In this document: positions 1-64,000 of the stretch, piece by piece
How the letters are laid out: every line of letters starts with the position of its first letter
Numbering within the stretch: the first letter of the stretch is position 1
Origin: Escherichia coli
GTDB taxonomy: Bacteria; Pseudomonadota; Gammaproteobacteria; Enterobacterales; Enterobacteriaceae
Assembly: GCF_003334385.1 (NCBI RefSeq)
Contig: NZ_QOWN01000025.1
Reading direction: 5' to 3' (one strand)
Length of the DNA stretch: 64,000 nt
Position numbers and translations under genes: made by a program
Notes under the pieces: generated by a model
What the model saw: the letters and a program-made list of their open reading frames with translations, nothing else
Told to the model about the DNA's origin: nothing
Databases searched by the model: none

Positions 1-626
1 ATCCGGCTCGTCAGCGGGAAGGCACAGGGCGGCAACTTATTGCTGGTGCTTTGCAATATACGCAAGACCTCGACTATCTTTCGGTGAGTTTTGGTTACAC
101 CGGGGAGTTATGGCGTTTCTGGCAACGCTGCGGTTTTGTGCTGGTGCGGATGGGTAATCATCGGGAAGCCAGCAGCGGTTGCTATACGGCGATGGCGCTG
201 TTACCGATGAGTGATGCGGGTAAACAGCTGGCTGAACGTGAGCATTACCGTTTACGTCGCGATGCGCAAGCTCTCGCGCAGTGGAATGGCGAAACGCTTC
301 CTGTTGATCCACTAAACGATGCCGTCCTTTCTGACGACGACTGGCTTGAACTGGCCGGTTTTGCTTTCGCTCATCGTCCGCTATTAACGTCGTTAGGTTG
401 CTTATTGCGTCTGTTACAAACCAGTGAACTGGCATTACCGGCGCTGCGTGGGCGTTTACAGAAAAACGCCAGTGATGCGCAGTTATGTACCACACTTAAA
501 CTTTCAGGCCGCAAGATGTTACTGGTCCGTCAGCGGGAAGAGGCCGCGCAGGCGCTGTTCGCACTTAATGATGTTCGCACTGAGCGTCTGCGCGATCGCA
601 TAACGCAATGGCAATTATTTCACTGA
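1..626 (+). CDS. tmcA: tRNA(Met) cytidine acetyltransferase TmcA, C-terminal part (5' end outside window)
   Basis: Open frame from position 3 to the stop at 626; translation matches the TmcA C-terminus; position upstream of ypfH as in E. coli. Confidence 0.85.
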   Translation, partial: PARQREGTGRQLIAGALQYTQDLDYLSVSFGYTGELWRFWQRCGFVLVRMGNHREASSGCYTAMALLPMSDAGKQLAEREHYRLRRDAQALAQWNGETLPVDPLNDAVLSDDDWLELAGFAFAHRPLLTSLGCLLRLLQTSELALPALRGRLQKNASDAQLCTTLKLSGRKMLLVRQREEAAQALFALNDVRTERLRDRITQWQLFH

Positions 627-699
627 CTCCTTCAATTTTATCTCATGGTCATTGTGAGTCAGCGGCGTAAAATTAATGACATCAGTTAAGGAGTTCGCC

Positions 700-1398
700 A
701 TGAAACATGACCATTTTGTTGTTCAAAGCCCGGATAAACCTGCGCAACAGTTGTTACTGCTTTTCCACGGTGTCGGGGATAACCCGGTGGCAATGGGGGA
801 AATAGGCAACTGGTTTGCACCGCTGTTTCCTGATGCGCTGGTGGTGAGTGTCGGTGGCGCGGAGCCGAGCGGTAATCCGGCGGGGCGTCAGTGGTTTTCG
901 GTGCAGGGTATTACGGAAGATAATCGCCAGGCGCGTGTGGATGCGATCATGCCGACGTTTATTGAAACGGTGCGCTACTGGCAGAAACAGAGCGGAGTAG
1001 GGGCTAACGCCACGGCGCTCATCGGTTTCTCTCAAGGCGCGATTATGGTGCTGGAGAGCATTAAAGCCGAACCGGGCCTTGCTTCACGCGTCATTGCTTT
1101 TAACGGACGCTATGCGAGCCTGCCGGAAACTGCGTCTACAGCCACGACAATTCACCTGATTCATGGCGGTGAAGATCCGGTTATCGATCTGGCGCATGCG
1201 GTTGCGGCGCAGGAAGCGTTAATCAGTGCCGGTGGTGACGTGACGCTGGATATCGTGGAGGATTTAGGCCATGCGATCGACAATCGCAGTATGCAATTTG
1301 CCCTGGATCACTTGCGTTATACCATTCCGAAACATTATTTCGACGAAGCGCTAAGTGGCGGTAAGCCTGGCGATGATGATGTGATTGAAATGATGTAA
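700..1398 (+). CDS. ypfH: esterase YpfH
   Basis: ORF 676..1398; internal Met giving 232 aa (MKHDHFVVQSPDK...) matches YpfH; alpha/beta hydrolase GFSQG motif. Confidence 0.9.
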   Translation: MKHDHFVVQSPDKPAQQLLLLFHGVGDNPVAMGEIGNWFAPLFPDALVVSVGGAEPSGNPAGRQWFSVQGITEDNRQARVDAIMPTFIETVRYWQKQSGVGANATALIGFSQGAIMVLESIKAEPGLASRVIAFNGRYASLPETASTATTIHLIHGGEDPVIDLAHAVAAQEALISAGGDVTLDIVEDLGHAIDNRSMQFALDHLRYTIPKHYFDEALSGGKPGDDDVIEMM

Positions 1399-1413
1399 AA
1401 GACAGATTACCTG

Positions 1414-1492
1414 GCCTGATAAGACGCGTGAGCGTCGCATCAGGCATCGTTCACCATTGCCGGATGCGGCGTTAACGCCTTATCCGGCCTAC
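1414..1492. repeat. REP elements (BIME) between ypfH and ypfN
   Basis: Imperfect palindromes gcctgataagacgcg...cgcatcaggc and gccggatgcggcg...ccttatccggcctac typical of E. coli REP. Confidence 0.8.
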
Positions 1493-1507
1493 GGTTGAGC
1501 ACTCAGC

Positions 1508-1708
1508 TTACTTCTTCGGTTGATCCTTTTTCGGCCAGTCGTCGTCATCGTCCCACTTATCGTTGAAATCACGATGCGGGGGAAGCTCCGGCTTGTTGGC
1601 GAGAAATTTCTTATGGTCGACGCGCTTGAGATCTTTAATCACGTTCAGCAGGACGCCTACCAAAAAGACAATCACCAGAATCCACCAATATTTAGCCAGC
1701 CAGTCCAT
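1508..1708 (-). CDS. ypfN: small membrane protein YpfN (66 aa)
   Basis: ORF 1508..1732; [21 protein letters not shown]... matches YpfN; single TM helix. Confidence 0.85.
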
Positions 1709-1735
1709 GCTTATTTCCTCTTGCAGAACCACTCA

Positions 1736-2863
1736 TCAGGCGACGAGCTGTTCCATGATACGTTGATACATACGGGCAAGTAGCTGCAGGTCGGCAGCGT
1801 TCACACATTCATTAATTTTATGAATAGTGGCATTGACCGGCCCGAGTTCCACCACCTGCGCCCCCATGCGGGCAATAAAGCGCCCGTCGGACGTTCCGCC
1901 TGTGGTCAGTAGCTGCGGTTTAATTTCATTATAGTGCTCAACCGCGTTAACGACCGCATCCACCAGTTTACCGCGCGCGGTCAAAAATGGCTGCCCGGAA
2001 AGCCACCAATCCACCGTATAGCGCAGTTGATGTTTTTCAAGCAGGGCAAGCACCTGCGCTTTGATCATCTCATCAGTCAGTTCGGTGCTGAAGCGGAAGT
2101 TAAACTGCACAAACAGTTCACCCGGAATAACGTTGTTACTGCCCGTTCCCGCCTGAATATTGGCAATCTGCATACTGGTCGCCGGGAAGAATTCATTGCC
2201 CTGATCCCACTCAATAGCCACTAATTCATTAAGGAAAGGTGCTGCGCGATGTACCGGATTGTCAGCCAGATGTGGGTAGGCAACATGCCCCTGAACGCCA
2301 TGAATGGTAAGGTTGCAGGTTAATGATCCGCGACGACCATTTTTCACCACATCACCTACCACTTCGATACTCGACGGTTCGCCAACCAGGCAGTAATCGA
2401 GACGCTCATTACGTGCCATTAACGCTTCGACGACTTTTACCGTACCGTTGTGGGCACTGGCTTCTTCATCAGAGGTGATCAGAAATGCCAGTCGCCCCGT
2501 ATGGTTGGGATGTTGTGCGACAAAACGTTCTGCCGCCACCACCATCGCCGCCAGCGAGCCTTTCATATCTGCCGCACCGCGCCCGAATAACATGCCGTCA
2601 CGAATGGTGGGTTCAAACGGGGGATTGATCCAACGATCGGCGTCGCCAGGCGGCACCACGTCGGTATGCCCGGCAAAGGCTAACGTTTCACCCTGCCCAC
2701 GCCATGCCCAAAAATTCTGCGTATCGGCAAAGTCCATGCGTTCAACGGTAAAACCGATCGCCTGCAAACGTTCAATCAACAAAGCCTGGCATCCTGCATC
2801 ATCAGGACTCAGGGAAGGGCGGCGAATAAGCTGTTGTGTCAGCTCAATAACCGGGCACGACAT
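1736..2863 (-). CDS. dapE: succinyl-diaminopimelate desuccinylase
   Basis: 375 aa; M20 peptidase motifs; matches E. coli DapE. Confidence 0.95.
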
Positions 2864-2866
2864 AGA

Positions 2867-3241
<375 letters not shown>

Positions 3242-3603
3242 TTATGAGAATAAATACTCATTTAAGGGTGAAAACATTTTGCCTGCAAATGATTATCAGG
3301 AAATATAACATTATCGAAGTATTCAAATTAACAACTATTAAATAATATTAAACATTTTTAACGTAAACATTAAGAATATTCATCTTGTTATCTGTCTGTA
3401 TTTTAACCAGAATTAAATCAGTATTAGATGCCGTATGAATATCTCGAAATGTTGCTGTGTATCACATACAAATCATCACCGCAGGACCATAGTATTTACA
3501 TAAGATTTGTCCCCCGGAGGTAGTCATCGCAGCAATCGAGTAAATTAGCTTCACCACGGTATATTGTTTCCGTAGAATACCCATAATTATAAGAGAGGTT
3601 GTT

Positions 3604-3663
3604 ATGATTGAACGTGAACTGGGGAACTGGAAAGACTTTATCGAAGTTATGCTTCGTAAGTAA
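3604..3663 (+). CDS. ypfM: small protein YpfM (19 aa)
   Basis: atg...taa encoding MIERELGNWKDFIEVMLRK between yffB and acrD; matches the known K-12 small protein. Confidence 0.75.
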   Translation: MIERELGNWKDFIEVMLRK

Positions 3664-3723
3664 TTCCTGAGACAAAGTACAAACAGCAAGAACCCGCTGA
3701 GCAGGTTCTTAATCGGAAAGTTG

Positions 3724-3756
3724 AAAAAGGCGACACATTGGCATGTCGCCTTTTTT
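3724..3756. terminator. bidirectional rho-independent terminator (ypfM / acrD)
   Basis: aaaaaggcgacacattggcatgtcgcctttttt: GC stem flanked by A and T tracts, directly after the acrD stop. Confidence 0.75.
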
Positions 3757-3761
3757 ATTGC

Positions 3762-6700
3762 TTATTCCGGGCGCGGCTTCAGCGGGAAGCGGCGGCGCAC
3801 CAGCACAAAGAACAGCGGCACGAAGTAAATAGCCAGAATAGTGGCCGAAATCATCCCGCCCATTACGCCAGTACCCACCGCATGCTGACCACCGGAACCG
3901 GCACCCGTGCTGGTTGCCATTGGCAATACGCCGAAGATAAATGCCAGCGAGGTCATCAGAATCGGGCGTAAACGCTGACGGCAGGCGTGGAGCGTCGCTT
4001 CAAACAGGTCGTGGCCTTTTTGGTTCATCTCGTTAGCAAACTCGACGATCAGGATGGCGTTTTTCGCCGATAAACCAATGACCGTTAACAGGCCCACCTG
4101 GAAGTAAACGTCGTTTTCCAGCCCGCGCATCCAGGTTGCCAGCAGCGCGCCGATTACCCCCAGCGGCACGACCAGCATTACCGAGAACGGCACCGACCAG
4201 CTTTCATACAACGCAGCCAGACACAGGAATACCACCAGCAAGGAAATGGCGTACAGCGCCGGAGCCTGCGCGCCGGAAAGCCGCTCCTGATACGACATCG
4301 CCGTCCACTCCAGACCAAAGCCGTTTGGCAGCTGCTTCACTAACGATTCCATAATATCCATCGCCGTACCGGTACTGACCCCCGGTGCGGCTTCCCCAAC
4401 AATCTCAACCGCAGAATAACCGTTATAGCGTTCCAGACGCGGCGAGCCTGTTTCCCAGCGTGAGGTCGCGAAAGCAGAGAAGGGCACCATGCCGCCATCT
4501 TTATTTCGGACATACCAGAGATTGATGTCATCTGGCAGCATGCGATACGGCGCAGCTGCCTGCACATAGACTTTCTTCACGCGACCGCGATCCATAAAGT
4601 CATTCACATAGCTCGAACCCCAGGCGGTTTGCAGTGTGTCGTTAATATCGTCGATAGCAACGCCCAGCGCCTGAGCTTTACGCTGGTCGATATCAATCTG
4701 CAACTGCGGACTGTCGTCGAGGCCGTTATGGCGCACACGGGTTAGCTCCGGGTTTTCCGCCGCCAGCGCCAGCAACTGATTACGTGCTGCCATCAGCGCA
4801 TCGTGACCCGCTCCAGCGTGGTCCTGCAACTCCATATCAAAACCTGCAGAACTACCAAGACCGCTAATTGCTGGCGGGCTGCTGGCGATAACGCGAGCTT
4901 CTTTAATTTGGTTAAACGCCTTCGTTGCACGCTCGATAATGGCAAACGAGGTGCCGGTCTTACTGTCGCGTTCGCTCCAGTCTTTCAGGCGGATAAACAT
5001 TCGCGCCACGTTTTGCCCGTTACCCCCAGGGCCAGAACCAACGGTGGCAAACACCGACATGATGTTGTCTTTTTCATGGGTGAAGTAGTATTTCTCGATT
5101 TGCTCAACGACTTTCAGGGTCTGTTGTTGCGTTGAACCGCTGGGCAACTGTACCGAGGTAGTAAACATGCCACGGTCTTCCAGCGGTAAGAACGACGTCG
5201 GCAAACGCAGGAACAGGAACACCATGCCGCCAAGCAGCAGGACATAAATCACAATCCAGCGCAGGCTACGGTGGAGAATTTTCGCCACCCCTTTTTCGTA
5301 GCGTTCGGCGTTGCGGTTAAACATCTGGTTAAACCAGGCAAAAAAGCCTTTTTGCCCATGATGCTCACCTTTTTTCAGTGGCTTAAGTAGTGTGGCACAC
5401 AGAGCCGGAGTGAGGATCATCGCTACCAGTACTGACAGCACCATCGCCGCAACAATGGTAATAGAGAACTGGCGATAGATGGCACCGGTGGTGCCGCCGA
5501 AGAAGGCCATTGGTACAAATACCGCCGAAAGAACCATCGCAATCCCGACCAGTGCCCCCTGGATCTGCCCCATCGATTTACGTGTGGCTTCGCGAGGAGT
5601 GAGTCCTTCCTCACTCATAATACGTTCGACGTTTTCCACCACCACGATGGCGTCATCCACCAGCAGACCGATCGCCAGCACCATCGCGAACATGGTTAAG
5701 GTGTTGACGCTGTAACCGAAGGCGTAAAGTACGGAGAAGGTTCCCATCAACACCACCGGCACGGCGATAGTGGGTATCAGCGTGGCGCGGAAGTTTTGCA
5801 GGAACAGATACATAACGAGGAAAACCAGAGCGATAGCTTCCAGCAGCGTTTTCACCACGTCTTCAATGGAGGCTTTAACAAACGAGGTGGTTTCATACGC
5901 CACCTTGTATTCCAGTCCATGCGGGAAATACTGCGCCAGCTCGTCGAGACGATTGAGCACCAGCTCCGCTGTCGCCATTTCGTTAGCGCCGGAGGCCAGT
6001 TTTACCCCCAGCCCGGAGGCTGGCTTACCATTGAAGCGGCTAAGATAATCGTATTTCTCCGCCCCCATTTCGACGGTGGCGACATCGCCCAGCCTTACCT
6101 CTGAGCCGTCCTGATTGACCCGCAAGGTGATATCGCGGAACTGTTCTGGTGTTTGCAGCAGTGACTGGGCGTTAATGGTGGCGTTGAGCGCCTGCTTATC
6201 GACGGAAGGTGTACCACCAAGTTGCCCAACCGCAATCTGCGCGTTCTGTGACTCAATGGCATCAGTGACATCTTTAGCCGTCATCTGGAAACTGTTGAGT
6301 TTCGCCGGGTCCAGCCAGATACGCATGGAATATTGCGAACCATAGGCATCGATATCCCCGACGCCATTCACGCGGCTTAACGGGTCCTGAATATTACTGG
6401 CAACATAATCAGCAATATCCTGTTTATCCATCGAACCATCGGTAGAGACGAAGGCAATGGTCAGAATGTTGGTATCGCCGGTTTTACGCACCGTCACGCC
6501 CTGATTTTGCACCGCCTGCGGTAACTTTCGCATGGCTGATTGCAGCTGGTTTTGTACTTGCTGCACGGCTTCGTCCGGATCGGTGCCTGCTTTAAAACTT
6601 AAAGTGACAGATGCCTGACCGGTGCCACTGCTCTGAGATGACATATACATGAGATTATCGAGGCCGGTCATATTTTGCTCGATAACCTGGGTCACGGTGT

Positions 6701-6875
6701 TTTCCAGCGTCTGGGCCGATGCGCCGGGATAGTTAGCGGTCACTCGCACATTCGGTGGCGCGAGATCGGGGTATTGTTCAACGGGCAATGAAAAAATCGC
6801 CAGGGTACCTGTCAGACACAACAGGATTGCCAGCACCCAGGCAAAAATGGGGCGATCAATAAAGAAATTCGCCAT
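3762..6875 (-). CDS. acrD: RND aminoglycoside efflux pump AcrD
   Basis: 1037 aa; 12-TM RND transporter; sequence matches AcrD. Confidence 0.95.
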
Positions 6876-6945
6876 TAAAAGAGGACCTCGTGTTTCTGCG
6901 TATCGTTGTAGGCTTGACTTGCTTCACTGTAGCGGCAAGGTACGA

Positions 6946-6963
6946 GCCAATCGTGGAGAAAAA
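6946..6963 (-). promoter_or_regulatory. candidate BaeR box upstream of acrD
   Basis: Reverse complement reads tttttctccacgattggc, matching the remembered BaeR consensus TTTTTCTCCATDATTGGC; about 70 bp upstream of the acrD start. Confidence 0.5.
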
Positions 6964-7038
6964 AAGGAGTTAATGTAAATTATCATGCCCTTTTATACTG
7001 AACCTTAAGTGCAAGTATTCTTTGGTCAGTAGGAGGCA

Positions 7039-8739
7039 TTACATTAACTGACTTTCCTCACCCTCCGCAGAGCGAAAGCTAATACTCACTAACGTGCCGC
7101 CGCCGGAAGGTTGTGAAAAAGTCAGCGTCCCACCTAGCCGTTCCGCGCGTTCGCGCATGATATTCAGACCATAATGACCTTCGGGTTCTTTCGGTTCACC
7201 GATACCAATCCCGTTATCACGGATATAAACCGTGTGATTGCCGTCCGGCGCGGTGACGCAACTGACGGCGATTTCGCTGGCGTTGGCGTGCTTCATCGCA
7301 TTCAGCACCGCTTCGCGAATAATTTGCAACAAATGCACCTGCATTTGCGCATCCAGTGCCAGGGTTGGCAGACGGCAGTCGAGGGTCAGTTTGGCGCTGG
7401 TTTGATTTTGTAACGTATCCAGCATTTCCCTCAATGCGGAGGGGAGATCCGCCTGCTGCAGCGTCAGGCGGAAAGTAGTCAACAGCTCGCGTAACTGCCG
7501 ATAAGCATCATTCAACGCCTGGGAAAAATCGGCCATGATACTTTGTGCGGTGGCGTTATCTTCCGGTATCGAACGCTTCAGTAACGTCAACTGGATACGT
7601 AAGTAAGAAAGTACCTGAGCCAGCGAGTCGTGCAATTCGCGGGCGATGGTCGCACGTTCTTCCATCAACAATAATTGCTGAAAATGCTTCTGCGCCTGAT
7701 TAAAGTACAAACCGCGTCCCAGCATCGACGAAACGCTGTTAAGCAGCGGTTCTGATGATGAAACGTGACTATTTTGCCAGTGCAGTTCGCCGTAAACCGT
7801 CTCTTGCATTGTCACCGGTAAAATCTGCATCGGCAATTCCGGGTTTGGTTGCCCTTCGCTAATCCGCCAGTTTTCACCGACATTTAACTCCAGATATTCA
7901 GCCGCTTCATTGTCGCGAACAATCTGCAAAATATGGCGGAAACAATGCACATCAATCTGGCTAGTGTTCAGCGCCTGCGAACACTGATACAACACCTCCA
8001 GACGACGCTTGGCCTCGTGGAGATCGCGGGTCTTTTCTTCTACTGACGCTTCCAGCGAACGGTACAATTTATGCAGCTCGCTCGACATCTGGTTAAAGGT
8101 TTTTGCAAGCAGACCAAGCTCATTCGGCAGGTTGGTATCCAGCGGCGGCGAGTCGAACTGCCCGTGTTCAATACGCTGACTGGCGGTAACCAGCTGATTC
8201 AGCGGGGCAACCACCTGATGGCGTATGCGGCGCAAAGTAAAAAAGACCAGCGTGAAAATACCGATGCCGCCAGCCAGGGAAATCGCCACCACCAGCAGCA
8301 TTTTGCGTTCAGCGTAGTGCTGTAAAGCCAGTACGAACAGGTCTATCTGATTAACATAATTATTAATATTGGCCTGATACCACGGCAAATCGCCCTTGCT
8401 GAGCCGATTATTCATCTCCAGCCAGTTGGCATTCAGATGCGCATAGCGAGTTTTTACTGCTTCTGGCACATACCAGACGTTGAGGTTGGTTAATACCGGT
8501 GAATGCAGTGCCTGCTGAAATAACTGGCGATGTGCATTGAGTTGTGGACTGCCACTTTGCAAGTCGTAGCCCAGGCGGTAACTCTGCATACGCAGCGATC
8601 CGGCAATATTGATAGCCTCAGCGTCGCGCAAACTGCTCGCCAGAGTTAGCAGAGCGATACCCGTGGAAAGAATCGACAGCAGCACAATGTAAAAAAAGGC
8701 CCGGGCCAGACTGGCCGAGACGGGTCGTTTAACAATCAC
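7039..8739 (-). CDS. narQ: nitrate/nitrite sensor histidine kinase NarQ
   Basis: ORF 7039..8754; GTG start gives 566 aa (MIVKRPVSASL...); HAMP plus HisKA_3 plus HATPase. Confidence 0.92.
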   Translation of the reverse strand: MIVKRPVSASLARAFFYIVLLSILSTGIALLTLASSLRDAEAINIAGSLRMQSYRLGYDLQSGSPQLNAHRQLFQQALHSPVLTNLNVWYVPEAVKTRYAHLNANWLEMNNRLSKGDLPWYQANINNYVNQIDLFVLALQHYAERKMLLVVAISLAGGIGIFTLVFFTLRRIRHQVVAPLNQLVTASQRIEHGQFDSPPLDTNLPNELGLLAKTFNQMSSELHKLYRSLEASVEEKTRDLHEAKRRLEVLYQCSQALNTSQIDVHCFRHILQIVRDNEAAEYLELNVGENWRISEGQPNPELPMQILPVTMQETVYGELHWQNSHVSSSEPLLNSVSSMLGRGLYFNQAQKHFQQLLLMEERATIARELHDSLAQVLSYLRIQLTLLKRSIPEDNATAQSIMADFSQALNDAYRQLRELLTTFRLTLQQADLPSALREMLDTLQNQTSAKLTLDCRLPTLALDAQMQVHLLQIIREAVLNAMKHANASEIAVSCVTAPDGNHTVYIRDNGIGIGEPKEPEGHYGLNIMRERAERLGGTLTFSQPSGGGTLVSISFRSAEGEESQLM

Positions 8740-8944
8740 ACGCGTCTTCTCCACAAAAAATCATTAATGTTCCAGTTCGCTGAAACGCAATTTAGTCAGT
8801 GATGGGATTATTTGATCTGCCACAGTTTATAGCGAAATAGTTACTTATTCTGGGCACATGAACATTGCCGATTCCCCTGTAAGTCGGGTAATAACAACAC
8901 TCATATAAAGAATAAGGTTTTTACAACCAAAAAAGAAGGTCGTT

Positions 8945-10924
8945 ATGAATCGTTTTATTATGGCCAACAGTCAGCAATGTCTGGGTTGTCATGCTTGTGA
9001 AATCGCCTGTGTCATGGCTCACAATGATGAGCAACATGTCCTGAGCCAACACCATTTTCATCCCCGAATTACGGTTATCAAACATCAACAGCAACGTAGT
9101 GCAGTGACCTGTCACCATTGTGAAGATGCGCCCTGCGCCCGTAGCTGCCCTAATGGCGCAATCAGCCACGTTGATGACAGCATTCAGGTCAATCAGCAAA
9201 AGTGTATTGGCTGTAAATCCTGCGTGGTGGCCTGTCCTTTTGGTACGATGCAAATCGTCCTGACACCCGTCGCGGCAGGAAAAGTAAAAGCCACGGCGCA
9301 TAAATGCGACCTTTGTGCGGGGCGCGAAAACGGTCCTGCCTGTGTTGAGAATTGCCCGGCGGACGCGCTGCAACTGGTCACTGACGTCGCACTCTCCGGC
9401 ATGGCGAAATCCCGCCGCTTGCGCACCGCGCGTCAGGAACATCAACCGTGGCATGCCAGTACCGCGGCGCAAGAAATGCCGGTAATGAGTAAAGTCGAAC
9501 AAATGCAGGCAACGCCCGCGCGTGGCGAGCCGGATAAACTGGCGATTGAAGCGCGCAAAACCGGTTTTGATGAAATTTATCTGCCATTTCGCGCCGACCA
9601 GGCACAACGGGAAGCCTCGCGCTGCCTTAAGTGCGGCGAGCACAGCGTTTGTGAATGGACCTGCCCGCTGCATAACCATATACCGCAGTGGATTGAACTG
9701 GTGAAAGCCGGAAACATCGACGCCGCCGTCGAGCTTTCTCACCAGACCAACACCCTGCCGGAAATTACCGGACGCGTTTGTCCGCAAGACCGTTTGTGTG
9801 AAGGTGCCTGTACTATTCGCGATGAGCACGGCGCGGTAACTATCGGCAACATTGAACGCTACATTTCAGATCAGGCGTTGGCGAAAGGTTGGCGTCCTGA
9901 CTTAAGCCATGTCACCAAAGTGGACAAGCGGGTGGCGATTATCGGTGCAGGTCCGGCAGGGCTGGCCTGTGCGGATGTTCTGACCCGCAATGGCGTGGGG
10001 GTGACGGTGTACGATCGCCATCCAGAAATCGGTGGCTTGCTCACTTTCGGCATTCCTTCTTTCAAACTGGATAAATCCCTGCTGGCACGCCGTCGGGAAA
10101 TCTTCAGCGCGATGGGGATTCACTTCGAACTCAATTGTGAAGTGGGTAAAGATGTCTCTTTGGATTCGCTTTTGGAACAATACGACGCGGTCTTCGTTGG
10201 CGTAGGCACTTACCGTTCCATGAAAGCGGGTTTACCCAATGAAGATGCGCCGGGCGTTTATGACGCGCTGCCGTTCCTCATTGCCAACACTAAACAGGTG
10301 ATGGGGCTCGAAGAGCTACCGGAAGAGCCGTTTATCAATACCGCCGGACTTAACGTCGTGGTACTGGGCGGCGGCGACACCGCGATGGACTGTGTGCGTA
10401 CCGCACTGCGCCACGGCGCGAGTAACGTCACCTGCGCTTATCGTCGTGATGAAGCTAACATGCCAGGCTCGAAGAAAGAAGTGAAGAACGCCCGCGAAGA
10501 GGGGGCCAACTTCGAATTTAACGTCCAGCCGGTGGCGCTTGAGCTGAATGAACAAGGTCACGTCTGCGGGATTCGTTTCCTGCGCACGCGTCTTGGAGAG
10601 CCGGATGCCCAGGGGCGTCGGCGTCCAGTGCCGGTGGAAGGCAGTGAATTTGTCATGCCAGCCGACGCGGTGATTATGGCGTTTGGCTTCAATCCGCACG
10701 GGATGCCGTGGCTGGAGTCGCACGGTGTAACGGTAGACAAATGGGGCCGCATCATCGCGGATGTGGAAAGCCAGTACCGTTACCAGACCACCAATCCGAA
10801 AATCTTCGCTGGTGGTGACGCCGTGCGTGGTGCGGATCTGGTGGTTACCGCAATGGCAGAAGGACGTCATGCGGCACAGGGGATTATTGACTGGCTGGGG
10901 GTAAAATCAGTCAAATCTCACTGA
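8945..10924 (+). CDS. aegA: anaerobically expressed Fe-S / FAD oxidoreductase AegA
   Basis: 659 aa; N-terminal 4Fe-4S ferredoxin Cys clusters plus GltD-like NAD(P)/FAD domain; matches AegA. Confidence 0.92.
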   Translation: MNRFIMANSQQCLGCHACEIACVMAHNDEQHVLSQHHFHPRITVIKHQQQRSAVTCHHCEDAPCARSCPNGAISHVDDSIQVNQQKCIGCKSCVVACPFGTMQIVLTPVAAGKVKATAHKCDLCAGRENGPACVENCPADALQLVTDVALSGMAKSRRLRTARQEHQPWHASTAAQEMPVMSKVEQMQATPARGEPDKLAIEARKTGFDEIYLPFRADQAQREASRCLKCGEHSVCEWTCPLHNHIPQWIELVKAGNIDAAVELSHQTNTLPEITGRVCPQDRLCEGACTIRDEHGAVTIGNIERYISDQALAKGWRPDLSHVTKVDKRVAIIGAGPAGLACADVLTRNGVGVTVYDRHPEIGGLLTFGIPSFKLDKSLLARRREIFSAMGIHFELNCEVGKDVSLDSLLEQYDAVFVGVGTYRSMKAGLPNEDAPGVYDALPFLIANTKQVMGLEELPEEPFINTAGLNVVVLGGGDTAMDCVRTALRHGASNVTCAYRRDEANMPGSKKEVKNAREEGANFEFNVQPVALELNEQGHVCGIRFLRTRLGEPDAQGRRRPVPVEGSEFVMPADAVIMAFGFNPHGMPWLESHGVTVDKWGRIIADVESQYRYQTTNPKIFAGGDAVRGADLVVTAMAEGRHAAQGIIDWLGVKSVKSH

Positions 10925-10991
10925 TAGCCTGCGCAGACAAACCCGACTTCACAGCGTAAGATAATTGTTCATTTCGCGCTGTGGAGTCGGT

Positions 10992-11567
10992 ATGACGCAA
11001 CAAATCACCCTCATTAAAGACAAAATTCTCTCCGATAACTATTTCACCCTGCACAACATTACTTACGATCTCACGCGCAAAGACGGCGAAGTTATCCGCC
11101 ATAAACGTGAAGTGTACGATCGCGGCAATGGTGCGACGATCCTCCTGTACAACACGAAGAAAAAGACCGTGGTTCTGATTCGTCAGTTCCGTGTCGCTAC
11201 CTGGGTTAATGGCAATGAAAGCGGGCAGCTGATTGAAAGCTGCGCCGGGCTGCTGGATAACGACGAACCGGAAGTGTGTATTCGCAAAGAAGCGATTGAA
11301 GAGACGGGCTATGAAGTGGGTGAAGTGCGCAAATTATTTGAACTGTATATGTCGCCAGGCGGTGTGACTGAGCTAATCCACTTTTTTATCGCCGAATACA
11401 GTGACAATCAGCGCGCTAACGCCGGTGGCGGTGTCGAAGATGAAGATATTGAAGTGCTCGAGCTGCCGTTCAGCCAGGCGCTGGAGATGATCAAAACCGG
11501 CGAGATACGTGACGGTAAGACGGTGTTATTGCTTAACTATTTGCAAACGTCACATTTAATGGACTGA
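10992..11567 (+). CDS. nudK: GDP-mannose pyrophosphatase NudK
   Basis: ORF 10965..11567; Met at 10992 gives 191 aa; Nudix box present. Confidence 0.9.
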
Positions 11568-11692
11568 AAAATAACAATAATATTTCGTTGTTTATTATTG
11601 GCTCAATCCGACAAATCCGATTGAGCCGCGCTACCTGCGCAACGAAGATACGACTTGTGCTGTTTGTTTGAACTTCTGGGGTCGTACCGTCC

Positions 11693-12736
11693 ATGCGCTA
11701 TCGCATTTTCCTTCTCTTTTTTTTCGCTTTGTTGCCGACGTCTTTGGTGTGGGCGGCACCAGCGCAACGGGCGTTTTCCGACTGGCAGGTCACCTGTAAT
11801 AACCAAAATTTCTGCGTGGCGCGTAATACGGGCGATCATAATGGACTGGTGATGACCCTGAGCCGCAGCGCCGGGGCGCATACCGATGCCGTTTTACGTA
11901 TTGAGCGCGGCGGATTGAAGTCGCCGGAGGCGTCAGAAGGGGAGATAGCGCCACGGCTGCTGTTAGATGGCGAGCCGTTGGCGTTAAGTGGTGACAAGTG
12001 GCGGATTTCACCATGGTTATTAGTAACCGATGATACGGCAACCATCACCGCGTTTTTGCAGATGATTCAGGAAGGGAAGGCAATCACCTTACGCGATGGC
12101 GATCAGACCATTTCTCTGAGTGGCTTAAAAGCAGCGTTGTTGTTTATTGATGCTCAGCAAAAGCGCGTTGGCAGTGAAACCGCGTGGATCAAGAAAGGGG
12201 ACGAACCGCCGCTCAGCGTACCGCCCGCGCCTGCGCTGAAAGAGGTCGCGGTGGTTAACCCAACGCCGACGCCACTCTCACTCGAAGAACGCAACGATTT
12301 GCTGGATTATGGAAACTGGCGGATGAATGGTCTGCGCTGCTCGCTTGATCCATTGCGTCGTGAGGTGAATGTCACTGCGCTGACTGATGATAAAGCGCTG
12401 ATGATGATTAGCTGTGAGGCAGGGGCCTATAACACCATTGATTTGGCATGGATTGTGTCGCGTAAAAAGCCACTAGCTTCGCGCCCGGTTCGGTTGCGTT
12501 TGCCGTTCAACAACGGTCAGGAGACGAATGAACTGGAACTGATGAACGCAACATTTGATGAGAAATCGCGTGAACTGGTGACCTTAGCGAAAGGGCGCGG
12601 ATTAAGCGATTGTGGCATTCAGGCGCGCTGGCGCTTTGACGGTCAGCGTTTTCGCCTGGTGCGTTACGCCGCAGAACCCACCTGCGATAACTGGCATGGG
12701 CCAGACGCCTGGCCCACGTTGTGGATCACCCGTTAA
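11693..12736 (+). CDS. ypfG: DUF1176 periplasmic protein YpfG
   Basis: 347 aa with signal peptide; matches YpfG. Confidence 0.88.
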   Translation: MRYRIFLLFFFALLPTSLVWAAPAQRAFSDWQVTCNNQNFCVARNTGDHNGLVMTLSRSAGAHTDAVLRIERGGLKSPEASEGEIAPRLLLDGEPLALSGDKWRISPWLLVTDDTATITAFLQMIQEGKAITLRDGDQTISLSGLKAALLFIDAQQKRVGSETAWIKKGDEPPLSVPPAPALKEVAVVNPTPTPLSLEERNDLLDYGNWRMNGLRCSLDPLRREVNVTALTDDKALMMISCEAGAYNTIDLAWIVSRKKPLASRPVRLRLPFNNGQETNELELMNATFDEKSRELVTLAKGRGLSDCGIQARWRFDGQRFRLVRYAAEPTCDNWHGPDAWPTLWITR

Positions 12737-12751
12737 ACAAAATGGCGGGAC

Positions 12752-12822
12752 ATGTAGGCCGGATAAGACGCTGTAGGCCGGATAAGACGCGTCAGCGTCG
12801 CATCCGGCAATCAGCATCCGGC
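12752..12822. repeat. REP elements between ypfG and tktB
   Basis: taggccggataagacg repeated plus cgtcagcgtcgcatccggca palindromes. Confidence 0.8.
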
Positions 12823-12830
12823 AATCACCA

Positions 12831-14834
12831 TCAGGCACCTTTCACTCCCAGCACCTTATGCGCTTTTGCCACAATATTCTCGGCGGTAAAGCCAAAGAAC
12901 GGGAACAGCTTATCCGCCGGAGCAGATTCCCCGTAACCCGTCATCCCGACAATTGCCCCTTTCAGACCAACATACTTGTACCAGTAATCGGCAATACCTG
13001 CTTCCACCGCCACGCGAGCCGCAACGTTAGAAGGCAACACCGACTCCCGATATTCCTCATCCTGGGCGTCGAAAATATCGGTCGAGGGCAGGGAAACTAC
13101 GCGTACATTGCGACCTTCTCCTGCTAATTTCTCTGCCGCTTGCAGGGTAATTTCCATCTCTGAACCGGTGGCAATCAGAATAATATCTGGCTTACCGCCG
13201 CTGTCTTTCAGCACATAACCGCCACGAGCAATCTCTTTAACCTGATCCGGCGTACGTTCCACCTGGGCCAGATTCTGCCTTGAGAGGATCAGTGCCGTCG
13301 GTCCGTTGTGGCGCTCAACCGCCAGCTTCCAGCCCACCGCCGCTTCCACCTGATCGCACGGTCGCCAGGTGCTGAAATTTGGCGTTAAGCGCAGGCTGGC
13401 CAGTTGCTCAACAGCCTGGTGCGTCGGACCATCTTCGCCCAGGCCAATTGAGTCGTGGGTATAAACCATAATCTGCCGCGCTTTCATCAGTGCCGCCATC
13501 CGCGCGGCGTTACGGGCGTATTCAACAAACATCAGGAACGTCGCGGTATACGGCACAAAGCCGCCGTGGTGCGCGATGCCGTTGGCGATAGCGGTCATGC
13601 CAAATTCACGCACCCCGTAGTGAATGTAGTTGCCCGCTGGATCTTCCTTCAGCGAAACAGAACCTTTCCAGATGGTCAGGTTGCTGGGAGCCAGATCCGC
13701 CGAACCGCCGAGCAACTCAGGCAGCATCGGCCCGTAAGCGTTAAGCGTATTTTGCGAAGCCTTACGGGTAGCGATTTTCGCCGGATTTGCCTGTAACTCA
13801 TTGATATATTTCTGAGTCGTTTTCTCCCAGTCCTTCGGTAAACCACCGCTCATCCGTCGGGTAAACTCTTCTGCCAGTTGCGGATGAGCCTTTTTATAGG
13901 CGGCAAACTTCTCATTCCAGCTCTGCTGCGCTTTTTCGCCTTTTTCACGGGCATCCCAGGCGTGATAAATCTCTTTAGGGATCTCAAATGGCGGATGGTG
14001 CCAGCCCAGTTTTTGCCGTGCCAGCGCCACTTCTTCTTCCCCCAGTGGTGCGCCGTGCGCCTCTTCCTTACCTGCTTTATTCGGCGAACCAAAGCCAATC
14101 ACCGTACGGCAGATAATCAGCGACGGCTTATCTTTCACGCTTTGCGCTTCAAGGATCGCTTCCTTCACCGCCTGCGGATCGTGACCGTCGATTTCATGGA
14201 TCACATGCCAGTGATAGGCTTCAAAACGTTTTGCCGTATCGTCGGTAAACCAGCCTTCTGTTTCACCGTCGATGGAAATACCGTTGTGATCGTAAAAACC
14301 AATCAGCTTGCCCAGTCCCAGCGTGCCTGCCAGCGAACAGACTTCGTGGGAAATACCTTCCATCAGGCAGCCGTCGCCCATAAACACATAGGTGAAGTGA
14401 TCGACGATCTCATGGTCTGGCTGGTTAAACTGCGCCGCCAGTGTACGCTCTGCTATCGCCAGCCCGACGGCGTTCGCCAAACCTTGTCCAAGCGGGCCGG
14501 TGGTGGTTTCAACGCCTGGCGTATAGCCAATCTCCGGGTGGCCTGGGGTTTTCGAATGCAACTGACGGAAGTTCTTCAGTTCTTCCAGCGGCAGGTCGTA
14601 ACCGGTCAGATGTAGCAAACTGTAGAGCAGCATCGACGCGTGACCGTTGGAAAGAATAAAGCGGTCGCGATCATACCAGGTTGGGTCGGTAGGGTTATGT
14701 TTAAGAAAATCGTTCCACAGCACTTCGGCAATATCAGCCATGCCCATCGGCGCGCCGGGATGACCAGAGTTGGCTTTTTGTACCGCATCCATACTGAGTG
14801 CGCGAATCGCATTGGCAAGGTCTTTTCGGGACAT
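12831..14834 (-). CDS. tktB: transketolase 2
   Basis: ORF 12831..14897; Met at 14834 gives 667 aa ([21 protein letters not shown]...); TPP-binding motifs. Confidence 0.95.
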
Positions 14835-14853
14835 ATAACACTCCGTGGCTGGT

Positions 14854-15804
14854 TTATAGTTTGGCGGCAAGAAGATCTTCCAGTTTGCGTTGATCAACGG
14901 CGAACAGACGAATGCCTTCAGACAGTTTTTCTACCGCCATCGCATCCTGATTGTGCTCCCAACGGAACTCCGCTTCGCTCATGGGAGCTGGGCGTGGGAA
15001 CGTCTGAGAAGGTGGGATTAATTTACGTACCACTGGCGAAACTTTTTCCTGCAGCTCCTTCAGTAAATTCGGTGCGATAGTCAGTCGATCGCAGCCGGTT
15101 AAGGCGAGGATTTGTTCGGTGCGACGGAAGCTCGCGCCCATCACAATGGTTTCATAGTGGTGTTGCTTATAGTAGTCGTAGATATTGCGCACCGATTTAA
15201 CGCCCGGATCTTCTTCCACCACATACGGGTCCATCGGCTTGCGTGCCTGATACCAGTCATAAATACGCCCGACAAACGGCGAAATCAGAAAAACGCCTGC
15301 TTCCGCACAGGCCCGTGCCTGTGCAAAAGAAAACAGCAGCGTCAGGTTGCAGTTAATACCTTCTTTTTCCAGCTCTTCTGCCGCGCGAATTCCTTCCCAG
15401 GTCGAAGCCAGCTTGATCAGAATGCGTGATTTCTCAACGCCTTGTTGCTGATACAAGTCCACCAGATGGCGCGCCTTCTCAATACTCTTTTCTTTATCAA
15501 AAGAGAGGCGTGCATCAACTTCTGTTGACACGCGACCGGGTACGATTTTGAGGATTTCAGCACCGAAATTGACCGCCAGTTTGTCACACGCTGCGACCAC
15601 CTGTTGTTCCTGGGTCTTGCCATTTTTTTTACCCCAGGCGATAGCATCGTCTATTAAATGCTCATATTGTGATAATCCGGCAGCTTTGAGTAACAGCGAA
15701 GGATTGGTGGTGGCATCCTGGGGATGATAATGGCGAATGGACTCAATATCGCCGCTGTCTGCCACGACAGTGGTGAACTGTTTGATGCCGTCTAACTCGT
15801 TCAT
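14854..15804 (-). CDS. talA: transaldolase A
   Basis: 316 aa; matches TalA; immediately upstream of tktB (talA-tktB operon). Confidence 0.95.
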
Positions 15805-16092
15805 AGGAAATACTCCTTGAAAAGTAAAGTGTTAGATGAGTGCGTTAATTCACACTTCTGAGAAATTTCGCTAAACGCATCAAAAAAGCATAGCAGACAG
15901 GCATGGTATTGCTGGATTAAGCAGGTAACATCAGTGTTATAGGATTATTACCAAAACATTATATTAATGGTGAGAGTTTGGACTTGCTCAAAGTCTGTAG
16001 ACTCCGGCAGGGTAATAATGTGCGCCACGTTGTGGGCAGGGGCTGTTGCCCACACACTTTATTTGTGAACGTTACGTGAAAGGAACAACCAA

Positions 16093-18372
16093 ATGGATGA
16101 CCAGTTAAAACAAAGTGCACTTGATTTCCATGAATTTCCAGTTCCAGGGAAAATCCAGGTTTCTCCAACCAAGCCTCTGGCAACACAGCGCGATCTGGCG
16201 CTGGCCTACTCACCAGGCGTTGCCGCACCTTGTCTTGAAATCGAAAAAGACCCGTTAAAAGCCTACAAATATACCGCCCGCGGTAACCTGGTGGCGGTGA
16301 TCTCTAACGGTACGGCGGTGCTGGGGTTAGGCAACATTGGCGCGCTGGCAGGCAAACCGGTGATGGAAGGCAAGGGCGTTCTGTTTAAGAAATTCGCCGG
16401 GATTGATGTATTTGACATTGAAGTTGACGAACTCGACCCGGACAAATTTATTGAAGTTGTCGCCGCGCTCGAACCAACCTTCGGCGGCATCAACCTCGAA
16501 GACATTAAAGCGCCAGAATGTTTCTATATTGAACAGAAACTGCGCGAGCGGATGAATATTCCGGTATTCCACGACGATCAGCACGGCACGGCAATTATCA
16601 GCACTGCCGCCATCCTCAACGGCTTGCGCGTGGTGGAGAAAAACATCTCCGACGTGCGGATGGTGGTTTCCGGCGCGGGTGCCGCAGCAATCGCCTGTAT
16701 GAACCTGCTGGTAGCGCTGGGTCTGCAAAAACATAACATCGTGGTTTGCGATTCAAAAGGCGTTATCTATCAGGGCCGTGAGCCAAACATGGCGGAAACC
16801 AAAGCCGCATATGCGGTGGTGGATGACGGCAAACGTACCCTCGATGATGTGATTGAAGGCGCGGATATTTTCCTGGGCTGTTCCGGCCCGAAAGTGCTGA
16901 CCCAGGAAATGGTGAAGAAAATGGCTCGTGCGCCAATGATCCTGGCGCTGGCGAACCCGGAACCGGAAATTCTGCCGCCGCTGGCGAAAGAAGTGCGTCC
17001 GGATGCCATCATTTGCACCGGTCGTTCTGACTATCCGAACCAGGTGAACAACGTCCTGTGCTTCCCGTTCATCTTCCGTGGCGCGCTGGACGTTGGCGCA
17101 ACCGCCATCAACGAAGAGATGAAACTGGCGGCGGTACGTGCGATTGCAGAACTCGCCCATGCGGAACAGAGCGAAGTGGTGGCTTCAGCGTATGGCGATC
17201 AGGATCTGAGCTTTGGTCCGGAATACATCATTCCAAAACCGTTTGATCCGCGCTTGATCGTTAAGATCGCTCCTGCGGTCGCTAAAGCCGCGATGGAGTC
17301 GGGCGTGGCGACTCGTCCGATTGCTGATTTCGACGTCTACATCGACAAGCTGACTGAGTTCGTTTACAAAACCAACCTGTTTATGAAGCCGATTTTCTCC
17401 CAGGCTCGCAAAGCGCCGAAGCGCGTTGTTCTGCCGGAAGGGGAAGAGGCGCGCGTTCTGCATGCCACTCAGGAACTGGTAACGCTGGGACTGGCGAAAC
17501 CGATCCTTATCGGTCGTCCGAACGTGATCGAAATGCGCATTCAGAAACTGGGCTTGCAGATCAAAGCGGGCGTTGATTTTGAGATCGTCAATAACGAATC
17601 CGATCCGCGCTTTAAAGAGTACTGGACCGAATACTTCCAGATCATGAAGCGTCGCGGCGTCACTCAGGAACAGGCGCAGCGGGCGCTGATCAGTAACCCG
17701 ACAGTGATCGGCGCGATCATGGTTCAGCGTGGGGAAGCCGATGCAATGATTTGCGGTACGGTGGGTGATTATCATGAACATTTTAGCGTGGTGAAAAATG
17801 TCTTTGGTTATCGCGATGGCGTTCACACCGCAGGTGCCATGAACGCGCTGCTGCTGCCGAGTGGTAACACCTTTATTGCCGATACATATGTTAATGATGA
17901 ACCGGATGCAGAAGAGCTGGCGGAGATCACCTTGATGGCGGCAGAAACTGTCCGTCGTTTTGGTATTGAGCCGCGCGTTGCTTTGTTGTCGCACTCCAAC
18001 TTTGGTTCTTCTGACTGCCCGTCGTCGAGCAAAATGCGTCAGGCGCTGGAACTGGTCAGGGAACGTGCACCAGAACTGATGATTGATGGTGAAATGCACG
18101 GCGATGCAGCGCTGGTGGAAGCGATTCGCAACGACCGTATGCCGGACAGCTCTTTGAAAGGTTCCGCCAATATTCTGGTGATGCCGAACATGGAAGCTGC
18201 CCGCATTAGTTACAACTTACTGCGTGTTTCCAGCTCGGAAGGTGTGACTGTCGGCCCGGTGCTGATGGGTGTGGCGAAACCGGTTCACGTGTTAACGCCG
18301 ATCGCATCGGTGCGTCGTATCGTCAACATGGTGGCGCTGGCCGTGGTAGAAGCGCAAACCCAACCGCTGTAA
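16093..18372 (+). CDS. maeB: NADP-dependent malic enzyme
   Basis: 759 aa; malic enzyme domain plus C-terminal PTA-like domain. Confidence 0.95.
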
Positions 18373-18419
18373 TTTTTTTTAACTCTCACGCTTACCCTGA
18401 ATATTCAGGGTAAGCAGTT

Positions 18420-18664
18420 TAGCTGCAATATATTAGTAAAGCTTATTACTGAGTTTGCGAATAATAAAAAAAAGCAGTCTATATAATATCTCGATATTAT
18501 TTTATTTATATTCATGCGTTGCATATGAAAGTTTATGCACCACAGCGAATATCTCTCCATTCTTAGTGATCTACCTCACCTTTTAAACGCGCTTGCCGAA
18601 TTTTGTTATTTACTCTGACGAAAAATTGTCACGATACACGAAAGTTTTTCACAGGCGGCGACTC
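18420..18664 (+). promoter_or_regulatory. AT-rich eut operon upstream region (main promoter expected here)
   Basis: About 245 bp AT-rich intergenic stretch immediately upstream of eutS; promoter location inferred from operon organisation. Confidence 0.4.
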
Positions 18665-19000
18665 ATGGATAAAGAACGCATCATTCAGGAATTTGTGCCC
18701 GGCAAACAGGTCACACTGGCGCATCTCATCGCGCATCCCGGTGAGGAACTGGCGAAGAAAATCGGCGTTCCGGATGCGGGCGCAATTGGCATTATGACGC
18801 TAACTCCCGGCGAAACGGCGATGATCGCCGGTGATTTAGCGCTGAAAGCCGCTGATGTGCATATCGGTTTTCTCGACCGATTCAGCGGTGCATTGGTGAT
18901 TTATGGCTCGGTGGGCGCAGTAGAAGAAGCGTTATCACAAACCGTCAGCGGTTTAGGTCGCTTATTAAATTATACGCTTTGTGAAATGACCAAAAGTTAA
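18665..19000 (+). CDS. eutS: BMC shell protein EutS
   Basis: 111 aa from [10 protein letters not shown]...; PduU/EutS-type BMC domain. Confidence 0.9.
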
Positions 19001-19012
19001 TACGAGGCATTC

Positions 19013-19492
19013 ATGAAACGAATTGCGTTTGTGGGTAGCGTCGGGGCAGGAAAAACAACGTTATTTAATGCGTTGCAGGGGAATTATACCCTCGCCAGAA
19101 AAACACAGGCCGTGGAATTTAATGATAAGGGCGATATTGATACGCCGGGTGAATATTTTAACCATCCCCGCTGGTATCACGCCTTAATTACCACGCTACA
19201 GGATGTAGACATGCTGATCTATGTCCATGGCGCAAATGACCCGGAAAGTCGGTTGCCTGCCGGGTTGCTGGATATTGGCGTCAGCAAACGGCAAATCGCC
19301 GTCATCAGTAAAACGGACATGCCAGATGCTGACGTCGCCGCAACGCGAAAGTTATTGCTTGAGACGGGTTTCGAAGAGCCGATTTTCGAGCTAAACAGCC
19401 ACGACCCGCAAAGCGTGCAGCAACTGGTGGATTATCTGGCATCTCTCACCAAACAGGAGGAAGCAGGTGAAAAAACTCATCACAGCGAATGA
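19013..19492 (+). CDS. eutP: ethanolamine utilization GTPase/kinase-like protein EutP
   Basis: 159 aa; P-loop GSVGAGKTT. Confidence 0.9.
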   Translation: MKRIAFVGSVGAGKTTLFNALQGNYTLARKTQAVEFNDKGDIDTPGEYFNHPRWYHALITTLQDVDMLIYVHGANDPESRLPAGLLDIGVSKRQIAVISKTDMPDADVAATRKLLLETGFEEPIFELNSHDPQSVQQLVDYLASLTKQEEAGEKTHHSE

Positions 19493-20168
19493 TATTCGTG
19501 AAGCACACGCGCGCGGCGAACAGGCAATGTCCGTGGTTCTGCGCGCCAGCATTATTACCCCGGAAGCCCGTGAAGTGGCGGATCTACTGGGTTTTACCAT
19601 CACCGAATGTGATGAATCGATCCCGGTAACGGCGTCCGTGCCCGCCAGCGTGCCAGCCGACAAAACCGAAAGCCAGCGCATCCGCGAAACCATCATTGCC
19701 CAGCTGCCGGAAGGCCAGTTTACCGAAAGCCTGGTCGCACAGCTGATGGAAAAAGTGATGAAGGAAAAACAGTCGCTGGAGCAGGGCGCAATGCAGCCGA
19801 GCTTCAAATCGGTGACCGGCAAAGGCGGCATCAAAGTGATTGATGGCAGTAGCGTCAAGTTTGGTCGTTTCGACGGCGCAGAGCCGCATTGCGTGGGCTT
19901 GACTGATCTTGTGACCGGAGACGACGGCAGCAGCATGGCCGCCGGTTTTATGCAGTGGGAGAACGCATTCTTCCCGTGGACCCTGAACTACGACGAAATC
20001 GACATGGTGCTGGAAGGGGAGCTGCATGTTCGCCACGAAGGCCAAACCATGATCGCCAAAGCAGGCGACGTGATGTTTATCCCGAAAGGCTCCAGCATCG
20101 AATTTGGTACGACATCCAGCGTGAAATTCCTGTATGTCGCCTGGCCGGCTAACTGGCAATCCCTATGA
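19467..20168 (+). CDS. eutQ: ethanolamine utilization cupin protein EutQ
   Basis: 233 aa; matches EutQ. Confidence 0.9.
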   Translation: MKKLITANDIREAHARGEQAMSVVLRASIITPEAREVADLLGFTITECDESIPVTASVPASVPADKTESQRIRETIIAQLPEGQFTESLVAQLMEKVMKEKQSLEQGAMQPSFKSVTGKGGIKVIDGSSVKFGRFDGAEPHCVGLTDLVTGDDGSSMAAGFMQWENAFFPWTLNYDEIDMVLEGELHVRHEGQTMIAKAGDVMFIPKGSSIEFGTTSSVKFLYVAWPANWQSL

Positions 20169-20968
20169 AAGATTTCATCACCGAAGCATGGCTAAGAGCG
20201 AACCATACGCTCAGCGAAGGCGCAGAGATCCATCTCCCTGCGGACAGTCGCCTGACGCCCTCTGCCCGGGAGTTGCTGGAAAGCCGCCATCTGCGCATCA
20301 AGTTTATTGACGAGCAGGGCCGCCTGTTTGTTGACGATGAACAGCAGCAGCCGCAGCCCGTTCATGGGCTGACCAGTAGCGATGAACATCCGCAGGCGTG
20401 CTGCGAACTGTGTCGCCAGCCGGTGGCAAAAAAGCCGGATACGCTGACTCACCTGTCGGCGGAAAAAATGGTCGCCAAAAGCGATCCGCGTCTGGGTTTT
20501 CGCGCGGTTCTCGACAGCACCATTGCGCTGGCAGTGTGGCTGCAAATTGAACTGGCGGAACCGTGGCAGCCGTGGCTGGCGGATATCCGTTCGCGTCTTG
20601 GCAACATTATGCGCGCCGATGCGCTGGGGGAACCGCTGGGCTGCCAGGCGATTGTCGGGCTTTCTGACGAAGATCTGCATCGGCTTTCTCATCAGCCGCT
20701 GCGCTATCTCGACCACGATCATCTGGTGCCGGAAGCCAGCCACGGGCGCGATGCTGCGTTGCTCAATCTGCTACGCACCAAAGTGCGGGAAACCGAAACC
20801 GTAGCGGCGCAGGTCTTTATCACCCGCAGCTTTGAAGTATTACGCCCGGACATTTTGCAGGCGCTGAACCGCCTTTCGAGCACGGTCTACGTGATGATGA
20901 TCCTGAGCGTAACGAAGCAGCCGCTAACGGTGAAGCAGATCCAACAACGACTGGGGGAAACGCAATGA
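20165..20968 (+). CDS. eutT: cob(I)alamin adenosyltransferase EutT
   Basis: 267 aa; ATGA overlap with eutQ; matches EutT. Confidence 0.9.
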
Positions 20969-21981
20969 TTATTGAACGTTGTCGTGAACTGGCGTTGCGA
21001 GCGCCCGCCAGAGTGGTTTTTCCGGATGCGTTAGACCAACGTGTGCTGAAAGCCGCGCAATATTTACATCAACAAGGTCTGGCAACGCCCATTCTGGTCG
21101 CCAATCCGTTTGAACTTCGTCAGTTTGCGCTCAGTCACGGCGTGGCGATGGACGGGCTACAGGTGATTGATCCGCATGGCAACCTCGCAATGCGGGAAGA
21201 ATTTGCTCATCGCTGGCTGGCCCGCGCGGGCGAAAAAACGCCGCCGGATGCGCTGGAAAAACTTACCGACCCTCTGATGTTCGCCGCAGCAATGGTCAGC
21301 GCCGGTAAAGCGGATGTCTGTATCGCGGGCAACCTCTCTTCCACGGCAAATGTGCTGCGTGCCGGATTACGCATTATCGGCTTGCAGCCAGGCTGTAAAA
21401 CGCTCTCTTCCATTTTCCTGATGTTGCCACAGTACAGCGGCCCGGCGTTGGGCTTTGCCGATTGCAGCGTGGTGCCACAGCCGACGGCGGCGCAGCTGGC
21501 GGATATCGCGCTTGCCAGTGCCGAAACCTGGCGCGCCATCACCGGAGAAGAGCCGCGCGTGGCGATGCTGTCGTTTTCCAGCAATGGTAGCGCCCGTCAC
21601 CCCTGTGTTGCTAACGTCCAGCAGGCGACAGAAATCGTCCGTGAGCGCGCACCAAAGCTGGTGGTGGATGGCGAGTTACAGTTTGACGCCGCCTTCGTGC
21701 CGGAAGTGGCGGCGCAAAAAGCGCCTGCCAGCCCGCTACAGGGCAAGGCCAATGTGATGGTTTTTCCGTCGCTGGAAGCCGGAAATATTGGTTACAAAAT
21801 CGCACAACGACTCGGCGGATATCGTGCCGTCGGGCCACTGATACAAGGACTTGCCGCGCCGATGCACGATCTCTCTCGTGGTTGTAGCGTGCAGGAAATT
21901 ATCGAGCTGGCGCTGGTGGCAGCTGTGCCGCGTCAGACAGAAGTGAACCGCGAAAGCAGTTTACAAACACTGGTTGAATGA
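20965..21981 (+). CDS. eutD: phosphotransacetylase EutD
   Basis: 338 aa; PTA family. Confidence 0.92.
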
Positions 21982-22019
21982 ACGGTCCCGTTCTGGACCC
22001 TGATAAAGAGGAAAGCACA

Positions 22020-22313
22020 ATGGAAGCATTAGGAATGATCGAAACCCGGGGCCTGGTTGCACTGATTGAGGCTTCTGACGCGATGGTGAAAGCTGCGCGC
22101 GTCAAGCTGGTTGGTGTTAAGCAGATTGGCGGCGGCCTGTGTACTGCCATGGTTCGTGGTGATGTTGCAGCCTGTAAAGCCGCGACCGATGCAGGTGCCG
22201 CAGCGGCACAGCGTATCGGCGAGCTGGTATCTGTACACGTTATCCCGCGTCCGCACGGCGACCTGGAAGAAGTCTTCCCGATCGGCCTGAAAGGCGATAG
22301 CAGCAACCTGTAA
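22020..22313 (+). CDS. eutM: BMC shell protein EutM
   Basis: 97 aa from [12 protein letters not shown]...; canonical BMC-H. Confidence 0.92.
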
Positions 22314-22419
22314 TCACCCTGTGTGACGTCGATTCGGGCGTCACGCTCTCTCCTTTTTCATTTTACCTTCTGCGGAGGGTAGGGGGAGCTTTTACCTGAA
22401 ATACGCCACGGAGGCGGGT

Positions 22420-22707
22420 ATGAAACTGGCAGTCGTCACTGGACAAATTGTTTGTACCGTACGCCATCACGGACTGGCGCATGACAAATTGCTGATGGTG
22501 GAAATGATTGATCCACAAGGTAATCCTGACGGGCAATGCGCCGTCGCCATCGACAATATTGGCGCGGGAACCGGGGAGTGGGTGTTACTGGTGAGTGGCA
22601 GTTCCGCCCGCCAGGCGCATAAAAGCGAAACGTCACCGGTCGATCTGTGCGTGATTGGCATTGTCGATGAGGTGGTGTCTGGCGGTCAGGTAATTTTCCA
22701 CAAATAA
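22420..22707 (+). CDS. eutN: BMC vertex protein EutN
   Basis: 95 aa; EutN/CcmL family. Confidence 0.92.
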   Translation: MKLAVVTGQIVCTVRHHGLAHDKLLMVEMIDPQGNPDGQCAVAIDNIGAGTGEWVLLVSGSSARQAHKSETSPVDLCVIGIVDEVVSGGQVIFHK

Positions 22708-22718
22708 GGCAGAACATC

Positions 22719-24122
22719 ATGAATCAACAGGATATTGAACAGGTGGTGAAAGCGGTACTGCTGAAAATGCAAAGCAGTGACACGCCGTCCGCCGCCGTTC
22801 ATGAGATGGGCGTTTTCGCGTCCCTGGATGACGCCGTTGCGGCAGCCAAAGTCGCCCAGCAAGGGTTAAAAAGCGTGGCAATGCGCCAGTTAGCCATTGC
22901 TGCCATTCGTGAAGCAGGCGAAAAACACGCCAGAGATTTAGCGGAACTTGCCGTCAGTGAAACCGGCATGGGGCGCGTTGAAGATAAATTTGCAAAAAAC
23001 GTCGCTCAGGCGCGCGGCACACCAGGCGTTGAGTGCCTCTCTCCGCAAGTGCTGACTGGCGACAACGGCCTGACCCTAATTGAAAACGCACCCTGGGGCG
23101 TGGTGGCTTCGGTGACGCCTTCCACTAACCCGGCGGCAACCGTAATTAACAACGCCATCAGCCTGATTGCCGCGGGCAACAGCGTCATTTTTGCCCCGCA
23201 TCCGGCGGCGAAAAAAGTCTCCCAGCGGGCGATTACGCTGCTCAACCAGGCGATTGTTGCCGCAGGTGGGCCGGAAAACTTACTGGTTACTGTGGCAAAT
23301 CCGGATATCGAAACCGCGCAACGCTTGTTCAAGTTTCCGGGTATCGGCCTGCTGGTGGTAACCGGCGGCGAAGCGGTAGTAGAAGCGGCGCGTAAACACA
23401 CCAATAAACGTCTGATTGCCGCAGGCGCTGGCAACCCGCCGGTAGTGGTGGATGAAACCGCCGACCTCGCCCGTGCCGCTCAGTCCATCGTCAAAGGCGC
23501 TTCTTTCGATAACAACATCATTTGTGCCGACGAAAAGGTACTGATTGTTGTTGATAGCGTAGCCGATGAACTGATGCGTCTGATGGAAGGCCAGCACGCG
23601 GTGAAACTGACCGCAGAACAGGCGCAGCAGCTGCAACCGGTGTTGCTGAAAAATATCGACGAGCGCGGAAAAGGCACCGTCAGCCGTGACTGGGTTGGTC
23701 GCGACGCAGGCAAAATCGCGGCGGCAATCGGCCTTAAAGTTCCGCAAGAAACGCGCCTGCTGTTTGTGGAAACCACCGCAGAACATCCGTTTGCCGTGAC
23801 TGAACTGATGATGCCGGTGTTGCCCGTCGTGCGCGTCGCCAACGTGGCGGATGCCATTGCGCTAGCGGTGAAACTGGAAGGCGGTTGCCACCACACGGCG
23901 GCAATGCACTCGCGCAACATCGAAAACATGAACCAGATGGCGAATGCTATTGATACCAGCATTTTCGTTAAGAACGGACCGTGCATTGCCGGGCTGGGGC
24001 TGGGCGGGGAAGGCTGGACCACCATGACCATCACCACGCCAACCGGTGAAGGGGTAACCAGCGCGCGTACGTTTGTCCGTCTGCGTCGCTGTGTATTAGT
24101 CGATGCGTTTCGCATTGTTTAA
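22719..24122 (+). CDS. eutE: acetaldehyde dehydrogenase (CoA-acylating) EutE
   Basis: 467 aa; aldehyde dehydrogenase family. Confidence 0.93.
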   Translation: MNQQDIEQVVKAVLLKMQSSDTPSAAVHEMGVFASLDDAVAAAKVAQQGLKSVAMRQLAIAAIREAGEKHARDLAELAVSETGMGRVEDKFAKNVAQARGTPGVECLSPQVLTGDNGLTLIENAPWGVVASVTPSTNPAATVINNAISLIAAGNSVIFAPHPAAKKVSQRAITLLNQAIVAAGGPENLLVTVANPDIETAQRLFKFPGIGLLVVTGGEAVVEAARKHTNKRLIAAGAGNPPVVVDETADLARAAQSIVKGASFDNNIICADEKVLIVVDSVADELMRLMEGQHAVKLTAEQAQQLQPVLLKNIDERGKGTVSRDWVGRDAGKIAAAIGLKVPQETRLLFVETTAEHPFAVTELMMPVLPVVRVANVADAIALAVKLEGGCHHTAAMHSRNIENMNQMANAIDTSIFVKNGPCIAGLGLGGEGWTTMTITTPTGEGVTSARTFVRLRRCVLVDAFRIV

Positions 24123-24132
24123 GGAGTAACAG

Positions 24133-24969
24133 ATGGCGCACGACGAACAATGGCTCACCCCACGTCTGCAAACGGCGGCAACGCTGTGTAACCAGACGCC
24201 CGCCGCGACGGAATCTCCGCTGTGGCTGGGGGTGGATCTGGGCACCTGCGATGTGGTGTCGATGGTTGTCGACCGCGACGGTCAGCCAGTGGCGGTATGC
24301 CTCGACTGGGCCGATGTGGTTCGCGACGGCATCGTCTGGGATTTCTTCGGCGCTGTCACCATTGTTCGTCGCCATCTCGACACGCTCGAGCAGCAATTCG
24401 GTCGTCGTTTTAGCCATGCGGCGACTTCATTTCCTCCAGGTACGGACCCGCGTATTTCCATCAACGTGCTGGAATCTGCCGGACTGGAAGTGAGCCATGT
24501 GCTGGATGAGCCAACCGCAGTTGCGGATCTGCTGCAACTGGACAACGCCGGTGTAGTGGATATCGGCGGCGGCACTACCGGCATTGCCATCGTGAAAAAG
24601 GGCAAGGTGACGTACTCGGCGGATGAAGCCACCGGCGGACATCACATCTCTCTGACTCTCGCCGGAAATCGCCGTATTTCGCTGGAAGAGGCGGAGCAGT
24701 ACAAGCGCGGTCACGGTGAAGAGATTTGGCCTGCGGTGAAACCGGTGTACGAAAAAATGGCGGACATTGTCGCCCGGCATATTGAAGGGCAGGGCATTAC
24801 TGATTTATGGCTGGCGGGCGGCTCTTGTATGCAACCGGGCGTGGCGGAACTGTTTCGCAAACAATTCCCGGCGTTACAGGTGCATTTACCGCAGCACAGT
24901 TTGTTTATGACCCCGCTGGCGATCGCCAGTAGTGGGCGAGAGAAAGCGGAGGGGCTATATGCAAAATGA
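24133..24969 (+). CDS. eutJ: chaperonin-like protein EutJ
   Basis: 278 aa; DnaK/actin-like ATPase fold. Confidence 0.9.
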   Translation: MAHDEQWLTPRLQTAATLCNQTPAATESPLWLGVDLGTCDVVSMVVDRDGQPVAVCLDWADVVRDGIVWDFFGAVTIVRRHLDTLEQQFGRRFSHAATSFPPGTDPRISINVLESAGLEVSHVLDEPTAVADLLQLDNAGVVDIGGGTTGIAIVKKGKVTYSADEATGGHHISLTLAGNRRISLEEAEQYKRGHGEEIWPAVKPVYEKMADIVARHIEGQGITDLWLAGGSCMQPGVAELFRKQFPALQVHLPQHSLFMTPLAIASSGREKAEGLYAK

Positions 24970-26146
24970 ATTGCAGACCGCGCTCTTTCAGGCGTTCGAT
25001 ACCCTGAATCTGCAACGGGTAAAAACATTTAGCGTTCCACCGGTGACGCTTTGCGGTCCGGGCTCGGTGAGCAGTTGCGGACAGCAAGCGCAAACGCGTG
25101 GGCTGAAACATCTGTTCGTGATGGCAGACAGCTTTTTGCATCAGGCAGGGATGACCGCCGGGCTGACGCGTAGCCTGACCGTTAAAGGTATCGCCATGAC
25201 GCTCTGGCCATGTCCGGTGGGCGAACCGTGCATTACCGACGTGTGTGCAGCCGTGGCGCAGTTGCGTGAGTCAGGCTGTGATGGGGTGATCGCGTTTGGC
25301 GGCGGCTCGGTGCTGGATGCGGCGAAAGCCGTGACGTTGCTGGTGACGAACCCGGATAGCACGCTGGCAGAGATGTCAGAAACCAGCGTTCTGCAACCGC
25401 GCTTGCCGCTGATTGCCATTCCAACTACCGCCGGAACCGGCTCTGAAACCACCAATGTAACGGTGATTATCGACGCGGTGAGCGGGCGCAAGCAGGTGTT
25501 AGCCCATGCCTCGCTGATGCCGGATGTGGCGATCCTCGACGCCGCATTGACCGAAGGTGTGCCGTCGCATGTCACGGCGATGACCGGCATTGATGCGTTA
25601 ACCCATGCCATTGAAGCATACAGCGCCCTGAACGCTACACCGTTTACCGACAGTCTGGCGATTGGTGCCATTGCGATGATTGGCAAATCGCTGCCGAAAG
25701 CGGTGGGCTACGGTCACGACCTTGCCGCGCGCGAGAGCATGTTGCTGGCTTCATGTATGGCGGGAATGGCGTTTTCCAGTGCGGGTCTTGGGTTGTGCCA
25801 CGCGATGGCGCATCAGCCGGGCGCGGCGCTGCATATTCCGCACGGTCTCGCGAACGCCATGTTGCTGCCAACGGTGATGGAATTTAACCGGATGGTTTGT
25901 CGTGAACGCTTTAGTCAGATTGGTCGGGCACTGCGAACTAAAAAATCCGACGATCGTGACGCTATTAACGCGGTAAGTGAGCTGATTGCGGAAGTTGGGA
26001 TTGGTAAACGACTGGGCGATGTTGGTGCGACATCTGCGCATTACGGCGCATGGGCGCAGGCCGCGCTGGAAGATATTTGTCTGCGCAGTAACCCGCGTAC
26101 CGCCAGCCTGGAGCAGATTGTCGGCCTGTACGCAGCGGCGCAATAA
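24959..26146 (+). CDS. eutG: iron-containing alcohol dehydrogenase EutG
   Basis: ORF 24932..26146; Met at 24959 gives 395 aa; Fe-ADH motifs. Confidence 0.9.
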   Translation: MQNELQTALFQAFDTLNLQRVKTFSVPPVTLCGPGSVSSCGQQAQTRGLKHLFVMADSFLHQAGMTAGLTRSLTVKGIAMTLWPCPVGEPCITDVCAAVAQLRESGCDGVIAFGGGSVLDAAKAVTLLVTNPDSTLAEMSETSVLQPRLPLIAIPTTAGTGSETTNVTVIIDAVSGRKQVLAHASLMPDVAILDAALTEGVPSHVTAMTGIDALTHAIEAYSALNATPFTDSLAIGAIAMIGKSLPKAVGYGHDLAARESMLLASCMAGMAFSSAGLGLCHAMAHQPGAALHIPHGLANAMLLPTVMEFNRMVCRERFSQIGRALRTKKSDDRDAINAVSELIAEVGIGKRLGDVGATSAHYGAWAQAALEDICLRSNPRTASLEQIVGLYAAAQ

Positions 26147-26148
26147 AT

Positions 26149-26335
<187 letters not shown>

Positions 26336-26362
26336 AATAACAACTAACAGGGAGTAAAGGCG

Positions 26363-27589
26363 ATGGGAATTAACGAAATCATCATGTACATCATGATGTT
26401 CTTTATGCTGATAGCTGCCGTAGACAGGATCCTGTCGCAGTTCGGCGGTTCTGCTCGTTTCCTCGGTAAGTTCGGTAAAAGTATCGAAGGATCAGGCGGT
26501 CAGTTCGAAGAAGGCTTTATGGCAATGGGCGCACTGGGCCTGGCGATGGTCGGTATGACCGCGCTGGCACCGGTACTGGCTCACGTTCTCGGGCCGGTAA
26601 TTATTCCGGTTTACGAAATGCTCGGCGCTAACCCATCGATGTTCGCCGGAACACTGCTGGCGTGCGATATGGGCGGCTTCTTCCTCGCCAAAGAGCTGGC
26701 GGGCGGCGACGTAGCCGCGTGGCTATACTCTGGGTTAATTCTCGGGTCGATGATGGGGCCAACGATTGTGTTTTCCATTCCGGTGGCGCTCGGCATTATC
26801 GAACCTTCTGACCGTCGTTATCTGGCGCTCGGCGTGCTGGCGGGCATTGTGACCATTCCGATTGGTTGTATCGCTGGTGGTCTGGTTGCTATGTACTCCG
26901 GTGTGCAGATCAACGGCCAGCCGGTGGAATTCACTTTCGCCCTGATCCTGATGAACATGATCCCGGTGATCATTGTTGCGATTCTGGTGGCGCTGGGGCT
27001 GAAATTCATCCCGGAAAAAATGATCAACGGCTTCCAGATCTTCGCCAAATTCCTCGTTGCATTGATCACCCTCGGTCTTGCCGCTGCGGTAGTGAAATTC
27101 CTGCTTGGCTGGGAACTGATCCCCGGTCTGGATCCTATCTTTATGGCCCCTGGCGATAAACCCGGTGAGGTGATGCGCGCCATTGAAGTTATCGGTTCTA
27201 TCTCCTGCGTTCTGTTAGGGGCGTATCCGATGGTGCTGCTGCTGACTCGCTGGTTTGAAAAACCGCTGATGAGCGTCGGTAAAGTACTGAATATGAACAA
27301 CATCGCGGCAGCCGGCATGGTGGCAACGCTTGCCAACAACATCCCGATGTTCGGCATGATGAAGCAGATGGATACCCGCGGCAAAGTCATCAACTGCGCC
27401 TTCGCCGTTTCCGCTGCTTTCGCCCTGGGCGACCACTTAGGCTTCGCCGCTGCCAACATGAACGCCATGATCTTCCCGATGATTGTCGGCAAGTTGATCG
27501 GCGGCGTAACGGCGATTGGCGTGGCGATGATGCTGGTGCCAAAAGAAGACGCGACCGCGACTAAAACCGAAGCGGAGGCACAATCGTGA
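26363..27589 (+). CDS. eutH: ethanolamine permease EutH
   Basis: 408 aa polytopic membrane protein; matches EutH. Confidence 0.92.
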   Translation: MGINEIIMYIMMFFMLIAAVDRILSQFGGSARFLGKFGKSIEGSGGQFEEGFMAMGALGLAMVGMTALAPVLAHVLGPVIIPVYEMLGANPSMFAGTLLACDMGGFFLAKELAGGDVAAWLYSGLILGSMMGPTIVFSIPVALGIIEPSDRRYLALGVLAGIVTIPIGCIAGGLVAMYSGVQINGQPVEFTFALILMNMIPVIIVAILVALGLKFIPEKMINGFQIFAKFLVALITLGLAAAVVKFLLGWELIPGLDPIFMAPGDKPGEVMRAIEVIGSISCVLLGAYPMVLLLTRWFEKPLMSVGKVLNMNNIAAAGMVATLANNIPMFGMMKQMDTRGKVINCAFAVSAAFALGDHLGFAAANMNAMIFPMIVGKLIGGVTAIGVAMMLVPKEDATATKTEAEAQS

Positions 27590-28989
27590 ACACTCGCCAG
27601 CTATTGAGCGTCGGTATCGATATCGGCACCACCACCACCCAGGTGATTTTCTCCCGGCTGGAGCTGGTTAACCGTGCGGCGGTGTCGCAGGTGCCGCGCT
27701 ACGAATTCATTAAACGCGAAATTAGCTGGCAAAGTCCGGTGTTCTTTACCCCTGTCGATAAACAGGGCGGTTTAAAAGAAGCGGAACTGAAAACCTTAAT
27801 ACTCGAGCAATATCATGCTGCGGGTATTGAGCCGGAAAGCGTTGATTCTGGTGCCATCATCATCACCGGTGAAAGCGCGAAAACCCGCAATGCTCGCCCG
27901 GCGGTGATGGCGCTCTCTCAGTCGCTGGGCGATTTTGTCGTTGCCAGCGCCGGGCCGCACCTCGAATCCGTGATCGCCGGTCACGGAGCCGGGGCACAAA
28001 CCCTTTCTGAACAACGGCTGTGTCGGGTACTGAATATCGACATCGGCGGTGGCACCGCGAACTACGCCCTGTTCGATGCCGGAAAAATCAGCGGCACTGC
28101 CTGCCTCAACGTCGGTGGTCGCCTGCTGGAAACCGACAGCCACGGGCGCGTGGTTTACGCTCATAAACCGGGGCAGATGATTGTGGATGAGTGCTTCGGT
28201 GCAGGCACCGACGCCCGTTCGCTGACCGGCGCGCAGCTGGTGCAGGTGACCCGGCGGATGGCAGAACTGATTGTCGAAGTGATTGACGGAACGCTCTCAC
28301 CGCTCGCGCAGGCATTGATGCAAACCGGTTTGCTGCCCGCAGGTGTTACGCCCGAAATCATTACGCTTTCTGGCGGCGTGGGCGAATGTTATCGCCACCA
28401 GCCCGCCGACCCGTTCTGTTTTGCCGATATTGGCCCGCTGCTGGCAACTGCGCTGCATGACCATCCGCGCCTGCGTGAGATGAACGTACAGTTTCCGGCG
28501 CAAACCGTGCGCGCCACGGTGATTGGCGCGGGCGCGCATACCCTTTCGCTCTCTGGCAGCACAATCTGGCTTGAGGGCGTACAACTGCCGCTGCGCAATT
28601 TGCCGGTGGCGATCCCGATTGATGAAACGGATCTGGTGGGGGCCTGGCAACAGGCGCTGATTCAGCTGGATCTTGATCCCAAAACTGACGCGTACGTGCT
28701 GGCGCTTCCCGCCTCGCTGCCTGTGCGTTACGCCGCGGTACTGACGGTCATCAACGCGTTGGTCGATTTCGTCGCGCGTTTTCCGAATCCGCATCCCCTG
28801 CTGGTGGTGGCCGGGCAGGACTTTGGTAAAGCTCTGGGCATGTTGTTGCGCCCACAGCTACAACAACTCCCGTTGGCAGTCATTGACGAAGTGATTGTCC
28901 GCGCGGGGGACTATATCGACATTGGTACGCCTCTTTTTGGCGGATCGGTTGTGCCGGTGACGGTGAAATCACTCGCATTTCCTTCCTGA
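27586..28989 (+). CDS. eutA: ethanolamine ammonia-lyase reactivase EutA
   Basis: 467 aa; matches EutA. Confidence 0.92.
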   Translation: MNTRQLLSVGIDIGTTTTQVIFSRLELVNRAAVSQVPRYEFIKREISWQSPVFFTPVDKQGGLKEAELKTLILEQYHAAGIEPESVDSGAIIITGESAKTRNARPAVMALSQSLGDFVVASAGPHLESVIAGHGAGAQTLSEQRLCRVLNIDIGGGTANYALFDAGKISGTACLNVGGRLLETDSHGRVVYAHKPGQMIVDECFGAGTDARSLTGAQLVQVTRRMAELIVEVIDGTLSPLAQALMQTGLLPAGVTPEIITLSGGVGECYRHQPADPFCFADIGPLLATALHDHPRLREMNVQFPAQTVRATVIGAGAHTLSLSGSTIWLEGVQLPLRNLPVAIPIDETDLVGAWQQALIQLDLDPKTDAYVLALPASLPVRYAAVLTVINALVDFVARFPNPHPLLVVAGQDFGKALGMLLRPQLQQLPLAVIDEVIVRAGDYIDIGTPLFGGSVVPVTVKSLAFPS

Positions 28990-29000
28990 GGGAACGACTT

Positions 29001-30363
29001 ATGAAACTAAAGACCACATTGTTCGGCAATGTATATCAGTTTAAGGATGTAAAAGAGGTGCTGGCTAAAGCCAACGAACTGCGTTCGGGGGATGTGCTGG
29101 CGGGCGTCGCAGCGGCAAGCTCACAGGAGCGCGTGGCGGCAAAGCAGGTGTTGTCGGAAATGACCGTAGCGGACATCCGCAATAATCCGGTGATTGCCTA
29201 TGAAGATGACTGCGTGACGCGGCTGATTCAGGACGATGTTAACGAAACGGCCTACAACCAGATTAAAAACTGGAGCATCAGCGAACTGCGTGAGTATGTG
29301 CTGAGCGATGAAACCAGCGTGGACGACATTGCCTTTACCCGCAAAGGGCTGACCTCGGAAGTGGTCGCGGCGGTAGCGAAGATTTGCTCCAACGCGGACC
29401 TGATCTACGGCGCGAAGAAAATGCCGGTAATCAAAAAGGCCAATACCACCATCGGTATTCCGGGCACCTTTAGCGCCCGTTTGCAGCCAAATGACACCCG
29501 TGACGACGTGCAAAGTATCGCCGCGCAAATCTACGAAGGGCTTTCCTTCGGGGTGGGCGATGCGGTGATCGGCGTTAACCCGGTGACTGACGACGTGGAA
29601 AACTTAAGCCGCGTGTTGGATACCATCTATGGCGTGATCGACAAATTCAACATCCCAACTCAGGGCTGTGTACTGGCGCACGTCACCACCCAGATCGAAG
29701 CGATCCGTCGTGGCGCACCGGGCGGGCTGATTTTCCAGAGTATCTGTGGCAGCGAAAAAGGGCTGAAAGAGTTTGGCGTGGAGCTGGCGATGCTCGACGA
29801 AGCGCGCGCAGTGGGCGCGGAGTTCAACCGTATCGCCGGGGGAAAACTGCCTCTACTTCGAAACCGGACAAGGCTCTGCGCTATCCGCTGGCGCTAACTT
29901 CGGCGCAGACCAGGTAACGATGGAAGCACGTAACTACGGGCTGGCGCGTCATTACGATCCGTTTATCGTCAACACCGTGGTCGGCTTTATTGGGCCGGAG
30001 TATCTCTACAACGACCGCCAGATTATCCGTGCTGGCTTAGAAGATCACTTTATGGGCAAGCTGAGCGGCATCTCTATGGGCTGTGACTGCTGTTATACCA
30101 ACCACGCTGACGCTGACCAGAACCTCAACGAAAACCTGATGATCCTGCTCGCCACCGCAGGCTGCAACTACATCATGGGGATGCCGCTGGGTGATGACAT
30201 CATGCTCAACTACCAGACCACCGCATTCCACGATACCGCCACTGTGCGTCAGTTACTCAACCTGCGCCCGTCACCGGAGTTTGAACGCTGGCTGGAAAGC
30301 ATGGGCATTATGGCAAACGGTCGCCTGACCAAACGGGCGGGCGATCCGTCACTGTTCTTCTGA
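29001..30363 (+). pseudogene. eutB: ethanolamine ammonia-lyase heavy chain EutB, interrupted by +1 frameshift (or homopolymer sequencing error)
   Basis: ORF 29001..29897 matches EutB residues 1 to about 281, then diverges after ...EFNRIAG; ORF 29773..30363 in the +1 frame matches the EutB C-terminus from ENCLYFETGQGS... to the end; the shift coincides with the G5 run at 29838..29842 where gcc ggg gaa aac is expected. Confidence 0.8.
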
Positions 30364-30383
30364 TGACGCGGAGATAACATATC

Positions 30384-31271
30384 ATGGATCAAAAACAGAT
30401 TGAAGAAATTGTACGCAGCGTGATGGCGTCAATGGGACAAGCGGCCCCCGCGCCGTCAGAAGCAAAGTGCGCCACCACCAACTGTGCGGCACCGGTGACC
30501 TCGGAAAGCTGTGCGCTGGATTTAGGTTCCGCTGAAGCAAAAGCGTGGATTGGTGTTGAAAATCCGCATCGCGCAGACGTATTAACAGAACTGCGCCGCA
30601 GCACCGTGGCCCGCGTTTGTACCGGTCGTGCCGGTCCGCGTCCACGTACGCAGGCGCTGCTGCGTTTCCTGGCCGATCACTCTCGTTCGAAAGATACCGT
30701 ACTGAAAGAAGTGCCGGAAGAGTGGGTGAAAGCGCAGGGCTTGCTGGAAGTACGCTCTGAAATTAGCGACAAAAATCTCTACCTGACTCGCCCGGATATG
30801 GGCCGCCGCCTGTGTGCAGAAGCTGTTGAAGCGCTGAAAGCGCAGTGTGTTGCCAATCCGGACGTACAGGTCGTTATTTCTGATGGCCTGTCAACTGATG
30901 CGATCACCGTGAACTACGAAGAGATCCTGCCACCGCTGATGGCGGGCCTGAAACAGGCCGGGCTGAAAGTCGGTACACCATTCTTTGTTCGTTATGGTCG
31001 CGTGAAGATTGAAGATCAGATCGGTGAGATCCTCGGCGCGAAAGTAGTGATCCTGCTGGTGGGCGAACGTCCGGGGTTGGGTCAGTCAGAAAGCCTCTCC
31101 TGCTACGCCGTTTACTCGCCGCGTATGGCGACCACCGTTGAGGCCGATCGCACCTGTATCTCTAACATTCACCAGGGCGGCACGCCGCCGGTTGAAGCCG
31201 CAGCCGTCATTGTGGATTTGGCGAAACGTATGCTGGAGCAGAAAGCATCCGGCATCAACATGACCCGATAA
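30384..31271 (+). CDS. eutC: ethanolamine ammonia-lyase light chain EutC
   Basis: 295 aa; matches EutC. Confidence 0.92.
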
Positions 31272-31280
31272 GGAGGCATC

Positions 31281-31940
31281 ATGCCAGCTTTAGATTTGAT
31301 TCGACCGTCTGTCACCGCTATGCGGGTGATTGCCTCCGTTAACGCCGATTTTGCGCGTGAACTGAAATTGCCGCCGCATATTCGTAGCCTCGGTCTGATT
31401 TCTGCCGACTCCGATGACGTCACCTACATTGCCGCTGATGAAGCGACCAAGCAGGCGATGGTGGAAGTGGTGTATGGCCGCTCGCTATATGCGGGCGCTG
31501 CACACGGCCCGTCACCGACTGCCGGTGAAGTGCTGATTATGCTTGGTGGGCCAAACCCGGCGGAAGTGCGTGCAGGTCTGGATGCGATGATTGCGCATAT
31601 TGAAAATGGCGCAGCTTTCCAGTGGGCTAATGACGCGCAAGATACGGCATTCCTGGCACATGTAGTTTCGCGTACCGGTTCTTATCTCTCATCAACCGCC
31701 GGGATCACGCTTGGCGATCCGATGGCGTATCTGGTGGCACCGCCGCTGGAAGCGACCTATGGCATTGATGCAGCCCTGAAGTCTGCCGACGTACAGCTGG
31801 CGACCTATGTCCCGCCACCGTCTGAAACCAACTACTCGGCAGCATTTTTAACCGGTAGCCAGGCAGCGTGTAAAGCAGCCTGTAACGCCTTTACCGATGC
31901 AGTGCTGGAAATCGCGCGTAATCCAATCCAGCGTGCGTAA
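31281..31940 (+). CDS. eutL: BMC shell protein EutL (tandem BMC domain)
   Basis: 219 aa; matches EutL. Confidence 0.92.
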
Positions 31941-31952
31941 CGGAGGTTGCCG

Positions 31953-32453
31953 ATGATCAATGCACTGGGATTGCTGGAAGTGGACGGCATGGTCGCCGCG
32001 ATAGATGCAGCGGATGCCATGCTCAAAGCAGCTAACGTTCGTCTGCTCAGTCACGAAGTGCTTGACCCTGGTCGCTTAACGCTGGTGGTGGAAGGCGATC
32101 TGGCGGCGTGTCGTGCGGCGCTGGACGCAGGTTGTGCTGCCGCGATGCGTACCGGGCGTGTCATCAGCCGCAAGGAGATCGGTCGGCCAGACGATGACAC
32201 CCAGTGGCTGGTTACTGGCTTTAACCGCCAGCCGAAGCAACCCGTAAGGGAACCCGACGCGCCAGTTATCGTCGCGGAATCTGCTGACGAGTTGTTGGCG
32301 CTGTTAACATCAGTACGTCAGGGAATGACGGCAGGAGAAGTGGCTGCCCACTTTGGCTGGCCGCTGGAAAAAGCCAGAAATGCGCTCGAACAGCTCTTTT
32401 CTGCCGGGACGTTACGTAAACGCAGTAGTCGTTATCGTCTCAAGCCCCATTAA
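31953..32453 (+). CDS. eutK: BMC shell protein EutK
   Basis: 166 aa from MINALGLLEV...; BMC domain plus C-terminal extension. Confidence 0.9.
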   Translation: MINALGLLEVDGMVAAIDAADAMLKAANVRLLSHEVLDPGRLTLVVEGDLAACRAALDAGCAAAMRTGRVISRKEIGRPDDDTQWLVTGFNRQPKQPVREPDAPVIVAESADELLALLTSVRQGMTAGEVAAHFGWPLEKARNALEQLFSAGTLRKRSSRYRLKPH

Positions 32454-32498
32454 CCTGTCGGAGGTGCCGGGTGTCCTACAACACCCGGCATTAACATC

Positions 32499-33551
32499 AT
32501 GAAAAAGACCCGTACAGCCAATTTGCACCATCTTTATCATGAACCCTTACCCGAAAACCTGAAGCTCACGCCGAAGGTCGAAGTGGATAATGTTCATCAA
32601 CGACAGACAACGGATGTCTATGAACATGCTTTAACGATTACCGCCTGGCAGCAGATTTACGATCAGCTGCATCCGGGCAAGTTTCATGGTGAATTTACGG
32701 AAATTCTACTCGATGATATTCAGGTTTTTCGTGAATACACCGGTCTGGCGCTGCGTCAGTCGTGCCTGGTCTGGCCGAACTCGTTCTGGTTTGGCATTCC
32801 GGCGACGCGCGGTGAGCAGGGATTTATCGGTTCGCAATGTCTGGGAAGCGCGGAAATCGCCACCCGCCCTGGTGGCACTGAATTTGAACTGAGCACGCCG
32901 GATGATTACACGATCCTGGGCGTGGTGCTTTCTGAAGATGTCATCACCCGGCAGGCTAACTTTTTGCATAACCCGGATCGGGTATTACATATGTTGCGTA
33001 ACCAGTCGGCGCTGGAAGTGAAAGAGCAGCATAAAGCCGCGCTGTGGGGCTTTGTCCAACAGGCGCTGGCGACGTTTTGCGAGAATCCGGAAAATCTCCA
33101 TCAGCCTGCAGTGCGAAAAGTGCTGGGGGATAATTTGCTAATGGCGATGGGGGCCATGCTGGAAGAAGCGCAACCAATGGTGACGGCGGAAAGCATCAGT
33201 CATCAGAGTTACCGTCGATTGCTTTCCCGCGCCCGTGAATATGTGCTGGAAAACATGTCCGAACCGGTGACGGTGCTGGATTTGTGTAATCAACTGCATG
33301 TCAGCCGCCGCACGCTACAAAACGCGTTTCACGCTATTTTAGGCATTGGCCCGAACGCGTGGCTGAAACGCATTCGCCTGAACGCCGTACGCCGCGAACT
33401 GATAAGTCCGTGGTCGCAAAGTATGACGGTAAAAGACGCCGCCATGCAGTGGGGATTCTGGCATCTGGGGCAATTTGCCACGGATTACCAGCAGCTGTTT
33501 TCCGAGAAGCCGTCACTGACGCTGCATCAGCGGATGCGGGAGTGGGGGTGA
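32499..33551 (+). CDS. eutR: AraC-family activator of the eut operon EutR
   Basis: 350 aa; C-terminal AraC HTH. Confidence 0.92.
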
Positions 33552-33556
33552 GGGAG

Positions 33557-34459
<903 letters not shown>

Positions 34460-35329
34460 TTATCGCTTTTTCGAATGTGCTTTCTGGTTGTCGAACCAGT
34501 GGAAATAACTGATCACGCCTTCAGCAATCGCTGTGGCGATTTTCTGACGAAACGCCGCCGTGCCTAACAGCCGTTCTTCTTCCGGGTTGGTGATAAACGA
34601 GGTTTCCACCAGCACCGAAGGAACCGACGGTGATTTCAACACCACAAATGCCGCTTGTTCGGTGTTGCGGCTGTGCAGTTTATGCACCGGCTTAATCTTC
34701 TTCAGAATATGCGAGCCGAGCGTCAGACTATTTTTAATGGTATCTGTTTGCACCAGATCAAACAGCACTTGTTGCAATAGGTGATCCTTGTCAGTCGCCT
34801 TTTTACCGGCAACTTCATCGGCGCGGTTTTCGCGTTCAGACAGGTATTTCGCCATTGCGCTACTTGCCCCACGGTTAGAGAGGGCAAATACCGAAGCACC
34901 GGCAGCTTTCGGGTTGGTAAAGCCATCGGCATGAATTGACATAAACAGATCTGCGCCATGTTTATGGGCGATTTCAACGCGATCGTAAAGTGGGATAAAC
35001 GTATCGCCAGAACGCGTTAAACGCGCATCAATCCCATGATTACGCAAAATGGAACGGACGTTTTTAGCAATCGCCAGCACCACATGTTTTTCTTTCGAAC
35101 CGTTGCGTCCGATCGCTCCGGTATCAATTCCGCCGTGACCTGGATCGAGAACAACGACACGTTTGCCGCCAGATTTTTTGGCTTTCGGCTTGCTGTGTCC
35201 GTTGCTGGTTTTTAAAAGTTCGTCTTTGGCGATGGCTTGCGACATTCCTGACAACGTCAGGGCAGCCAAACCGGCTTTCAGCACCTGGCGGCGCGAAGTG
35301 AGTGTTTTTAGTGGTTTAAAAGTGCTCAT
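34460..35329 (-). CDS. amiA: N-acetylmuramoyl-L-alanine amidase AmiA
   Basis: 289 aa; twin-arginine signal TSRRQVLKAG; Amidase_3 domain. Confidence 0.93.
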   Translation of the reverse strand: MSTFKPLKTLTSRRQVLKAGLAALTLSGMSQAIAKDELLKTSNGHSKPKAKKSGGKRVVVLDPGHGGIDTGAIGRNGSKEKHVVLAIAKNVRSILRNHGIDARLTRSGDTFIPLYDRVEIAHKHGADLFMSIHADGFTNPKAAGASVFALSNRGASSAMAKYLSERENRADEVAGKKATDKDHLLQQVLFDLVQTDTIKNSLTLGSHILKKIKPVHKLHSRNTEQAAFVVLKSPSVPSVLVETSFITNPEEERLLGTAAFRQKIATAIAEGVISYFHWFDNQKAHSKKR

Positions 35330-35542
35330 ACGGCCTGAGTTGTAATAATAAAGTTCCAGATGTTATATCGTATCGCGTAATCCGTTACGACGGTTTGCTG
35401 TTGAGAATTGTTTTACTTTTCATTTCAATAGTTGACAACTCCCCATTATGCCACTTTTTCAACCGATTTTCGTCAGATATTGGCTAATTCGACCGTTCAC
35501 GCCATAATCAGCCTTTTAACCCGCAAAAAGGTAACGAATACC

Positions 35543-35968
35543 ATGGAGATACGCGTATTTCGCCAGGAAGATTTCGAAGAGGTCATCACCCTTTGGGAGC
35601 GTTGCGACTTGCTGCGTCCGTGGAACGATCCGGAAATGGACATCGAGCGTAAGATGAACCATGACGTCAGTTTGTTTTTGGTCGCTGAGGTAAACGGTGA
35701 CGTGGTCGGAACGGTGATGGGCGGTTATGACGGGCATCGCGGGTCTGCTTATTATCTTGGCGTGCATCCAGAGTTTCGTGGGCGTGGGATTGCCAATGCG
35801 TTGCTTAATCGGCTGGAGAAAAAGCTGATTGCTCGTGGCTGCCCGAAAATTCAGATCAATGTGCCGGAAGATAACGACATGGTGCTCGGAATGTATGAAC
35901 GCCTGGGATATGAACACGCCGACGTGCTGAGTCTGGGTAAGCGTTTGATTGAAGATGAAGAGTACTGA
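35543..35968 (+). CDS. ypeA: GNAT acetyltransferase YpeA
   Basis: ORF 35432..35968; Met at 35543 gives 141 aa ([14 protein letters not shown]...). Confidence 0.88.
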
Positions 35969-36404
35969 GTTTCATCCTGTCCATTATGATGCGCACGGTC
36001 GCCTGCGTTTACCCTTGCTCTTCTGGCTTGTGCTATTGCTTCAGGCGCGAACCTGGGTGCTGTTTGTCATTGCCGGTGCGTCGCGCGAGCAGGGTACTGC
36101 GCTGCTAAATCTGTTTTATCCCGATCACGATAATTTCTGGCTGGGGCTGATTCCTGGCATTCCGGCGGTGCTGGCGTTTTTGTTGAGCGGTCGGCGGGCT
36201 ACGTTTCCTCGCACCTGGCGTGTACTCTATTTTCTGTTGCTGTTGGCGCAGGTGGTTTTACTTTGCTGGCAACCGTGGCTGTGGCTGAACGGTGAATCCG
36301 TTAGCGGTATCGGTCTGGCGCTGGTAGTGGCGGATATTGTGGCGTTAATCTGGCTGCTGACCAATCGACGTTTACGCGCTTGTTTTAATGAAGTAAAAGA
36401 ATAA
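35955..36404 (+). CDS. yfeZ: inner membrane protein YfeZ
   Basis: About 149 aa hydrophobic protein; overlaps the ypeA 3' end. Confidence 0.85.
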
Positions 36405-36464
36405 CGGCACTTTTTGGTGAATTTGCACTCCAAGCAACGTTATTGAATAACCAAAGGAAGTGAC

Positions 36465-37040
36465 ATGAAATCGCTGCGTTTAATGTTATGCGCTATGCCA
36501 TTGATGCTGACCGGCTGTTCCACGATGTCGTCAGTTAACTGGTCTGCCGCTAACCCGTGGAACTGGTTTGGGTCGTCCACCAAAGTGAGCGAGCAGGGCG
36601 TGGGTGAATTAACGGCGTCCACACCACTGCAAGAACAAGCCATTGCCGATGCGCTTGATGGCGATTATCGCCTGCGCAGCGGAATGAAAACCGCGAACGG
36701 CAACGTGGTGCGCTTTTTTGAAGTGATGAAGGGCGACAACGTGGCGATGGTGATTAACGGCGATCAAGGCACGATCAGTCGCATTGACGTGCTGGATAGC
36801 GATATTCCTGCTGACACCGGTGTTAAAATCGGTACACCGTTTAGCGACCTTTACAGCAAAGCATTTGGCAATTGCCAAAAAGCTGATGGTGATGATAATC
36901 GTGCCGTCGAATGTAAAGCCGAAGGCAGTCAACATATTAGCTACCAGTTCAGCGGGGAATGGCGTGGTCCTGAAGGGTTAATGCCTTCGGACGATACCCT
37001 GAAAAACTGGAAAGTCAGTAAAATTATCTGGCGGCGTTAA
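36465..37040 (+). CDS. yfeY: lipoprotein YfeY
   Basis: 191 aa; lipobox LTGCS. Confidence 0.88.
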   Translation: MKSLRLMLCAMPLMLTGCSTMSSVNWSAANPWNWFGSSTKVSEQGVGELTASTPLQEQAIADALDGDYRLRSGMKTANGNVVRFFEVMKGDNVAMVINGDQGTISRIDVLDSDIPADTGVKIGTPFSDLYSKAFGNCQKADGDDNRAVECKAEGSQHISYQFSGEWRGPEGLMPSDDTLKNWKVSKIIWRR

Positions 37041-37051
37041 TTTGCGTCTGA

Positions 37052-38035
<984 letters not shown>

Positions 38036-38116
38036 GCGTTTCTGATTCATTGATTAAAGGCCAGGCAGTAACATTACTGACTGGCCTCAGATTGTTGACC
38101 AAGTGCGCGTTGTACA

Positions 38117-38216
38117 CGCCGGATGCGGCGTGAACGCCTTATCCGGCCTACGAAATCGTGCTAATTCAATATATTGTGGGCTCCACGTAGGCCTGATAAG
38201 CGTAGCGCATCAGGCA
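38117..38216. repeat. REP/BIME between yfeX and yfeW
   Basis: gccggatgcggcgtgaacgccttatccggcctac and ggcctgataagcgtagcgcatcaggc palindromes. Confidence 0.8.
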
Positions 38217-38274
38217 GTTTTGCGTTTGTCAGCACTCTCAGACCAGCCAGTAACATTACTGACTGGCCTTTTTA

Positions 38275-39576
38275 TTACTTCTGCTTTAACGCCGCATACA
38301 CCTGATCAACTACCCAACCATAAGTTGCAATCGGCAACTGACCGCTTTCGAACATATTGGGATTCTTTTGCGGATCGGCAACCGGCGAATGTGGCTTGTT
38401 GCTTAACATCACAATCGTCATATGATTCACCGGATCGATAACGGTCACCGTTCCGGTCCAGCCAGTGTGACCGTAGGTTTGCGGGCTTGCCAGCGTGCCA
38501 AACGTCGGCGTCATGGTGGCATTACCATTCACGCGCCAGCCGAGGCCAAAAGTGGCATCTTCCTTAGAGCTGGTGGTGAACATCTTCACCGTTTCCGCAT
38601 TGAACAGCTGCACATCACCATAGCCCCCGCCGTTCAGCATCGTTTGCATTAACACCGCAATATCGCCGGTATTGGAAAACAAACCTGCGTGCCCGGAAAC
38701 GCCGCCCATCGAATAAAAGGCTTTTTCATCGTGCACCTGACCCCAGAGAGTGGAGGTGCGGATATTCGGGAAATGGATCACGCCATCGCGGGTATTGCCG
38801 TTCAATTCCGTGGCGGCAATTTGTTGCGGTTTAAAGCCTTTCAGCAGCGGGTTAAATACCGTATGTGTCAGGCCGAGCGGGCGATAAATCGACTCTTCAA
38901 CATAGCGGTCAAGCGGCTGACCGGTAACCGACTCGACGATAAATCCAAGCAGCATATAATCGACATCGCTGTAGATATGTTTGCTGCCGGGCTGATATTC
39001 CAGCGGCGTGCGCTTGATCATCTCCAGCGTCTGGCCTTTATCCTGGGAATATAACGCGCCCGCGACCGCTTTATTCGGGTATTGCGGATCTGCCGGGAAA
39101 CCGCCGCTGTGATGCAGCAGGTCAGAAATCCGCAGGGTGTTTTTGCCTTTAATGGTGTCATTTGGACTATCGGCAAACCCCGGAATATATTTCGCAATCC
39201 GATCGTCAGGATGCAGTTTGCCTTCGCTCATCAGCTTTTGCAGGGCGAAGTTCGTGGCGTACATTTTGGTGTTTGAGGCCAGGTCATACAGCGTCCCGGT
39301 GGTGGCTTTGACAGGCTGTTCCATCAACACGCTGCCATCGTACTTTTTCGCCGCTCCCCAGGCTTTGCGATACACAATCTGATTATCTTTAATGATCAGC
39401 AGGTTTACGCTGGGATAACCGACATCAACTTGCTGGCTAATCCAGCGATCCATCTGGTTAAGCCGTTCGACGTTAAACCCTGCTTTCTCTGGCGAGCTTT
39501 CTGTCAGAACAGGGTATTTTGCGGCGCTGACGCTACAACTAACAGCCAGCAGAGAAAGATAGAGCATTGTCCGTTT
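38275..39576 (-). CDS. yfeW: penicillin-binding protein 4B (beta-lactamase-fold DD-peptidase) YfeW
   Basis: ORF 38275..39666; Met at 39576 gives about 433 aa with signal peptide; SxxK-type motif SNTK. Confidence 0.88.
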   Translation of the reverse strand, partial: KRTMLYLSLLAVSCSVSAAKYPVLTESSPEKAGFNVERLNQMDRWISQQVDVGYPSVNLLIIKDNQIVYRKAWGAAKKYDGSVLMEQPVKATTGTLYDLASNTKMYATNFALQKLMSEGKLHPDDRIAKYIPGFADSPNDTIKGKNTLRISDLLHHSGGFPADPQYPNKAVAGALYSQDKGQTLEMIKRTPLEYQPGSKHIYSDVDYMLLGFIVESVTGQPLDRYVEESIYRPLGLTHTVFNPLLKGFKPQQIAATELNGNTRDGVIHFPNIRTSTLWGQVHDEKAFYSMGGVSGHAGLFSNTGDIAVLMQTMLNGGGYGDVQLFNAETVKMFTTSSKEDATFGLGWRVNGNATMTPTFGTLASPQTYGHTGWTGTVTVIDPVNHMTIVMLSNKPHSPVADPQKNPNMFESGQLPIATYGWVVDQVYAALKQK

Positions 39577-39583
39577 CATGATA

Positions 39584-41008
<1,425 letters not shown>

Positions 41009-41011
41009 GGG

Positions 41012-41908
41012 TTATTCCTTGTCTAAAACCTGACGAATAAAGCCGCCGTGTTGATCCAGGCGTTTTTTAGCTTCTGCGGCATCGAGATTTTTCAGCACCA
41101 TCACAATGGCCGTTTTACAGTTGCGCTCGCAAGCAATTAACGCCGCTTCCGCTTGCTCTGCGCTACATCCGGTGGCGTTTTTAACAATATTGACCTGTCG
41201 CACATGCAGTTTTTCGTTGGTGGCGACCACATCGACCATCAGGTTGCCGAACACTTTGCCGGATTTAATCATCAGCCCGGTGGAAAGCATATTGAGCACC
41301 AGTTTCTGCGCTGTACCTGCTTTCATCCGCGAAGAACCGGTAACAACTTCGGCACCTACAATCGGTGTAATGGCAAACTCAGCGGTGGTTGAAACGGCGC
41401 TCCCCGGATTACAGGAAATTCCCACTGTGCGGCAGCCGAGCTGGCGTGCGTATTCCAGTCCGGCAATCACATACGGCGTGCGACCGCTGGCAGCAATGCC
41501 AACCACCACATCCTGTGCCGTTAAATTAATATTTTTCAGATCATTAACACCGCCTTCCCGGCTATCTTCCGCGCCTTCCACCGCGTGCTGAATGGCATAT
41601 TCGCCGCCAGCAATCAAACCAACCACCAGACCCGGTTTCACGCCGTAGGTGGGCGGACATTCGCTGGCATCCAGAATCCCCAGACGACCGGATGTTCCCG
41701 CACCGAGGTAAATCAGACGCCCGCCGCCGCTTACCTGGGCGTGGATAACATCGATCGCCGCGGCGATATCCGGCAGTACGCGCTCAACGGCAAGCGGTAC
41801 GGTTTTATCTTCATCGTTGATAATCCGGCACATTTCCAGCGTCGATACGCGGTCAATTTCAGCCGAGGCGGTGTTCGAGCCTTCAGTAATCATCTTTTCA
41901 AATTGCAT
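41012..41908 (-). CDS. murQ: N-acetylmuramic acid 6-phosphate etherase
   Basis: 298 aa; SIS domain. Confidence 0.93.
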
Positions 41909-42071
41909 CGGTGGTGACCTTACTATTTACGATCAAATAATTGCAGATGTATGGAATCATATATCCCGAATTGACAGGCTTAAAGGAATCATTGAGTCTA
42001 CACTCGCAGAGTGTGAAGAGCGTCATAAGAACTTAAGCGGAATTTATGCTGCCAGCCCAGGAGAGTGGAAG
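41909..42071. promoter_or_regulatory. murQ / murR divergent promoter-operator region
   Basis: 163-bp intergenic region between divergent murQ and murR; function inferred from gene arrangement only. Confidence 0.4.
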
Positions 42072-42929
42072 ATGTTGTACCTGACGAAAATAAGCAATGC
42101 GGGGAGTGAATTCACCGAAAACGAGCAAAAAATCGCTGACTTTCTGCAGGCCAACGTGAGTGAGCTGCAATCCGTTTCTTCACGGCAGATGGCGAAACAG
42201 CTCGGCATTAGCCAGTCGAGCATAGTGAAATTTGCCCAAAAACTCGGCGCGCAAGGATTTACTGAATTGCGTATGGCGTTAATAGGCGAATACAGTGCCA
42301 GCCGGGAGAAAACGAATGCCACGGCACTGCACCTGCACAGTTCGATTACCAGTGATGATTCGCTGGAAGTGATCGCGCGCAAACTGAATCGCGAAAAAGA
42401 GCTGGCGCTGGAGCAAACCTGCGCGTTGCTCGATTACGCGCGGCTGCAAAAAATCATTGAGGTCATCAGTAAAGCACCGTTTATCCAGATAACGGGCCTG
42501 GGCGGATCGGCGCTGGTGGGGCGCGATCTGTCGTTCAAACTGATGAAAATTGGCTATCGCGTGGCCTGCGAAGCCGACACGCACGTACAAGCCACCGTTT
42601 CCCAGGCGTTGAAAAAAGGCGATGTACAAATCGCTATCTCTTACAGCGGCAGTAAAAAAGAGATTGTCTTGTGCGCAGAAGCGGCACGAAAGCAGGGGGC
42701 AACGGTGATTGCCATTACTTCTCTGACTGACTCTCCGCTGCGGCGGCTGGCGCATTTCACCCTCGATACCGTTTCCGGAGAAACCGAATGGCGTAGCTCG
42801 TCGATGTCTACCCGCACGGCGCAAAATTCTGTTACCGATTTACTGTTTGTTGGCCTTGTGCAACTCAATGATGTGGAGTCATTGAAAATGATTCAGCGCA
42901 GCAGTGAGCTAACACAACGCCTGAAATGA
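42072..42929 (+). CDS. murR: RpiR-family repressor MurR
   Basis: ORF 41817..42929; Met at 42072 gives 285 aa; HTH plus SIS. Confidence 0.9.
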
Positions 42930-43057
42930 TGCATAAAGCAGCGACTGGATTGAGATTTTCCTGAATTAGTGAGCTGATCCGCAGCAATATTTTGTTTATC
43001 CTGTATTTTCAGAGGGAATGGAGTGTAACGCTCTGTATTAACAAGGAGAGCATTAAA

Positions 43058-43849
43058 ATGGGTAAACTCACGGGCAAGACAGCACTGATTACGGGCGCAT
43101 TGCAGGGAATTGGCGAAGGAATTGCCAGAACTTTTGCACGTCATGGCGCGAACCTAATCTTGCTGGATATCTCCCCTGAGATCGAAAAGCTGGCGGACGA
43201 ACTGTGTGGTCGTGGTCATCGCTGTACGGCGGTTGTCGCCGATGTGCGTGACCCGGCGTCGGTAGCCGCAGCTATCAAACGCGCGAAGGAAAAAGAAGGG
43301 CGCATTGATATCCTGGTGAATAACGCAGGCGTTTGTCGTCTGGGCAGTTTCCTCGATATGAGCGATGACGATCGCGATTTCCATATTGACATCAATATTA
43401 AAGGCGTATGGAACGTCACGAAGGCGGTGCTGCCGGAGATGATTGCCCGCAAAGATGGTCGCATTGTGATGATGTCTTCAGTCACTGGTGATATGGTGGC
43501 CGATCCTGGCGAAACGGCGTACGCCTTAACGAAAGCGGCGATTGTTGGCCTGACAAAATCGCTGGCGGTGGAGTACGCGCAGTCTGGTATTCGCGTTAAC
43601 GCCATTTGCCCGGGATACGTGCGCACACCAATGGCGGAAAGCATTGCCCGCCAGTCGAACCCGGAAGATCCAGAGTCGGTGCTGACTGAAATGGCGAAAG
43701 CAATCCCGATGCGTCGCCTCGCCGATCCGCTGGAAGTCGGCGAACTGGCGGCCTTCCTCGCATCGGATGAATCCAGCTATTTAACCGGTACACAGAATGT
43801 GATTGATGGCGGCAGCACACTGCCGGAGACGGTTAGCGTCGGTATCTGA
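43058..43849 (+). CDS. ucpA: short-chain dehydrogenase/reductase UcpA
   Basis: ORF 42992..43849; Met at 43058 gives 263 aa; TGALQGIG Rossmann motif. Confidence 0.9.
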   Translation: MGKLTGKTALITGALQGIGEGIARTFARHGANLILLDISPEIEKLADELCGRGHRCTAVVADVRDPASVAAAIKRAKEKEGRIDILVNNAGVCRLGSFLDMSDDDRDFHIDINIKGVWNVTKAVLPEMIARKDGRIVMMSSVTGDMVADPGETAYALTKAAIVGLTKSLAVEYAQSGIRVNAICPGYVRTPMAESIARQSNPEDPESVLTEMAKAIPMRRLADPLEVGELAAFLASDESSYLTGTQNVIDGGSTLPETVSVGI

Positions 43850-44152
43850 TTCACCTCTGTTTCCTCCCTGCATTTGTGGGGAGGATTTCGTCTTGAACTA
43901 AGTTCACCAGGCTATTTTATTTGTCATTTTGGCCCCGGGCAGTGCTCGAAATCCTCACGTACTATGTGTACGCTCCGGTTTCTCCGCGCTGTTCGTGTCC
44001 AAACTGACTGCAACAATTACGCCTGTTGAACCAAGTTCTTATTCCCTTTTCAACTTCCAAATCACCAAACGGTATATAAAACCGTTACTCCTTTCACGTC
44101 CGTTATAAATATGATGGCTATTAGAAAGTCATTAAATTTATAAGGGTGCGCA
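43850..44152 (+). promoter_or_regulatory. cysP promoter region (CysB-activated in E. coli)
   Basis: 303-bp untranslated region upstream of the cysPUWAM operon; assignment from established E. coli knowledge, not motif-verified. Confidence 0.4.
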
Positions 44153-45169
44153 ATGGCCGTTAACTTACTGAAAAAGAACTCACTCGCGCTGGTCGCTTCT
44201 CTGCTGCTGGCGGGCCATGTACAGGCAACGGAACTGCTGAACAGTTCTTATGACGTCTCCCGCGAGCTGTTTGCCGCCCTGAATCCGCCGTTTGAGCAAC
44301 AATGGGCAAAAGATAACGGCGGCGACAAACTGACGATAAAACAATCTCATGCCGGGTCATCAAAACAGGCGCTGGCGATTTTACAGGGCTTAAAAGCCGA
44401 CGTTGTCACTTATAACCAGGTGACCGACGTACAAATCCTGCACGATAAAGGCAAGCTGATCCCGGCCGACTGGCAGTCGCGCCTGCCGAATAATAGCTCG
44501 CCGTTCTACTCCACCATGGGCTTCCTGGTGCGTAAGGGTAACCCGAAGAATATCCACGATTGGAACGACCTGGTGCGCTCCGACGTGAAGCTGATTTTCC
44601 CGAACCCGAAAACGTCGGGTAACGCGCGTTATACCTATCTGGCGGCATGGGGCGCAGCGGATAAAGCTGACGGTGGTGACAAAGGCAAAACCGAACAGTT
44701 TATGACCCAGTTCCTGAAAAACGTTGAAGTGTTCGATACTGGCGGTCGTGGCGCGACCACCACTTTTGCCGAGCGCGGCCTGGGCGATGTGCTGATTAGC
44801 TTCGAATCGGAAGTGAACAACATCCGTAAACAGTATGAAGCGCAGGGCTTTGAAGTGGTGATTCCGAAAACCAACATTCTGGCGGAATTCCCGGTGGCGT
44901 GGGTTGATAAAAACGTGCAGGCCAACGGTACGGAAAAAGCCGCCAAAGCCTATCTGAACTGGCTCTATAGCCCGCAGGCGCAAACCATCATCACCGACTA
45001 TTACTACCGCGTGAATAACCCGGAGGTGATGGACAAACTGAAAGACAAATTCCCGCAGACCGAGCTGTTCCGCGTGGAAGACAAATTTGGCTCCTGGCCG
45101 GAAGTGATGAAAACCCACTTCACCAGCGGCGGCGAGTTAGACAAGCTGTTAGCGGCGGGGCGTAACTGA
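44153..45169 (+). CDS. cysP: thiosulfate/sulfate-binding protein CysP
   Basis: 338 aa with signal peptide. Confidence 0.95.
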
Positions 45170-46002
45170 TGTTTGCTGTCTCCTCCAGACGCGTGCTGCC
45201 GGGCTTTACCTTAAGCCTCGGCACCAGTCTGCTGTTTGTGTGCCTGATTTTGCTGCTGCCGCTCTCCGCGCTGGTGATGCAACTGGCCCAGATGAGCTGG
45301 GCGCAGTACTGGGAGGTGATCACCAACCCGCAGGTGGTCGCGGCCTACAAAGTAACGCTGCTGTCGGCGTTTGTGGCATCGATTTTTAACGGCGTTTTCG
45401 GTCTGCTGATGGCGTGGATCCTAACCCGCTATCGCTTCCCAGGCCGCACGCTGCTTGATGCGCTGATGGATTTACCCTTTGCGCTGCCAACGGCTGTCGC
45501 CGGTTTAACGCTGGCCTCGCTCTTTTCCGTAAACGGTTTTTACGGTGAATGGCTGGCGAAGTTTGATATCAAAGTCACCTATACATGGCTGGGGATTGCG
45601 GTGGCTATGGCCTTTACCAGCATTCCGTTTGTGGTGCGTACCGTGCAGCCGGTGCTGGAAGAGTTAGGCCCGGAATATGAAGAAGCGGCGGAAACGCTTG
45701 GTGCAACGCGCTGGCAGAGTTTCTGCAAAGTGGTGCTGCCGGAGCTTTCTCCGGCGCTGGTGGCGGGCGTGGCGCTGTCGTTTACCCGTAGTCTTGGTGA
45801 ATTTGGCGCGGTGATTTTTATCGCCGGAAATATCGCGTGGAAGACGGAAGTGACGTCGCTGATGATTTTTGTGCGCTTACAGGAGTTTGATTACCCGGCA
45901 GCGAGCGCGATTGCTTCGGTGATCCTCGCGGCATCTCTGCTGCTGCTGTTCTCAATTAACACTCTGCAAAGTCGCTTTGGTCGGCGTGTGGTAGGTCATT
46001 AA
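45169..46002 (+). CDS. cysU: sulfate/thiosulfate ABC permease CysU (CysT)
   Basis: 277 aa; ABC permease. Confidence 0.95.
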   Translation: MFAVSSRRVLPGFTLSLGTSLLFVCLILLLPLSALVMQLAQMSWAQYWEVITNPQVVAAYKVTLLSAFVASIFNGVFGLLMAWILTRYRFPGRTLLDALMDLPFALPTAVAGLTLASLFSVNGFYGEWLAKFDIKVTYTWLGIAVAMAFTSIPFVVRTVQPVLEELGPEYEEAAETLGATRWQSFCKVVLPELSPALVAGVALSFTRSLGEFGAVIFIAGNIAWKTEVTSLMIFVRLQEFDYPAASAIASVILAASLLLLFSINTLQSRFGRRVVGH

Positions 46003-46877
46003 TGGCGGAAGTTACCCAATTGAAGCGTTATGACGCGCGCCCGATTAACTGGGGCAAATGGTTTCTGATTGGCATCGGGATGCTGGTTTCGGCGTTCATC
46101 CTGCTGGTGCCGATGATTTACATCTTCGTGCAGGCATTCAGCAAGGGGCTGATGCCGGTTTTACAGAATCTGGCCGATCCGGACATGCTGCACGCCATCT
46201 GGCTGACGGTGATGATCGCGCTGATTGCCGTACCGGTAAACCTGGTGTTCGGCATTCTGCTGGCCTGGCTGGTGACGCGCTTTAACTTCCCTGGACGCCA
46301 GTTACTGCTGACGCTACTGGACATTCCGTTTGCCGTATCGCCGGTGGTTGCCGGTCTGGTGTATTTGCTGTTCTACGGCTCTAACGGCCCGCTCGGCGGT
46401 TGGCTCGACGAGCATAACCTGCAAATTATGTTCTCCTGGCCGGGAATGGTGCTGGTCACCATCTTCGTGACGTGTCCGTTTGTGGTGCGCGAACTGGTGC
46501 CGGTGATGTTAAGCCAGGGCAGCCAGGAAGACGAAGCGGCGATTTTGCTTGGCGCGTCCGGCTGGCAGATGTTCCGTCGCGTCACATTACCGAACATCCG
46601 CTGGGCGCTGCTTTATGGCGTGGTGTTGACCAACGCCCGCGCAATTGGCGAGTTTGGCGCGGTGTCGGTGGTTTCCGGCTCGATTCGCGGCGAAACCCTG
46701 TCGCTGCCGTTACAGATTGAATTGCTGGAGCAGGACTACAACACCGTCGGCTCCTTTACCGCTGCGGCGCTGTTAACGCTGATGGCGATTATCACCCTGT
46801 TTTTAAAAAGTATGTTGCAGTGGCGCCTGGAGAATCAGGAAAAACGCGCACAGCAGGAGGAACATCATGAGCATTGA
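46002..46877 (+). CDS. cysW: sulfate/thiosulfate ABC permease CysW
   Basis: 291 aa. Confidence 0.95.
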
Positions 46878-47964
46878 GATTGCCAATATTAAGAAGTCGT
46901 TTGGTCGCACCCAGGTGCTGAACGATATCTCACTGGATATTCCTTCAGGTCAGATGGTCGCGTTGCTGGGGCCGTCCGGTTCCGGGAAAACCACGCTGCT
47001 GCGCATTATCGCCGGGCTGGAGCATCAAACCAGCGGGCATATTCGCTTCCACGGCACCGACGTGAGCCGCCTGCACGCACGTGATCGTAAAGTCGGTTTC
47101 GTGTTCCAGCATTACGCGCTGTTCCGCCATATGACGGTGTTCGACAATATCGCTTTTGGCCTGACGGTGCTGCCGCGTCGCGAGCGCCCGAATGCCGCAG
47201 CCATCAAAGCGAAAGTGACAAAATTGCTGGAAATGGTCCAGCTTGCCCATCTGGCGGATCGTTATCCGGCGCAGCTTTCCGGCGGCCAGAAACAGCGCGT
47301 GGCGCTGGCGCGCGCGCTGGCTGTGGAACCGCAAATTCTGCTGCTTGATGAACCGTTTGGCGCGCTGGATGCGCAGGTGCGTAAAGAGCTGCGTCGCTGG
47401 CTGCGTCAACTCCATGAAGAACTAAAATTCACCAGCGTTTTTGTGACCCACGATCAGGAAGAAGCGACCGAAGTAGCTGATCGTGTAGTTGTGATGAGCC
47501 AGGGCAATATTGAACAGGCTGACGCGCCGGATCAGGTATGGCGCGAACCGGCGACCCGTTTTGTGCTCGAATTTATGGGCGAAGTGAACCGCCTGCAGGG
47601 AACCATTCGCGGCGGGCAGTTCCATGTTGGCGCGCATCGCTGGCCGCTGGGCTACACACCTGCGTATCAGGGGCCGGTGGATCTCTTCCTGCGCCCTTGG
47701 GAAGTGGATATCAGCCGCCGTACCAGCCTCGATTCGCCGCTGCCGGTACAGGTACTGGAAGCCAGCCCGAAAGGTCACTACACCCAATTAGTGGTGCAGC
47801 CGCTGGGGTGGTACAACGAACCGCTGACGGTCGTGATGCATGGCGACGATGCCCCGCAGCGTGGCGAGCGTTTATTCGTTGGTCTGCAACATGCGCGGCT
47901 GTATAACGGCGACGAGCGTATCGAAACCCGCGATGAGGAACTTGCTCTCGCACAAAGCGCCTGA
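46867..47964 (+). CDS. cysA: sulfate/thiosulfate ABC ATPase CysA
   Basis: 365 aa; Walker [10 protein letters not shown], signature LSGGQKQR. Confidence 0.95.
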
Positions 47965-48036
47965 TAGGTTGAGTGAATGTTAAACGCCCGGAGGCGCTTC
48001 CCGCGATCCGGGCTTTTTAATGGCAAGGTTTGTAAC

Positions 48037-48075
48037 CTGTAGACCTGATAAGACGCGCAAGCGTCGCATCAGGCA
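48037..48075. repeat. REP element (cysA-cysM)
   Basis: cctgataagacgcgcaagcgtcgcatcagg palindrome. Confidence 0.75.
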
Positions 48076-48097
48076 ACACCACGTATGGATAGAGATC

Positions 48098-49009
48098 GTG
48101 AGTACATTAGAACAAACAATAGGCAATACGCCTCTGGTGAAGTTGCAGCGAATGGGGCCGGATAACGGCAGTGAAGTGTGGTTAAAACTGGAAGGCAATA
48201 ACCCGGCAGGTTCGGTGAAAGATCGTGCGGCACTTTCGATGATCGTCGAGGCGGAAAAGCGCGGGGAAATTAAACCGGGTGATGTCTTAATCGAAGCCAC
48301 CAGTGGTAACACCGGCATTGCGCTGGCAATGATTGCCGCGCTGAAAGGCTATCGCATGAAATTGCTGATGCCCGACAACATGAGCCAGGAACGCCGTGCG
48401 GCGATGCGTGCTTATGGTGCGGAACTGATTCTTGTCACCAAAGAGCAGGGCATGGAAGGTGCGCGCGATCTGGCGCTGGAGATGGCGAATCGTGGCGAAG
48501 GAAAGCTGCTCGATCAGTTCAATAATCCCGATAACCCTTATGCGCATTACACCACCACTGGGCCGGAAATCTGGCAGCAAACCGGCGGGCGCATCACTCA
48601 TTTTGTCTCCAGCATGGGGACGACCGGCACTATCACCGGCGTCTCACGCTTTATGCGCGAACAATCCAAACCGGTGACCATTGTCGGCCTGCAACCGGAA
48701 GAGGGCAGCAGCATTCCCGGCATTCGCCGCTGGCCTACGGAATATCTGCCGGGGATTTTCAACGCTTCTCTGGTGGATGAGGTGCTGGATATTCATCAGC
48801 GCGATGCGGAAAACACCATGCGCGAACTGGCGGTGCGGGAAGGAATATTCTGTGGCGTCAGCTCCGGCGGCGCGGTTGCCGGAGCACTGCGGGTGGCAAA
48901 AGCTAACCCTGACGCGGTGGTGGTGGCGATCATCTGCGATCGTGGCGATCGCTACCTTTCTACCGGGGTGTTTGGGGAAGAGCATTTTAGCCAGGGGGCG
49001 GGGATTTAA
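48098..49009 (+). CDS. cysM: cysteine synthase B
   Basis: ORF 48020..49009; GTG at 48098 gives 303 aa (MSTLEQTIGNTPLVKL...). Confidence 0.93.
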   Translation: MSTLEQTIGNTPLVKLQRMGPDNGSEVWLKLEGNNPAGSVKDRAALSMIVEAEKRGEIKPGDVLIEATSGNTGIALAMIAALKGYRMKLLMPDNMSQERRAAMRAYGAELILVTKEQGMEGARDLALEMANRGEGKLLDQFNNPDNPYAHYTTTGPEIWQQTGGRITHFVSSMGTTGTITGVSRFMREQSKPVTIVGLQPEEGSSIPGIRRWPTEYLPGIFNASLVDEVLDIHQRDAENTMRELAVREGIFCGVSSGGAVAGALRVAKANPDAVVVAIICDRGDRYLSTGVFGEEHFSQGAGI

Positions 49010-49048
49010 GGATTAATAGCATCGGAGACTGATGACAAACGCAAAACT

Positions 49049-49150
<102 letters not shown>

Positions 49151-49197
49151 ACAAAGCGCACTTTTTTAACAGTTGTTGCTGCCGACAAATGCAGTAT

Positions 49198-49932
49198 TTA
49201 ATTTTCGTGAGGAAACGCCGTAAGGTCATCAATCATTTTTTGAAGTATTGGTGAGTCCTGACCGTCACCCCATTGAAGAATTTTTGCGGTAAGCTGATGA
49301 CGCGCTAGTGCATTGAGTCCCATCTTTTTAAGTTTATGGGAGATTTTACCCATGACTTTAATCTGACCGAATGCAGTTGCGTAGGTAATCATATTGCTCT
49401 GGATAGTGCTCATTTCATCGACTAGTAATTGCGCACGAACATCCTCTTCAAGAATACTGTCCATAGCGATGTATTTCATACCCCACATAGTTTCAATTAA
49501 CATTTGAGGGAAATCAGCACAGTCCAGATCCGGCTCTTTACGGAGGCTATTTTCAAGAACGTTTAGAGCATCAGCACCTTCATCGCTGCCAAAAGGAGAT
49601 TCTTCATCCCAGCAACACATATAAAGTGGATCAGTAAAATGGCACTGGAAGTTTGGGTGTGACGTTTTAACATGTAACCCAATTTCTTCATCATCAAAAT
49701 AGTAGCGATCCATGAAGTTAAACTTTGGATCTTCTTGATAGCCTTTCTTCATTTTTGCGGCAATCAATTTACTGGCTTCTTTCAGACACTGTTCTTCATT
49801 ATCGAACTCTTTTGTCTGGAATTTACCAATACTACCTACCTTGCCATAGTTGACAGCTAAACTATCCCCTTCGTAATCTATCCACCAAAATTTATTCGAT
49901 TTTTCATCGTGATAAATAAAGCGTTTTTTCAT
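49198..49932 (-). CDS. yfeS: WGR-domain protein YfeS
   Basis: 244 aa; N-terminal WGR-like motif (FWWIDYEG...NYGKVGSIG); AT-rich. Confidence 0.85.
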   Translation of the reverse strand: MKKRFIYHDEKSNKFWWIDYEGDSLAVNYGKVGSIGKFQTKEFDNEEQCLKEASKLIAAKMKKGYQEDPKFNFMDRYYFDDEEIGLHVKTSHPNFQCHFTDPLYMCCWDEESPFGSDEGADALNVLENSLRKEPDLDCADFPQMLIETMWGMKYIAMDSILEEDVRAQLLVDEMSTIQSNMITYATAFGQIKVMGKISHKLKKMGLNALARHQLTAKILQWGDGQDSPILQKMIDDLTAFPHEN

Positions 49933-49964
49933 GTTACCTCCTGTAAATGCCTTCCCAAAGCGGA

Positions 49965-50339
49965 TTAATTTCCTTCCGCAGGCACCGTTTTATCCGTCTG
50001 CGCAATTAACGCATGTAAAAAAGGCTGTGCGTTCTCATCGCTCTTACCGGGGATCTTCACAATATACGGCTTCCCAGTAATCGATGACGACGAAGCAACC
50101 TTATCAATAAACTGCTCGGCAGTGTCAATGCGGTTACGGGTATTGCCGAGCTTCAGACGCAGATGAGAAACCGCTTCATAGCAGGTATGTTCATCACCGT
50201 TGCGCACAAATATCAAATCCTTTTTCTGTGCTAATCCCTCCAGCATGGCGTTGATGCGGGCTTCTTCATGGGCAGTTAACTTCGCGTAAACGGGGAGTGT
50301 CATTAGTAGTGTAATGACCAGACAAATGATTTTCTTCAT
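49965..50339 (-). CDS. yfeK: secreted protein YfeK
   Basis: 124 aa with signal peptide [19 protein letters not shown]. Confidence 0.85.
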
Positions 50340-50364
50340 TGAATTACCTTATCCTTGTTTTGTG

Positions 50365-50407
<43 letters not shown>

Positions 50408-50443
50408 TTACGATGAGGATCATCGGCAAGGAGAAAAAATTAA

Positions 50444-51295
50444 ATGAGTAGTTTGTTGTTGTTTAACGATAAGAGTAGGGCACTGCAGGCGGATATCGTC
50501 GCCGTGCAGTCGCAGGTGGTTTACGGCAGCGTGGGCAACAGCATTGCCGTGCCTGCTATCAAACAGAACGGCCTGAATGTCTTTGCCGTGCCGACGGTAT
50601 TGCTGAGCAATACGCCGCATTATGACACTTTCTACGGTGGTGCGATTCCGGACGAATGGTTTAGCGGCTATTTGCGTGCGCTTCAGGAGCGTGATGCGCT
50701 GCGCCAACTTCGTGCTGTAACCACGGGCTATATGGGAACGGCATCGCAAATCAAAATCCTTGCCGAGTGGCTGACTGCGCTACGCAAAGACCATCCTGAC
50801 CTATTGATCATGGTCGATCCGGTGATTGGCGATATTGATAGCGGAATTTATGTCAAACCTGACCTTCCCGAAGCGTATCGACAATATTTACTGCCGCTGG
50901 CGCAGGGAATTACCCCCAATATCTTTGAGTTGGAAATCCTGACCGGTAAAAATTGCCGCGATCTCGACAGTGCCATTGCTGCCGCAAAAAGTCTGCTTTC
51001 AGACACATTAAAATGGGTGGTGGTTACCAGCGCCTCCGGTAATGAAGAAAATCAGGAGATGCAGGTTGTGGTGGTCACTGCCGACAGCGTGAATGTCATT
51101 TCCCATTCACGGGTAAAAACCGACCTGAAAGGGACTGGCGACCTGTTTTGTGCTCAGCTCATCAGTGGCTTGCTGAAAGGGAAGGCGTTAACCGATGCAG
51201 TGCACCGAGCGGGGTTGCGCGTACTGGAAGTGATGCGCTACACCCAGCAGCATGAGAGCGATGAATTGATTTTGCCGCCGCTGGCGGAAGCATAA
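50444..51295 (+). CDS. pdxK: pyridoxal/pyridoxine/pyridoxamine kinase
   Basis: 283 aa; ribokinase-like fold. Confidence 0.93.
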
Positions 51296-51325
51296 AAAAA
51301 TGGCGCCGATGGGCGCCATTTTTCA
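51295..51325. terminator. bidirectional rho-independent terminator (pdxK / crr)
   Basis: aaaaaaatggcgccgatgggcgccattttt: perfect GC stem flanked by A and T tracts between convergent genes. Confidence 0.85.
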
Positions 51326-51337
51326 CTGCGGCAAGAA

Positions 51338-51847
51338 TTACTTCTTGATGCGGATAACCGGGGTTTCACCCACGGTTACGCTACCGGACAGTTTGATCAG
51401 TTCTTTGATTTCGTCCATGTTGGAGATAACAACCGGAGTCAGGGTAGACTTGGCTTTCTCTTCCAGCAGCGGCAGATCAAATTCAATGACAGTATCGCCA
51501 ACTTTCACGCGCTGACCTTCTTCAGCAATACGCTTGAAGCCTTCGCCTTTCAGTTCAACGGTGTCGATACCGAAGTGGACGAACAGTTCAACGCCGCTAT
51601 CAGATTCGATAGAGAATGCGTGGTTGGTTTCAAAGATTTTACCAATGGTGCCGTCTACTGGCGCGACCATTTTGTTACCCGTTGGTTTGATAGCAATACC
51701 ATCACCAACGATTTTTTCCGCAAAAACGACATCCGGCACGTCTTCGATATTGACGATCTCGCCAGAGAGCGGAGCAATGATCTCAATAGTTCCGGTATCC
51801 TTCTTGTCGTCGGAAACCAGAGATTTCAGTTTATCGAACAAACCCAT
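51338..51847 (-). CDS. crr: PTS glucose-specific EIIA (EIIA-Glc)
   Basis: 169 aa; matches Crr. Confidence 0.97.
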
Positions 51848-51887
51848 GATCTTCTCCTAAGCAGTAAATTGGGCCGCATCTCGTGGA

Positions 51888-53615
51888 TTAGCAGATTGTT
51901 TTTTCTTCAATGAACTTGTTAACCAGCGTCATTAACTCGTCCGTTGTCGGTTGAGCAAGAGCCTGCTCTGCTAACACCTTCGCATCTTCGAAGTTCGTGT
52001 TACGGATAATCTTCTTAATGCGCGGGATAGAAATGGCGCTCATAGAGAATTCGTCCAGACCCATCCCCAGCAACAGAAGTGTAGCACGTTCATCGCCAGC
52101 AAGCTCACCACACATGCCAGTCCATTTGCCTTCAGCATGAGAAGCATCAATAACTTGCTTGATCAAGTTCAGCACGGACGGTGACATTGGCTGGTAAAGG
52201 TGTGAAATCATATCATTACCACGGTCAACTGCCAGAGTGTACTGCGTTAAATCATTGGTGCCGATACTAAAGAAATCAACTTCTTTGGCTAAATGACGTG
52301 CAATTGTTGCGGCAGCCGGTGTTTCCACCATTACGCCGATTTCAATTGACTCGTCAAACGCTTTACCTTCGTCGCGCAGTTCCTGTTTGTAGATTTCGAT
52401 CTCTTTGCGCAGTGCACGCACTTCTTCAACAGAGATGATCATCGGGAACATAATGCGCAATTTACCGAAAGCCGAGGCACGCAGGATAGCGCGGAGCTGA
52501 TCGCGCAGGATCTCTCTACGATCCATCGCGATACGGATAGCGCGCCAGCCGAGGAACGGGTTCTCTTCTTTCGGGAAGTTCATGTATGGCAGCTCTTTGT
52601 CGCCGCCGATGTCCATGGTACGAACGATAACCGCTTGCGAGCCACACGCTTCAGCCACTGCTTTGTAAGCAGCAAACTGTTCTTCTTCAGTGGGCAGTGC
52701 GTCGCGGTCCATGAACAGGAACTCAGTACGATACAGACCAACGCCTTCAGCGCCGTTACGCTCTGCACCTTCAACGTCACGAACCGTACCAATGTTAGCG
52801 CATACTTCTACCTGGTGACCGTCCAGCGTAATAGCTGGCAGATCTTTCAGTTTAGCAAGCTCTGCTTTTTCAGAAGCCACTTGCTCCTGAACAGCGCGCA
52901 TTTTATCAATAACTTCGTTGGTTGGATTGACGTAAACCTGATTATTTACGGCATCCAGAATCAGATAGTCGTCATTTTTCACCTGAGAGGTGACGCTACC
53001 GGTACCCACGATAGCAGGTAGTTCCAGAGAACGCGCCATGATAGAGGTGTGGGAAGTACGGCCACCCGCGTCGGTGATGAAACCCAGCACCTTCTTCAGG
53101 TTCAGCTGTGCGGTTTCGGACGGCGTCAGGTCAGCGGCAACCAGAATGACTTCATCCTGAATGGCGCTCAGGTCGATAATCTTCAGGCCCAGGATGTTGC
53201 GCAGCAGGCGCTTACCGATATCACGTACGTCAGCCGCACGTTCTTTCAGGTATTCATCATCCAGCTCTTCCAGGGCAGAAGCCTGACCTTCGATAACTTC
53301 ATGAGCAGCTGCGTCAGCTGTCATGTGCTTATCTTTAATCAGGGCTATGATTTCCTGCTCCAGCTCCTCATCTTCGAGCAGCATAATATGCCCTTCAAAG
53401 ATGGCTTCTTTTTCTTCACCGAACGTTTCACCAGCTTTCGTTTTGATCGTTTCCAGCTGGGCTGATGCCTTGGCACGACCGCTCAGAAAACGTTCAACTT
53501 CCTGATCAACCTGGTCGGCAGAAATTTTTTTCCGGTCAATGACAATTTCGTCTTCTTTCAGAAGCAGAGCTTTACCGAAAGCGATACCCGGGGATGCTAA
53601 AATGCCTGAAATCAT
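51888..53615 (-). CDS. ptsI: PTS enzyme I
   Basis: 575 aa; matches PtsI. Confidence 0.97.
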
Positions 53616-53659
53616 AACCCTACCTTACTTGTGACTGATTTTTAAAAGAACCCGGGAAA

Positions 53660-53917
53660 TTACTCGAGTTCCGCCATCAGTTTAACCAGATGTTCAACCG
53701 CTTTCTGCTCGTCTTCGCCTTCTGCGGAGATAGTCACAACGGTACCTTGAGTCAGGCCCAGAGTCTGCAGTTTAAACAGGCTTTTCGCGCTGGCGCTTTT
53801 GCCGTTGGAAGTCACAGTAATTTCAGAAGTGAAGCCCTTAGCTTCTTTTACAAACTGGGCAGCAGGGCGGGTGTGCAGACCGTTCGGAGCGGTAATGGTA
53901 ACTTCTTGCTGGAACAT
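53660..53917 (-). CDS. ptsH: phosphocarrier protein HPr
   Basis: 85 aa [23 protein letters not shown]... Confidence 0.97.
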
Positions 53918-54250
53918 TGTATTTCCCCAACTTATAGGTTTAGTGTTGTGGAACTAAAGTCTAGCCTGGCGGTTCGACTTTAGCCTGTATTGTTAGCGCC
54001 AGTTTTTAACAGACGCGACGCACGAAGAGCGCAATACAGTCCATTGCTGGCGGGTGTTGACCGCTGACGTTTCGTACGTCATTAAACATTATGCCGCTAA
54101 AGGAAGAATTGAACCAAATCATAAAATCGATTCAGCTTTGGCTTTTCCTGTAACGATTAATTTCGCGCATCAAAATAATTAGTCTGGTTAAATACCAGTT
54201 CCGACAGGCTGAATCAATGCCAGGAGGGGCGAAAGTTTGAAGCAGGCCAC
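53918..54250 (-). promoter_or_regulatory. ptsHI-crr promoter region (CRP/Mlc-regulated in E. coli)
   Basis: 333-bp untranslated region upstream of ptsH; assignment from established knowledge, individual sites not resolved. Confidence 0.4.
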
Positions 54251-54279
54251 AAAAAAGCACCTAAAAAGGTGCTTTTTTA
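54251..54279. terminator. rho-independent terminator downstream of cysK
   Basis: aaaaaagcacctaaaaaggtgctttttt hairpin adjacent to the cysK stop. Confidence 0.8.
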
Positions 54280-54300
54280 CGCATTTTTAACAAGCTGGCA

Positions 54301-55272
54301 TTACTGTTGCAATTCTTTCTCAGTGAAGAGATCGGCAAACAATGCGGTGCTTAAATAACGCTCACCCGATGATGGTAGAATAACCACAATATTCTTGTTG
54401 GTAAAGCTTTCATCTTCTTGTAGTTTCAACGCCGCGGCAACAGCTGCTCCAGAAGAGATACCTGCAAGAATACCTTCTTCTTCCATCAGACGACGCGCGG
54501 TAGAAATCGCTTCTTCATTGGTGATGCCAATGACTTTATCGACCAGCTTGAGATCGAGGTTAGCCGGGATAAAACCAGCGCCAATACCCTGAATTTTATG
54601 CGGGCCAGGTTTAATCTCTTCACCTGCCAGCGCCTGGGCGATAACTGGAGAATCGGTTGGCTCAACGGCGACAGAGATAAGATCGGTCTTGCCTTTGGTG
54701 CCTTTAATGTAGCGGCTGACGCCAGTCAGCGTACCGCCAGTCCCAACGCCAGCAATAAATACATCAACCTGACCGTCGGTATCTTCCCATATCTCCAGAC
54801 CGGTGGTCTTTTCGTGAATTTCAGGGTTTGCCGGATTGCTGAATTGTTGCAGCAGCAGGTATTTCTCTGGATTGCTGGCGACAATTTCTTCTGCTTTTTG
54901 GATTGCGCCTTTCATGCCTTTAGCACCTTCCGTCAGCACCAGGTTTGCACCTAACGCTTTCAGCAGCTTGCGGCGTTCAATACTCATGGTTTCTGGCATG
55001 GTCAGGGTGAGTTTGTAACCGCGAGCGGCAGCTACATAGGCCAGTGCAATCCCGGTATTACCGCTGGTCGGTTCAACCAGTTCAACGCCTGGTTTCAGCA
55101 CGCCGCGCTTTTCGGCATCCCAAATCATGTTGGCACCGATACGGCACTTAACGCTGAAGCTGGGGTTACGAGATTCCACCTTCGCCAGAATGCGTCCGTT
55201 ACCGATGCGATTCAGGCGAACCAGCGGCGTGTGACCGATAGTCAGCGAGTTATCTTCAAAAATCTTACTCAT
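54301..55272 (-). CDS. cysK: cysteine synthase A (O-acetylserine sulfhydrylase A)
   Basis: 323 aa; PLP-dependent; matches CysK. Confidence 0.97.
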
Positions 55273-55456
55273 GGCCTGTCCTTAACTGTATGAAATTGGG
55301 ATACAACAGGTAGCATACCCGCTCAGAGAATATGCGGAAGTAAGGATTTAGCATATCTATATACAGAAGGGAAATAATGACATGCAAGATGGAATAAGGG
55401 GCGGCATAAGCCACCCCTGTTTCACACAAACGGTTTACAAAATAACCGGTAGATTG

Positions 55457-56218
55457 TTACCGCCACATCGCGTGTTTATCGCGATAGCAATCGACCCACA
55501 TCGCCGTCGCGCCACAAACGGCAACGGGCATGATGAACAGATTAAGCAGCGGGATCATCGTAAACAGGCTGGTTAAAGCACCAAACTGCATATTGGTGAT
55601 TTTGCGTGTGCGCAGGGCGGTGCGCATCTCTTTAAACGGCACTTTGTGGTTATCGAAGGGGTAATCGCAATACTGGATGGCTAACATCCAGGCGCTAAAC
55701 AGGAACCACAGTACCGGCGCGACGGTTTGCCCAATACCAGGGATGAAGTAAAGAATTAGTAATACAATTGCGCGCGGCAGATACCAGGCAAATTTTTGCC
55801 ATTCGCGTTTCATGATTCGCGGCACATCTTTCATGATACCGAAAATCCCGGTATCTGGCGGTGTAGCGCCAGTCAATCGTGCTTCCAGTTGTTCAGCCAA
55901 TAAACCGTTAAACGGAGCGGCAATCCAGTTAGCAATCGTGGAGAAGAAATAGCCAAACACTAACAGCACAGAGATGACAGCCAGAGGCCACAACAGATAA
56001 CTCAGCCATTGTAGCCAGTCCGGAACGTAACTCATGAGAGTCGGGATCCAGACATCGAGCTGTGTAAAGAGCCACCAGAATGCGCCCCCCATCAACAAAA
56101 TATTGACCAGCAGCGGTAAAATAACGAAACGCCGAATCCCAGGTTGCGAGACGAGCTTCCAGCCTTGCGCAAAATAGTAAAAACCGCTGCGTGGGGCAGA
56201 TGTGAATGATGAAACCAT
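55457..56218 (-). CDS. cysZ: sulfate transporter CysZ
   Basis: 253 aa membrane protein. Confidence 0.93.
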
Positions 56219-56447
56219 AATCAGGATGAGCTCCTTTTGACCAATCCCAGGAAAATTCTGCGTATTTTACCGGGTAATTGCGCAATGGACAGTTAGGATA
56301 TGTTCGAAAAAACAGCAAAAAGCACGATTTCATCTATCTTTGTGCTGTGAAAGTTAATAGTGCACTTGCACTTGAGGTAATCGGCAAATACTCTTAGTGA
56401 GTAAATGTTTGCCGTGGTGGCAAGGTGTTAGAACAACAGAGAATATA

Positions 56448-57434
56448 ATGATGCAGGATTTGCGTCTGATATTAATCATTGTTGGCGCGATCGCCATAAT
56501 CGCTTTACTGGTACATGGTTTCTGGACCAGCCGTAAAGAACGATCTTCTATGTTCCGCGATCGGCCATTAAAACGAATGAAGTCAAAACGTGACGACGAT
56601 TCTTATGACGAGGATGTCGAAGATGATGAGGGCGTTGGTGAGGTTCGTGTTCACCGCGTGAATCATGCCCCGGCTAACGCTCAGGAGCATGAGGCTGCTC
56701 GTCCGTCGCCGCAACACCAGTACCAACCGCCTTATGCGTCTGCGCAGCCGCGTCAACCGGTCCAGCAGCCGCCTGAAGCGCAGGTACCGCCGCAACATGC
56801 TCCGCATCCAGCGCAGCCGGTGCAGCAGCCTGCCTATCAGCCGCAGCCTGAACAGCCGTTGCAGCAGCCAGTTTCGCCACAGGTCGCGCCAGCGCCGCAG
56901 CCTGTGCATTCAGCACCGCAACCGGCACAACAGGCTTTCCAGCCTGCAGAACCCGTAGCGGCACCACAGCCTGAGCCTGTAGCGGAACCTGCTCCAGTTA
57001 TGGATAAACCGAAGCGCAAAGAAGCGGTGATTATCATGAACGTCGCGGCGCATCACGGTAGCGAGCTAAACGGTGAACTGCTTCTTAACAGCATTCAACA
57101 AGCGGGCTTCATTTTTGGCGATATGAATATTTACCATCGTCATCTTAGCCCGGATGGCAGCGGCCCGGCGTTATTCAGCCTGGCGAATATGGTGAAACCG
57201 GGAACCTTTGATCCTGAAATGAAGGATTTCACTACTCCGGGTGTCACTATCTTTATGCAGGTACCGTCTTACGGTGACGAGCTGCAGAACTTCAAGCTGA
57301 TGCTGCAATCTGCGCAGCATATTGCCGATGAAGTGGGCGGTGTCGTGCTTGACGATCAGCGCCGTATGATGACTCCGCAGAAATTGCGCGAGTACCAGGA
57401 CATCATCCGCGAAGTCAAAGACGCCAACGCCTGA
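56448..57434 (+). CDS. zipA: cell division protein ZipA
   Basis: ORF 56397..57434; Met at 56448 gives 328 aa; N-terminal TM, P/Q-rich linker, C-terminal FtsZ-binding domain. Confidence 0.93.
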
Positions 57435-57465
57435 TACACTTAAGGCAAATTAACTCCTCTTCGAA

Positions 57466-57487
57466 CCCCCGCTTGTCGGGGGTTTTT
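57466..57487 (+). terminator. possible attenuator/terminator hairpin between zipA and ligA
   Basis: cccccgcttgtcgggggttttt. Confidence 0.45.
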
Positions 57488-57495
57488 AGCATTGA

Positions 57496-59520
<2,025 letters not shown>

Positions 59521-59521
59521 G

Positions 59522-59740
59522 ATGGAAAAAGAGCAGCTGATTGAAATAGCCAATACGATAATGCCGTTTGGCAAATACAAAGGGCGTCGCTTAATCGACC
59601 TGCCGGAGGAGTATCTGCTGTGGTTTGCCCGCAAAGATGAGTTCCCGGCAGGGAAGCTCGGTGAGCTAATGCAAATCACGCTGCTGATTAAAACCGAGGG
59701 GCTGACGCAACTGGTCCAGCCCCTGAAGCGTCCGCTTTAA
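59522..59740 (+). CDS. ypeB: DUF3820 small protein YpeB
   Basis: ORF 59429..59740; Met at 59522 gives 72 aa (MEKEQLIEIANTIMPFGKYKGRRL...). Confidence 0.85.
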   Translation: MEKEQLIEIANTIMPFGKYKGRRLIDLPEEYLLWFARKDEFPAGKLGELMQITLLIKTEGLTQLVQPLKRPL

Positions 59741-60735
59741 GCTTTATCGGCGCTGCTTTCCTGCTGCGCCTGTAACTGTTCGGTCTGGCGTTTGTATCGA
59801 CGCGCCAGCACCGCACAGACCATCAATTGGATCTGATGGAAAATCATCAGGGGCAGCACCATCATACCGATCACCGATGTGGGGAACAGAATGTTTGCCA
59901 TCGGGATGCCATTTGCCAGACTCTTTTTCGAACCACAAAAGACGATAGTAATTTCATCTGCCTTATTGAAGCTCAGTCGGCGTGCCATAAAGACGTTAAC
60001 TACAATCACGATAGCCAGAAGAACGCAGCTGACCACCACGATAAACAGCAATGATCCCCAGCCAACTTTATGCCAGATACCATTAACGACGGCTTCGCTG
60101 AACGCTGTATAAACCACCAACAGAATGGACGTCTGGTCAGTTTTCGCAATCCATTTTTTATTGCGCGACACCCAGTCACCAATCCACGGCCGGGAAAGAT
60201 GCCCCAACACAAACGGCAGCAGCAGTTGCAGCATAATTTTACCGACCTGCTCAAGGCTGCCCCCTGCACCGTGAACATTCATCACCAGACCAACCAGCAA
60301 TGGTGAAAGGAAAATCCCCAGCAGGCTGGATGCCGACGCAGAACAAACCGCTGCCGCGACGTTACCGCCCGCCATTGACGTGAAGGCGATTGCAGACTGC
60401 ACGGTAGCCGGGAGAATGCACAAGTAGAGAAAACCGGAGTAGAGCATCGGGTCGACATTTACCGGTTTCCACCAGGCAAACAGTACACCCAGAATCGGAA
60501 ACAGCACGAAGGTGCTGCACATTACCCACAAATGCAGTCGCCAGTGACCACCGCCAGCAATAATCGCCTCACGCGACAACTTCGCGCCGTGCATAAAGAA
60601 CAGCAGGGCAATAGCTGCGGTGGTCAGATTTTCAAAGAAGGGGACGAAATCGCCTCTGGCCGGAAAGAAAGAGGCCAGCAACACCACCGTGATCAGGGTT
60701 AAGGTGAAAGGATCGAGGATACGAAAAAGTTTCAT
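59737..60735 (-). CDS. yfeH: bile acid:sodium symporter-family membrane protein YfeH
   Basis: 332 aa polytopic membrane protein. Confidence 0.9.
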   Translation of the reverse strand: MKLFRILDPFTLTLITVVLLASFFPARGDFVPFFENLTTAAIALLFFMHGAKLSREAIIAGGGHWRLHLWVMCSTFVLFPILGVLFAWWKPVNVDPMLYSGFLYLCILPATVQSAIAFTSMAGGNVAAAVCSASASSLLGIFLSPLLVGLVMNVHGAGGSLEQVGKIMLQLLLPFVLGHLSRPWIGDWVSRNKKWIAKTDQTSILLVVYTAFSEAVVNGIWHKVGWGSLLFIVVVSCVLLAIVIVVNVFMARRLSFNKADEITIVFCGSKKSLANGIPMANILFPTSVIGMMVLPLMIFHQIQLMVCAVLARRYKRQTEQLQAQQESSADKA

Positions 60736-60824
60736 AAAGACTCCAGATGATCGATGGTTCTATTGTGCTTCTTCCAGTTTGAGAAATAAAATTGATTTAT
60801 TGCATCCATTCATGAAGAAAACAG

Positions 60825-61100
60825 ATGACTTATTCTTTAAAACAATTAAAGGTTTTCGTCACAGTAGCGCAGGAGAAAAGTTTTAGTCGTGCAGGAGAGC
60901 GTATCGGCCTGAGCCAGTCGGCAGTGAGTCACAGTGTGAAGGAACTGGAAAATCATACTGGTGTTCGCCTGCTGGACAGAACCACGCGTGAAGTGGTGCT
61001 TACAGATGCAGGGCAGCAGCTGGCTTTGCGTCTTGAGCGACTGCTGGATGAACTGAACAGCACGTTGCGCGATACCGGGCGTATGGGGCAACGATTATGA
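60825..61100 (+). pseudogene. yfeR: LysR-family regulator YfeR, truncated to the N-terminal HTH domain (about 91 codons)
   Basis: [42 protein letters not shown]... is a LysR HTH; the ORF stops at a TGA overlapping the xapB ATG; no co-inducer-binding domain follows. Confidence 0.8.
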
Positions 61101-62353
61101 GCATCGCGATGCGCTTAAAGGTAATGTCCTTTTTGCAATATTTTATCTGGGGGAGCTGGCTGGTTACCCTCGGCTCTTACATGATTAATACTCTTCATTT
61201 CACCGGCGCTAATGTTGGCATGGTTTACAGTTCCAAAGGGATCGCCGCGATTATTATGCCTGGTATAATGGGGATCATCGCAGACAAATGGCTGCGCGCA
61301 GAACGTGCATACATGCTGTGTCACCTGGTGTGTGCGGGCGTACTTTTTTATGCGGCATCCGTAACTGATCCGGATATGATGTTTTGGGTGATGTTAGTCA
61401 ATGCGATGGCGTTTATGCCGACTATTGCGTTATCGAACAGCGTCTCTTATTCCTGTCTTGCCCAGGCAGGGCTTGACCCGGTGACCGCTTTCCCGCCCAT
61501 TCGCGTTTTTGGTACGGTGGGGTTCATTGTCGCGATGTGGGCAGTAAGCCTGCTGCATCTGGAATTGAGTAGTCTGCAGCTGTATATCGCGTCCGGTGCG
61601 TCATTGCTGCTGTCGGCTTATGCGCTGACTTTGCCGAAGATTCCGGTTGCGGAGAAAAAAGCGACCACATCGCTTGCCAGCAAGCTGGGTCTGGATGCCT
61701 TCGTGCTGTTTAAAAATCCACGCATGGCCATCTTTTTCCTCTTTGCCATGATGCTGGGTGCGGTACTGCAAATTACCAACGTTTTTGGTAATCCGTTCCT
61801 ACATGATTTCGCCCGTAACCCGGAGTTTGCTGACAGTTTTGTGGTGAAATATCCCTCCATTTTACTGTCAGTTTCACAGATGGCAGAAGTGGGCTTTATA
61901 CTGACTATCCCATTCTTTTTAAAGCGATTTGGCATTAAAACCGTCATGCTGATGAGTATGGTGGCCTGGACGCTGCGCTTTGGCTTCTTCGCCTATGGCG
62001 ATCCGTCAACAACCGGATTTATTTTGCTGCTGCTGTCGATGATTGTTTATGGCTGTGCATTCGATTTCTTCAATATTTCTGGTTCGGTATTTGTCGAACA
62101 GGAAGTTGATTCCAGCATTCGTGCCAGCGCGCAGGGGCTCTTTATGACCATGGTAAATGGTGTCGGCGCATGGGTTGGCTCGATTCTGAGTGGCATGGCA
62201 GTAGATTACTTTTCGGTGGATGGCGTAAAAGACTGGCAAACTATCTGGCTGGTGTTTGCAGGATATGCTCTTTTTCTCGCAGTGATATTTTTCTTTGGGT
62301 TTAAATATAATCATGACCCTGAAAAGATAAAGCATCGAGCGGTGACTCATTAA
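61097..62353 (+). CDS. xapB: xanthosine permease (NupG-family nucleoside:H+ symporter)
   Basis: 418 aa; NupG-like sequence immediately upstream of xapR. Confidence 0.88.
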
Positions 62354-62405
62354 AAGGATTCGCGGCTCTGCTCTTCAGAGCTGCTTTTATGATAAAGGTT
62401 AATTA

Positions 62406-62564
62406 GTGAAAGATATTTTATTTTCTTCCGGCGTTGGTTTTGGTATTGGTGCTTTGTTTACAATCGTGCGCTTGCCTATTCCTGTACCAAATGTATTACC
62501 GGGTATATTATCCATTGTGTTTATGTATGTCGGATATCTGGTGGTGAAATACTTTATGCCATGA
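62406..62564 (+). CDS. candidate small hydrophobic protein (52 aa, GTG start) between xapB and xapR
   Basis: gtg...tga encoding VKDILFSSGVGFGIGALFTIVRLPIPVPNVLPGILSIVFMYVGYLVVKYFMP; weak SD aaagg 7 nt upstream; too short for the supplied ORF track. Confidence 0.35.
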   Translation: MKDILFSSGVGFGIGALFTIVRLPIPVPNVLPGILSIVFMYVGYLVVKYFMP

Positions 62565-62604
62565 TAATTTAATACGATGTATTTATTATATGGAGCACTT
62601 AATT

Positions 62605-63489
62605 ATGGAACGCGTATACAGAACAGATCTTAAGTTGCTCCGTTATTTTCTTGCCGTAGCGGAAGAGTTGCATTTTGGCCGCGCAGCAGCGCGTTTAAAT
62701 ATGTCTCAGCCTCCGCTCAGCATTCATATTAAAGAGCTGGAAAATCAACTCGGCACGCAGCTTTTTATTCGCCATTCGCGCAGCGTCGTACTGACACACG
62801 CGGGCAAAATCTTGATGGAAGAATCGCGTCGATTGCTGGTGAATGCTAATAATGTATTGGCTCGGATTGAACAAATAGGTCGGGGAGAAGCAGGGCGGAT
62901 TGAACTCGGCGTAGTGGGAACGGCAATGTGGGGACGGATGCGCCCGGTTATGCGGCGATTCCTCAGGGAAAATCCTAACGTTGACGTTCTTTTTCGCGAA
63001 AAGATGCCCGCGATGCAAATGGCCTTGCTGGAACGCCGCGAACTTGATGCCGGGATCTGGCGAATGGCGACAGAACCACCGACTGGTTTTACCAGCTTAC
63101 GGTTGCATGAATCGGCGTTTCTGGTGGCGATGCCTGAAGAGCATCATCTCTCATCATTTTCCACCGTCCCGCTGGAAGCGCTACGTGACGAGTATTTTGT
63201 TACAATGCCGCCCGTTTACACTGACTGGGATTTTTTGCAGCGAGTTTGCCAGCAGGTGGGATTTTCACCGGTTGTTATTCGCGAAGTTAATGAACCGCAA
63301 ACGGTACTCGCTATGGTCAGTATGGGCATTGGTATCACATTGATAGCGGACAGCTACGCACAAATGAACTGGCCAGGTGTCATTTTCCGTCCGCTCAAAC
63401 AGCGCATCCCTGCAGATTTATATATTGTTTATGAAACACAGCAGGTGACGCCCGCGATGGTTAAGCTGTTGGCTGCATTGACACAGTAG
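62605..63489 (+). CDS. xapR: LysR-family xanthosine-responsive activator XapR
   Basis: ORF 62590..63489; Met at 62605 gives 294 aa (MERVYRTDLKLLRYFLAVAEELHFGRAA...). Confidence 0.9.
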   Translation: MERVYRTDLKLLRYFLAVAEELHFGRAAARLNMSQPPLSIHIKELENQLGTQLFIRHSRSVVLTHAGKILMEESRRLLVNANNVLARIEQIGRGEAGRIELGVVGTAMWGRMRPVMRRFLRENPNVDVLFREKMPAMQMALLERRELDAGIWRMATEPPTGFTSLRLHESAFLVAMPEEHHLSSFSTVPLEALRDEYFVTMPPVYTDWDFLQRVCQQVGFSPVVIREVNEPQTVLAMVSMGIGITLIADSYAQMNWPGVIFRPLKQRIPADLYIVYETQQVTPAMVKLLAALTQ

Positions 63490-63565
63490 GTGAGGAGACA
63501 GGAATTGCCGGAAATAGTAGTCTGCTAAGTGAAGCGCATCAGGCAATTTCGCAAATCGCAGATAG

Positions 63566-63594
63566 CAAAAAAGCGCCTTTAGGGCGCTTTTTTA
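63566..63594. terminator. rho-independent terminator hairpin, copy 1
   Basis: aaaaaagcgcctttagggcgctttttt; sits in the duplicated 60-bp unit. Confidence 0.7.
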
Positions 63595-63722
63595 CATTGG
63601 TGGGTCGTGCAGGATGACTCGCTTCGCTCGCCCTTCGGGCCGTCGCCGCGAGCGGCTCCGTTGTTTCGCTGCGCTCAACTCAAACCTGCTGCAGGTTCGA
63701 ATCTTTGAGTATCGCAGATAGT

Positions 63723-63750
63723 AAAAAAGCGCCTTTAGGGCGCTTTTTTA
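63723..63750. terminator. rho-independent terminator of the val-lys tRNA operon, copy 2
   Basis: aaaaaagcgcctttagggcgctttttt immediately 3' of lysV on the minus strand. Confidence 0.8.
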
Positions 63751-63753
63751 CAT

Positions 63754-63829
63754 TGGTGGGTCGTGCAGGATTCGAACCTGCGACCAATTGATTAAAAGTC
63801 AACTGCTCTACCAACTGAGCTAACGACCC
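63754..63829 (-). tRNA. lysV: tRNA-Lys (anticodon UUU)
   Basis: Reverse complement reads GGGTCGTTAGCTCAGTTGGTAGAGCAGTTGACTTTTAATCAATTGGTCGCAGGTTCGAATCCTGCACGACCCACCA. Confidence 0.95.
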
Positions 63830-63832
63830 GAG

Positions 63833-63908
63833 TGGTGGGTGATGACGGGATCGAACCGCCGACCCCCTCCTTGTAAGGGAGGTGCTCTCCCAGCTGAGCT
63901 AATCACCC
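63833..63908 (-). tRNA. valY: tRNA-Val (anticodon UAC)
   Basis: Reverse complement reads GGGTGATTAGCTCAGCTGGGAGAGCACCTCCCTTACAAGGAGGGGGTCGGCGGTTCGATCCCGTCATCACCCACCA; 3-nt spacer to lysV. Confidence 0.95.
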
Positions 63909-63954
63909 ACTTCGGTACTTCACATTTTTACAAGAAATTTAGCTGGCGAGAAAG

Positions 63955-64000
63955 TGGTGGGTGATGACGGGATCGAACCGCCGACCCCCTCCTTGTAAGG
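63955..64000 (-). tRNA. valX: tRNA-Val (UAC), 3' portion only (truncated by window end)
   Basis: Same 3' sequence as valY, 46-nt spacer, runs off the window. Confidence 0.85.

Follow-up and report, generated by a model that had tools for sequence, protein, structure and literature searches.

The box upstream of acrD is a published BaeR site

Upstream of acrD there is a short DNA sequence that resembles a binding site for BaeR. Does BaeR use this sequence as its operator at the acrD promoter and, if so, what are the limits of the operator? We examined a 64,000 nt stretch of the Escherichia coli chromosome, hereafter the window, the first 29 kb of which are 99.99% identical to K-12. The regulated gene, acrD, encodes a 1037 amino acid RND permease at positions 3762..6875 of the minus strand. 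Both the open reading frame and the RefSeq annotation support this assignment, which had also been made in an earlier sequence-only reading of the window. The gene upstream of acrD is narQ (7039..8754, minus strand), and the narQ stop codon forms the edge of a 163 nt intergenic region. This region is fully identical to its counterpart in E. coli K-12 MG1655.

The motif, TTTTTCTCCACGATTGGC, runs from 6963 to 6946 on the minus strand and is identical to K-12 positions 2587507-2587524. It matches the BaeR consensus, TTTTTCTCCATDATTGGC, at 17/18 positions; the single difference is C for T at position 11. Counting from the box to the acrD ATG at 6875 gives a gap of 70 nt. Thus, the motif, the strand, the lone substitution and the distance of about 70 bp were all correctly described by the sequence-only reading. 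The 18-mer is the already published BaeR box preceding E. coli acrD and so is not a discovery. Its proposed use as an anchor for annotating the acrD promoter is nevertheless sound. The box ties an aminoglycoside and β-lactam efflux pump to envelope-stress signalling, a link present in the literature since 2005.

Consensus-free tests avoid a circular comparison

With up to 3 mismatches permitted, the acrD box is the sole match to TTTTTCTCCATDATTGGC in the 64 kb window, where 0.15 matches are expected. For up to 1 mismatch, the order-1 Markov expectation for the whole window is 5.6e-4 matches. The origin of the consensus determines how such numbers should be read. The consensus used in the earlier reading is the published BaeR box, credited to Nishino et al. 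(2005) by three citing papers. Taking the majority base at each position of the K-12 spy site (TTTTTCTCCATAATTGGC), the mdtA site (TTTTTCTCCCTTATTGGC) and the acrD site reproduces TTTTTCTCCATDATTGGC in full, down to the 'D' (A, T or G). To judge from this agreement, the acrD site is apparently among the three from which the consensus was built. The 'one substitution' match is probably circular, because the acrD site apparently helped to define the sequence to which it is compared. Our analysis adds this warning: the match is real but is weak as evidence. The upstream region of K-12 ycaC, cited as a fourth BaeR site (positions 2059-2371 of the fetched region), was also inspected. With up to 3 mismatches allowed, the BaeR consensus had no match in this 5 kb region, so the argument about the origin of the consensus is unchanged.

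We therefore used two tests that do not depend on any consensus. In the first, the best 18-mer common to the intergenic regions upstream of acrD, mdtA and spy was the box itself, with a total Hamming distance of 5. The minimum total distance in 300 shuffles of these regions was 9. In the comparison with mdtA and spy that the sequence-only reading had suggested, 15/18 positions are identical across the three K-12 boxes; mdtA and spy are the other two core BaeR targets. The second test is the phylogenetic footprint described below. Together, the two tests remove the circularity, and the support that they provide is strong.

Conservation extends beyond the published 18-mer

A scan with the AcrD protein, using one genome per species, identified 80 orthologous loci with 82-99% amino acid identity. 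Upstream DNA was included for 79 of these. The resulting promoters represent more than 25 genera of Enterobacteriaceae, among them Escherichia, Citrobacter, Salmonella, Enterobacter, Klebsiella, Kosakonia, Kluyvera, Buttiauxella, Cedecea and Erwinia. The core (T/C)CTCCA(C/T)G was present in 79/79 promoters and, in 75, was located 81-87 nt before the ATG. In the 79-promoter alignment the mean information was 1.93 bits for the TTCTCCACG core, 1.55 bits for the published 18-mer and 1.56 bits for the 24 nt upstream of the box. The spacer downstream of the box averaged 0.32 bits and the distal intergenic DNA 0.25 bits.

The proximal core, TTTCTCCACGATTG, is located at 6948..6961 on the minus strand, with CTCC at 6958..6955, and is carried by 79/79 orthologues. 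Most columns of this core were identical in 78-79 of the 79 promoters. The ends of the 18-mer are less constrained. Thus, the first TT is T or A among orthologues and the terminal GC is essentially free. Conservation instead runs upstream of the 18-mer, through a second TCTCC and then an invariant TTTACA. The elements of this rigid module are, in order, TTTACA, distal TCTCC, proximal TTTCTCCACGwTTG and TAnAGT; the flanking DNA is unconserved. The whole conserved regulatory module, CATGATAATTTACATTAACTCCTTTTTTTCTCCACGATTG, spans 6948..6987 on the minus strand and carries 1.55-1.56 bits, compared with 0.25 bits for the distal DNA. Hence, the conserved unit is larger than, and offset from, the published 18-mer. 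We redefine it as two CTCC half-sites, the TTTACA element and a −10 hexamer, held at fixed spacings. The position of the box, fixed with respect to both the ATG and the −10 hexamer, indicates purifying selection in the orthologous promoters.

Two probable half-sites are positioned where a −35 element would be expected

The proximal half-site, TCTCCACGA (6959..6951, minus strand), lies within the conserved core. The distal half-site, ACTCC (6966..6970, minus strand), precedes the proximal CTCC by 11 bp. In E. coli, the CTCC cores are at −94 and −83 with respect to the ATG and so form tandem direct repeats 11 bp apart. The distal half-site reads TCTCC or TCTTC in 74/79 promoters (TCTCCT in 61 species and TCTTCT in 13), in the 11 bp register. 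The E. coli distal half-site, ACTCCTTTT, is a poor match to the alternative BaeR consensus TCTNCANAA.

Downstream of the half-sites is a predicted −10 hexamer, TACAGT (6926..6931, minus strand). In 78/79 promoters, a hexamer of the form TAnAGT or TAnATT has its first base exactly 27 nt downstream of the proximal CTCC. As would be expected of a −10 element, the third base alone varies (C, G or A). With TACAGT as the −10 element, transcription of acrD would start near position 6919. The half-sites would then be at about −51 to −47 and −39 to −36, placing them over the −35 position. A consensus scan of the acrD upstream region for σ70 promoters, with a −35 and a −10 element separated by a 16-18 nt spacer, returned none. 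Similarly, the box region contains no TTGACA-like hexamer, only the −10-like TAnAGT. The lack of a canonical σ70 promoter fits an acrD promoter that depends on an activator.

Full-text searches combining acrD, BaeR and primer extension returned no experimental transcription start for acrD, and a search for the literal acrD site sequence gave no match. The narQ-acrD intergenic region has no Rfam family match. Nor does it contain a terminator-like hairpin that could act as a narQ terminator.

A conserved TTTACA element adjoins the half-sites

The TTTACA element is located at 6974..6979 on the minus strand and reads GTAAA on the plus strand (6975-6979). It is a candidate CpxR half-site. The T, A, C and A of the element are invariant in 79/79 promoters, and the distance from TTAC to the proximal CTCC is 20 nt in 78/79. 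The CpxR consensus is GTAAA-N5-GTAAA. When tested for this arrangement, the acrD region yielded the one exact GTAAA and no second copy at the 10 bp register. Different sites for CpxR, also weak and of sequence GTAAA-agcgc-ATGAT, were put forward in work on Salmonella. The literature also describes enhancement by CpxR of BaeR-dependent acrD expression, and reports that this CpxR effect depends strictly on BaeR. Judged by its sequence and position, about −60 to −55, the GTAAA/TTTACA element could plausibly be where CpxR docks.

The same DNA includes one arm of a perfect 11 nt inverted repeat, AGTTAATGTAA / TTACATTAACT, at 6968-6978 and 7039-7049. There are 60 nt between the arms; one overlaps the TTTACA element and the other the narQ stop codon. 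In another Escherichia the narQ end reads CAGCTGATGTAA, so the repeat is probably fortuitous.

Expression and binding data favour direct control by BaeR

According to Bury-Mone et al., the sites at which BaeR is reported to bind in E. coli number just four, at spy, mdt-bae, acrD and ycaC. Phosphorylated BaeR is stated elsewhere to regulate acrD directly, and in vitro binding of BaeR to the E. coli acrD fragment is reported in secondary citations. BaeR sites are reported in the Salmonella acrD and mdtABC promoters, and Salmonella tungstate data bear on BaeR-dependent acrD expression. In Erwinia amylovora, purified BaeR gel-shifts an acrD promoter fragment. The tables of Choudhary et al. provide expression data for K-12. 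In the presence of ethanol, the log2 change for acrD in a baeR knockout is −2.91 (p 2e-39), or ~7.5-fold. The equivalent value without ethanol is −0.20. In a cpxR knockout, the log2 change is −1.87. Taken together, the literature on direct regulation and the effect of the baeR knockout, at an identical K-12 promoter, bear out the suggestion that BaeSR controls acrD.

Choudhary et al. also used ChIP-exo to map myc-tagged BaeR in K-12 with 5% ethanol. No peak was found upstream of acrD, which they class as an indirect BaeR target. We compared the published tables with the box coordinates. The mdtA peak, peak_5 (2153931-2153967), spans the mdtA box (2153945-2153962). At spy, the peaks (1825677-1825711 and 1825823-1825843) flank the box (1825764-1825781) and are not over it. 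In vivo occupancy of the exact 18-mer is directly supported for mdtA only. Hence, the ChIP comparison proposed in the sequence-only reading has a mixed outcome, with a peak over the mdtA box and none at acrD. We also note that the upstream spy peak lies on TCTTCATAATCTCTGCAA (positions 365-382 and 424-448 of the K-12 spy upstream region were noted).

Could BaeR act on acrD only indirectly? The module would then be the operator of CpxR, or of another OmpR-family protein that recognises a similar half-site and is dependent on BaeR for its level or activity. This would accommodate BaeR-dependent expression without a called BaeR peak, the CpxR dependence of acrD (log2 −1.87) and the invariant GTAAA half-site adjoining the box. 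However, the box is shared with spy and with mdtA, where it is under a BaeR ChIP-exo peak, and it is unlike GTAAA-N5-GTAAA. Furthermore, BaeR binding is reported for the acrD promoters of E. coli, Salmonella and Erwinia, and the CpxR effect on acrD is reported to be strictly BaeR-dependent. We regard indirect control as improbable. With the operator conserved in this way, it is more parsimonious to suppose that peak calling missed the site. Thus, the missing acrD peak is probably a false negative and the 'indirect target' label is probably wrong.

A second possibility is that the conserved block is a regulator-free core promoter, comprising a T-tract that resembles an UP-element and a surrogate −35 element, with only an incidental likeness to BaeR sites. 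The block is indeed at the −35/UP position relative to the conserved TAnAGT, and it includes a run of seven T. Even so, the invariant bases are CTCCACG, whereas the T-tract has two positions that vary between T and A, and nothing in the block resembles TTGACA. In addition, BaeR is needed for induced, but not basal, acrD expression. We consider a regulator-free block very improbable. Finally, although a match to a consensus derived from the acrD site proves little, the idea that the box is a functionless chance match is effectively refuted by the phylogenetic footprint. Across 79 species, the core hardly changes and keeps its distance from both the ATG and the −10 hexamer, although the DNA around it has diverged. 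In addition, only 5.6e-4 such matches are expected per window.

The E. coli distal half-site has a distinct allele

In E. coli, the distal half-site reads AACTCC (6971..6966, with the A at 6970), compared with ATCTCC in nearly all other genera. We used an 80 nt segment, covering the module and −10 hexamer, as a query against 5426 complete-genome E. coli records. The 80-mer with the A allele was identical in 5297/5426 records, and the T-allele 80-mer was in no complete E. coli genome. It is conceivable, if rather doubtful, that this lineage-specific T-to-A change weakens cooperative BaeR binding, making E. coli acrD a low-occupancy target that is more reliant on CpxR. If true, the weakened distal half-site could explain the lack of a ChIP-exo peak despite BaeR-dependent expression.

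In approximately 21 of the 5426 records, coverage of the 80 nt promoter query is below 80%. In E. coli DETEC-E480 (NZ_CP116181.1; fetched segment 1-2500), an ISEcp1 transposition unit ends immediately upstream of TTTACA. The unit carries plasmid-type genes, namely finO, an ANR-family regulator and a truncated thermonuclease. The narQ-proximal DNA is gone but the BaeR module is kept.

Other features of the window

The 6.8 kb cryptic prophage CPZ-55, which splits the eut operon of K-12 MG1655 (eutB/eutA), is absent from the window at 28967-28989. Hence, the eut operon is intact in the window strain. The DNA flanking the CPZ-55 site is 99.96-99.99% identical to K-12. Rfam matches at 1413-1489, 26201-26282 and 49070-49112 are to naRNA4 and ES036, which are ordinary repetitive extragenic elements. 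Copies of naRNA4, derived from REP elements, are found between ypfN and ypfH and between eutH and eutG. Genes for tRNA-Lys(UUU) and tRNA-Val(UAC) are on the minus strand at 63598-63908, and are adjoined by an Rfam RtT match scoring 47.3 bits (gathering score 45).

A model for activation of the acrD promoter

BaeR is a winged-helix response regulator of the OmpR/PhoB family. Activators in this family characteristically use direct repeats that are spaced by one helical turn and replace a −35 element. Phosphorylated BaeR most probably binds the pair of CTCC half-sites, with their 11 bp spacing, as a head-to-tail dimer. The operator would thus occupy the place of the missing −35 hexamer. From here, BaeR would recruit σ70-associated RNA polymerase to a weak promoter by a class II mechanism, presumably with a contact like that made by PhoB. 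CpxR could dock at the upstream TTTACA/GTAAA element, which would fit the reported enhancement of BaeR-dependent acrD expression by CpxR. We estimate a probability of about 0.85 that BaeR uses the 6946-6963 region as its operator at acrD, working as a dimer site of this class II type. The sequence match, the sharing with mdtA and spy, the conservation and the promoter geometry are from the present analysis; BaeR dependence and BaeR binding are from the literature; the dimer, the start of transcription, the class II contact and the role given to CpxR are inferences.

Comparison with known systems

The pho boxes bound by PhoB share several properties with the acrD operator. Both consist of direct repeats separated by approximately one helical turn and located over the −35 position, with a −10 element present and no −35 element. 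The half-site sequences differ and, for BaeR, a contact with σ70 region 4 is predicted. The CpxR box is similar in that an invariant GTAAA is found directly upstream of the acrD BaeR half-sites, and acrD is CpxR-dependent. It differs because acrD has no second pentamer.

Operators that resemble the acrD site in sequence are recognised by two OmpR-family regulators, AdeR in Acinetobacter and DzrR in Dickeya/Burkholderia. The DzrR footprint is on TTCTCCATCATATCTCCATATT, where CTCCAT is repeated at 11 bp. AdeR was crystallised on AAGTGTGGAG-N-AAGTGTGGAG, the other strand of which is CTCCACACTT-N-CTCCACACTT, also an 11 bp repeat. As at acrD, these are tandem CTCCA(C/T) repeats of 11 bp period that serve to activate an RND pump. 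At acrD, the proximal half-site, CTCCACGATT, is similar to CTCCACACTT of AdeR. AdeR and DzrR are different regulators from different organisms, compared with BaeR here by their operator sequences. In each of their operators the two half-sites repeat one another almost perfectly; the acrD distal site keeps only (T/A)CTCC.

The boxes of mdtABCD-baeSR and spy are, like that of acrD, in the sense orientation upstream of a BaeR-induced gene for efflux or envelope stress, with the same 15/18 identical positions. The mdtA box is covered by a BaeR ChIP-exo peak, whereas acrD has no called peak. A second CTCC is found upstream of the box in all three cases, but the half-site spacing is 11 bp at acrD, 10 bp at mdtA and 22 bp at spy. 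The distance from box to start codon also differs (70, 53 and 138 nt for acrD, mdtA and spy respectively). For spy, the likeness extends downstream, where 14 nt separate the box from TACACT, just as 14 nt separate the acrD box from TACAGT. This shared arrangement hints at a BaeR-specific upstream promoter for spy.

What the first reader, a model, noticed from the sequence alone, without database searches (positions are those of the whole stretch)
28990..29000. eutA and eutB are adjacent: unoccupied CPZ-55 prophage site
In K-12 MG1655 the cryptic prophage CPZ-55 (intZ through yffS, about 6.8 kb) sits between eutA and eutB. Here eutA stops at 28989 and eutB starts at 29001 with an 11-bp spacer and no integrase or phage remnant. 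So this is either not K-12 wild type or a prophage-cured derivative, and the eut operon is physically contiguous (ancestral state).
Basis: partly seen in the sequence, partly recalled or inferred. Interest (0 to 1): 0.3.

Follow-up and report, generated by a model that had tools for sequence, protein, structure and literature searches.

The report
Empty CPZ-55 site; eutB frameshifted

Summary
eutA ends at 28989, eutB starts at 29001, and the spacer is the 11 bases GGGAACGACTT. The window contains no CPZ-55 DNA and no IntZ homologue.

The junction is the exact empty attachment site: one copy of the 8-bp core CTTCCTGA that flanks CPZ-55 in MG1655. This is the ordinary state:
- 4965 of 5426 complete E. 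coli genomes are contiguous here.
- A Citrobacter-type locus has the same layout.
- Full-length CPZ-55 occurs in only 213 genomes; those listed are mostly named K-12 laboratory strains.

The window is not a cured K-12. It is 99.98% identical to MG1655, but it lacks all six K-12-specific SNP alleles that the cured K-12 strain C600 keeps. It groups instead with natural phylogroup A strains such as SCU-104.

A G5 run at 29838-29842 (G4 elsewhere) shifts the frame after residue 280 of 453 and gives a stop at 29895-29897. The allele is real and inherited: the exact 298-aa product occurs on at least 105 public contigs. The four related contigs read in full, and SCU-104, each carry a further eut nonsense mutation (EutN Q65*, EutA Q302* or EutR E42*). 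So the operon is contiguous but predicted non-functional.

This is ordinary and of low interest.

The parts
18665..33551 (+). eut operon, eutS-P-Q-T-D-M-N-E-J-G-H-A-B-C-L-K-R, contiguous. Sixteen genes are intact and eutB is broken.
   Evidence: The 16 other genes give ORFs of the expected lengths with a single terminal stop. Gene order and names come from the SCU-104 and MG1655 annotation.
27586..28989 (+). eutA (ethanolamine ammonia-lyase reactivase), 467 aa, intact.
   Evidence: The stretch 27470-28989, covering the 3' 1404 nt of eutA, is 100% identical to MG1655.
28982..28989 (+). Single copy of the 8-bp core CTTCCTGA. It overlaps the eutA stop codon and is duplicated at both ends of CPZ-55 in MG1655, so here it marks the empty attB.
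   Evidence: MG1655 junctions...GCATTTCCTTCCTGA|ATGCGG (left) and ...CGATTCTTCCTGA|GGGAACGACTT-ATG (right). The window reads ...GCATTTCCTTCCTGA|GGGAACGACTT-ATG. The 8-bp duplication TCAGGAAG is described in PMC6379469.
28990..29000 (+). 11-bp eutA-eutB spacer GGGAACGACTT, which holds the eutB ribosome-binding region.
   Evidence: The spacer is identical in a Citrobacter-type locus.
29001..30363 (+). eutB pseudogene (large subunit of ethanolamine ammonia-lyase). It is 1363 nt, one more than the normal 1362.
   Evidence: PGAP annotates the same allele in SCU-104 as 'frameshifted'.
29838..29842 (+). G5 run that is G4 in MG1655, C600 and, over this 61-base stretch, in every complete genome except SCU-104. 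This +1 insertion is the frameshift.
29895..29897 (+). Premature TAA ending the 298-aa product. Residues 1-280 are identical to EutB of PDB entry 3ABO, followed by 18 non-native residues.
29842..30363 (+). Out-of-frame remainder of eutB. It encodes residues 281-453 (ENCLYFETGQ...) in the +1 frame.

Best explanation
This is the natural, never-occupied attachment site (attB) used by CPZ-55 and related IntZ-type integrative elements, in a non-K-12 phylogroup A E. coli lineage.

The IntZ tyrosine integrase of such elements recombines at the 8-bp core CTTCCTGA that overlaps the eutA stop codon. Integration would duplicate this core and separate eutA from eutB. Here there is one core, an 11-bp spacer and then eutB, which is the ancestral enterobacterial layout.

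Independently of the prophage site, the lineage carries a +1 insertion in a G run of eutB. The catalytic large subunit of ethanolamine ammonia-lyase is cut after residue 280 of 453. The operon is therefore contiguous, but ethanolamine use is predicted to be lost. The relatives examined have since acquired further nonsense mutations in other eut genes, which is operon decay.

Shown here: the anatomy of the site, its frequency, the non-K-12 ancestry, and the reality and inheritance of the frameshift. Inferred: 'never occupied' rather than 'excised', the loss of function, and relaxed selection.
For: - **Site anatomy.** The junction equals the left flank of attL plus the right flank of attR of MG1655, with a single core.
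- **No phage DNA.** The window has no CPZ-55 or IntZ similarity and is collinear with MG1655.
- **Frequency.** 4965 of 5426 complete genomes are contiguous over the 2-kb query. Full-length CPZ-55 at 99% identity or more occurs in 212 genomes; of those listed, most are named K-12 laboratory strains. About 200 further genomes have only related intZ elements. A published survey found the site occupied in 8% of 638 strains and described the same 8-bp duplication (PMC6379469). The site has been called a prophage insertion hot spot (PMC6652756).
- **Outgroup.** A locus carrying a protein named Citrobacter amalonaticus EutB is 83% identical overall, yet has eutA, an 11-bp spacer and eutB, with 71 identical bases around the junction.
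- **Not K-12.** At six sites MG1655 and C600 share one allele while the window shares the other with SCU-104. For the three of these sites tested, many natural strains also appear to carry the window's allele.
- **Frameshift.** The run is G5 against G4. Residues 1-280 are identical to 3ABO chain A. The exact 298-aa product is present on at least 105 contigs in NCBI, ENA, JGI and Logan, including KTE14 and an NCTC genome.
- **Further decay in relatives.** EutN Q65*, EutA Q302* and EutR E42* occur in different relatives.
- **Functional context.** An uninterrupted eut operon is needed for growth on ethanolamine as nitrogen source (PMC11334477).
Against: - Precise excision leaves no scar, so the sequence alone cannot exclude a past occupation. 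The region is only about 0.02% diverged from K-12, and K-12 derivatives do lose CPZ-55 precisely (PMC4444293; C600).
- Loss of function of the truncated EutB is inferred, not measured.
- Only the 64-kb window was available, so CPZ-55-like DNA elsewhere in the source genome is not excluded.
Confidence: 0.88

Rival explanations
1. The site was once occupied by CPZ-55 or a relative and was vacated by precise IntZ-mediated excision, as in several K-12 laboratory derivatives.
For: ER2796, XL1-Blue and C600 are K-12 strains with a scarless empty site. The window is 99.98% identical to MG1655 in the flanks.
Against: The window lacks all six K-12-specific alleles, which C600 retains. SCU-104 and the four other relatives carrying the G5 allele all have the empty site. 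So do the phylogroup A strains whose 2-kb junction region is identical to the window's apart from the extra G. Among the genomes listed, full-length CPZ-55 is found mostly in named K-12 laboratory strains. An outgroup genus has the same empty layout.
Confidence: 0.07
2. The empty site, the eutB frameshift, or both are assembly or sequencing artefacts: a collapsed prophage or a homopolymer miscall.
For: The frameshift lies in a homopolymer. Among 5235 complete genomes with a match, only SCU-104 matches the 61 bases around the run without a gap.
Against: The same junction and the same G5 allele occur in independent assemblies from different projects and sources: SCU-104, KTE14, an NCTC genome, ENA assemblies and Logan assemblies, on at least 105 contigs. 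These assemblies differ from the window by 4 to 16 SNPs, so they are not copies of it. A Logan contig is 100% identical to window 50825-63584.
Confidence: 0.02
3. The eutB frameshift is bypassed. tRNA-Gly slips by +1 on G-GGG-G (GCC GGG GGA to GCC GGG-G GAA), which would restore the wild-type sequence AGENCLYF and allow some active enzyme to be made.
For: The sequence shows directly that a +1 slip of the P-site tRNA within the G5 run restores the exact native frame and residues.
Against: Nothing in the sequence read around the run suggests a stimulator: no stop codon follows it and no structure was looked for. In the relatives examined, further nonsense mutations have accumulated in eutN, eutA and eutR, as expected if the operon is already useless.
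Confidence: 0.03

Closest known systems
E. coli K-12 MG1655 eut locus interrupted by cryptic prophage CPZ-55 (b2442-b2450)
   Same: The flanking genes are the same at 99.98% identity, with the same 8-bp core and the same 11-bp spacer next to eutB.
   Different: MG1655 has 6790 bp of prophage between two copies of the core. The window has none. MG1655 eutB is intact (G4). Six SNP alleles are specific to K-12.
K-12 derivatives that lost CPZ-55 by precise excision (C600, ER2796, XL1-Blue; engineered BW25113 eut+)
   Same: The junction sequence is identical and scarless (PMC4444293, PMC11148124, PMC11334477).
   Different: C600, the one compared here, keeps the K-12 SNP alleles and an intact eutB. 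The window does not.
E. coli SCU-104 (NZ_CP053284.1; human commensal, phylogroup A, ST8125)
   Same: It has the empty site and the same G5 eutB frameshift, annotated 'frameshifted' by PGAP. It shares six SNPs with the window against K-12.
   Different: SCU-104 also has EutN Q65*, 10 further private SNPs (16 differences from the window in all), and no 2.6-kb yfeR-xapA deletion.
Canonical 17-gene EUT1 operon of Salmonella and Citrobacter
   Same: The gene order is the same around the junction, with eutA and eutB separated by 11 bp. The comparison with Salmonella rests on published statements (PMC11334477), not on a test here.
   Different: The window's eutB is a pseudogene.

Membership tests
Unoccupied attB of CPZ-55 / IntZ-type integrative elements | eutA stop codon and eutB start codon adjacent, with no intervening element | tested here: met
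   Stop at 28987-28989, ATG at 29001, 11-bp spacer.
Unoccupied attB of CPZ-55 / IntZ-type integrative elements | One copy of the 8-bp core, flanked by the host-side arms of attL and attR | tested here: met
   Alignment of the window with both MG1655 junctions.
Unoccupied attB of CPZ-55 / IntZ-type integrative elements | No integrase or prophage remnant nearby | tested here: met
   blastn with CPZ-55 and tblastn with IntZ against the window gave no hits. The window is collinear with MG1655.
Unoccupied attB of CPZ-55 / IntZ-type integrative elements | The site is competent for IntZ-mediated integration | not testable with these tools
   This needs an integration assay.
E. coli K-12 lineage (prophage-cured derivative) | Carries the K-12-specific alleles in the flanking 61 kb | tested here: not met
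   At 16281, 19384, 36387, 37670, 37715 and 42602, MG1655 and C600 share one allele and the window has the other.
Functional EUT1 ethanolamine-utilisation operon | All 17 genes intact, including the ethanolamine ammonia-lyase subunits EutB and EutC | tested here: not met
   Sixteen genes are intact. eutB is frameshifted after codon 280.
Functional EUT1 ethanolamine-utilisation operon | Growth on ethanolamine plus B12 as nitrogen source | not testable with these tools
   This needs a growth assay.

The most novel reading that the evidence does not exclude
The repeated secondary knock-outs of eut genes in relatives that carry the eutB frameshift are adaptive rather than neutral decay.

The mutations are EutN Q65*, EutA Q302* and EutR E42*: three nonsense changes among eight point substitutions inside eut genes. 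About 2.9% nonsense would be expected by chance, giving a binomial P of about 0.001. This figure carries an ascertainment caveat, because the look-up tool shows places that differ in their proteins.

The proposed reason is as follows. With the lyase dead, ethanolamine is not consumed, so the EutR-dependent operon would stay induced in the gut. Shutting down this wasteful expression of the microcompartment genes would then be selected.
Probability: 0.15. Interest if true: 0.4.

Novelty: already known. Interest (0 to 1): 0.15.

Why it matters
It matters little. The empty site only shows that the K-12 reference is the exception: most E. coli have an uninterrupted eut operon, as has already been published.

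The practical lesson is for annotation. 'Operon contiguous' is not the same as 'pathway present'. This lineage should be scored as unable to use ethanolamine because of the eutB frameshift. That is relevant to work on ethanolamine as a gut nutrient for commensal and pathogenic E. coli.

The stepwise decay of the operon in the related genomes is a small, clean example of pseudogene accumulation after a first inactivating hit.

Tried and rejected
- **Is the window SCU-104?** No. There are 16 SNPs and a 2.6-kb indel between them.
- **Is it a K-12 derivative?** No. This was rejected on the SNP alleles.
- **Does any complete RefSeq genome match the window exactly?** None has the 61092 deletion junction. 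None matches 36300-40100 perfectly; the best is 99.9%. The source strain was therefore not identified in that collection, although a Logan contig from ERR1948963 matches 12.76 kb exactly.
- **Repeats or RNA families at the junction?** Nothing relevant was found.
- **Literature on the eutB frameshift or on SCU-104.** The searches found no discussion of the allele. One paper gave SCU-104's phylogroup and sequence type.
- **Not used.** The metagenome and genome pattern scans and the structure-prediction tools were left unused, because the exact-protein look-ups already answered the question.

Full report
**Observation.** The sequence reads ...GCATTTCCTTCCTGA GGGAACGACTT ATGAAACTAAAG.... The eutA ORF is 27586..28989 (467 aa) and the next ORF starts with ATG at 29001. 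The window aligns with MG1655 as three collinear blocks: 1-28989, 28982-61092 and 61090-64000. The only DNA missing at the eutA/eutB boundary is the 6790-bp segment annotated 'cryptic prophage CPZ-55' (intZ, yffL to yffS) in NC_000913.3. blastn with CPZ-55 and tblastn with IntZ find nothing anywhere in the 64 kb.

**Anatomy of the site.** In window orientation, the MG1655 left junction is ...GCATTTCCTTCCTGA|ATGCGGTATTCG... and the right junction is ...CATCGATTCTTCCTGA|GGGAACGACTT-ATG. The eight bases CTTCCTGA, whose last three are the eutA stop codon, are present at both ends of the prophage. The window has one copy (28982-28989), joined to the host-side arms of both junctions. This is the exact empty attB. 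It matches the published description of an 8-bp duplication (TCAGGAAG on the other strand) right after the eutA stop codon (PMC6379469).

**How usual is the empty site?** A 2-kb query across the junction finds one contiguous place covering at least 80% of the query in 4965 of 5426 complete E. coli genomes.
- CPZ-55 itself, at 80% coverage or more, is present in 213 genomes. In the rows listed, most are named K-12 laboratory strains.
- About 200 further genomes have only an intZ-like gene of 80-90% identity. One example is 14EC033, where a different element lies next to eutB.
- Published work reports 8% occupancy among 638 strains (PMC6379469) and calls this a prophage insertion hot spot (PMC6652756).
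- A locus that encodes a protein named Citrobacter amalonaticus EutB is 83% identical to the window overall. It still has eutA, an 11-bp spacer and eutB, with 71 identical bases around the junction.

**K-12 or not?** The flanks are strikingly close to MG1655: 2 mismatches in 28,989 bases on the left, and 9 mismatches plus one gap in 32,111 on the right. Several K-12 derivatives are known to have lost CPZ-55 by precise excision: ER2796 (PMC4444293), XL1-Blue (PMC11148124) and C600. 'Cured K-12' was therefore a serious possibility.

A three-way comparison with MG1655 and the human commensal SCU-104 shows six SNPs and one indel where MG1655 stands alone and the window agrees with SCU-104. C600 carries the MG1655 allele at all six sites. 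Many natural phylogroup A strains (H10407, NCTC86, ML35 and others) match window 36300-40100 at 99.9%. That is the score expected if only the window's two private SNPs differ, so they appear to share the window's allele at the three of these sites lying in that stretch. SCU-104 is phylogroup A, ST8125 (PMC11251922). The window therefore comes from a natural phylogroup A strain that is very close to K-12 in this region but is not K-12. Since all of its sampled relatives have the empty site, 'never occupied' is the economical reading. Precise excision leaves no scar and cannot be formally excluded.

The ORF from 29001 ends at 29897 (298 aa), and a second ORF in another frame runs to 30363. The region is 1363 nt long instead of 1362.
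- The cause is a run of five G at 29838-29842, where MG1655 and C600 have four.
- Residues 1-280 are identical to the E. coli EutB crystal-structure sequence (3ABO chain A). The product then leaves the frame and stops at TAA 29895-29897.
- Residues 281-453 are encoded in the +1 frame.
- From my own knowledge of the ethanolamine ammonia-lyase structure, active-site residues such as Glu287 and Asp362 lie beyond the break. This was not tested here.
- The other 16 eut genes are intact.

**Is the frameshift real?** Among the 5235 complete genomes with a match, only SCU-104 matches the 61 bases around the run without a gap. PGAP marks its eutB 'frameshifted'. However, the exact 298-aa product exists in public collections on at least 105 contigs from NCBI, ENA, JGI and Logan. 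These include E. coli KTE14 and an NCTC genome. The assemblies differ from the window by 4 to 16 SNPs, so they are independent. The allele is therefore inherited within a natural lineage and is not a homopolymer miscall.

**Decay of the operon in relatives.** Over window 19001-39897 the window has no private change and carries only the eutB lesion. Its relatives have added further lesions:
- EutN Q65* in SCU-104 and in L010; the tool reports 15 further places similar to L010.
- EutA Q302* in L012, with 5 similar places, and in L013.
- EutR E42* in L011.

That makes three nonsense changes among eight point substitutions inside eut genes, leaving out a six-SNP patch in eutG of L011 that looks like a single event such as recombination. 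About 2.9% nonsense would be expected from all possible single-base changes, giving a binomial P of about 0.001. The figure is rough. The look-up tool shows places that differ in their proteins, which favours coding changes. The pattern fits relaxed selection after the first hit. Selection to switch off a useless but inducible operon is a possible, untested alternative.

[quoted passage not shown] BW25113, which carries CPZ-55, cannot grow, and scarless removal of the prophage restores growth (PMC11334477; PMC7617246). Here the operon is uninterrupted, but the catalytic subunit is truncated. The predicted phenotype is therefore still Eut-negative, for a different reason than in K-12. A +1 slip of tRNA-Gly within G-GGG-G would restore the native sequence exactly. 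No stimulatory signal was seen near the run, and the secondary nonsense mutations argue that the operon is no longer maintained.

**Verdict.** The finding is real and correctly interpreted, but ordinary. An empty CPZ-55 site is the norm in E. coli and is already described. The added value of this check is the eutB frameshift, and the evidence that it marks a natural lineage whose eut operon is eroding.

Noticed in passing
window 61092/61093 (ORF 60825..61100; xapB ATG 61097): A 2.6-kb deletion relative to MG1655 and SCU-104 removes roughly the last two-thirds of yfeR, all of yfeN and all of xapA. It leaves a 91-aa YfeR' ORF whose end overlaps the xapB start. No complete RefSeq E. coli genome has this junction. 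A Logan contig (ERR1948963_36, seen in 7 samples) is 100% identical to window 50825-63584.
   Followed up: partly
L010-L013 and SCU-104 (L001/L003), corresponding to window 22612, 28489 and 32622: Relatives sharing the eutB frameshift carry independent extra nonsense mutations: EutN Q65*, EutA Q302* and EutR E42*. The window has none of them.
   Followed up: partly
L008 (E. coli K-12 AG100, NZ_LN832404.1) locus 1091-1180: This K-12 strain without CPZ-55 has a tandem duplication of about 90 bp at the empty site. It repeats the eutA 3' end, the spacer and the first bases of eutB, and is annotated as a 24-aa 'EutA' fragment. It could be real or an assembly artefact.
   Followed up: no
L007 (E. 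coli C600) locus 24099-25151: C600 has regained a contiguous eutA-eutB junction, but PGAP marks its eutR as a pseudogene with an internal stop.
   Followed up: no
L009 (E. coli 14EC033) locus 12177-21051: A different element with an intZ-like integrase (about 86% identical at the DNA level) lies next to eutB. It is followed by IS1, and eutS to eutA are missing, so maeB comes next.
   Followed up: no
window 1351, 3528, 13008, 13921, 15478, 16012, 22612, 34994, 39378, 48474, 53097 (against SCU-104): All 11 SNPs private to SCU-104 are transitions, and 10 of them are G:C to A:T relative to the window and MG1655. This is a one-sided mutation spectrum.
   Followed up: no
window 19384 (eutP codon 124): K-12 (MG1655, C600) has Met where the window, SCU-104 and the four related contigs have Ile. 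This is a K-12-specific amino-acid change in EutP.
   Followed up: no
window 1413-1489 and 26201-26282: Rfam naRNA4 (REP-type) matches. The second lies in the eutG-eutH intergenic region. tRNA and RtT matches lie at 63598-63908.
   Followed up: no

Follow-up and report, generated by a model that had tools for sequence, protein, structure and literature searches.

A single inserted G disrupts eutB in a rare phylogroup A lineage of Escherichia coli

The locus described here lies in a 64,000-nucleotide stretch of Escherichia coli DNA from contig NZ_QOWN01000025.1 (this whole stretch is called the window), in which the reading frame of eutB, which encodes the large ethanolamine ammonia-lyase subunit, is interrupted. 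The question raised by this locus was whether the interruption is a mutation carried by the bacterium or an error of sequencing, and, if it is a mutation, what became of the eut operon around it. The first-pass annotation, made from the letters alone, had proposed that one extra G in a run of four breaks eutB and had named a homopolymer sequencing error as the alternative. The parts of the broken gene in the window were as follows.

29001..30363, plus strand: eutB pseudogene, 1363 bp instead of 1362; annotated by PGAP as 'frameshifted' in strain SCU-104
29001..29897, plus strand: truncated eutB ORF, the exact product of which is found on about 105 contigs
29842..30363, plus strand: stranded +1-frame remainder of eutB, from Glu281 to Phe453 and including Glu287
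29920..30363, plus strand: ORF of 147 amino acids starting at Met307 (ATG), reported by gene callers as a second EutB fragment

Direct reading of the sequence revealed GGGGG at positions 29838..29842 (+), where the normal run is GGGG. The window reads ATC GCC GGG GGA AAA CTG at the site and genomes with an intact eutB read GCC GGG GAA AAC TGC; codon 280 is GGG, followed by GGA where GAA is normal. The ORF at 29001..29897 encoded 298 amino acids and consisted of EutB residues 1-280 and 17 out-of-frame residues. This 17-residue tail read GKLPLLRNRTRLCAIRW R and was followed by a TAA stop codon at 29895..29897. From 29842 onward, the +1 frame read ENCLYFETGQGS... and reached the normal stop codon at 30361..30363, and the ORF list contained a +1-frame ORF that overlapped the first one, ended at 30363 and carried ...ENCLYFETGQGSALSAGANFGADQVTMEARNYGL... 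through to the normal EutB C-terminus. At the DNA level, eutB differed from its K-12 counterpart by a single base (99.9% identity, 1363 versus 1362 bases). When one G was deleted in silico, a 453-residue EutB was obtained, which chain A of PDB 3ABO, the heavy chain of the crystallised E. coli ethanolamine ammonia-lyase, matched over residues 1-453 with 1019.5 bits. Against the NCBIfam EutB profile NF011649 (cut-off 554 bits; the family is also covered by Pfam PF06751), the repaired 453-residue protein scored 664.7 bits, above the cut-off, whereas the truncated 298-residue product scored 356.1 bits, below it, and was matched only over residues 4-280. Judged by its sequence, the 298-residue product is that of a pseudogene of an EutB family member and not of a working member. 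The translated product lacked the C-terminal part of the barrel as well as Glu287, the codon for which was located in the untranslated +1 frame. The sequence, the ORF frames and the intact relatives all bore out the proposal that one extra G in a G4 run breaks eutB. The match to EutB extended over 280 codons, not the 'first 281 or so' of the first-pass annotation, the other coordinates of which were all right.

The extra-G site is a homopolymer, where single-base indels are a typical long-read error, and the true genome might therefore have carried GGGG and an intact eutB. Evidence on this came from other assemblies. The exact 298-residue truncated product was found in 204 index blocks and on about 105 contigs from NCBI, ENA, JGI/IMG and Logan, with KTE14 and an NCTC strain among the sources. 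The five Gs were read directly in the DNA of SCU-104 and of six further sequences, L002, L003, L004, L005, L013 and L017, which came from several assemblers and projects: L002 was a SPAdes assembly with a coverage of 237, L003 a MEGAHIT assembly, L004 and L013 NCBI draft genomes, and L005 the NCTC assembly UGFF01000002.1. The independent draft assembly L017 (GCA_002190145.1) was 100% identical to the window over 29584..51008 (21.4 kb), G5 included. The comparison with eutB of close relatives, which had been suggested as a check, was run: MB06232, the closest genome with an intact eutB, carried G4, and SCU-104 and the drafts shared G5. In 50 kb compared with MB06232, the extra G was the only indel, and the first 61 kb of the window showed 0 indels and 16 substitutions relative to SCU-104. 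Since no further indels were present relative to either genome, the window assembly was not riddled with indel errors, and since the window and SCU-104 were different genomes, the extra G was common to two distinct genomes. The extra G also co-segregated with nested SNPs and secondary mutations, which are described below. Indel errors do exist in some records, as the NCTC assembly L005 carried three further single-base deletions nearby. Nevertheless, the occurrence of the same allele in many independent assemblies, a high-coverage SPAdes assembly and a MEGAHIT assembly among them, refuted the alternative of a sequencing or assembly error, which is extremely unlikely and for practical purposes excluded; as read from these assemblies, the extra G is a real inherited mutation. 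For annotators, this means that the eutB frameshift is real and that the gene should stay a pseudogene. The three deletions of L005, located at window equivalents 22868, 33075 and 34270, split eutE, eutR and hemF in this assembly only, and they may have arisen in the assembly process and not in the bacterium.

The allele was rare among complete genomes. A 70-base query around the site was 100% identical in only one of the 5,426 complete RefSeq E. coli genomes, SCU-104, and 5,234 other complete genomes matched the 70-mer imperfectly only. A G5-specific 30-mer, which seeds only on G5, also found a match in SCU-104 alone (1 of 5,426) and can serve as a simple marker of this rare phylogroup A lineage. 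SCU-104 belonged to phylogroup A and ST8125, and PGAP labelled its eutB pseudogene 'frameshifted'; the strain came from a healthy student, sampled by rectal swab (PMC11251922). The possibility that the window was SCU-104 itself was rejected on the basis of the 16 substitutions in 61 kb, a 2,599-bp deletion, and a stop codon in the eutN of SCU-104 that was missing from the window. MB06232, a Galapagos seawater isolate, showed six differences from the window in 50 kb, and the eut region of the window was essentially the phylogroup A consensus.

Substitutions among the G5 sequences formed a nested and conflict-free pattern. L004 and L005 had 21997 C, 28489 T and 37670 A in common, SCU-104, L002 and L003 had 39378 C in common, and 22612 T and 34994 A were common to SCU-104 and L002. 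The nested SNPs fit one origin of G5 followed by clonal descent. Over the 21-50 kb compared, the window equals the phylogroup A consensus, and for this reason no substitution was found that marks all G5 carriers; a single origin is therefore parsimonious rather than proven. The G run was also G3 in one assembly of uncertain quality (L011), and thus it can change repeatedly. The window and SCU-104 diverged by about 2.6e-4 per site, and a rough comparison with general E. coli clock rates suggests an age of the G5 allele on the order of centuries. The description of the lesion as a 'recent pseudogenisation' therefore holds on an evolutionary scale only: the allele was not private to the isolate, and as many as about 16 substitutions in 61 kb separated its carriers. 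Transitions made up 15 of the 16 substitutions by which SCU-104 differed from the window. With MB06232 as the outgroup over 50 kb, 9 of 11 changes were placed on the SCU-104 branch, most of them from G:C to A:T, and the two branches had uneven lengths and a skewed mutation spectrum.

The operon that surrounds the lesion was laid out in the window as follows.

18665..33551, plus strand: 17-gene eut operon, eutSPQTDMNEJGHABCLKR, as annotated by PGAP in SCU-104 and MB06232, which are near-identical
22420..22707, plus strand: eutN, intact in the window
27586..28989, plus strand: eutA, intact in the window
30384..31271, plus strand: eutC, encoding the small subunit, intact and without its partner
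32499..33551, plus strand: eutR, intact in the window

The broken eutB sat between eutA (27586..28989) and eutC (30384..31271), as in the eut operon. In the window, no internal stops were found in the 16 other eut genes, eutB being the sole exception, and the DNA of these 16 genes was identical to that of MB06232 genes annotated as intact. Over the whole operon, the extra G was the sole difference between the window and MB06232, in which all 17 eut genes were annotated as intact. The view that the operon is otherwise intact was thus correct for the 16 genes of the window; it did not hold lineage-wide, as several relatives carried second knock-outs in eutN, eutA or eutR, listed here by window position.

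22612, plus strand: eutN Q65*, CAG to TAG (C to T), in SCU-104 and L002
28489, plus strand: eutA Q302*, CAG to TAG (C to T), in L004, L005, KTE14 and an NCTC strain (28 contigs)
32622, plus strand: eutR E42*, GAA to TAA (G to T), in L003; L013 had the same 209-residue EutR remnant

Within the G5 clade, three nonsense, four missense and one synonymous point changes were counted in the eut genes, a tally of only eight events in which variants were enriched since the display of loci favours differing neighbour proteins. The flanking genes had no disruptive change, and their missense changes were roughly equal in number to the synonymous ones. In the 64 kb of SCU-104, PGAP flagged two pseudogenes only, and both were eut genes. 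This pattern of decay fits the relaxed selection that we infer for the eut operon after its first knock-out.

The 64-residue EutN product was considered as a counter of the eutN-null sub-lineage and was rejected, as the same product, found on 190 contigs in total, was also present in Shigella sonnei and S. boydii; its presence there implied that the eutN mutation was recurrent. Both eutN Q65* and eutB Q304* were found on more than one background. Each changed a CCAGG Dcm site at its inner C: the site at 22611..22615 for eutN Q65 and that at 29910..29914 for eutB Q304. The inner C of CCAGG Dcm sites is a classical C-to-T mutational hot spot, and the recurrence of the two nonsense mutations suggests hot spots of 5-methylcytosine deamination. 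In L003, positions 6147..6189 (window 25147..25189, in eutG) contained six substitutions in 43 bp, five of them synonymous, which were seen in no other G5 carrier; this patch looks like a short recombination tract.

We consider it very likely that a G was inserted in an ancestor within rare phylogroup A bacteria and inherited clonally, with loss of ethanolamine ammonia-lyase and then decay of the operon. This explanation, the best overall, joins the observed insertion, inheritance, rarity and secondary lesions to a slippage event, a loss of activity and growth, and a relaxation of selection that we infer. The base was most likely added to the GGGG run spanning eutB codons 280-281 by replication slippage (slipped-strand mispairing), and the insertion would have been passed on clonally from the ancestor of the rare lineage since then. 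The ribosome would translate 280 correct codons and 17 wrong ones before the stop codon, and the alpha subunit would lack its final 173 residues. The missing Glu287 is described as a key catalytic residue for radical-pair formation in ethanolamine ammonia-lyase (PMC4413051). No ethanolamine ammonia-lyase would be formed, and neither ammonia nor acetaldehyde would be released from ethanolamine. EutBC and the eut operon are required for ethanolamine use (PMC5821096, PMC11334477). Because absence of EutB implies absence of the ammonia-lyase, and absence of the enzyme implies no ethanolamine use, a G5 strain is predicted from its genotype to draw neither nitrogen nor carbon from ethanolamine. The remaining 16 genes, which encode the shell, the transporter, the reactivase, the downstream enzymes and the regulator, would be left without the first step of the pathway. 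With selection on the pathway gone, separate descendants would have gained nonsense mutations in eutN, eutA or eutR, and the window would represent the early state with the first hit only.

Whether the two halves of the broken gene could still cooperate was considered. The 147-residue ORF starting at Met307 is a possible product of reinitiation without residues 281-306. Complementation of the 1-280 product by this fragment is not expected, as residues 281-306, including Glu287, would be missing from both. An ORF starting with TTG at 29773 was rejected as a complementing fragment, as it would require initiation inside a translated region. EutR was intact in the window, and sensing of ethanolamine and B12 may persist. 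The untranslated stretch from the premature stop codon to eutC was about 490 bases long and could exert polarity on eutCLKR.

Some enzyme activity would be kept if the ribosome itself corrected the frame. In such leaky or programmed +1 frameshifting, tRNA-Gly would slip on GGG-G and the normal ...A-G-E-N-C... would be made; a +1 slip at this position recreates the wild-type protein residue for residue, the GGA that occupies the A site in the zero frame is not an abundant codon in E. coli, and classical +1 insertions in G runs can be suppressed by altered tRNA-Gly. The site has some likeness to the programmed +1 frameshift of prfB (release factor 2), since in both cases the downstream frame is restored by a +1 shift and the P-site tRNA could re-pair one base downstream. 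However, conservation across bacteria marks the prfB site, where a stop codon lies in frame and a Shine-Dalgarno-like element upstream stimulates the shift. The eutB G5 site shares none of these features: it had no A-site stop codon and no separate Shine-Dalgarno-like element 3 nt upstream, it was missing from 5,425 of the 5,426 complete genomes, and the intact eutB genes read directly carried GGGG. Spontaneous slippage at such sites normally amounts to a percent or less, and the nonsense mutations in eutA, eutN and eutR of the descendants would be unexpected were the pathway still important. Frameshifting that keeps useful activity is therefore very unlikely. A reversible switch, in which the G run acts as an on/off contingency tract for ethanolamine use, would account for the three lengths of the run, G4, G5 and the G3 of a single assembly, but it is hardly credible here. 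A run of 4-5 Gs is far shorter than known phase-variable tracts, and all eight sequences of the lineage (the window, SCU-104, L002-L005, L013 and L017) carried G5 with no length heterogeneity. The supposed OFF state was found in just 1 of 5,426 complete genomes, and the second hits that followed G5 are irreversible.

The account of one insertion followed by clonal inheritance is compatible with either a neutral or a selected loss, which differ only in the cause of the spread. If the loss was selected, bacteria without EutBC activity, and later without the regulator, shell or reactivase, would have fared better in the niche of this lineage, for instance because they were spared acetaldehyde, B12 competition or the expense of a microcompartment that serves no purpose. 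The nonsense fraction points in this direction, as 3 of the 8 point changes in the eut genes of the clade were nonsense and random substitutions are expected to give a few percent, as do the independent eutB knock-outs found elsewhere (Q304*, a 13-bp duplication and G3). On the other hand, the events were few and their ascertainment was biased toward variant neighbourhoods, the recurrent nonsense sites eutN Q65 and eutB Q304 were Dcm sites, at which recurrence needs no selection, and the G5 lineage is rare. We consider a selected loss unlikely on balance. A bolder form, in which the lineage is a natural time series of the dismantling of a microcompartment operon, with eutB lost first and then positively selected hits in eutR, eutN (shell vertex) and eutA (reactivase), is similarly doubtful. 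If it were true, an organelle without its first enzyme would be costly, and giving up ethanolamine catabolism would be an adaptation to certain commensal niches and not mere drift.

Other natural lesions of the same gene were encountered. The eutB Q304* mutation, a C-to-T change at a Dcm site, was present on two allele backgrounds, and the 147-residue C-terminal EutB fragment was found in 3,891 index blocks, many of them named Shigella sonnei. In L010 and L012, the 13 bp at 29878..29890 (GCGCTATCCGCTG), which lie between two GCGCTA repeats, were duplicated in tandem, and eutB was broken as a result; the duplication lay on different eutB alleles and probably arose twice. In L011, the run was shortened to G3, the opposite slippage. 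These three kinds of alleles resembled G5 in affecting the same gene, with lesions at 29838-29911 and the same 147-residue C-terminal fragment, and their carriers resembled the window in that the flanking eut genes were mostly intact, but they were different mutational events on other allele backgrounds. The clustering of lesions at 29838-29911 was considered as a sign of a hot region and was rejected as an ascertainment effect, as the loci had been retrieved with the Met307 fragment.

Natural inactivation of the operon has been described in other strains. In K-12 BW25113/MG1655, a cryptic prophage lies downstream of eutA, and its removal restores an intact operon (PMC11334477). K-12 and the window are alike in that both are phylogroup A cases in which a natural lesion inactivates a 17-gene eut operon that is complete in other respects and leaves, or in the window would leave, the strain eut-minus, but the K-12 lesion is a prophage between genes, whereas that of the window is one base inside eutB with eutA and eutB adjacent. 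A bovine commensal E. coli strain is expected to be unable to use ethanolamine owing to lesions in the operon (PMC6168858); this case and that of the window are both commensal cases of operon lesions, likened by description, and differ in the lesions and the lineage. No published description of the eutB G5 allele was found in a literature search. The allele is an ordinary and already annotated gene loss by a well known mutational route, its fragment having been deposited since the KTE14 genome, and it reveals no new mechanism. Ethanolamine use is discussed as a gut-competition trait of E. coli and enteric pathogens, and here the insertion of one base would have deprived a rare commensal lineage of this trait. 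The lineage provides natural single-, double- and regulator-null eut genotypes that could serve in competition experiments.

The window differed from its relatives at two further places outside the operon. At the junction 61090..61097, a 2,599-bp deletion was present relative to SCU-104 and other E. coli. It took the 3' two-thirds of yfeR and all of yfeN and xapA, and it joined yfeR at about codon 89 to a position 5 nt upstream of the xapB start, with a 3-bp microhomology (AAC); the junction was found in 0 of 5,426 complete E. coli genomes. In murP (minus strand), changes at 39903 and 39999 caused the missense substitutions G369E and P337L in the N-acetylmuramic acid PTS transporter MurP. These changes were 96 bp apart, both were G:C-to-A:T transitions, and in the first set of sequences compared only the window carried them. 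The exact MurP variant was present on 7 contigs, including those of GCA_002190145.1 and of the runs ERR1948963 and SRR7819145, and it marked the sub-lineage of the window.

Follow-up and report, generated by a model that had tools for sequence, protein, structure and literature searches.

Among the repeats of E. coli, REP/BIME sequences are the most abundant. The closest described relatives of the element that lies between yfeX and yfeW are those termed BIME-1, RIP or RIB (Gilson 1991; Bachellier 1994, 1997; Oppenheim 1993; Boccard and Prentki 1993), which it resembles in its inverted Y and Z1 units, its long conserved linker of the IHF type, its conserved outer motifs and its extragenic position at the 3' ends of genes. 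The presence or absence of a BIME-1 among isolates has already been documented (PMC1187871). BIME-1 has been described as a single-copy element (PMC3333891), whereas tandem units of a hairpin plus BIME-1 are found here, seven of them at yfeX in Escherichia sp. MOD1-EC7003 and two at tkt. Reviews present REPs as lacking the signatures of MITEs (PMC3184786), and the mechanism by which REP/BIME sequences insert is called unknown (PMC3333891; 2026 preprint 10.64898/2026.03.23.713779). In the literature on these repeats we found no description of a target duplication the size of a palindrome, which the Bachellier reviews of 1997 or 1999 could contain, nor of terminal inverted motifs as element boundaries or of hairpin-containing tandem units, on which older papers may differ.

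The REPIN with its RAYT, an HUH Y1 transposase, offers a second comparison: two inverted REPs with GTAG and CTAC heads are present in both, and most of the junctions described below read ...C^T. Unlike a REPIN, the present element is accompanied by a duplication of 19-28 nt and has its ends outside the REPs, in the terminal inverted motifs. The IS200/IS605-type HUH transposases are reported to leave the target unduplicated (PMC3333891, PMC2817692); where an HUH-type insertion should leave no duplication, one of palindrome length is found at four loci. The likeness to MITEs such as Correia and ERIC is also considerable, in that the element is short and non-coding, has terminal inverted repeats, is bounded by direct repeats that are single at empty sites and folds into a long hairpin. 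The duplication made by a MITE is fixed at 2-10 bp by its transposase, whereas here it ranges between about 19 and 28 nt, in step with the length of the target palindrome; since its length follows the structure of the target and not the enzyme, this is an atypical transposon footprint rather than that of a standard MITE.

Bacterial class C group II introns, like some other elements, reportedly insert just past the stem-loops of intrinsic terminators, as Robart, Seo and Zimmerly are said to have described in 2007. By that account they share with the BIME-1 copies treated here an insertion site set by a terminator hairpin rather than by sequence, and a position at the foot of the stem; they differ in being retroelements whose insertion is one-sided and leaves the hairpin unduplicated. 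An insertion polymorphism with long direct repeats, single-copy at the empty site, is known from H. pylori (Nobusato 2000), and so far as that case is recounted in PMC1643837 it involves restriction-modification genes on the kilobase scale and variable, non-palindromic repeats, as against a 154-nt element and a palindromic repeat at yfeX-yfeW.

The hairpins and the element in the yfeX-yfeW spacer

The window, the whole 64-kb stretch of E. coli DNA analyzed here, is K-12-like, and a window coordinate equals 2587681 minus the MG1655 coordinate. Within it yfeX, encoding a porphyrinogen/Dyp-type peroxidase (CDS 37136..38035, + strand, stop codon 38033-38035, placed by the list of open reading frames and the annotation of identical E. 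coli records), converges on yfeW/pbp4B, encoding penicillin-binding protein 4B (38275..39579, - strand, stop codon 38275-38277, annotated as a gene of 1305 nt). Their spacer is filled by a hairpin, a BIME-1 and a second hairpin, the last of these separated by 6 nt from the yfeW stop codon. The protein cluster built on exact YfeX also lists CysM, CysA and pyridoxal kinase, which looks like an oddity of look-up or labelling, not biology.

Hairpin copy 1 (GGCCAGGCAGTAACATTACTGACTGGCC, 38059-38086) and copy 2 (GACCAGCCAGTAACATTACTGACTGGCC, 38241-38268), neither of which was assigned a strand, begin 182 nt apart. The preliminary description had presented them as near-identical 28-mers in direct repeat, and they were found there with identity at 26/28 positions; copy 1 is identical to the single hairpin of alleles that lack the element, and copy 2 carries the two substitutions, at position 2 (G>A) and position 7 (G>C). 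The same copy-2 substitutions as in K-12 are present in two further occupied E. coli alleles. The repeat is far above chance expectation, and a search for a third hairpin-like match with at most three mismatches gave none in the 64-kb window and none in 100 shuffles. Compared by eye, the copies show 2 mismatches as a direct repeat and 5 as an inverted one, and the CA loop and the internal mismatch, both asymmetric, correspond when the copies are read as direct, which makes the copies direct repeats. An inverted duplication of the hairpins, as the 47-nt inverted repeat spanning both might suggest, was rejected on this agreement of loop and mismatch asymmetry. That inverted repeat (81% complementary, hairpins included) reaches past the hairpins because it takes in the terminal inverted motifs of the element, and these are seen in paralogues as well.

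Each copy had been said to fold into a hairpin, and the computed folds agree, with copy 2 the weaker on the + strand. On the + and - strands copy 1 folds with -20.4 and -19.7 kcal/mol and copy 2 with -11.3 and -20.8 kcal/mol, respectively; the weakness of copy 2 on the + strand is due to its two substitutions, each of which disrupts a pair there, while on the - strand both become G.U pairs. The hairpin itself matches no Rfam family.

Between the hairpins a REP/BIME had been placed at 38117..38216, and the two REPs do occupy 38118-38215, inside a complete element of 154 nt at 38087-38240 (+ strand) that paralogues and the family alignment delimit as 5'-TCAGATTGTTGAC...GTCAGCACTCTCA-3'. It begins with a left terminal motif (38087..38117), which repeats the right end imperfectly in inverted orientation and was recognized from the inverted repeat and the family alignment. 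There follow, all read on the + strand, a Y-type palindromic unit or REP with CTAC at its end (38118..38151), the L linker (38152..38186), a Z1-type palindromic unit or REP with GTAG at its start (38187..38215) and the right terminal motif AGTTTTGCGTTTGTCAGCACTCTCA (38216..38240). The two REPs were drawn from repeats and the family alignment, and the right motif from these together with the paralogues. The Y and Z1 units are thus in inverted, head-to-head orientation. The linker carries a putative IHF-type site, AATTCAATATATTG (38163-38176), which resembles the consensus and is kept in 18/18 aligned family members. Rfam returned REP-related matches below threshold only, to naRNA4 and ES036, the latter in the linker (E=0.013, below the gathering score).

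The terminal inverted repeats, in which TCAGATTGTTGAC pairs with GTCAGCACTCTCA, have ends conserved across the family. An alignment of 18 sequences gives these ends as 5'-TCAGATTGTTGAC ... GTCA(G/T)CANTCTCA-3', and they coincide with the boundaries of the indel at yfeX; the element is therefore complete, with its family ends, and the 182-bp indel consists of one BIME-1 and one hairpin. Searched alone, the 154-nt element finds a near-full-length match in 5426/5426 complete E. coli genomes, with coverage of at least 80% of the element required for a paralogue to be counted. In genomes without the yfeX insertion the best match is the BIME-1 between fepA and entD, at about 90% over 153 nt including the non-REP ends. 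The family is dispersed and multi-copy, and all of the BIME-1 copies examined are intergenic; by every sequence criterion applied the yfeX element is a BIME-1. At yfeX the window and the sampled E. coli genomes each have one unit of it, a count that covers the matches listed for the E. coli junction query and leans on the joining of match pieces, which is weak evidence.

A second BIME-1 lies in the window at 49025-49177, in - orientation, just 3' of cysM and 88% identical to the yfeX copy. It has no hairpin repeat around it and marks the breakpoint of a strain-specific segment. The K-12-like order at that locus (cysM-BIME-yfeS) is found in 1382 genomes, nearly equal to the 1400 with the yfeX insertion; in sampled other genomes homology ends about 10 nt before the element, and cysM adjoins yfeK.

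Occupied and empty alleles, their age and copy number

The full hairpin-BIME-1-hairpin allele occurs in 1400 of the 5426 complete E. coli genomes. In most of the others, sampled at even spacing along the ranking, the locus is shorter by exactly 182 bp, a figure that holds for the sampled REP-less alleles with yfeW intact. The aligned empty alleles (DETEC-P61, O157:H7, Ec-U10 and 2009C-3133) have one hairpin and no REP. This hairpin, AAAGGCCAG(G/C)CAGTA...CTGACTGGCCTTTTTATTAC, folds with about -21 kcal/mol on both strands and lies between an A-tract and a T-tract, and it has the form of a bidirectional intrinsic terminator, canonical on both strands.

The preliminary description had read the arrangement as a REP block inserted into one terminator, with duplication of the hairpin. 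It had proposed looking in genomes without the REP for a single hairpin, and had named two hairpins at such a locus as the observation that would speak against it. A single hairpin is what all sampled REP-less genomes carry, in a locus 182 bp shorter where yfeW is intact, and that adverse case appeared nowhere among the sampled alleles. The insertion reading is favored by these empty alleles, by the discreteness of the element and by the three further loci described below.

Some sampled records depart from both forms. In E. coli O25b:H4 ST131 most of yfeW is deleted (L006:2688-2830, corresponding to window 38314-39496) and the single terminator hairpin is kept. About one in five E. coli records in the sample aligns with the query on its yfeX side only. 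E. coli Iso00041 (L005:460-1210, corresponding to window 38059-38290) has an IS200C 5 nt past the single hairpin, with junctions CTGGCCTTTTT|GTGCAC...TATTTATT|ATTACTGC, so that a second HUH-family element has landed at the foot of this terminator.

The arrangement at yfeX is not confined to E. coli. E. whittamii has the two hairpins; in Escherichia sp. MOD1-EC7003 the 182-bp unit, with copies about 96% alike, is repeated seven times in tandem, giving eight hairpins; and E. albertii has hairpin 1 and the element, followed by a deletion that begins exactly at the element's right end. The E. albertii deletion (L012:1119-1323, corresponding to window 38241-38894) has taken out copy 2 together with about 650 bp from the 3' part of yfeW and is followed by another gap. 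Elements at the yfeX locus of E. coli, E. albertii, E. whittamii and MOD1-EC7003 have in common the derived characters GACCNNG, GTACAC, ACGAAATCGTGCTAATTC and GTCAGCA, which are missing from eight paralogues, and the simplest reading of these is a single old insertion that has been inherited. The C at position 7 of the hairpin proximal to the T-tract is likewise common to E. coli, E. whittamii and MOD1-EC7003. The 2/28 differences between the hairpins fit an old insertion, which places the identity of the copies at the time of insertion beyond demonstration.

Judged from these alleles, the yfeX locus is in effect a variable-number repeat, whose 182-bp unit is present 0 to 7 times in Escherichia genomes. 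Since the insertion is shared with other Escherichia species, the empty alleles of E. coli may be scarless losses rather than the state before insertion; loss through the 28-nt repeats and the original state look alike in sequence, and either may account for the zero-unit alleles. The abstract of Bachellier's 1997 paper reportedly speaks of "excisions of a whole BIME-1". Salmonella and Citrobacter showed no yfeX-yfeW junction, yfeX being followed there by cysP, with unrelated hairpins and no yfeW, and they thus provide no outgroup.

The age of the occupied allele, present in several Escherichia species, and the certainty that deletion between repeats can yield a single-hairpin allele would both suit a history in which the two-hairpin state was original, the BIME-1 having come to lie between tandem terminators or between hairpins that had converged, with the single-hairpin alleles as deletions. 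We regard such a history as extremely improbable. No sampled yfeX-yfeW allele has two hairpins without a BIME-1 between them, the 26/28 match rules out convergence, and four pre-existing tandem terminators would be needed, each with hairpins specific to its locus and each hit exactly between its copies.

The MOD1-EC7003 genome contains further tandem arrays of BIME-1 (L026:2652-3545 and L024:9423-9817). One has eight units with a period of 107 nt, made up of the REP-linker-REP core only, and another has three units with a period of 130 nt, in which the spacer AGAATAACGCAGAG repeats the left flank.

Further loci and the manner of insertion

Species-representative genomes were scanned with the right end of the element, and E. 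coli genomes were then searched. Three more independent pairs of occupied and empty sites were found, at ysgA-metE, at ccmH-narP and between tkt and a prohibitin family gene, all of them between convergent genes. At ysgA-metE the occupied allele is that of E. albertii (...ACGGGTGGCGTTGCCACCCG, BIME-1, ACGGGTGGTGTTACCACCCG...), and all sampled E. coli have a single hairpin in a locus shorter by 170-171 bp. At ccmH-narP the occupied allele (GCCCGATGGTGATGCCATCGGGCT, BIME-1, AGCCCGATGATAAATCCATCGGGCT) is present in 1505/5426 E. coli, and the remaining E. coli have a single hairpin and are shorter by 176 bp. The tkt locus has one or two units of BIME-1 plus AGGGCCGCGAAAGCGGCCCT, and none at the empty site.

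The flanking repeat is single-copy at the empty site in all four cases, and the element ends are unchanged. Without gaps the direct repeats measure 30 nt at yfeX-yfeW, 20 at ysgA-metE, 25 at ccmH-narP and 22 at tkt, and the local palindromes, as read by eye, 28, 19, 23 and 20 nt, respectively; the length of the duplication is not fixed and varies with the palindrome. The hairpins of the four empty sites fold with -20 to -23 kcal/mol and have A- and U-tracts alongside. At all four loci the duplicated segment is the local palindrome (about 19-28 nt) of a predicted terminator, and by these comparisons the finding at a single locus extends to a recurring insertion signature.

We think it probable that at yfeX-yfeW a BIME-1 inserted into a single bidirectional terminator, that the palindrome was duplicated in the process, and that units were later lost or amplified through the resulting repeats. 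The ancestral yfeX-yfeW spacer would have held one palindrome with an A-tract on one side and a T-tract on the other, serving both genes as a bidirectional terminator. The palindrome would have been extruded, as a cruciform or as single-strand hairpins, and each strand cut at the foot of its hairpin, so that the stagger equaled the length of the palindrome; the 154-nt element would then have been joined in, with gap filling copying the palindrome onto both sides. After insertion each gene would still have a hairpin and a U-tract, now beyond the element. As direct repeats the hairpins could later allow recombination or slippage that removes the 182-bp unit without a scar or amplifies it.

Strand cuts at opposite ends of an extruded palindrome appear to be the most likely mechanism. 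Their polarity is not legible in the sequence and could be at the 3' feet, as in HUH enzymes, or at the 5' feet, as in DDE enzymes. The foremost candidate for the cutting enzyme, by analogy, is the REP-associated tyrosine transposase (TnpA_REP, RAYT), whose substrates are single-stranded REP/BIME hairpins and whose cleavage site is C^T (PMC3333891). Junctions reading ...C^T on their own strand number 6/8 overall, with both junctions so at 3/4 loci; those of ysgA-metE are G^A and G^T. This agreement may be trivial, given that a C closes a GC-rich stem and a T opens the tail of a terminator. The fuller proposal, that BIME-1 is or was mobile and targets extruded palindromes of bidirectional terminators by concerted cleavage at their feet, possibly through TnpA_REP at C^T, is accordingly put forward as a tentative one, more doubtful than probable.

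The duplication is not universal among BIME-1 insertions. Several of those sampled, including fepA-entD and the window copy at 49025-49177, have a hairpin on one side or none. At nfsB-ybdG, where the genes are co-directional and the empty site is the K-12 allele, no clean second hairpin was found in the occupied allele, and the BIME-1 stands at the 3' foot of the hairpin (CCCGGC^TCAGATTG). Such sites bear on a two-step origin, in which BIME-1 would first be placed at the foot of a hairpin without duplication and a separate later event would add the second hairpin copy. An element and hairpin without a clean second copy, as at nfsB-ybdG, L014, L016, L017 and L022, are what its first step would leave, and transposition of the IS200/IS605 type leaves no duplication (PMC3333891). 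We nonetheless hold it to be quite unlikely: no known process copies a palindrome of 19-28 nt across a 154-nt element to abut its end, four loci would each have required such an event independently, and the one-sided cases are more simply seen as loss or decay of one copy, comparable to the deletion at the element's right end in E. albertii.

At the nfsB-ybdG empty site (L043:190-260 compared with L022:7130-7345) the sequence TCAGATT, which forms the first 7 nt of BIME-1, lies 9 nt past the hairpin, and in the occupied allele it stands on both sides of the element; this may be microhomology or chance. A BIME-1 of E. whittamii (L020:2804-2994) is flanked by a 21-nt direct repeat, 81% identical and weakly palindromic (TCCATCGCTGATGAATTCAGA / TCCATCGCTAATAGATTTAGA). 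At the rhlE-ybiA locus the unoccupied genomes show no simple empty site.

Palindromes stall replication and promote template switching. The same product of hairpin, element and hairpin would result if, with no transposase, a strand stalled at the hairpin had copied a BIME-1, whether one at another site or an excised one, returned upstream and copied the hairpin again. "Insertion with long target duplication" has a precedent in other bacterial DNA (Nobusato 2000, to the extent that PMC1643837 relates it). The inserted DNA has the same family-specific termini at four independent loci, which implies a donor with defined ends and points to an excised element over arbitrary switch points, and the element ends show no evident microhomology with what lies upstream of the hairpins. 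Template switching is on these grounds an unlikely source of the duplications, and insertion of an excised BIME-1 between opposite-end cuts is preferred.

The four natural pairs define where the element goes (the palindrome of a bidirectional terminator, between genes that converge), what footprint it leaves (a second copy of that palindrome) and what becomes of it later (loss without a scar, or tandem amplification, by way of the two hairpins). They make the spread of REP/BIME sequences to new sites open to experiment. If the target is indeed recognized by its structure, the elements would land in terminators, explaining the occurrence of REP/BIME sequences at 3' ends and in bidirectional terminators, and the BIME family would have its first concrete signature of insertion. 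It has been reported that 78 REPs lie within 306 bidirectional terminators, an overlap that may partly reflect the insertion of elements into terminators.

Candidate terminators and predicted transcript ends

In the preliminary description only copy 2 was followed by a T-tract. This stands for the + strand, on which TTTTT (38269..38273), then ATTAC, lies 3' of copy 2 and copy 1 has no U-tract; it does not stand for the - strand, on which copy 1 is followed by UUUAAUC. Copy 2 with UUUUU, its stem bearing two mismatches (-11.3 kcal/mol), is accordingly the candidate intrinsic terminator of yfeX, and copy 1 on the - strand with UUUAAUC (-19.7 kcal/mol) that of yfeW. The TTTTT tract of copy 2 is also found directly 3' of the single hairpin in the empty alleles. 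A scan for terminators by simple consensus called nothing in the yfeX-yfeW spacer, and the supplements of PMC12207403 (Term-seq) have no entry for yfeX or yfeW.

The hairpin that each gene meets first in the occupied allele is without a U-tract. Since hairpin and U-tract together now lie beyond the element, both predicted 3' UTRs gain about 182 nt and take in the REP hairpins, and the practical consequence for yfeX and yfeW would be strain-specific 3' UTRs. The full 3' UTRs have minimum-energy folds of -98.8 kcal/mol (z-score -6.2) and -105.6 kcal/mol (z-score -8.7), each forming one long stem. When the whole spacer is folded (38040-38285, both strands), hairpin 1 pairs with hairpin 2 and the element ends pair with each other, giving a hairpin of about 216 nt, which as RNA would form a long duplex and as single-stranded DNA a long palindrome that could promote instability.

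Follow-up and report, generated by a model that had tools for sequence, protein, structure and literature searches.

The interval between cysM and pdxK in Escherichia coli raises the question of whether yfeS and yfeK entered the chromosome together or have different origins, and what the product of yfeS does. The window, which is the whole 64-kb stretch of DNA that was analysed (64,000 nucleotides), includes the E. coli K-12 cysPUWAM / yfeS / yfeK / pdxK / crr-ptsI region (Table 1). Both genes are annotated K-12 y-genes and the locus is already known; some of the evolutionary detail is new. YfeS has been listed among the unannotated K-12 proteins (PMC12356324); in K-12 MG1655 its gene occupies 2,541,775-2,542,509 of NZ_CP025268.1. 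A preliminary description of positions 49198-50339 had proposed an AT-rich, horizontally acquired islet of two genes, probably silenced by H-NS. Its coordinates and gene content were right, as was its mention of a divergent yfeK/pdxK region on one side, which is an intergenic region of 104 bp. The genes yfeS and yfeK share the same orientation and are separated by a spacer of 32 bp.

Table 1. Features of the cysM-pdxK interval (positions in the 64-kb window)
Feature	Position	Strand	Remarks
cysM stop codon	49007..49009	+	Left border of the variable slot
Segment present in yfeS-positive genomes only	49010..49964	.	Contains REP/BIME, MarA box, and yfeS with its ribosome-binding site; from the alignment of occupied and empty alleles
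REP pair (BIME), two inverted REPs	49040..49156	.	Between cysM and yfeS
MarA site, gcaacaactgttaaa	49165..49179	-	cysM-yfeS interval
yfeS CDS	49198..49932	-	244 aa; RefSeq label 'WGR domain-containing protein'; predicted cytoplasmic
yfeS Shine-Dalgarno, AGGAGG	49937..49942	-	Inside the yfeK-yfeS spacer
yfeK CDS	49965..50339	-	124 aa; RefSeq label 'YfeK family protein'; DUF5329/PRK10318
Sigma-E type promoter, GAAACTT-N16-TCAAA	50373..50400	-	5' of yfeK; corresponds to the published yfeKp (PMC11502571, PMC2685091)
pdxK	50444..51295	+	Native right-hand neighbour; divergent from yfeK

The GC content of the stretch 49198-50339 is 41.9%, compared with 52.9% in the whole window, which places it at the 0.3rd percentile among 1142-bp windows. 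This low-GC patch is almost wholly due to yfeS, which has a GC content of 39.2% (0.5th percentile within the window) and a GC3 of 36.7% (0.37 vs a median of 0.59). The composition of yfeK is ordinary, with a GC content of 46.4% (10th percentile, comparable to crr with 47.3%) and a GC3 of 51.2%. The AT-rich patch described before is thus real as a stretch, and within the pair a deviant GC3 was found in yfeS only. A CAI-like index calculated with the window's own genes as reference (n=57) ranked yfeK fourth lowest and yfeS eighth lowest; codon usage is therefore low in both genes and extreme in neither.

The product of yfeK matches DUF5329 (Pfam, E 5.6e-31) and NF007646 (276.7 bits, above the curated cut-off of 171). 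Residues 1-19 of YfeK look like a Sec signal peptide on inspection and are followed by K, in agreement with the earlier reading of a small protein with a signal peptide. Homologs with 70-85% identity were found in Klebsiella, Salmonella, Enterobacter, Pseudocitrobacter, and others, and the gene lies between pdxK and cysM wherever the locus was read (Klebsiella, Salmonella, and Pseudocitrobacter). It is also retained in E. coli lacking yfeS, as seen in empty loci read directly. Since homologs occur elsewhere at the same pdxK-cysM position and its GC3 is 0.51, yfeK is a native, vertically inherited core gene of the Enterobacteriaceae. The preliminary description had itself taken conservation across this family as evidence against an acquired islet; such conservation was found for yfeK, and a patchy distribution for yfeS. 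As yfeK is ordinary in composition, conserved, and present without yfeS, a two-gene islet is contradicted. The gene in the window is the same as the known sigma-E regulon gene yfeK (DUF5329, PRK10318), and its sole allelic feature is a C-terminal tail that is two residues longer in the presence of yfeS (...VPAEGN) than in empty-site genomes (...VPAQ). Klebsiella YfeK ends in AESQ or VENQ and belongs to the same 124-aa type as that of occupied E. coli.

The survey of presence and absence covered 5426 complete E. coli genomes from RefSeq, among which K-12 laboratory derivatives are over-represented. The gene yfeS is present in 1383-1387 of them (about 25%), and 4038 of the 5426 genomes carry an empty junction in which the stop codons of cysM and yfeK are 2 bp apart. 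By a length criterion, at least 80% of the gene is kept in 1383 of the 1387 yfeS-positive genomes. The occupied locus (4601 bp) exceeds the empty one (3642 bp) by 959 bp, including six extra bases at the 3' end of yfeK. The long YfeK tail AEGN resembles AESQ and VENQ of Klebsiella, which speaks for an ancestral slot that may have been occupied, or at least not empty.

An 8-bp direct repeat, GGATTAAT, borders the yfeS-positive segment on both sides (49010-49017 and 49962-49969). The repeat resembles an insertion scar, yet no simple event converts one allele into the other. Deleting the sequence between the repeats of the occupied allele does not give the empty one, and inserting into the empty sequence with duplication of the target does not give the occupied one.

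No integrase, transposase, IS or tRNA gene was found among the genes flanking the cassette (cysM, yfeK, and pdxK), and no plasmid or phage carrier of yfeS was found. A plasmid hit (NZ_CP098226.1, 70% identical) duplicates, with many errors, the chromosomal ptsI-cysA region and was discarded as an assembly artefact; phage hits were weak, restricted to the C-terminal domain, and located in short unannotated Listeria records. The yfeS alleles form two classes (>=99% and about 97%). Decayed alleles include an IS1 insertion (LR-03), an in-frame deletion of 28 aa by which the TSHP motif is lost (L092), and, in Shigella, truncated fragments. The YfeS cluster P0003 ('89%-identical'), considered as a divergent lineage, is an ordinary allele of E. 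coli that has lost 28 aa in frame.

The REP cluster described at the cysM side was confirmed. The segment is an imperfect palindromic inverted pair, with inverted arms (I1 and I4) at 49064-49154, and it is highly repeated, with a median of about 39 places per E. coli genome. The REP-derived Rfam family ES036 matches at 49070-49112 with 40.9 bits (gathering score 37.6). Between yfeS and cysM, a MarA site was reported from ChIP in ETEC (PMC5684230), corresponding to the sequence given in Table 1; the Pseudocitrobacter loci have GGC in place of AAA in this site.

Related loci of other enterobacteria differ in the same interval. One Pseudocitrobacter locus (L084) has the order yfeK-yfeS-REP-cysM, P. 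faecalis (L086) has an empty slot with a junction identical to the empty sites of E. coli, Klebsiella has the order yfeK-SnoaL-cysM, and in Salmonella another ORF occupies the slot. The yfeK-cysM gap is thus a variable cargo slot that is filled differently among enterobacteria, and both the occupied and the empty allele occur in two genera. We did not find yfeS in the Salmonella and Klebsiella loci examined. Among the matches listed, which are species representatives, the only enterobacterial yfeS genes are from one Pseudocitrobacter MAG and one Escherichia sp. contig, the latter a cryptic Escherichia allele with 89% nucleotide identity. A 1.1-kb metagenomic contig carries the 3' end of yfeK, a 65%-identical yfeS (GC 38.5%, GC3 36%, dS saturated), and the 3' end of cysM, with a homologous ribosome-binding-site region.

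Synonymous divergence (dS, Nei-Gojobori) was calculated between E. coli and Pseudocitrobacter-like loci. Values were 0.12-0.19 for yfeS, 0.59-0.63 for crr, 0.45-0.55 for cysM, and 1.1-1.3 for yfeK; therefore yfeS and yfeK have different histories. Two Pseudocitrobacter-like loci compared with each other gave a dS of 0.09 for yfeS and 0.39-0.42 for the flanks. In every inter-genus comparison the dS of yfeS was 3-8x below that of the flanks, which indicates that yfeS has been exchanged laterally between genera. The dN/dS of yfeS was 0.13-0.33, against 0.01-0.08 for the flanks. Relatives of YfeS are encoded in 174 stretches from a collection of 100,044 species. The closest non-enteric homologs, among the matches listed, have 55-58% identity and belong to Paenibacillus, Sporosarcina, and Bacteroides (Firmicutes and Bacteroidota). 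The three enterobacterial copies share about 64% amino acid identity with each other; they are closer mutually than to the best outside homologs (56-58%), and a single entry of yfeS would fit this. Horizontal acquisition, as proposed before, is supported for yfeS by its deviant composition, its frequency, its foreign homologs, and its low dS, and does not apply to the vertically inherited yfeK.

Small AT-rich islets are xenogeneic DNA and typically bound by H-NS. Like the small AT-rich accessory islets of the enterobacterial core genome, yfeS has low GC and GC3, varies between strains, and has foreign nearest relatives; the yfeS cassette differs in consisting of one gene, in lacking an integrase or IS, and in lying, presumably as the last cistron, within a native stress operon. 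Joint arrival of yfeS and yfeK as one acquired AT-rich islet, now silenced by H-NS, would account for the position of the combined stretch at the extreme low end of the 1142-bp windows, for two co-oriented and co-regulated genes 32 bp apart, and for a CAI-like index below the median in both. We consider it highly improbable, because yfeK occurs without yfeS in 4038 E. coli genomes, occupies the corresponding place in the Klebsiella, Salmonella, and P. faecalis loci, has an ordinary GC3 in the window, and has a several times higher inter-genus dS than yfeS; moreover, yfeS mRNA increases with rpoE (PMC2685091), against full silencing. The opposite history, in which yfeS is an old vertical resident with an intrinsic and maintained AT-richness and the empty allele arose later by a deletion and then spread, is a possible but doubtful one. 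The equally AT-rich yfeS with saturated dS in the same slot of a third enterobacterial lineage speaks for it, together with the cryptic Escherichia allele, the known decay alleles (IS1 insertion and 28-aa deletion), and the match of the tail AEGN to the 124-aa Klebsiella type, where the empty-type tail is shorter and abuts the cysM stop. However, a dS so far under that of the flanks means that the cassette must have moved laterally at some point. The identical empty junction in E. coli and P. faecalis, the direct repeat around the cassette, and the absence of yfeS from the examined Salmonella and Klebsiella loci and from other enterobacterial representatives among the matches listed also stand against long vertical residence.

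Upstream of yfeK, the GAAACTT-N16-TCAAA element is the sole match in the 64 kb (0.01 expected by chance; consensus GGAACTT-N16-TCAAA), and its sequence is identical in empty-site strains. No promoter-like site was found before yfeS in the window sequence. Transcriptomic data showed that the mRNAs of yfeK and yfeS increase along with rpoE (PMC2685091), and a yfeK-yfeS operon has been stated (PMC11502571). From the 32-bp spacer, the lack of a promoter-like site before yfeS, and this co-induction we infer a single transcript; yfeS, with no obvious promoter of its own, would be the second cistron of the sigma-E-dependent yfeK message. The Shine-Dalgarno sequence of yfeS is kept in the Pseudocitrobacter loci, and in one further locus (L093) it reads GGGAG.

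YfeS consists of a WGR domain (residues 1-72) and an acidic all-alpha domain (about residues 73-244), and its AF2 model has a pLDDT of 95 and a pTM of 0.92. The WGR domain named in the preliminary description is present, as residues 9-71 match PF05406 (E 1.2e-17) and the model has the WGR fold. In YfeS and most homologs the WGR triad is Y-G-K (N28-Y29-G30-K31), and a few homologs have W-G-K. The net charge of the WGR part is +2 (family mean 0.3), and that of the C-domain is about -15 (family mean -14). The suggested link to nucleic acids, drawn from WGR domains elsewhere, is weakened by the Y-G-K triad, the nearly neutral WGR part, and the acidic C-domain.

The C-domain contains the invariant residues T90-S91-H92-P93, P113-F114-G115-x-D117-x-G119-x-D121, and A187..Q190-x-K192..G195. 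Among these, T90, S91, H92, P93, D117, G119, D121, Q190, and K192 are invariant in homologs at 31-65% identity, and 50 more remote C-domain members keep H, G, D, G, and D almost without exception. A profile of the domain recovered at least 754 clusters (50% identity), including stand-alone forms and fusions to extra WGR copies, DUF4240, and DUF4253. No Pfam model was found for the C-domain of YfeS, of 18 multi-domain relatives or of the 50 distant relatives; for YfeS and these distant relatives this includes the Imm and SUKH families. NCBIfam and PHROGs gave for YfeS matches to the WGR part or nothing, the anti-phage defence models of PADLOC gave 0 families at E <= 1, and no structural match to the C-domain was found in the PDB, including PARP-like folds. 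The PFG[SN]DxGxD motif of YfeS presumably resembles that of DUF4259. An identity with DUF4259 was dropped, as hmmscan gave no such match at E <= 10. By its conservation and distribution, the C-domain appears to be an uncatalogued, widespread, and conserved family.

Other WGR proteins differ from YfeS in the remainder of the chain. Compared with PARP1/2/3, YfeS lacks the ADP-ribosyltransferase, zinc-finger, and helical regulatory domains, and its WGR has a Y-G-K triad and is near neutral rather than basic. The C-terminus of the Bacteroides fragilis protein Q64V53 (PDB 2ra8, an STM4015-type WGR with a repeat domain) is unrelated to the C-domain of YfeS. E. coli MolR (WGR and DUF4132) and the LIC_11051 family share the N-terminal WGR and have unrelated C-terminal domains. 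Stand-alone proteins with the YfeS C-domain are called 'MolR family' in UniProt; a match to MolR was not seen beyond the WGR part.

Among 150 immediate neighbours at 47 non-redundant loci with YfeS homologs, the commonest Pfam families are SMI1_KNR4, SUKH_6, SUKH_5, and Imm51, although these represent a small minority of the 150 (3-5 per family, with counts that may overlap). Homologs in Bacteroides, Paenibacillus, Flavobacterium, and Bacillus are located among SUKH-1/5/6, Imm10/11/43/51, and ankyrin genes, and DUF4253 and DUF4240 proteins are also encoded beside yfeS homologs. Most loci have housekeeping neighbours. All-against-all clustering of 776 neighbouring ORFs revealed no gene partner conserved across genera, and partners conserved within genera only. 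No toxin gene was detected beside yfeS at the E. coli locus.

Based on guilt by association with these neighbours, YfeS may tentatively be read as a stand-alone binding or neutralising protein, akin to the orphan immunity proteins of polymorphic-toxin systems; we hold this reading with limited confidence. Similar to the orphan immunity genes and polyimmunity islands of the SUKH/SMI1-KNR4 and Imm type (Zhang et al. 2011 and 2012; PMC3113570, PMC3482391), it is small, acidic, cytoplasmic, stand-alone, patchy, and polymorphic for presence and absence. It differs from the immunity proteins of polymorphic toxins in being outside the Imm and SUKH families, in having no cognate toxin adjacent, and in its strongly conserved motifs; term counts showed that WGR is absent from PMC3113570 and PMC3482391. 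Invariant T, S, H, D, D, Q, and K over a wide phyletic range are a pattern more often seen at a ligand or catalytic site than at an immunity interface, which evolves fast. The more specific proposal, that the C-domain with its WGR, DUF4240, and DUF4253 partners represents an unrecognised conflict or immunity module, of which K-12 has an orphan copy under the control of the envelope-stress sigma factor, is speculative and in our opinion unlikely.

Three further accounts of yfeS function were considered. YfeS could be a sensor of nucleic acids or ADP-ribose polymers, with the WGR recognising the ends of DNA or RNA in the manner of PARP1-3 and the C-domain transmitting or executing a response, for instance upon DNA damage or envelope stress. 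This seems improbable, as Pfam detects WGR only and neither a PARP catalytic domain nor another effector domain, and a WGR charge of about 0 across the family next to a C-domain of -14 looks poorly suited to nucleic-acid binding. In addition, induction after R-M loss follows the rpoE/sigma-E regulon rather than SOS specifically, and overexpression of yfeS gave no phenotype (PMC2685091). Alternatively, the C-domain could be a small enzyme or a metal or ligand module whose invariant Ser/Thr-His and Asp residues would serve in stress chemistry such as boric-acid tolerance. The nine invariant positions, the core of which is nearly unchanged in the 50 distant members, would suit such a role, as would the boric-acid MIC of the Keio delta-yfeS mutant (45-50 mM vs 100 mM in the wild type; PMC11502571); we nevertheless give this account a low probability. 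Overall, YfeS resembles neither a DNA-break sensor of the PARP type nor a classical enzyme. About equally poor is the prospect that yfeS in E. coli is an effectively neutral passenger being lost and with no current function. The 74% of genomes without the gene and with no known consequence, the decay alleles of LR-03, L092, and Shigella, and the harmless overexpression (PMC2685091) agree with a passenger. However, the dN/dS of 0.13-0.33 points to purifying selection, nearly all yfeS-positive genomes pass the 80% length criterion, genera have exchanged the cassette and kept it, and a knockout phenotype is on record (PMC11502571).

The explanation that we favour, and regard as a whole as somewhat more probable than otherwise, is that a native yfeK and a foreign yfeS are joined in one transcription unit, which is not a two-gene island, and that the slot behind yfeK carries exchanged cargo. 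According to this explanation, yfeK would encode a small periplasmic DUF5329 protein under a sigma-E (envelope-stress) promoter, and the slot behind it holds yfeS and the REP/BIME pair in about one quarter of E. coli, K-12 among them. The identity values suggest that yfeS entered once from an AT-rich donor pool. Since this entry it would have been kept as a presence/absence polymorphism that moves between lineages, probably via homologous recombination in the flanks, where cysM and yfeK are conserved. Translation of yfeS would start from its strong Shine-Dalgarno sequence on the presumably shared, sigma-E-dependent yfeK transcript. Its product, a WGR module packed on a strongly acidic, uncatalogued helical domain, may act as a cytoplasmic binder or neutraliser.

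The foreign unit would accordingly be one gene rather than two, placed in the variable distal slot of a native sigma-E operon. As an inter-genus cassette that is naturally polymorphic, yfeS is tractable, and strains that have it and strains that lack it are available in nature. The company of the C-domain, comprising SUKH and Imm genes, DUF4240, and DUF4253, provides a concrete and cheaply testable hypothesis. If the immunity-like reading is true, envelope-stress signalling would be linked to the expression of a cytoplasmic protective factor. If YfeS belongs to a conflict module, an attack on the envelope, such as by contact-dependent toxins, colicins or phage, would switch on its expression.

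In E. coli K-12, yfeS and yfeK are annotated genes of unassigned function at an already known locus; the RefSeq names are 'yfeS: WGR domain-containing protein' for the first and 'yfeK: YfeK family protein' for the second. The locus of the window is 100% identical to K-12-type strains (megablast, 5426 complete E. coli genomes). The preliminary description of an AT-rich patch with these two genes, bounded by a REP cluster and by the divergent pdxK spacer, was correct in its gene calls and boundaries. Positions 49198-50339 have a GC content of 41.9%, compared with 52.9% for the window (0.3rd percentile among 1142-bp windows), and the spacer between yfeK and pdxK measures 104 bp. However, the horizontal acquisition proposed for both genes holds for yfeS, with its deviant composition and patchy presence, and not for yfeK, so that only yfeS counts as foreign. 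yfeS has a GC content of 39.2% and a GC3 of 36.7% (0.5th percentile), and GC3 is aberrant in this gene only (0.37, median 0.59). The composition of yfeK is ordinary (GC 46.4%, GC3 51.2%, 10th percentile), on a par with crr (47.3%) and ptsI (49.7%). In a CAI-like index with the window's own ORFs as reference set, yfeK ranked 4th lowest and yfeS 8th lowest of 57 ORFs. The sole other stretch as AT-rich as yfeS, at 3030-3760 (minimum 36.7% GC in 735-bp windows), spans the 3′ part of a 118-aa ArsC/YffB-like gene and a 538-bp spacer to a large RND pump gene (acrD-like).

The entire 1.6-kb query was found in only 1375 of the 5426 genomes, and in the remaining genomes the stop codons of cysM and yfeK are annotated in RefSeq 2 bp apart. 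yfeS alone was present in 1387 genomes and the empty junction in 4038; these counts together approximate all 5426 genomes, and therefore the locus is biallelic. Carriers possess one chromosomal copy, save one plasmid-labelled record (NZ_CP098226.1, PLSDB 'plasmid' pZ0117EC0005-3, 50 kb). Frameshifts disrupt ptsI, crr, pdxK, yfeK, yfeS, cysM and cysA throughout this record, which appears to be a piece of chromosome assembled wrongly and with many errors. The search found no plasmid or phage carrier of yfeS, and no integrase, IS or tRNA gene was seen among the genes flanking the cassette. The alleles differ by 959 bp, comprising the REP pair, a short spacer with the MarA site, yfeS, its Shine-Dalgarno sequence and 6 bases at the 3′ end of yfeK. 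YfeK ends in VPAEGN in carriers and in VPAQ in empty-site genomes. The direct repeat at the cassette ends suggests an insertion, whereas the likeness of the occupied-type YfeK tail to 124-aa Klebsiella tails favours the empty state as a derived deletion. In the comparison of both alleles, no single simple event fitted the conversion of one into the other. Decay alleles occur in individual records: yfeS is interrupted by IS1 in strain LR-03 (matches H1/H13), an E. coli metagenomic contig (L092, 5001-5651) carries an in-frame 28-aa yfeS deletion between DDEE and WDEE repeats that takes out the invariant TSHP motif, and yfeK is frameshifted in strain 317 (L002, 1613-1982).

Features of the yfeS-yfeK locus, with positions in the window
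Feature	Position	Strand	Remark
cysW, cysA, cysM		cysM (+)	ORFs around yfeS/yfeK
8-bp direct repeat GGATTAAT	49010-49017 and 49962-49969		at both cassette ends
Inverted REP arms	49064-49154		inverted repeats
gcaacaactgttaaa, MarA ChIP site	49165-49179	-	between yfeS stop and REP pair, within cassette
yfeS, 244-aa ORF	49198-49932	-	ORF call
yfeK, 124-aa ORF	49965-50339	-	ORF call
Sigma-E type promoter motif GAAACTT-N16-TCAAA	50373-50400	-	sole such match in 64 kb, 0.01 expected by chance
pdxK		+	ORF call
crr, ptsI, ptsH		-	ORF call

The REP segment occurs about 39 times per E. coli genome. The pair at 49070-49152 matched Rfam sRNA families built on REP elements, ES036/CssrF (40.9 bits, above the gathering score) and naRNA4 (40.5 bits, below it). 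These matches most likely represent REP homology and not a separate sRNA gene. The adjacent MarA site was reported between yfeS and cysM in ETEC H10407 (PMC5684230); the Pseudocitrobacter loci have GGC in place of its terminal AAA.

The gap between yfeK and cysM is a variable slot. An unclassified Pseudocitrobacter (L084) has the order yfeK(124 aa)-yfeS-REP-cysM, and P. faecalis (L086) has the empty form, with a junction structured as in E. coli empty sites. In Klebsiella the slot harbours a SnoaL/DUF4440 (SnoaL-like) gene downstream of yfeK (L088, 4398-4793), and in Salmonella a different 116-aa ORF (L090, 4376-4726). A 1.1-kb metagenomic contig (L093) contains the 3′ ends of yfeK and cysM and between them a yfeS homolog (65% protein identity), which is likewise AT-rich (GC 38.5%, GC3 36%) and whose ribosome-binding-site region reads GTTACGGGAG..AACATG, recognisable as a homolog of the E. 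coli region. The surroundings of yfeK are also rearranged from genus to genus. Pseudocitrobacter (L084 and L086, 814-2361 and 3481-3888) possesses a SnoaL/DUF4440 homolog upstream of yfeK, and its crr and pdxK are separated by a CSS-motif EAL-domain gene; in Klebsiella and Salmonella, pdxK and yfeK are separated by GntR-aminotransferase and GATase genes. The C-terminal part of YfeK appears frameshifted in the Salmonella record.

Synonymous divergence (Nei-Gojobori) of E. coli K-12 from the Pseudocitrobacter-like loci L004 and L084 was 0.12-0.19 for yfeS, compared with 0.45-0.55 for cysM, 0.59-0.63 for crr and 1.1-1.3 for yfeK; between L004 and L084 it was 0.09 for yfeS and 0.39-0.42 for the flanks. 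Since yfeS lies far below its flanks in every comparison, the cassette is much younger than its surroundings, and therefore lateral exchange between genera is required. In the metagenomic copy, synonymous sites are saturated. When 100,044 species were scanned, with one genome per species, 174 stretches encoded a relative. Among the matches listed, enterobacteria were represented only by a Pseudocitrobacter MAG and by a cryptic Escherichia sp., the latter with a 585-bp contig at 89% nucleotide identity; all other listed relatives, from Paenibacillus, Bacteroides, Dysgonomonas, Bacillus, Clostridia, Flavobacterium, Neisseria (about 46%), Fusobacterium and others, are at most 58% identical. The three enterobacterial YfeS copies share about 64% identity with one another and 56-58% with homologs from outside the group; judged by these identities, the family would fit one ancient entry into the slot. 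Thereafter, yfeS would have been kept as a presence/absence polymorphism, its alleles moving laterally, probably via homologous recombination through the conserved flanks.

yfeK (Pfam DUF5329, E 5.6e-31) is a native gene. Homologs with 70-85% identity occur in Klebsiella, Salmonella, Enterobacter, Citrobacter-like bacteria, Superficieibacter, Pseudocitrobacter and other genera, and in the Klebsiella, Salmonella and Pseudocitrobacter loci examined yfeK sits between pdxK and cysM. This wide distribution in enterics argues against a horizontal origin of yfeK. The sigma-E type promoter sequence is identical in empty-site strains. yfeK-yfeS was described as a sigma-E operon (PMC11502571), and both genes are up together with rpoE in cells that have lost a restriction-modification system; overexpression of yfeK affects cells, and that of yfeS leaves OD and viability unchanged (PMC2685091). 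A 32-bp spacer separates yfeS from the preceding yfeK; yfeS has a consensus AGGAGG Shine-Dalgarno, and no promoter-like site of its own was found in the sequence. yfeS is probably translated from the yfeK transcript, and YfeS would therefore be a cytoplasmic accessory protein made under envelope stress. Silencing by H-NS had been considered likely; the co-induction of yfeS argues against complete silencing.

As previously proposed, YfeS contains a WGR domain (Pfam, E 1.2e-17, residues 9-71). In the AlphaFold2 model (31-sequence alignment; pLDDT 95, pTM 0.92), the four-stranded sheet and helix of the WGR part (1-72) pack on a helical C-terminal domain (about 93-239). The WGR part is approximately neutral and the C-domain strongly acidic (net charge -15, family mean -14). 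In homologs at 31-65% identity, T90-S91-H92-P93, P113-F114-G115, D117, G119, D121, A187, Q190, K192 and G195 are among the invariant positions. A C-domain profile, run against 1.84 billion representatives, matched 754 clusters (50% identity level). Among them are stand-alone proteins (about 170 aa), WGR fusions (about 240 aa), proteins in which WGR occurs two or three times, and fusions with TPR. DUF4240 and DUF4253 are fused to the C-domain in some organisms and encoded directly downstream in others (P. eucommiae, Neisseria). No Pfam family was found for the C-domain, even for 50 distant members, nor a covering model in NCBIfam, PHROGs or PADLOC. UniProt titles the stand-alone proteins 'MolR family transcriptional regulator' or 'molybdate metabolism regulator' (AFDB50 matches); no similarity to MolR was found outside the separate WGR module, and the name looks like a propagated misannotation. 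Unannotated Listeria records labelled 'phage' (LM 4-11-1 and LM 4-14-1, H58-H61; 5.9-7.7 kb) encode a stand-alone homolog with 31% identity across YfeS residues 78-240.

No gene neighbour of YfeS homologs is conserved across genera. In 47 non-redundant loci with 150 immediate neighbours in total, the commonest Pfams were SMI1_KNR4/SUKH-1 (5), SUKH_6 (4), SUKH_5 (3) and Imm51 (3), and hand-picked islands also harbour Imm10, Imm11, Imm43 and ankyrin genes. SUKH and Imm are immunity-protein families of polymorphic toxin systems (PMC3113570, PMC3482391). The link is real, but concerns a minority of loci. The C-domain is an uncatalogued family occurring with immunity-type genes. In Neisseria sicca (L041, 5569-10251), a YfeS homolog, a DUF4240 protein and two further small ORFs lie between gatC and gatA, a further case of the family as cargo within a housekeeping gene pair.

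We tentatively read YfeS as a stand-alone binding or neutralising (immunity-like) protein, given that it is acidic, has no effector domain, varies among strains, keeps this genomic company and is under relaxed yet purifying selection (dN/dS 0.13-0.33 in yfeS, 0.01-0.08 in the flanks). With its WGR domain, it could instead be a sensor of nucleic acids or ADP-ribose polymers, which we consider rather unlikely. It is improbable that YfeS is a small enzyme or a module for ligand binding that relies on its invariant His and Asp residues, perhaps tied to the boric-acid sensitivity reported for the yfeS Keio mutant, where complementation was only partial (PMC11502571). Similarly doubtful is a neutral passenger in decay, to which the IS1-disrupted and internally deleted alleles point.

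To the known locus, the analysis adds a population and comparative picture of the locus and the view of the C-domain as an uncatalogued family among immunity-type genes.

What the first reader, a model, noticed from the sequence alone, without database searches (positions are those of the whole stretch)
60825..61110. yfeR is truncated and fused to xapB: apparent loss of yfeR 3' part, yfeN and xapA
In the K-12 arrangement the order is yfeH - yfeR (LysR regulator, about 308 aa) - yfeN - xapA - xapB - xapR. Here the yfeR frame runs only about 91 codons (HTH domain) and ends at a TGA that overlaps the xapB ATG (caacgattATGAgc). Nothing resembling the YfeR effector domain, YfeN or the purine nucleoside phosphorylase XapA is present. 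This implies a roughly 2.5-3 kb deletion that places xapB under yfeR transcription with translational coupling to a LysR HTH-only peptide, and removes xanthosine phosphorylase while keeping the permease and activator. It could be a natural strain-specific deletion or an engineered or assembly artefact.
Basis: partly seen in the sequence, partly recalled or inferred. Interest (0 to 1): 0.6.

Follow-up and report, generated by a model that had tools for sequence, protein, structure and literature searches.

The report
Strain-specific yfeR–xapA deletion in E. coli
One rare natural E. coli lineage has lost 2.6 kb, removing most of the regulator gene yfeR, the channel gene yfeN and the xanthosine-degrading gene xapA, and this ordinary gene loss leaves the transporter gene xapB joined to the yfeR stub.

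Summary
Compared with MG1655 and close natural relatives, the window lacks exactly 2,599 bp. Left homology ends at 61092 and right homology starts at 61090, so the two sides share 3 bp (AAC).

The deletion removes yfeR codons 90-308, all of yfeN, the XapR-dependent xapA promoter, xapA, and all but 7 nt of the xapA-xapB spacer. What remains:
- A 91-codon yfeR stub (60825-61100), made of the HTH domain plus linker helix, whose TGA overlaps the xapB ATG (61097).
- xapB, the small DUF1427 ORF and xapR, all identical to K-12.

The junction is not a misassembly. An independent short-read contig (ERR1948963, reported for 7 samples) matches the window 100% over 8.76 kb across the junction. There is no scar or foreign DNA. 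The strain is a wild phylogroup-A lineage, not K-12.

None of 5,426 complete RefSeq genomes carries the junction, and a near-identical relative has the locus intact. The yfeN-xapAB block is itself accessory, absent from about a quarter of genomes.

Best reading: a spontaneous, lineage-specific deletion that abolishes xanthosine catabolism. That xapB is now expressed from the yfeR promoter is plausible but untested. Interest is low.

The parts
59737..60735 (-). yfeH (bile acid:sodium symporter family), intact and divergent from yfeR
   Evidence: 332-aa ORF. Annotated as yfeH in MG1655 at the colinear position.
60736..60824 (.). yfeH-yfeR divergent intergenic region. It is the only native promoter region left upstream of xapB.
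   Evidence: Identical to MG1655. RpoD holoenzyme binds this spacer in genomic SELEX (PMC3946193). YbfA binds and activates PyfeR (PMC11227560). The strict sigma-70 consensus scan finds nothing here.
60825..61100 (+). Truncated yfeR (yfeR'): 91 codons, made of 89 native residues (wHTH plus linker helix), then R-L and a stop. It carries the lineage-specific N2T change at 60829.
   Evidence: ORF list. Pfam PF00126 HTH_1 only. It aligns to residues about 3-90 of solved LysR regulators and to stand-alone DBD constructs of 90-101 aa, namely 3m1e/4ihs BenM, 5xxp CbnR and 7trv. The SNP is listed.
61090..61092 (.). Deletion junction: the 3-bp microhomology AAC shared by both ancestral breakpoints
   Evidence: The left match runs to 61092 and the right match starts at 61090. 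2,599 bp of MG1655 (L001 6494-9092) are missing.
61097..62353 (+). xapB (xanthosine/H+ symporter, NHS family), intact. Its ATG overlaps the yfeR' TGA. Only 7 nt of its native leader remain, and the native AAGGA Shine-Dalgarno is gone.
   Evidence: 418-aa ORF. No mismatches to MG1655 from 61090 onward. Pfam PF03825 Nuc_H_symport. Shine-Dalgarno duplex energies are -5.4 kcal/mol (WT AAGGA) against -4.7 kcal/mol (new GGGG at 61085-61088).
62362..62384 (+). Terminator-like hairpin after xapB, as in the wild type
62406..62564 (+). Small DUF1427 ORF between xapB and xapR, intact
62605..63489 (+). xapR (LysR-type xanthosine-dependent activator), intact, but its target promoter PxapA has been deleted
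   Evidence: Colinear and identical to the MG1655 xapR. HTH_1 plus LysR_substrate domains. The two XapR sites lie in the xapAB promoter upstream of xapA (PMC7205307), which is inside the deleted interval.

Best explanation
This is a spontaneous, lineage-specific 2,599-bp chromosomal deletion in a wild phylogroup-A E. coli.

Origin (inferred): illegitimate, RecA-independent joining such as replication slippage or end joining at a 3-bp microhomology (AAC). One breakpoint is in yfeR codon 90 and the other is 7 nt upstream of the xapB start codon.

Shown by sequence:
- The YfeR effector and oligomerisation domain, the Tsx-family outer-membrane channel YfeN, the XapR/xanthosine-dependent xapA promoter and xanthosine phosphorylase XapA are all gone.
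- xapB, the DUF1427 ORF and xapR are intact.

Inferred from established knowledge of the xap system:
- The lineage cannot phosphorolyse xanthosine.
- XapR has lost its only known target promoter, so the xanthosine switch is dismantled.

Inferred and untested:
- xapB can now be transcribed only as the second cistron of a yfeR'-xapB message from the yfeR promoter.
- Its translation would come from a weak GGGG Shine-Dalgarno and/or termination-reinitiation at the ATGA overlap.
- The 91-aa YfeR' equals the DBD plus linker-helix fragment that folds and binds DNA as a dimer in other LysR proteins. It could persist as an effector-blind DNA-binding peptide, or it could simply be a pseudogene product.

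The most economical view is neutral or nearly neutral decay of an accessory catabolic locus, not a designed or selected rewiring.
For: - Breakpoints, size and microhomology.
- Gene content of the lost interval: with Pfam labels (Channel_Tsx for YfeN, PNP_UDP_1 for XapA).
- The junction is real: a Logan short-read contig from ERR1948963, reported for 7 samples, is 100% identical to window 54825-63584.
- A lineage marker, the MurP double variant, is found in draft GCA_002190145.1 and three third-party assemblies. By coordinate arithmetic, that draft contig ends within 2 bp of where the Logan contig ends. This fits only if it also carries the deletion.
- The deletion is derived and recent. Relative GCA_028651895.1 differs by 3 SNPs in 16.8 kb and has yfeR (308 aa)-yfeN-xapA-xapB intact.
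- 5,405 of 5,426 complete genomes have at least 80% of yfeR. None of the 5,426 has the junction.
- The junction is also absent from GTDB species representatives and JGI metagenomes.
- The locus is dispensable. The yfeN-xapA-xapB block is absent from about 1,327 of 5,426 genomes, and PMC9602453 and PMC2395238 describe xap as patchy and horizontally transferred.
- No scar, IS or foreign DNA lies at the junction.
- No terminator-like site lies between yfeR' and xapB.
- Shine-Dalgarno energies are comparable.
- Stand-alone LysR DBD constructs of the same length have solved structures.
Against: - A 3-bp microhomology is only weakly diagnostic. By my own calculation, about 5% of random junctions show 3 bp or more, so the deletion mechanism itself is not demonstrated.
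- Neutrality is assumed, not shown. The stub also carries a private N2T change, which could reflect either decay or nothing at all.
- No expression data exist for yfeR'-xapB.
- I could not inspect raw reads.
- I could not identify the strain or check that xapA and yfeN are absent from the rest of its genome.
Confidence: 0.85

Rival explanations
1. Selected regulatory rewiring. The deletion was retained because it creates a new yfeR'-xapB operon. XapB is then made independently of xanthosine and XapR, from the YbfA-activated yfeR promoter, and imports nucleosides without XapA degrading them. The HTH-only YfeR' acts as an effector-blind or dominant-negative regulator.
For: - The architecture permits it. 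The stop and start overlap as ATGA, a usable GGGG Shine-Dalgarno-like element sits 8 nt upstream (-4.7 against -5.4 kcal/mol in the wild type), and no intervening terminator is predicted.
- xapB and xapR have not accumulated any mutation.
- DBD plus linker-helix fragments of LysR proteins are stable DNA-binding dimers.
- PyfeR is a regulated, active promoter (PMC11227560).
Against: - The event is confined to one small lineage: 7 runs and a few assemblies, and 0 of 5,426 complete genomes. There is no parallel occurrence.
- Intact xapB and xapR are expected anyway for a recent deletion, because the sister lineage differs by only about 2 SNPs per 10 kb.
- The ATGA overlap follows automatically from the reading frame, with about a 1 in 3 chance.
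- The whole xap block is lost outright in a quarter of genomes.
Confidence: 0.08
2. Engineered deletion, for example removal of xapA in a nucleoside-production or laboratory strain.
For: - The junction is clean and scarless.
- xapA is a known knockout target in nucleoside-overproducing strains (my own knowledge, not tested here).
Against: - The breakpoints lie inside yfeR codon 90 and 7 nt before xapB, which is not a rational design. They needlessly remove yfeN and two thirds of yfeR.
- There is no FRT, lox or marker sequence.
- The background is not K-12. It lacks CPZ-55, like 4,965 of 5,426 natural genomes.
- It carries natural alleles shared with dozens to hundreds of wild assemblies, including the cysK and yfeX variants and a eutB frameshift.
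- The junction appears in several sequencing runs and third-party surveillance assemblies.
Confidence: 0.03
3. Assembly artefact: two regions falsely joined.
For: The junction is absent from every complete RefSeq genome.
Against: - An independently built short-read contig, reported for 7 samples, is identical across the junction.
- Only 3 bp are shared between the two sides. No repeat exists that could collapse a de Bruijn or overlap graph.
- A separate NCBI draft contig has the spacing expected for the deletion.
Confidence: 0.02
4. The short form is ancestral, and K-12 acquired yfeN-xapA plus the yfeR 3' end by insertion.
For: The xap block is an accessory, horizontally transferred island.
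Against: - Full-length yfeR is near-universal, in 5,405 of 5,426 genomes. This includes genomes that lack the xap block altogether, as in L005 and L013.
- The nearest relative has the long form with identical flanks.
- The stub ends with two junction-encoded residues and lacks the effector domain that defines the family.
Confidence: 0.01

Closest known systems
E. coli K-12 xapABR xanthosine utilisation locus with neighbours yfeR and yfeN (Seeger et al. 1995, as summarised in PMC7205307)
   Same: The chromosomal position between yfeH and the lysV-valYXU tRNA cluster is the same. xapB, the DUF1427 ORF and xapR are 100% identical, and the first 89 codons of yfeR match except for N2T.
   Different: It lacks xapA, the XapR-activated xapA promoter, yfeN and yfeR codons 90-308. 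xapB abuts yfeR' instead of xapA.
Presence/absence polymorphism of the yfeN-xapABR block in E. coli
   Same: It is another case of loss of xanthosine catabolism at a locus that about 24% of complete genomes lack. In those genomes yfeR is followed by a FlxA-like ORF and then the tRNAs and gltX (PMC9602453).
   Different: Those genomes lack the whole block and keep a full-length yfeR. Here the loss is partial and internal: it cuts into the near-core gene yfeR and leaves the permease and activator orphaned.
Stand-alone DNA-binding-domain fragments of LysR-type regulators (BenM DBD 3m1e/4ihs/4iht, CbnR DBD 5xxp, 7trv)
   Same: The extent is the same, wHTH plus linker helix at about 90-100 residues. 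Such fragments are known to fold, and for BenM to bind operator DNA.
   Different: Those are laboratory constructs. Whether natural YfeR' is made, stable or active is unknown.
Microhomology-mediated (illegitimate) deletions and operon fusions in bacterial genome decay
   Same: Flanks are colinear, one copy of a short direct repeat is retained, nothing is inserted, and a downstream gene is placed behind an upstream promoter.
   Different: Nothing distinguishes it in kind. The microhomology is only 3 bp.

Membership tests
LysR-type transcriptional regulator (full-length LTTR) | N-terminal winged helix-turn-helix DNA-binding domain (Pfam PF00126) | tested here: met
   A PF00126 hit is on record for the 91-aa product. 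It aligns to residues about 3-90 of solved LTTRs at E-values down to 1.6e-14.
LysR-type transcriptional regulator (full-length LTTR) | C-terminal effector-binding/oligomerisation domain (Pfam PF03466 LysR_substrate) | tested here: not met
   The ORF stops at codon 91. The intact orthologue of 308 aa has HTH_1 plus LysR_substrate. The coding DNA for residues 90-308 is absent from the whole window.
xapABR xanthosine catabolic system | Xanthosine phosphorylase XapA (PNP_UDP_1) | tested here: not met
   xapA lies inside the deleted interval. There is no blastn match to it anywhere in the window. The rest of the genome could not be examined.
xapABR xanthosine catabolic system | Xanthosine/H+ symporter XapB | tested here: met
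   418-aa ORF at 61097-62353, with no mismatches to MG1655. Pfam Nuc_H_symport.
xapABR xanthosine catabolic system | Activator XapR | tested here: met
   xapR (62605-63489) is intact and identical to MG1655.
xapABR xanthosine catabolic system | XapR-dependent promoter upstream of xapA | tested here: not met
   The yfeN-xapA intergenic region that holds the two XapR sites (PMC7205307) is deleted.
Spontaneous microhomology-mediated deletion | Flanks colinear with the ancestral sequence, a short direct repeat at both ancestral breakpoints with one copy retained, and no inserted DNA | tested here: met
   One search shows AAC at both breakpoints with one copy kept and no extra bases. The ancestral state is confirmed in MG1655, strain 1303, PSS-16 and GCA_028651895.1. 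A 3-bp repeat is weak evidence for the mechanism itself.
Engineered deletion (recombineering, FRT or lox scar) | Scar, marker or designed gene-boundary breakpoints | tested here: not met
   The junction reads GGGGCAAC|GATTATG with no foreign bases, and the breakpoints are mid-codon and mid-leader.
Translationally coupled gene pair | Overlapping stop and start codons (ATGA) on one transcript | tested here: met
   The TGA of yfeR' (61098-61100) overlaps the ATG of xapB (61097-61099). No terminator-like site lies between them.
Translationally coupled gene pair | Downstream translation depends on upstream translation | not testable with these tools
   This needs reporter fusions. The only computational hint is that the predicted local fold sequesters the GGGG element in a hairpin that a translating ribosome would open.

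The most novel reading that the evidence does not exclude
The deletion has created a functional two-gene operon, yfeR'-xapB.
- An effector-blind, HTH-only YfeR peptide still binds YfeR operators such as Pfnr.
- A nucleoside permease is now expressed under the YbfA/osmolarity/biofilm-linked yfeR promoter, uncoupled from xanthosine, XapR and XapA.
- This would be a natural example of promoter capture plus regulator truncation, retained because it benefits this lineage.
Probability: 0.07. Interest if true: 0.4.

Novelty: already known. Interest (0 to 1): 0.12.

Why it matters
It matters little beyond strain annotation. The lineage should be scored as xanthosine-negative and, by K-12 precedent (PMC3923242), lacking XapA-dependent nicotinamide salvage. 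yfeR, xapB and xapR should be flagged as a truncated gene and as orphaned remnants rather than a working system.

It is a clean, datable example of how an accessory catabolic locus decays piecemeal, and of how a deletion can accidentally place a transporter behind a foreign promoter. It has modest value as a lineage marker: the junction 35-mer was absent from the 5,426 complete RefSeq genomes, the GTDB representatives and the JGI metagenomes searched.

Tried and rejected
1. Engineered reduced-genome or recoded K-12 strain. I raised this because CPZ-55 is also missing. I rejected it because the empty eutA-eutB site is the normal state in 4,965 of 5,426 genomes. The window also shares natural SNPs with wild phylogroup-A strains.

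2. Mutagenised or mutator strain. I raised this because 5 of the 6 SNPs that differ from the closest complete genomes are nonsynonymous. I rejected it because the cysK and yfeX alleles occur in 62 and 94 contigs from other assemblies, so they are natural alleles.

3. Recurrent truncation hotspot at YfeR residues 88-92. The 90%-identity protein cluster holds 84 short YfeR forms. I rejected the idea for three reasons. Clustering groups proteins of similar length. The members I inspected are a frameshift allele (90 aa plus 174 aa) or end at a contig end, and the tails of the others look like further frameshifts or contig-end cuts. Only about 21 of 5,426 complete genomes lack a near-full yfeR.

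4. Strain identification. Full-text searches for ERR19489*, LYBI01 and GCA_002190145 found nothing.

5. Junction 35-mer scans of GTDB representatives and JGI metagenomes found no hits.

6. Seeger et al. 1995 (PMC177358) is not held in the library. xap regulation is therefore cited second-hand from PMC7205307.

Full report
**What is in the sequence**

Window 59737-63489 reads as follows:
- yfeH on the minus strand (59737-60735).
- An 89-bp spacer.
- A 91-codon ORF (60825-61100).
- A 418-codon ORF (61097-62353) whose ATG overlaps the preceding TGA (caacgattATGAgc).
- A 52-codon ORF.
- xapR.

In MG1655 (NZ_CP012868.1) the same interval is yfeH / yfeR (927 bp, 308 aa) / yfeN (minus strand) / xapA / xapB / DUF1427 ORF / xapR / RtT-like element / lysV-valYXU.

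**Breakpoints**

- Base-by-base extension against MG1655 shows left homology through window 61092 (L001 6493). Right homology starts at window 61090 (L001 9090).
- The missing interval is 2,599 bp (L001 6494-9092, with 3 bp of placement ambiguity).
- The trinucleotide AAC is present at both ancestral breakpoints and once in the window. There are no extra bases, no IS end and no scar.
- The deletion removes yfeR codons 90-308, all of yfeN, the yfeN-xapA intergenic region, xapA, and all but 7 nt of the xapA-xapB spacer.
- No fragment of the lost DNA occurs elsewhere in the 64-kb window.
- From 61090 to 63829 the window is identical to MG1655, so XapB, the small ORF and XapR are wild type.
- The stub consists of 89 native residues plus R-L. 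It also carries N2T (60829 A->C), which no complete RefSeq genome has.

**Is the junction real?**

- An exact-sequence look-up of the 91-aa product found a Logan short-read contig (ERR1948963_36, 14.45 kb), reported for 7 samples. It has the same gene order, HTH_1 91 aa / Nuc_H_symport 418 aa / LysR 294 aa.
- That contig is 100% identical to window 54825-63584 with no gaps.
- Only 3 bp are shared across the junction, so no repeat exists that could cause a false join.
- A lineage marker, MurP with two substitutions (39903 and 39999), occurs in NCBI draft GCA_002190145.1 (contig LYBI01000528.1) and three third-party assemblies.
- Using the murP coordinates, that draft contig begins at the equivalent of window ~63582. 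The Logan contig ends at 63584, at the RtT/tRNA repeat. The agreement holds only if the draft also lacks the 2.6 kb. This last point is my inference.

I consider misassembly excluded for practical purposes.

**Is it derived, and how common is it?**

- The junction query (60600-61400) hit all 5,426 complete RefSeq E. coli genomes, but in none did one place span it. Every listed best match stops at query position 493, which is window 61092.
- A 35-mer across the junction is absent from the GTDB species representatives and the JGI metagenome contigs.
- yfeR is close to core: at least 80% of it is present in 5,405 of 5,426 genomes.
- The nearest relative I found, GCA_028651895.1 (L014), differs from the window by 3 SNPs in 16.8 kb. 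It carries yfeR (308 aa), yfeN (Channel_Tsx), xapA (PNP_UDP_1), xapB and xapR intact, with identical flanks.

The deletion therefore arose on a short terminal branch of a natural lineage.

**Background strain**

- The window is 99.95% identical to MG1655 but is not K-12.
- It has the unoccupied CPZ-55 site between eutA and eutB, like 4,965 of 5,426 genomes.
- It shares SNPs with wild phylogroup-A strains such as 1303 and PSS-16.
- It carries cysK and yfeX alleles present in 62 and 94 contigs, and a eutB frameshift indexed in 204 blocks of the public collection.

Together with the irrational breakpoints and the absence of a scar, this argues strongly against engineering.

**Context of the locus**

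- The yfeN-xapA-xapB block is present (at least 80% coverage) in 4,064 of 5,426 complete genomes. It is absent from about 1,327 of them, and about 1,640 carry a ~92%-identity allele, as in UTI89.
- In genomes lacking the block, a full-length yfeR is followed by a FlxA-like ORF and then the tRNAs and gltX.
- Losing xanthosine catabolism is therefore commonplace. What is unusual here is only that the loss is partial and cuts into yfeR.

**Consequences**

Shown by the sequence:
- There is no XapA, no YfeN and no YfeR effector domain.
- PxapA, with its two XapR sites (PMC7205307), is gone.

Inferred from knowledge of the system:
- There is no xanthosine phosphorolysis.
- XapR has no known target left.
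- The XapB positive-feedback and XapA negative-feedback switch described in PMC7205307 cannot operate.
- The XapA-dependent nicotinamide route to NAD+ (PMC3923242) is also lost.

Inferred about xapB expression:
- xapB can be transcribed only by read-through from the yfeR promoter region.
- No terminator-like site and no strong sigma-70 consensus lies between 60825 and 61097.
- The native AAGGA Shine-Dalgarno (-5.4 kcal/mol against the anti-SD) is replaced by GGGG at 61085-61088, 8 nt before the ATG (-4.7 kcal/mol).
- In the predicted local fold that GGGG sits inside a hairpin, so ribosomes finishing yfeR' at the ATGA overlap would favour xapB initiation.
- PyfeR is bound and activated by YbfA, and full-length YfeR did not bind PyfeR in EMSA (PMC11227560). 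Autoregulation by the stub is therefore not expected.

About the stub itself:
- YfeR' spans the same residues as crystallised stand-alone LysR DBD plus linker-helix constructs: BenM 3m1e/4ihs/4iht, CbnR 5xxp and 7trv. It could fold and bind DNA.
- Whether it does is untested.

**Mechanism of the deletion**

- A clean junction with one retained copy of a 3-bp repeat fits slippage or illegitimate recombination.
- By my own calculation, P(k) = (k+1)(1/4)^k(3/4)^2. Microhomology of 3 bp or more is then expected at about 5% of random junctions, so this is suggestive only.
- The ATGA overlap follows from the reading frame, with about a 1 in 3 chance, and needs no special explanation.

**Verdict**

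This is an ordinary gene-loss allele in a known, dispensable locus. It is rare but unremarkable in kind.

The only reading with some novelty is that the accidental yfeR'-xapB fusion is functional and selected. The sequence allows it, but the allele's restriction to one small lineage and the lack of any parallel event give it no support.

Noticed in passing
window 29001-30363 (indel at 29838): eutB, the ethanolamine ammonia-lyase large subunit, is split into ORFs of 298 aa and 196 aa by one extra G in a GGGG(G) run relative to MG1655. The 298-aa product is an exact match to genes indexed in 204 blocks of the public collection, including SPAdes short-read contigs. It is therefore a real and widespread natural frameshift allele, not a sequencing error.
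   Followed up: partly
window 28967-28989: The CPZ-55 prophage (about 6.8 kb, intZ to yffS in MG1655) is absent. eutA runs straight into eutB. This empty site is the common state, found in 4,965 of 5,426 complete genomes.
   Followed up: yes
window 37670, 39903, 39999, 54797, 57840, 60829: Six SNPs separate the window from its closest complete RefSeq genomes. Five are nonsynonymous: yfeX N->H, murP G->E and P->L, cysK P->L, and yfeR N2T. ligA carries the one synonymous change. The cysK and yfeX alleles are shared with 62 and 94 other contigs, whereas the murP double variant is restricted to this lineage at 5-7 contigs.
   Followed up: partly
window 63555-63771: An RtT-like element (Rfam RF00391, 63598-63723, minus strand) is flanked by a 61-bp direct repeat (63555-63615 and 63711-63771) that duplicates the 3' end of lysV and its terminator. 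The arrangement is as in MG1655 and PSS-16, but it is absent from strain 1303. Short-read contigs of this lineage break here.
   Followed up: partly
window 63830: There is a 1-bp deletion of an A in the 4-nt spacer between tRNA-Lys (lysV) and the adjacent tRNA-Val, relative to MG1655 and PSS-16.
   Followed up: no
L005 5001-5926; L006, L008: An unrelated yfeR pseudogene allele exists in other E. coli lineages. A frameshift splits it into 90-aa (HTH) and 174-aa (LysR_substrate) ORFs. It is seen in at least 24 contigs, in genomes that lack the whole yfeN-xapABR block and have a FlxA-like ORF instead.
   Followed up: partly
window 26145-26332; 38101-38242 and 49025-49163: An ~88-bp tandem direct repeat lies in the eutG-eutH spacer. 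A pair of inverted copies of ~140 bp at 89% identity, probably REP/BIME-type elements, lies downstream of yfeX and cysM. Both are also present in MG1655.
   Followed up: no
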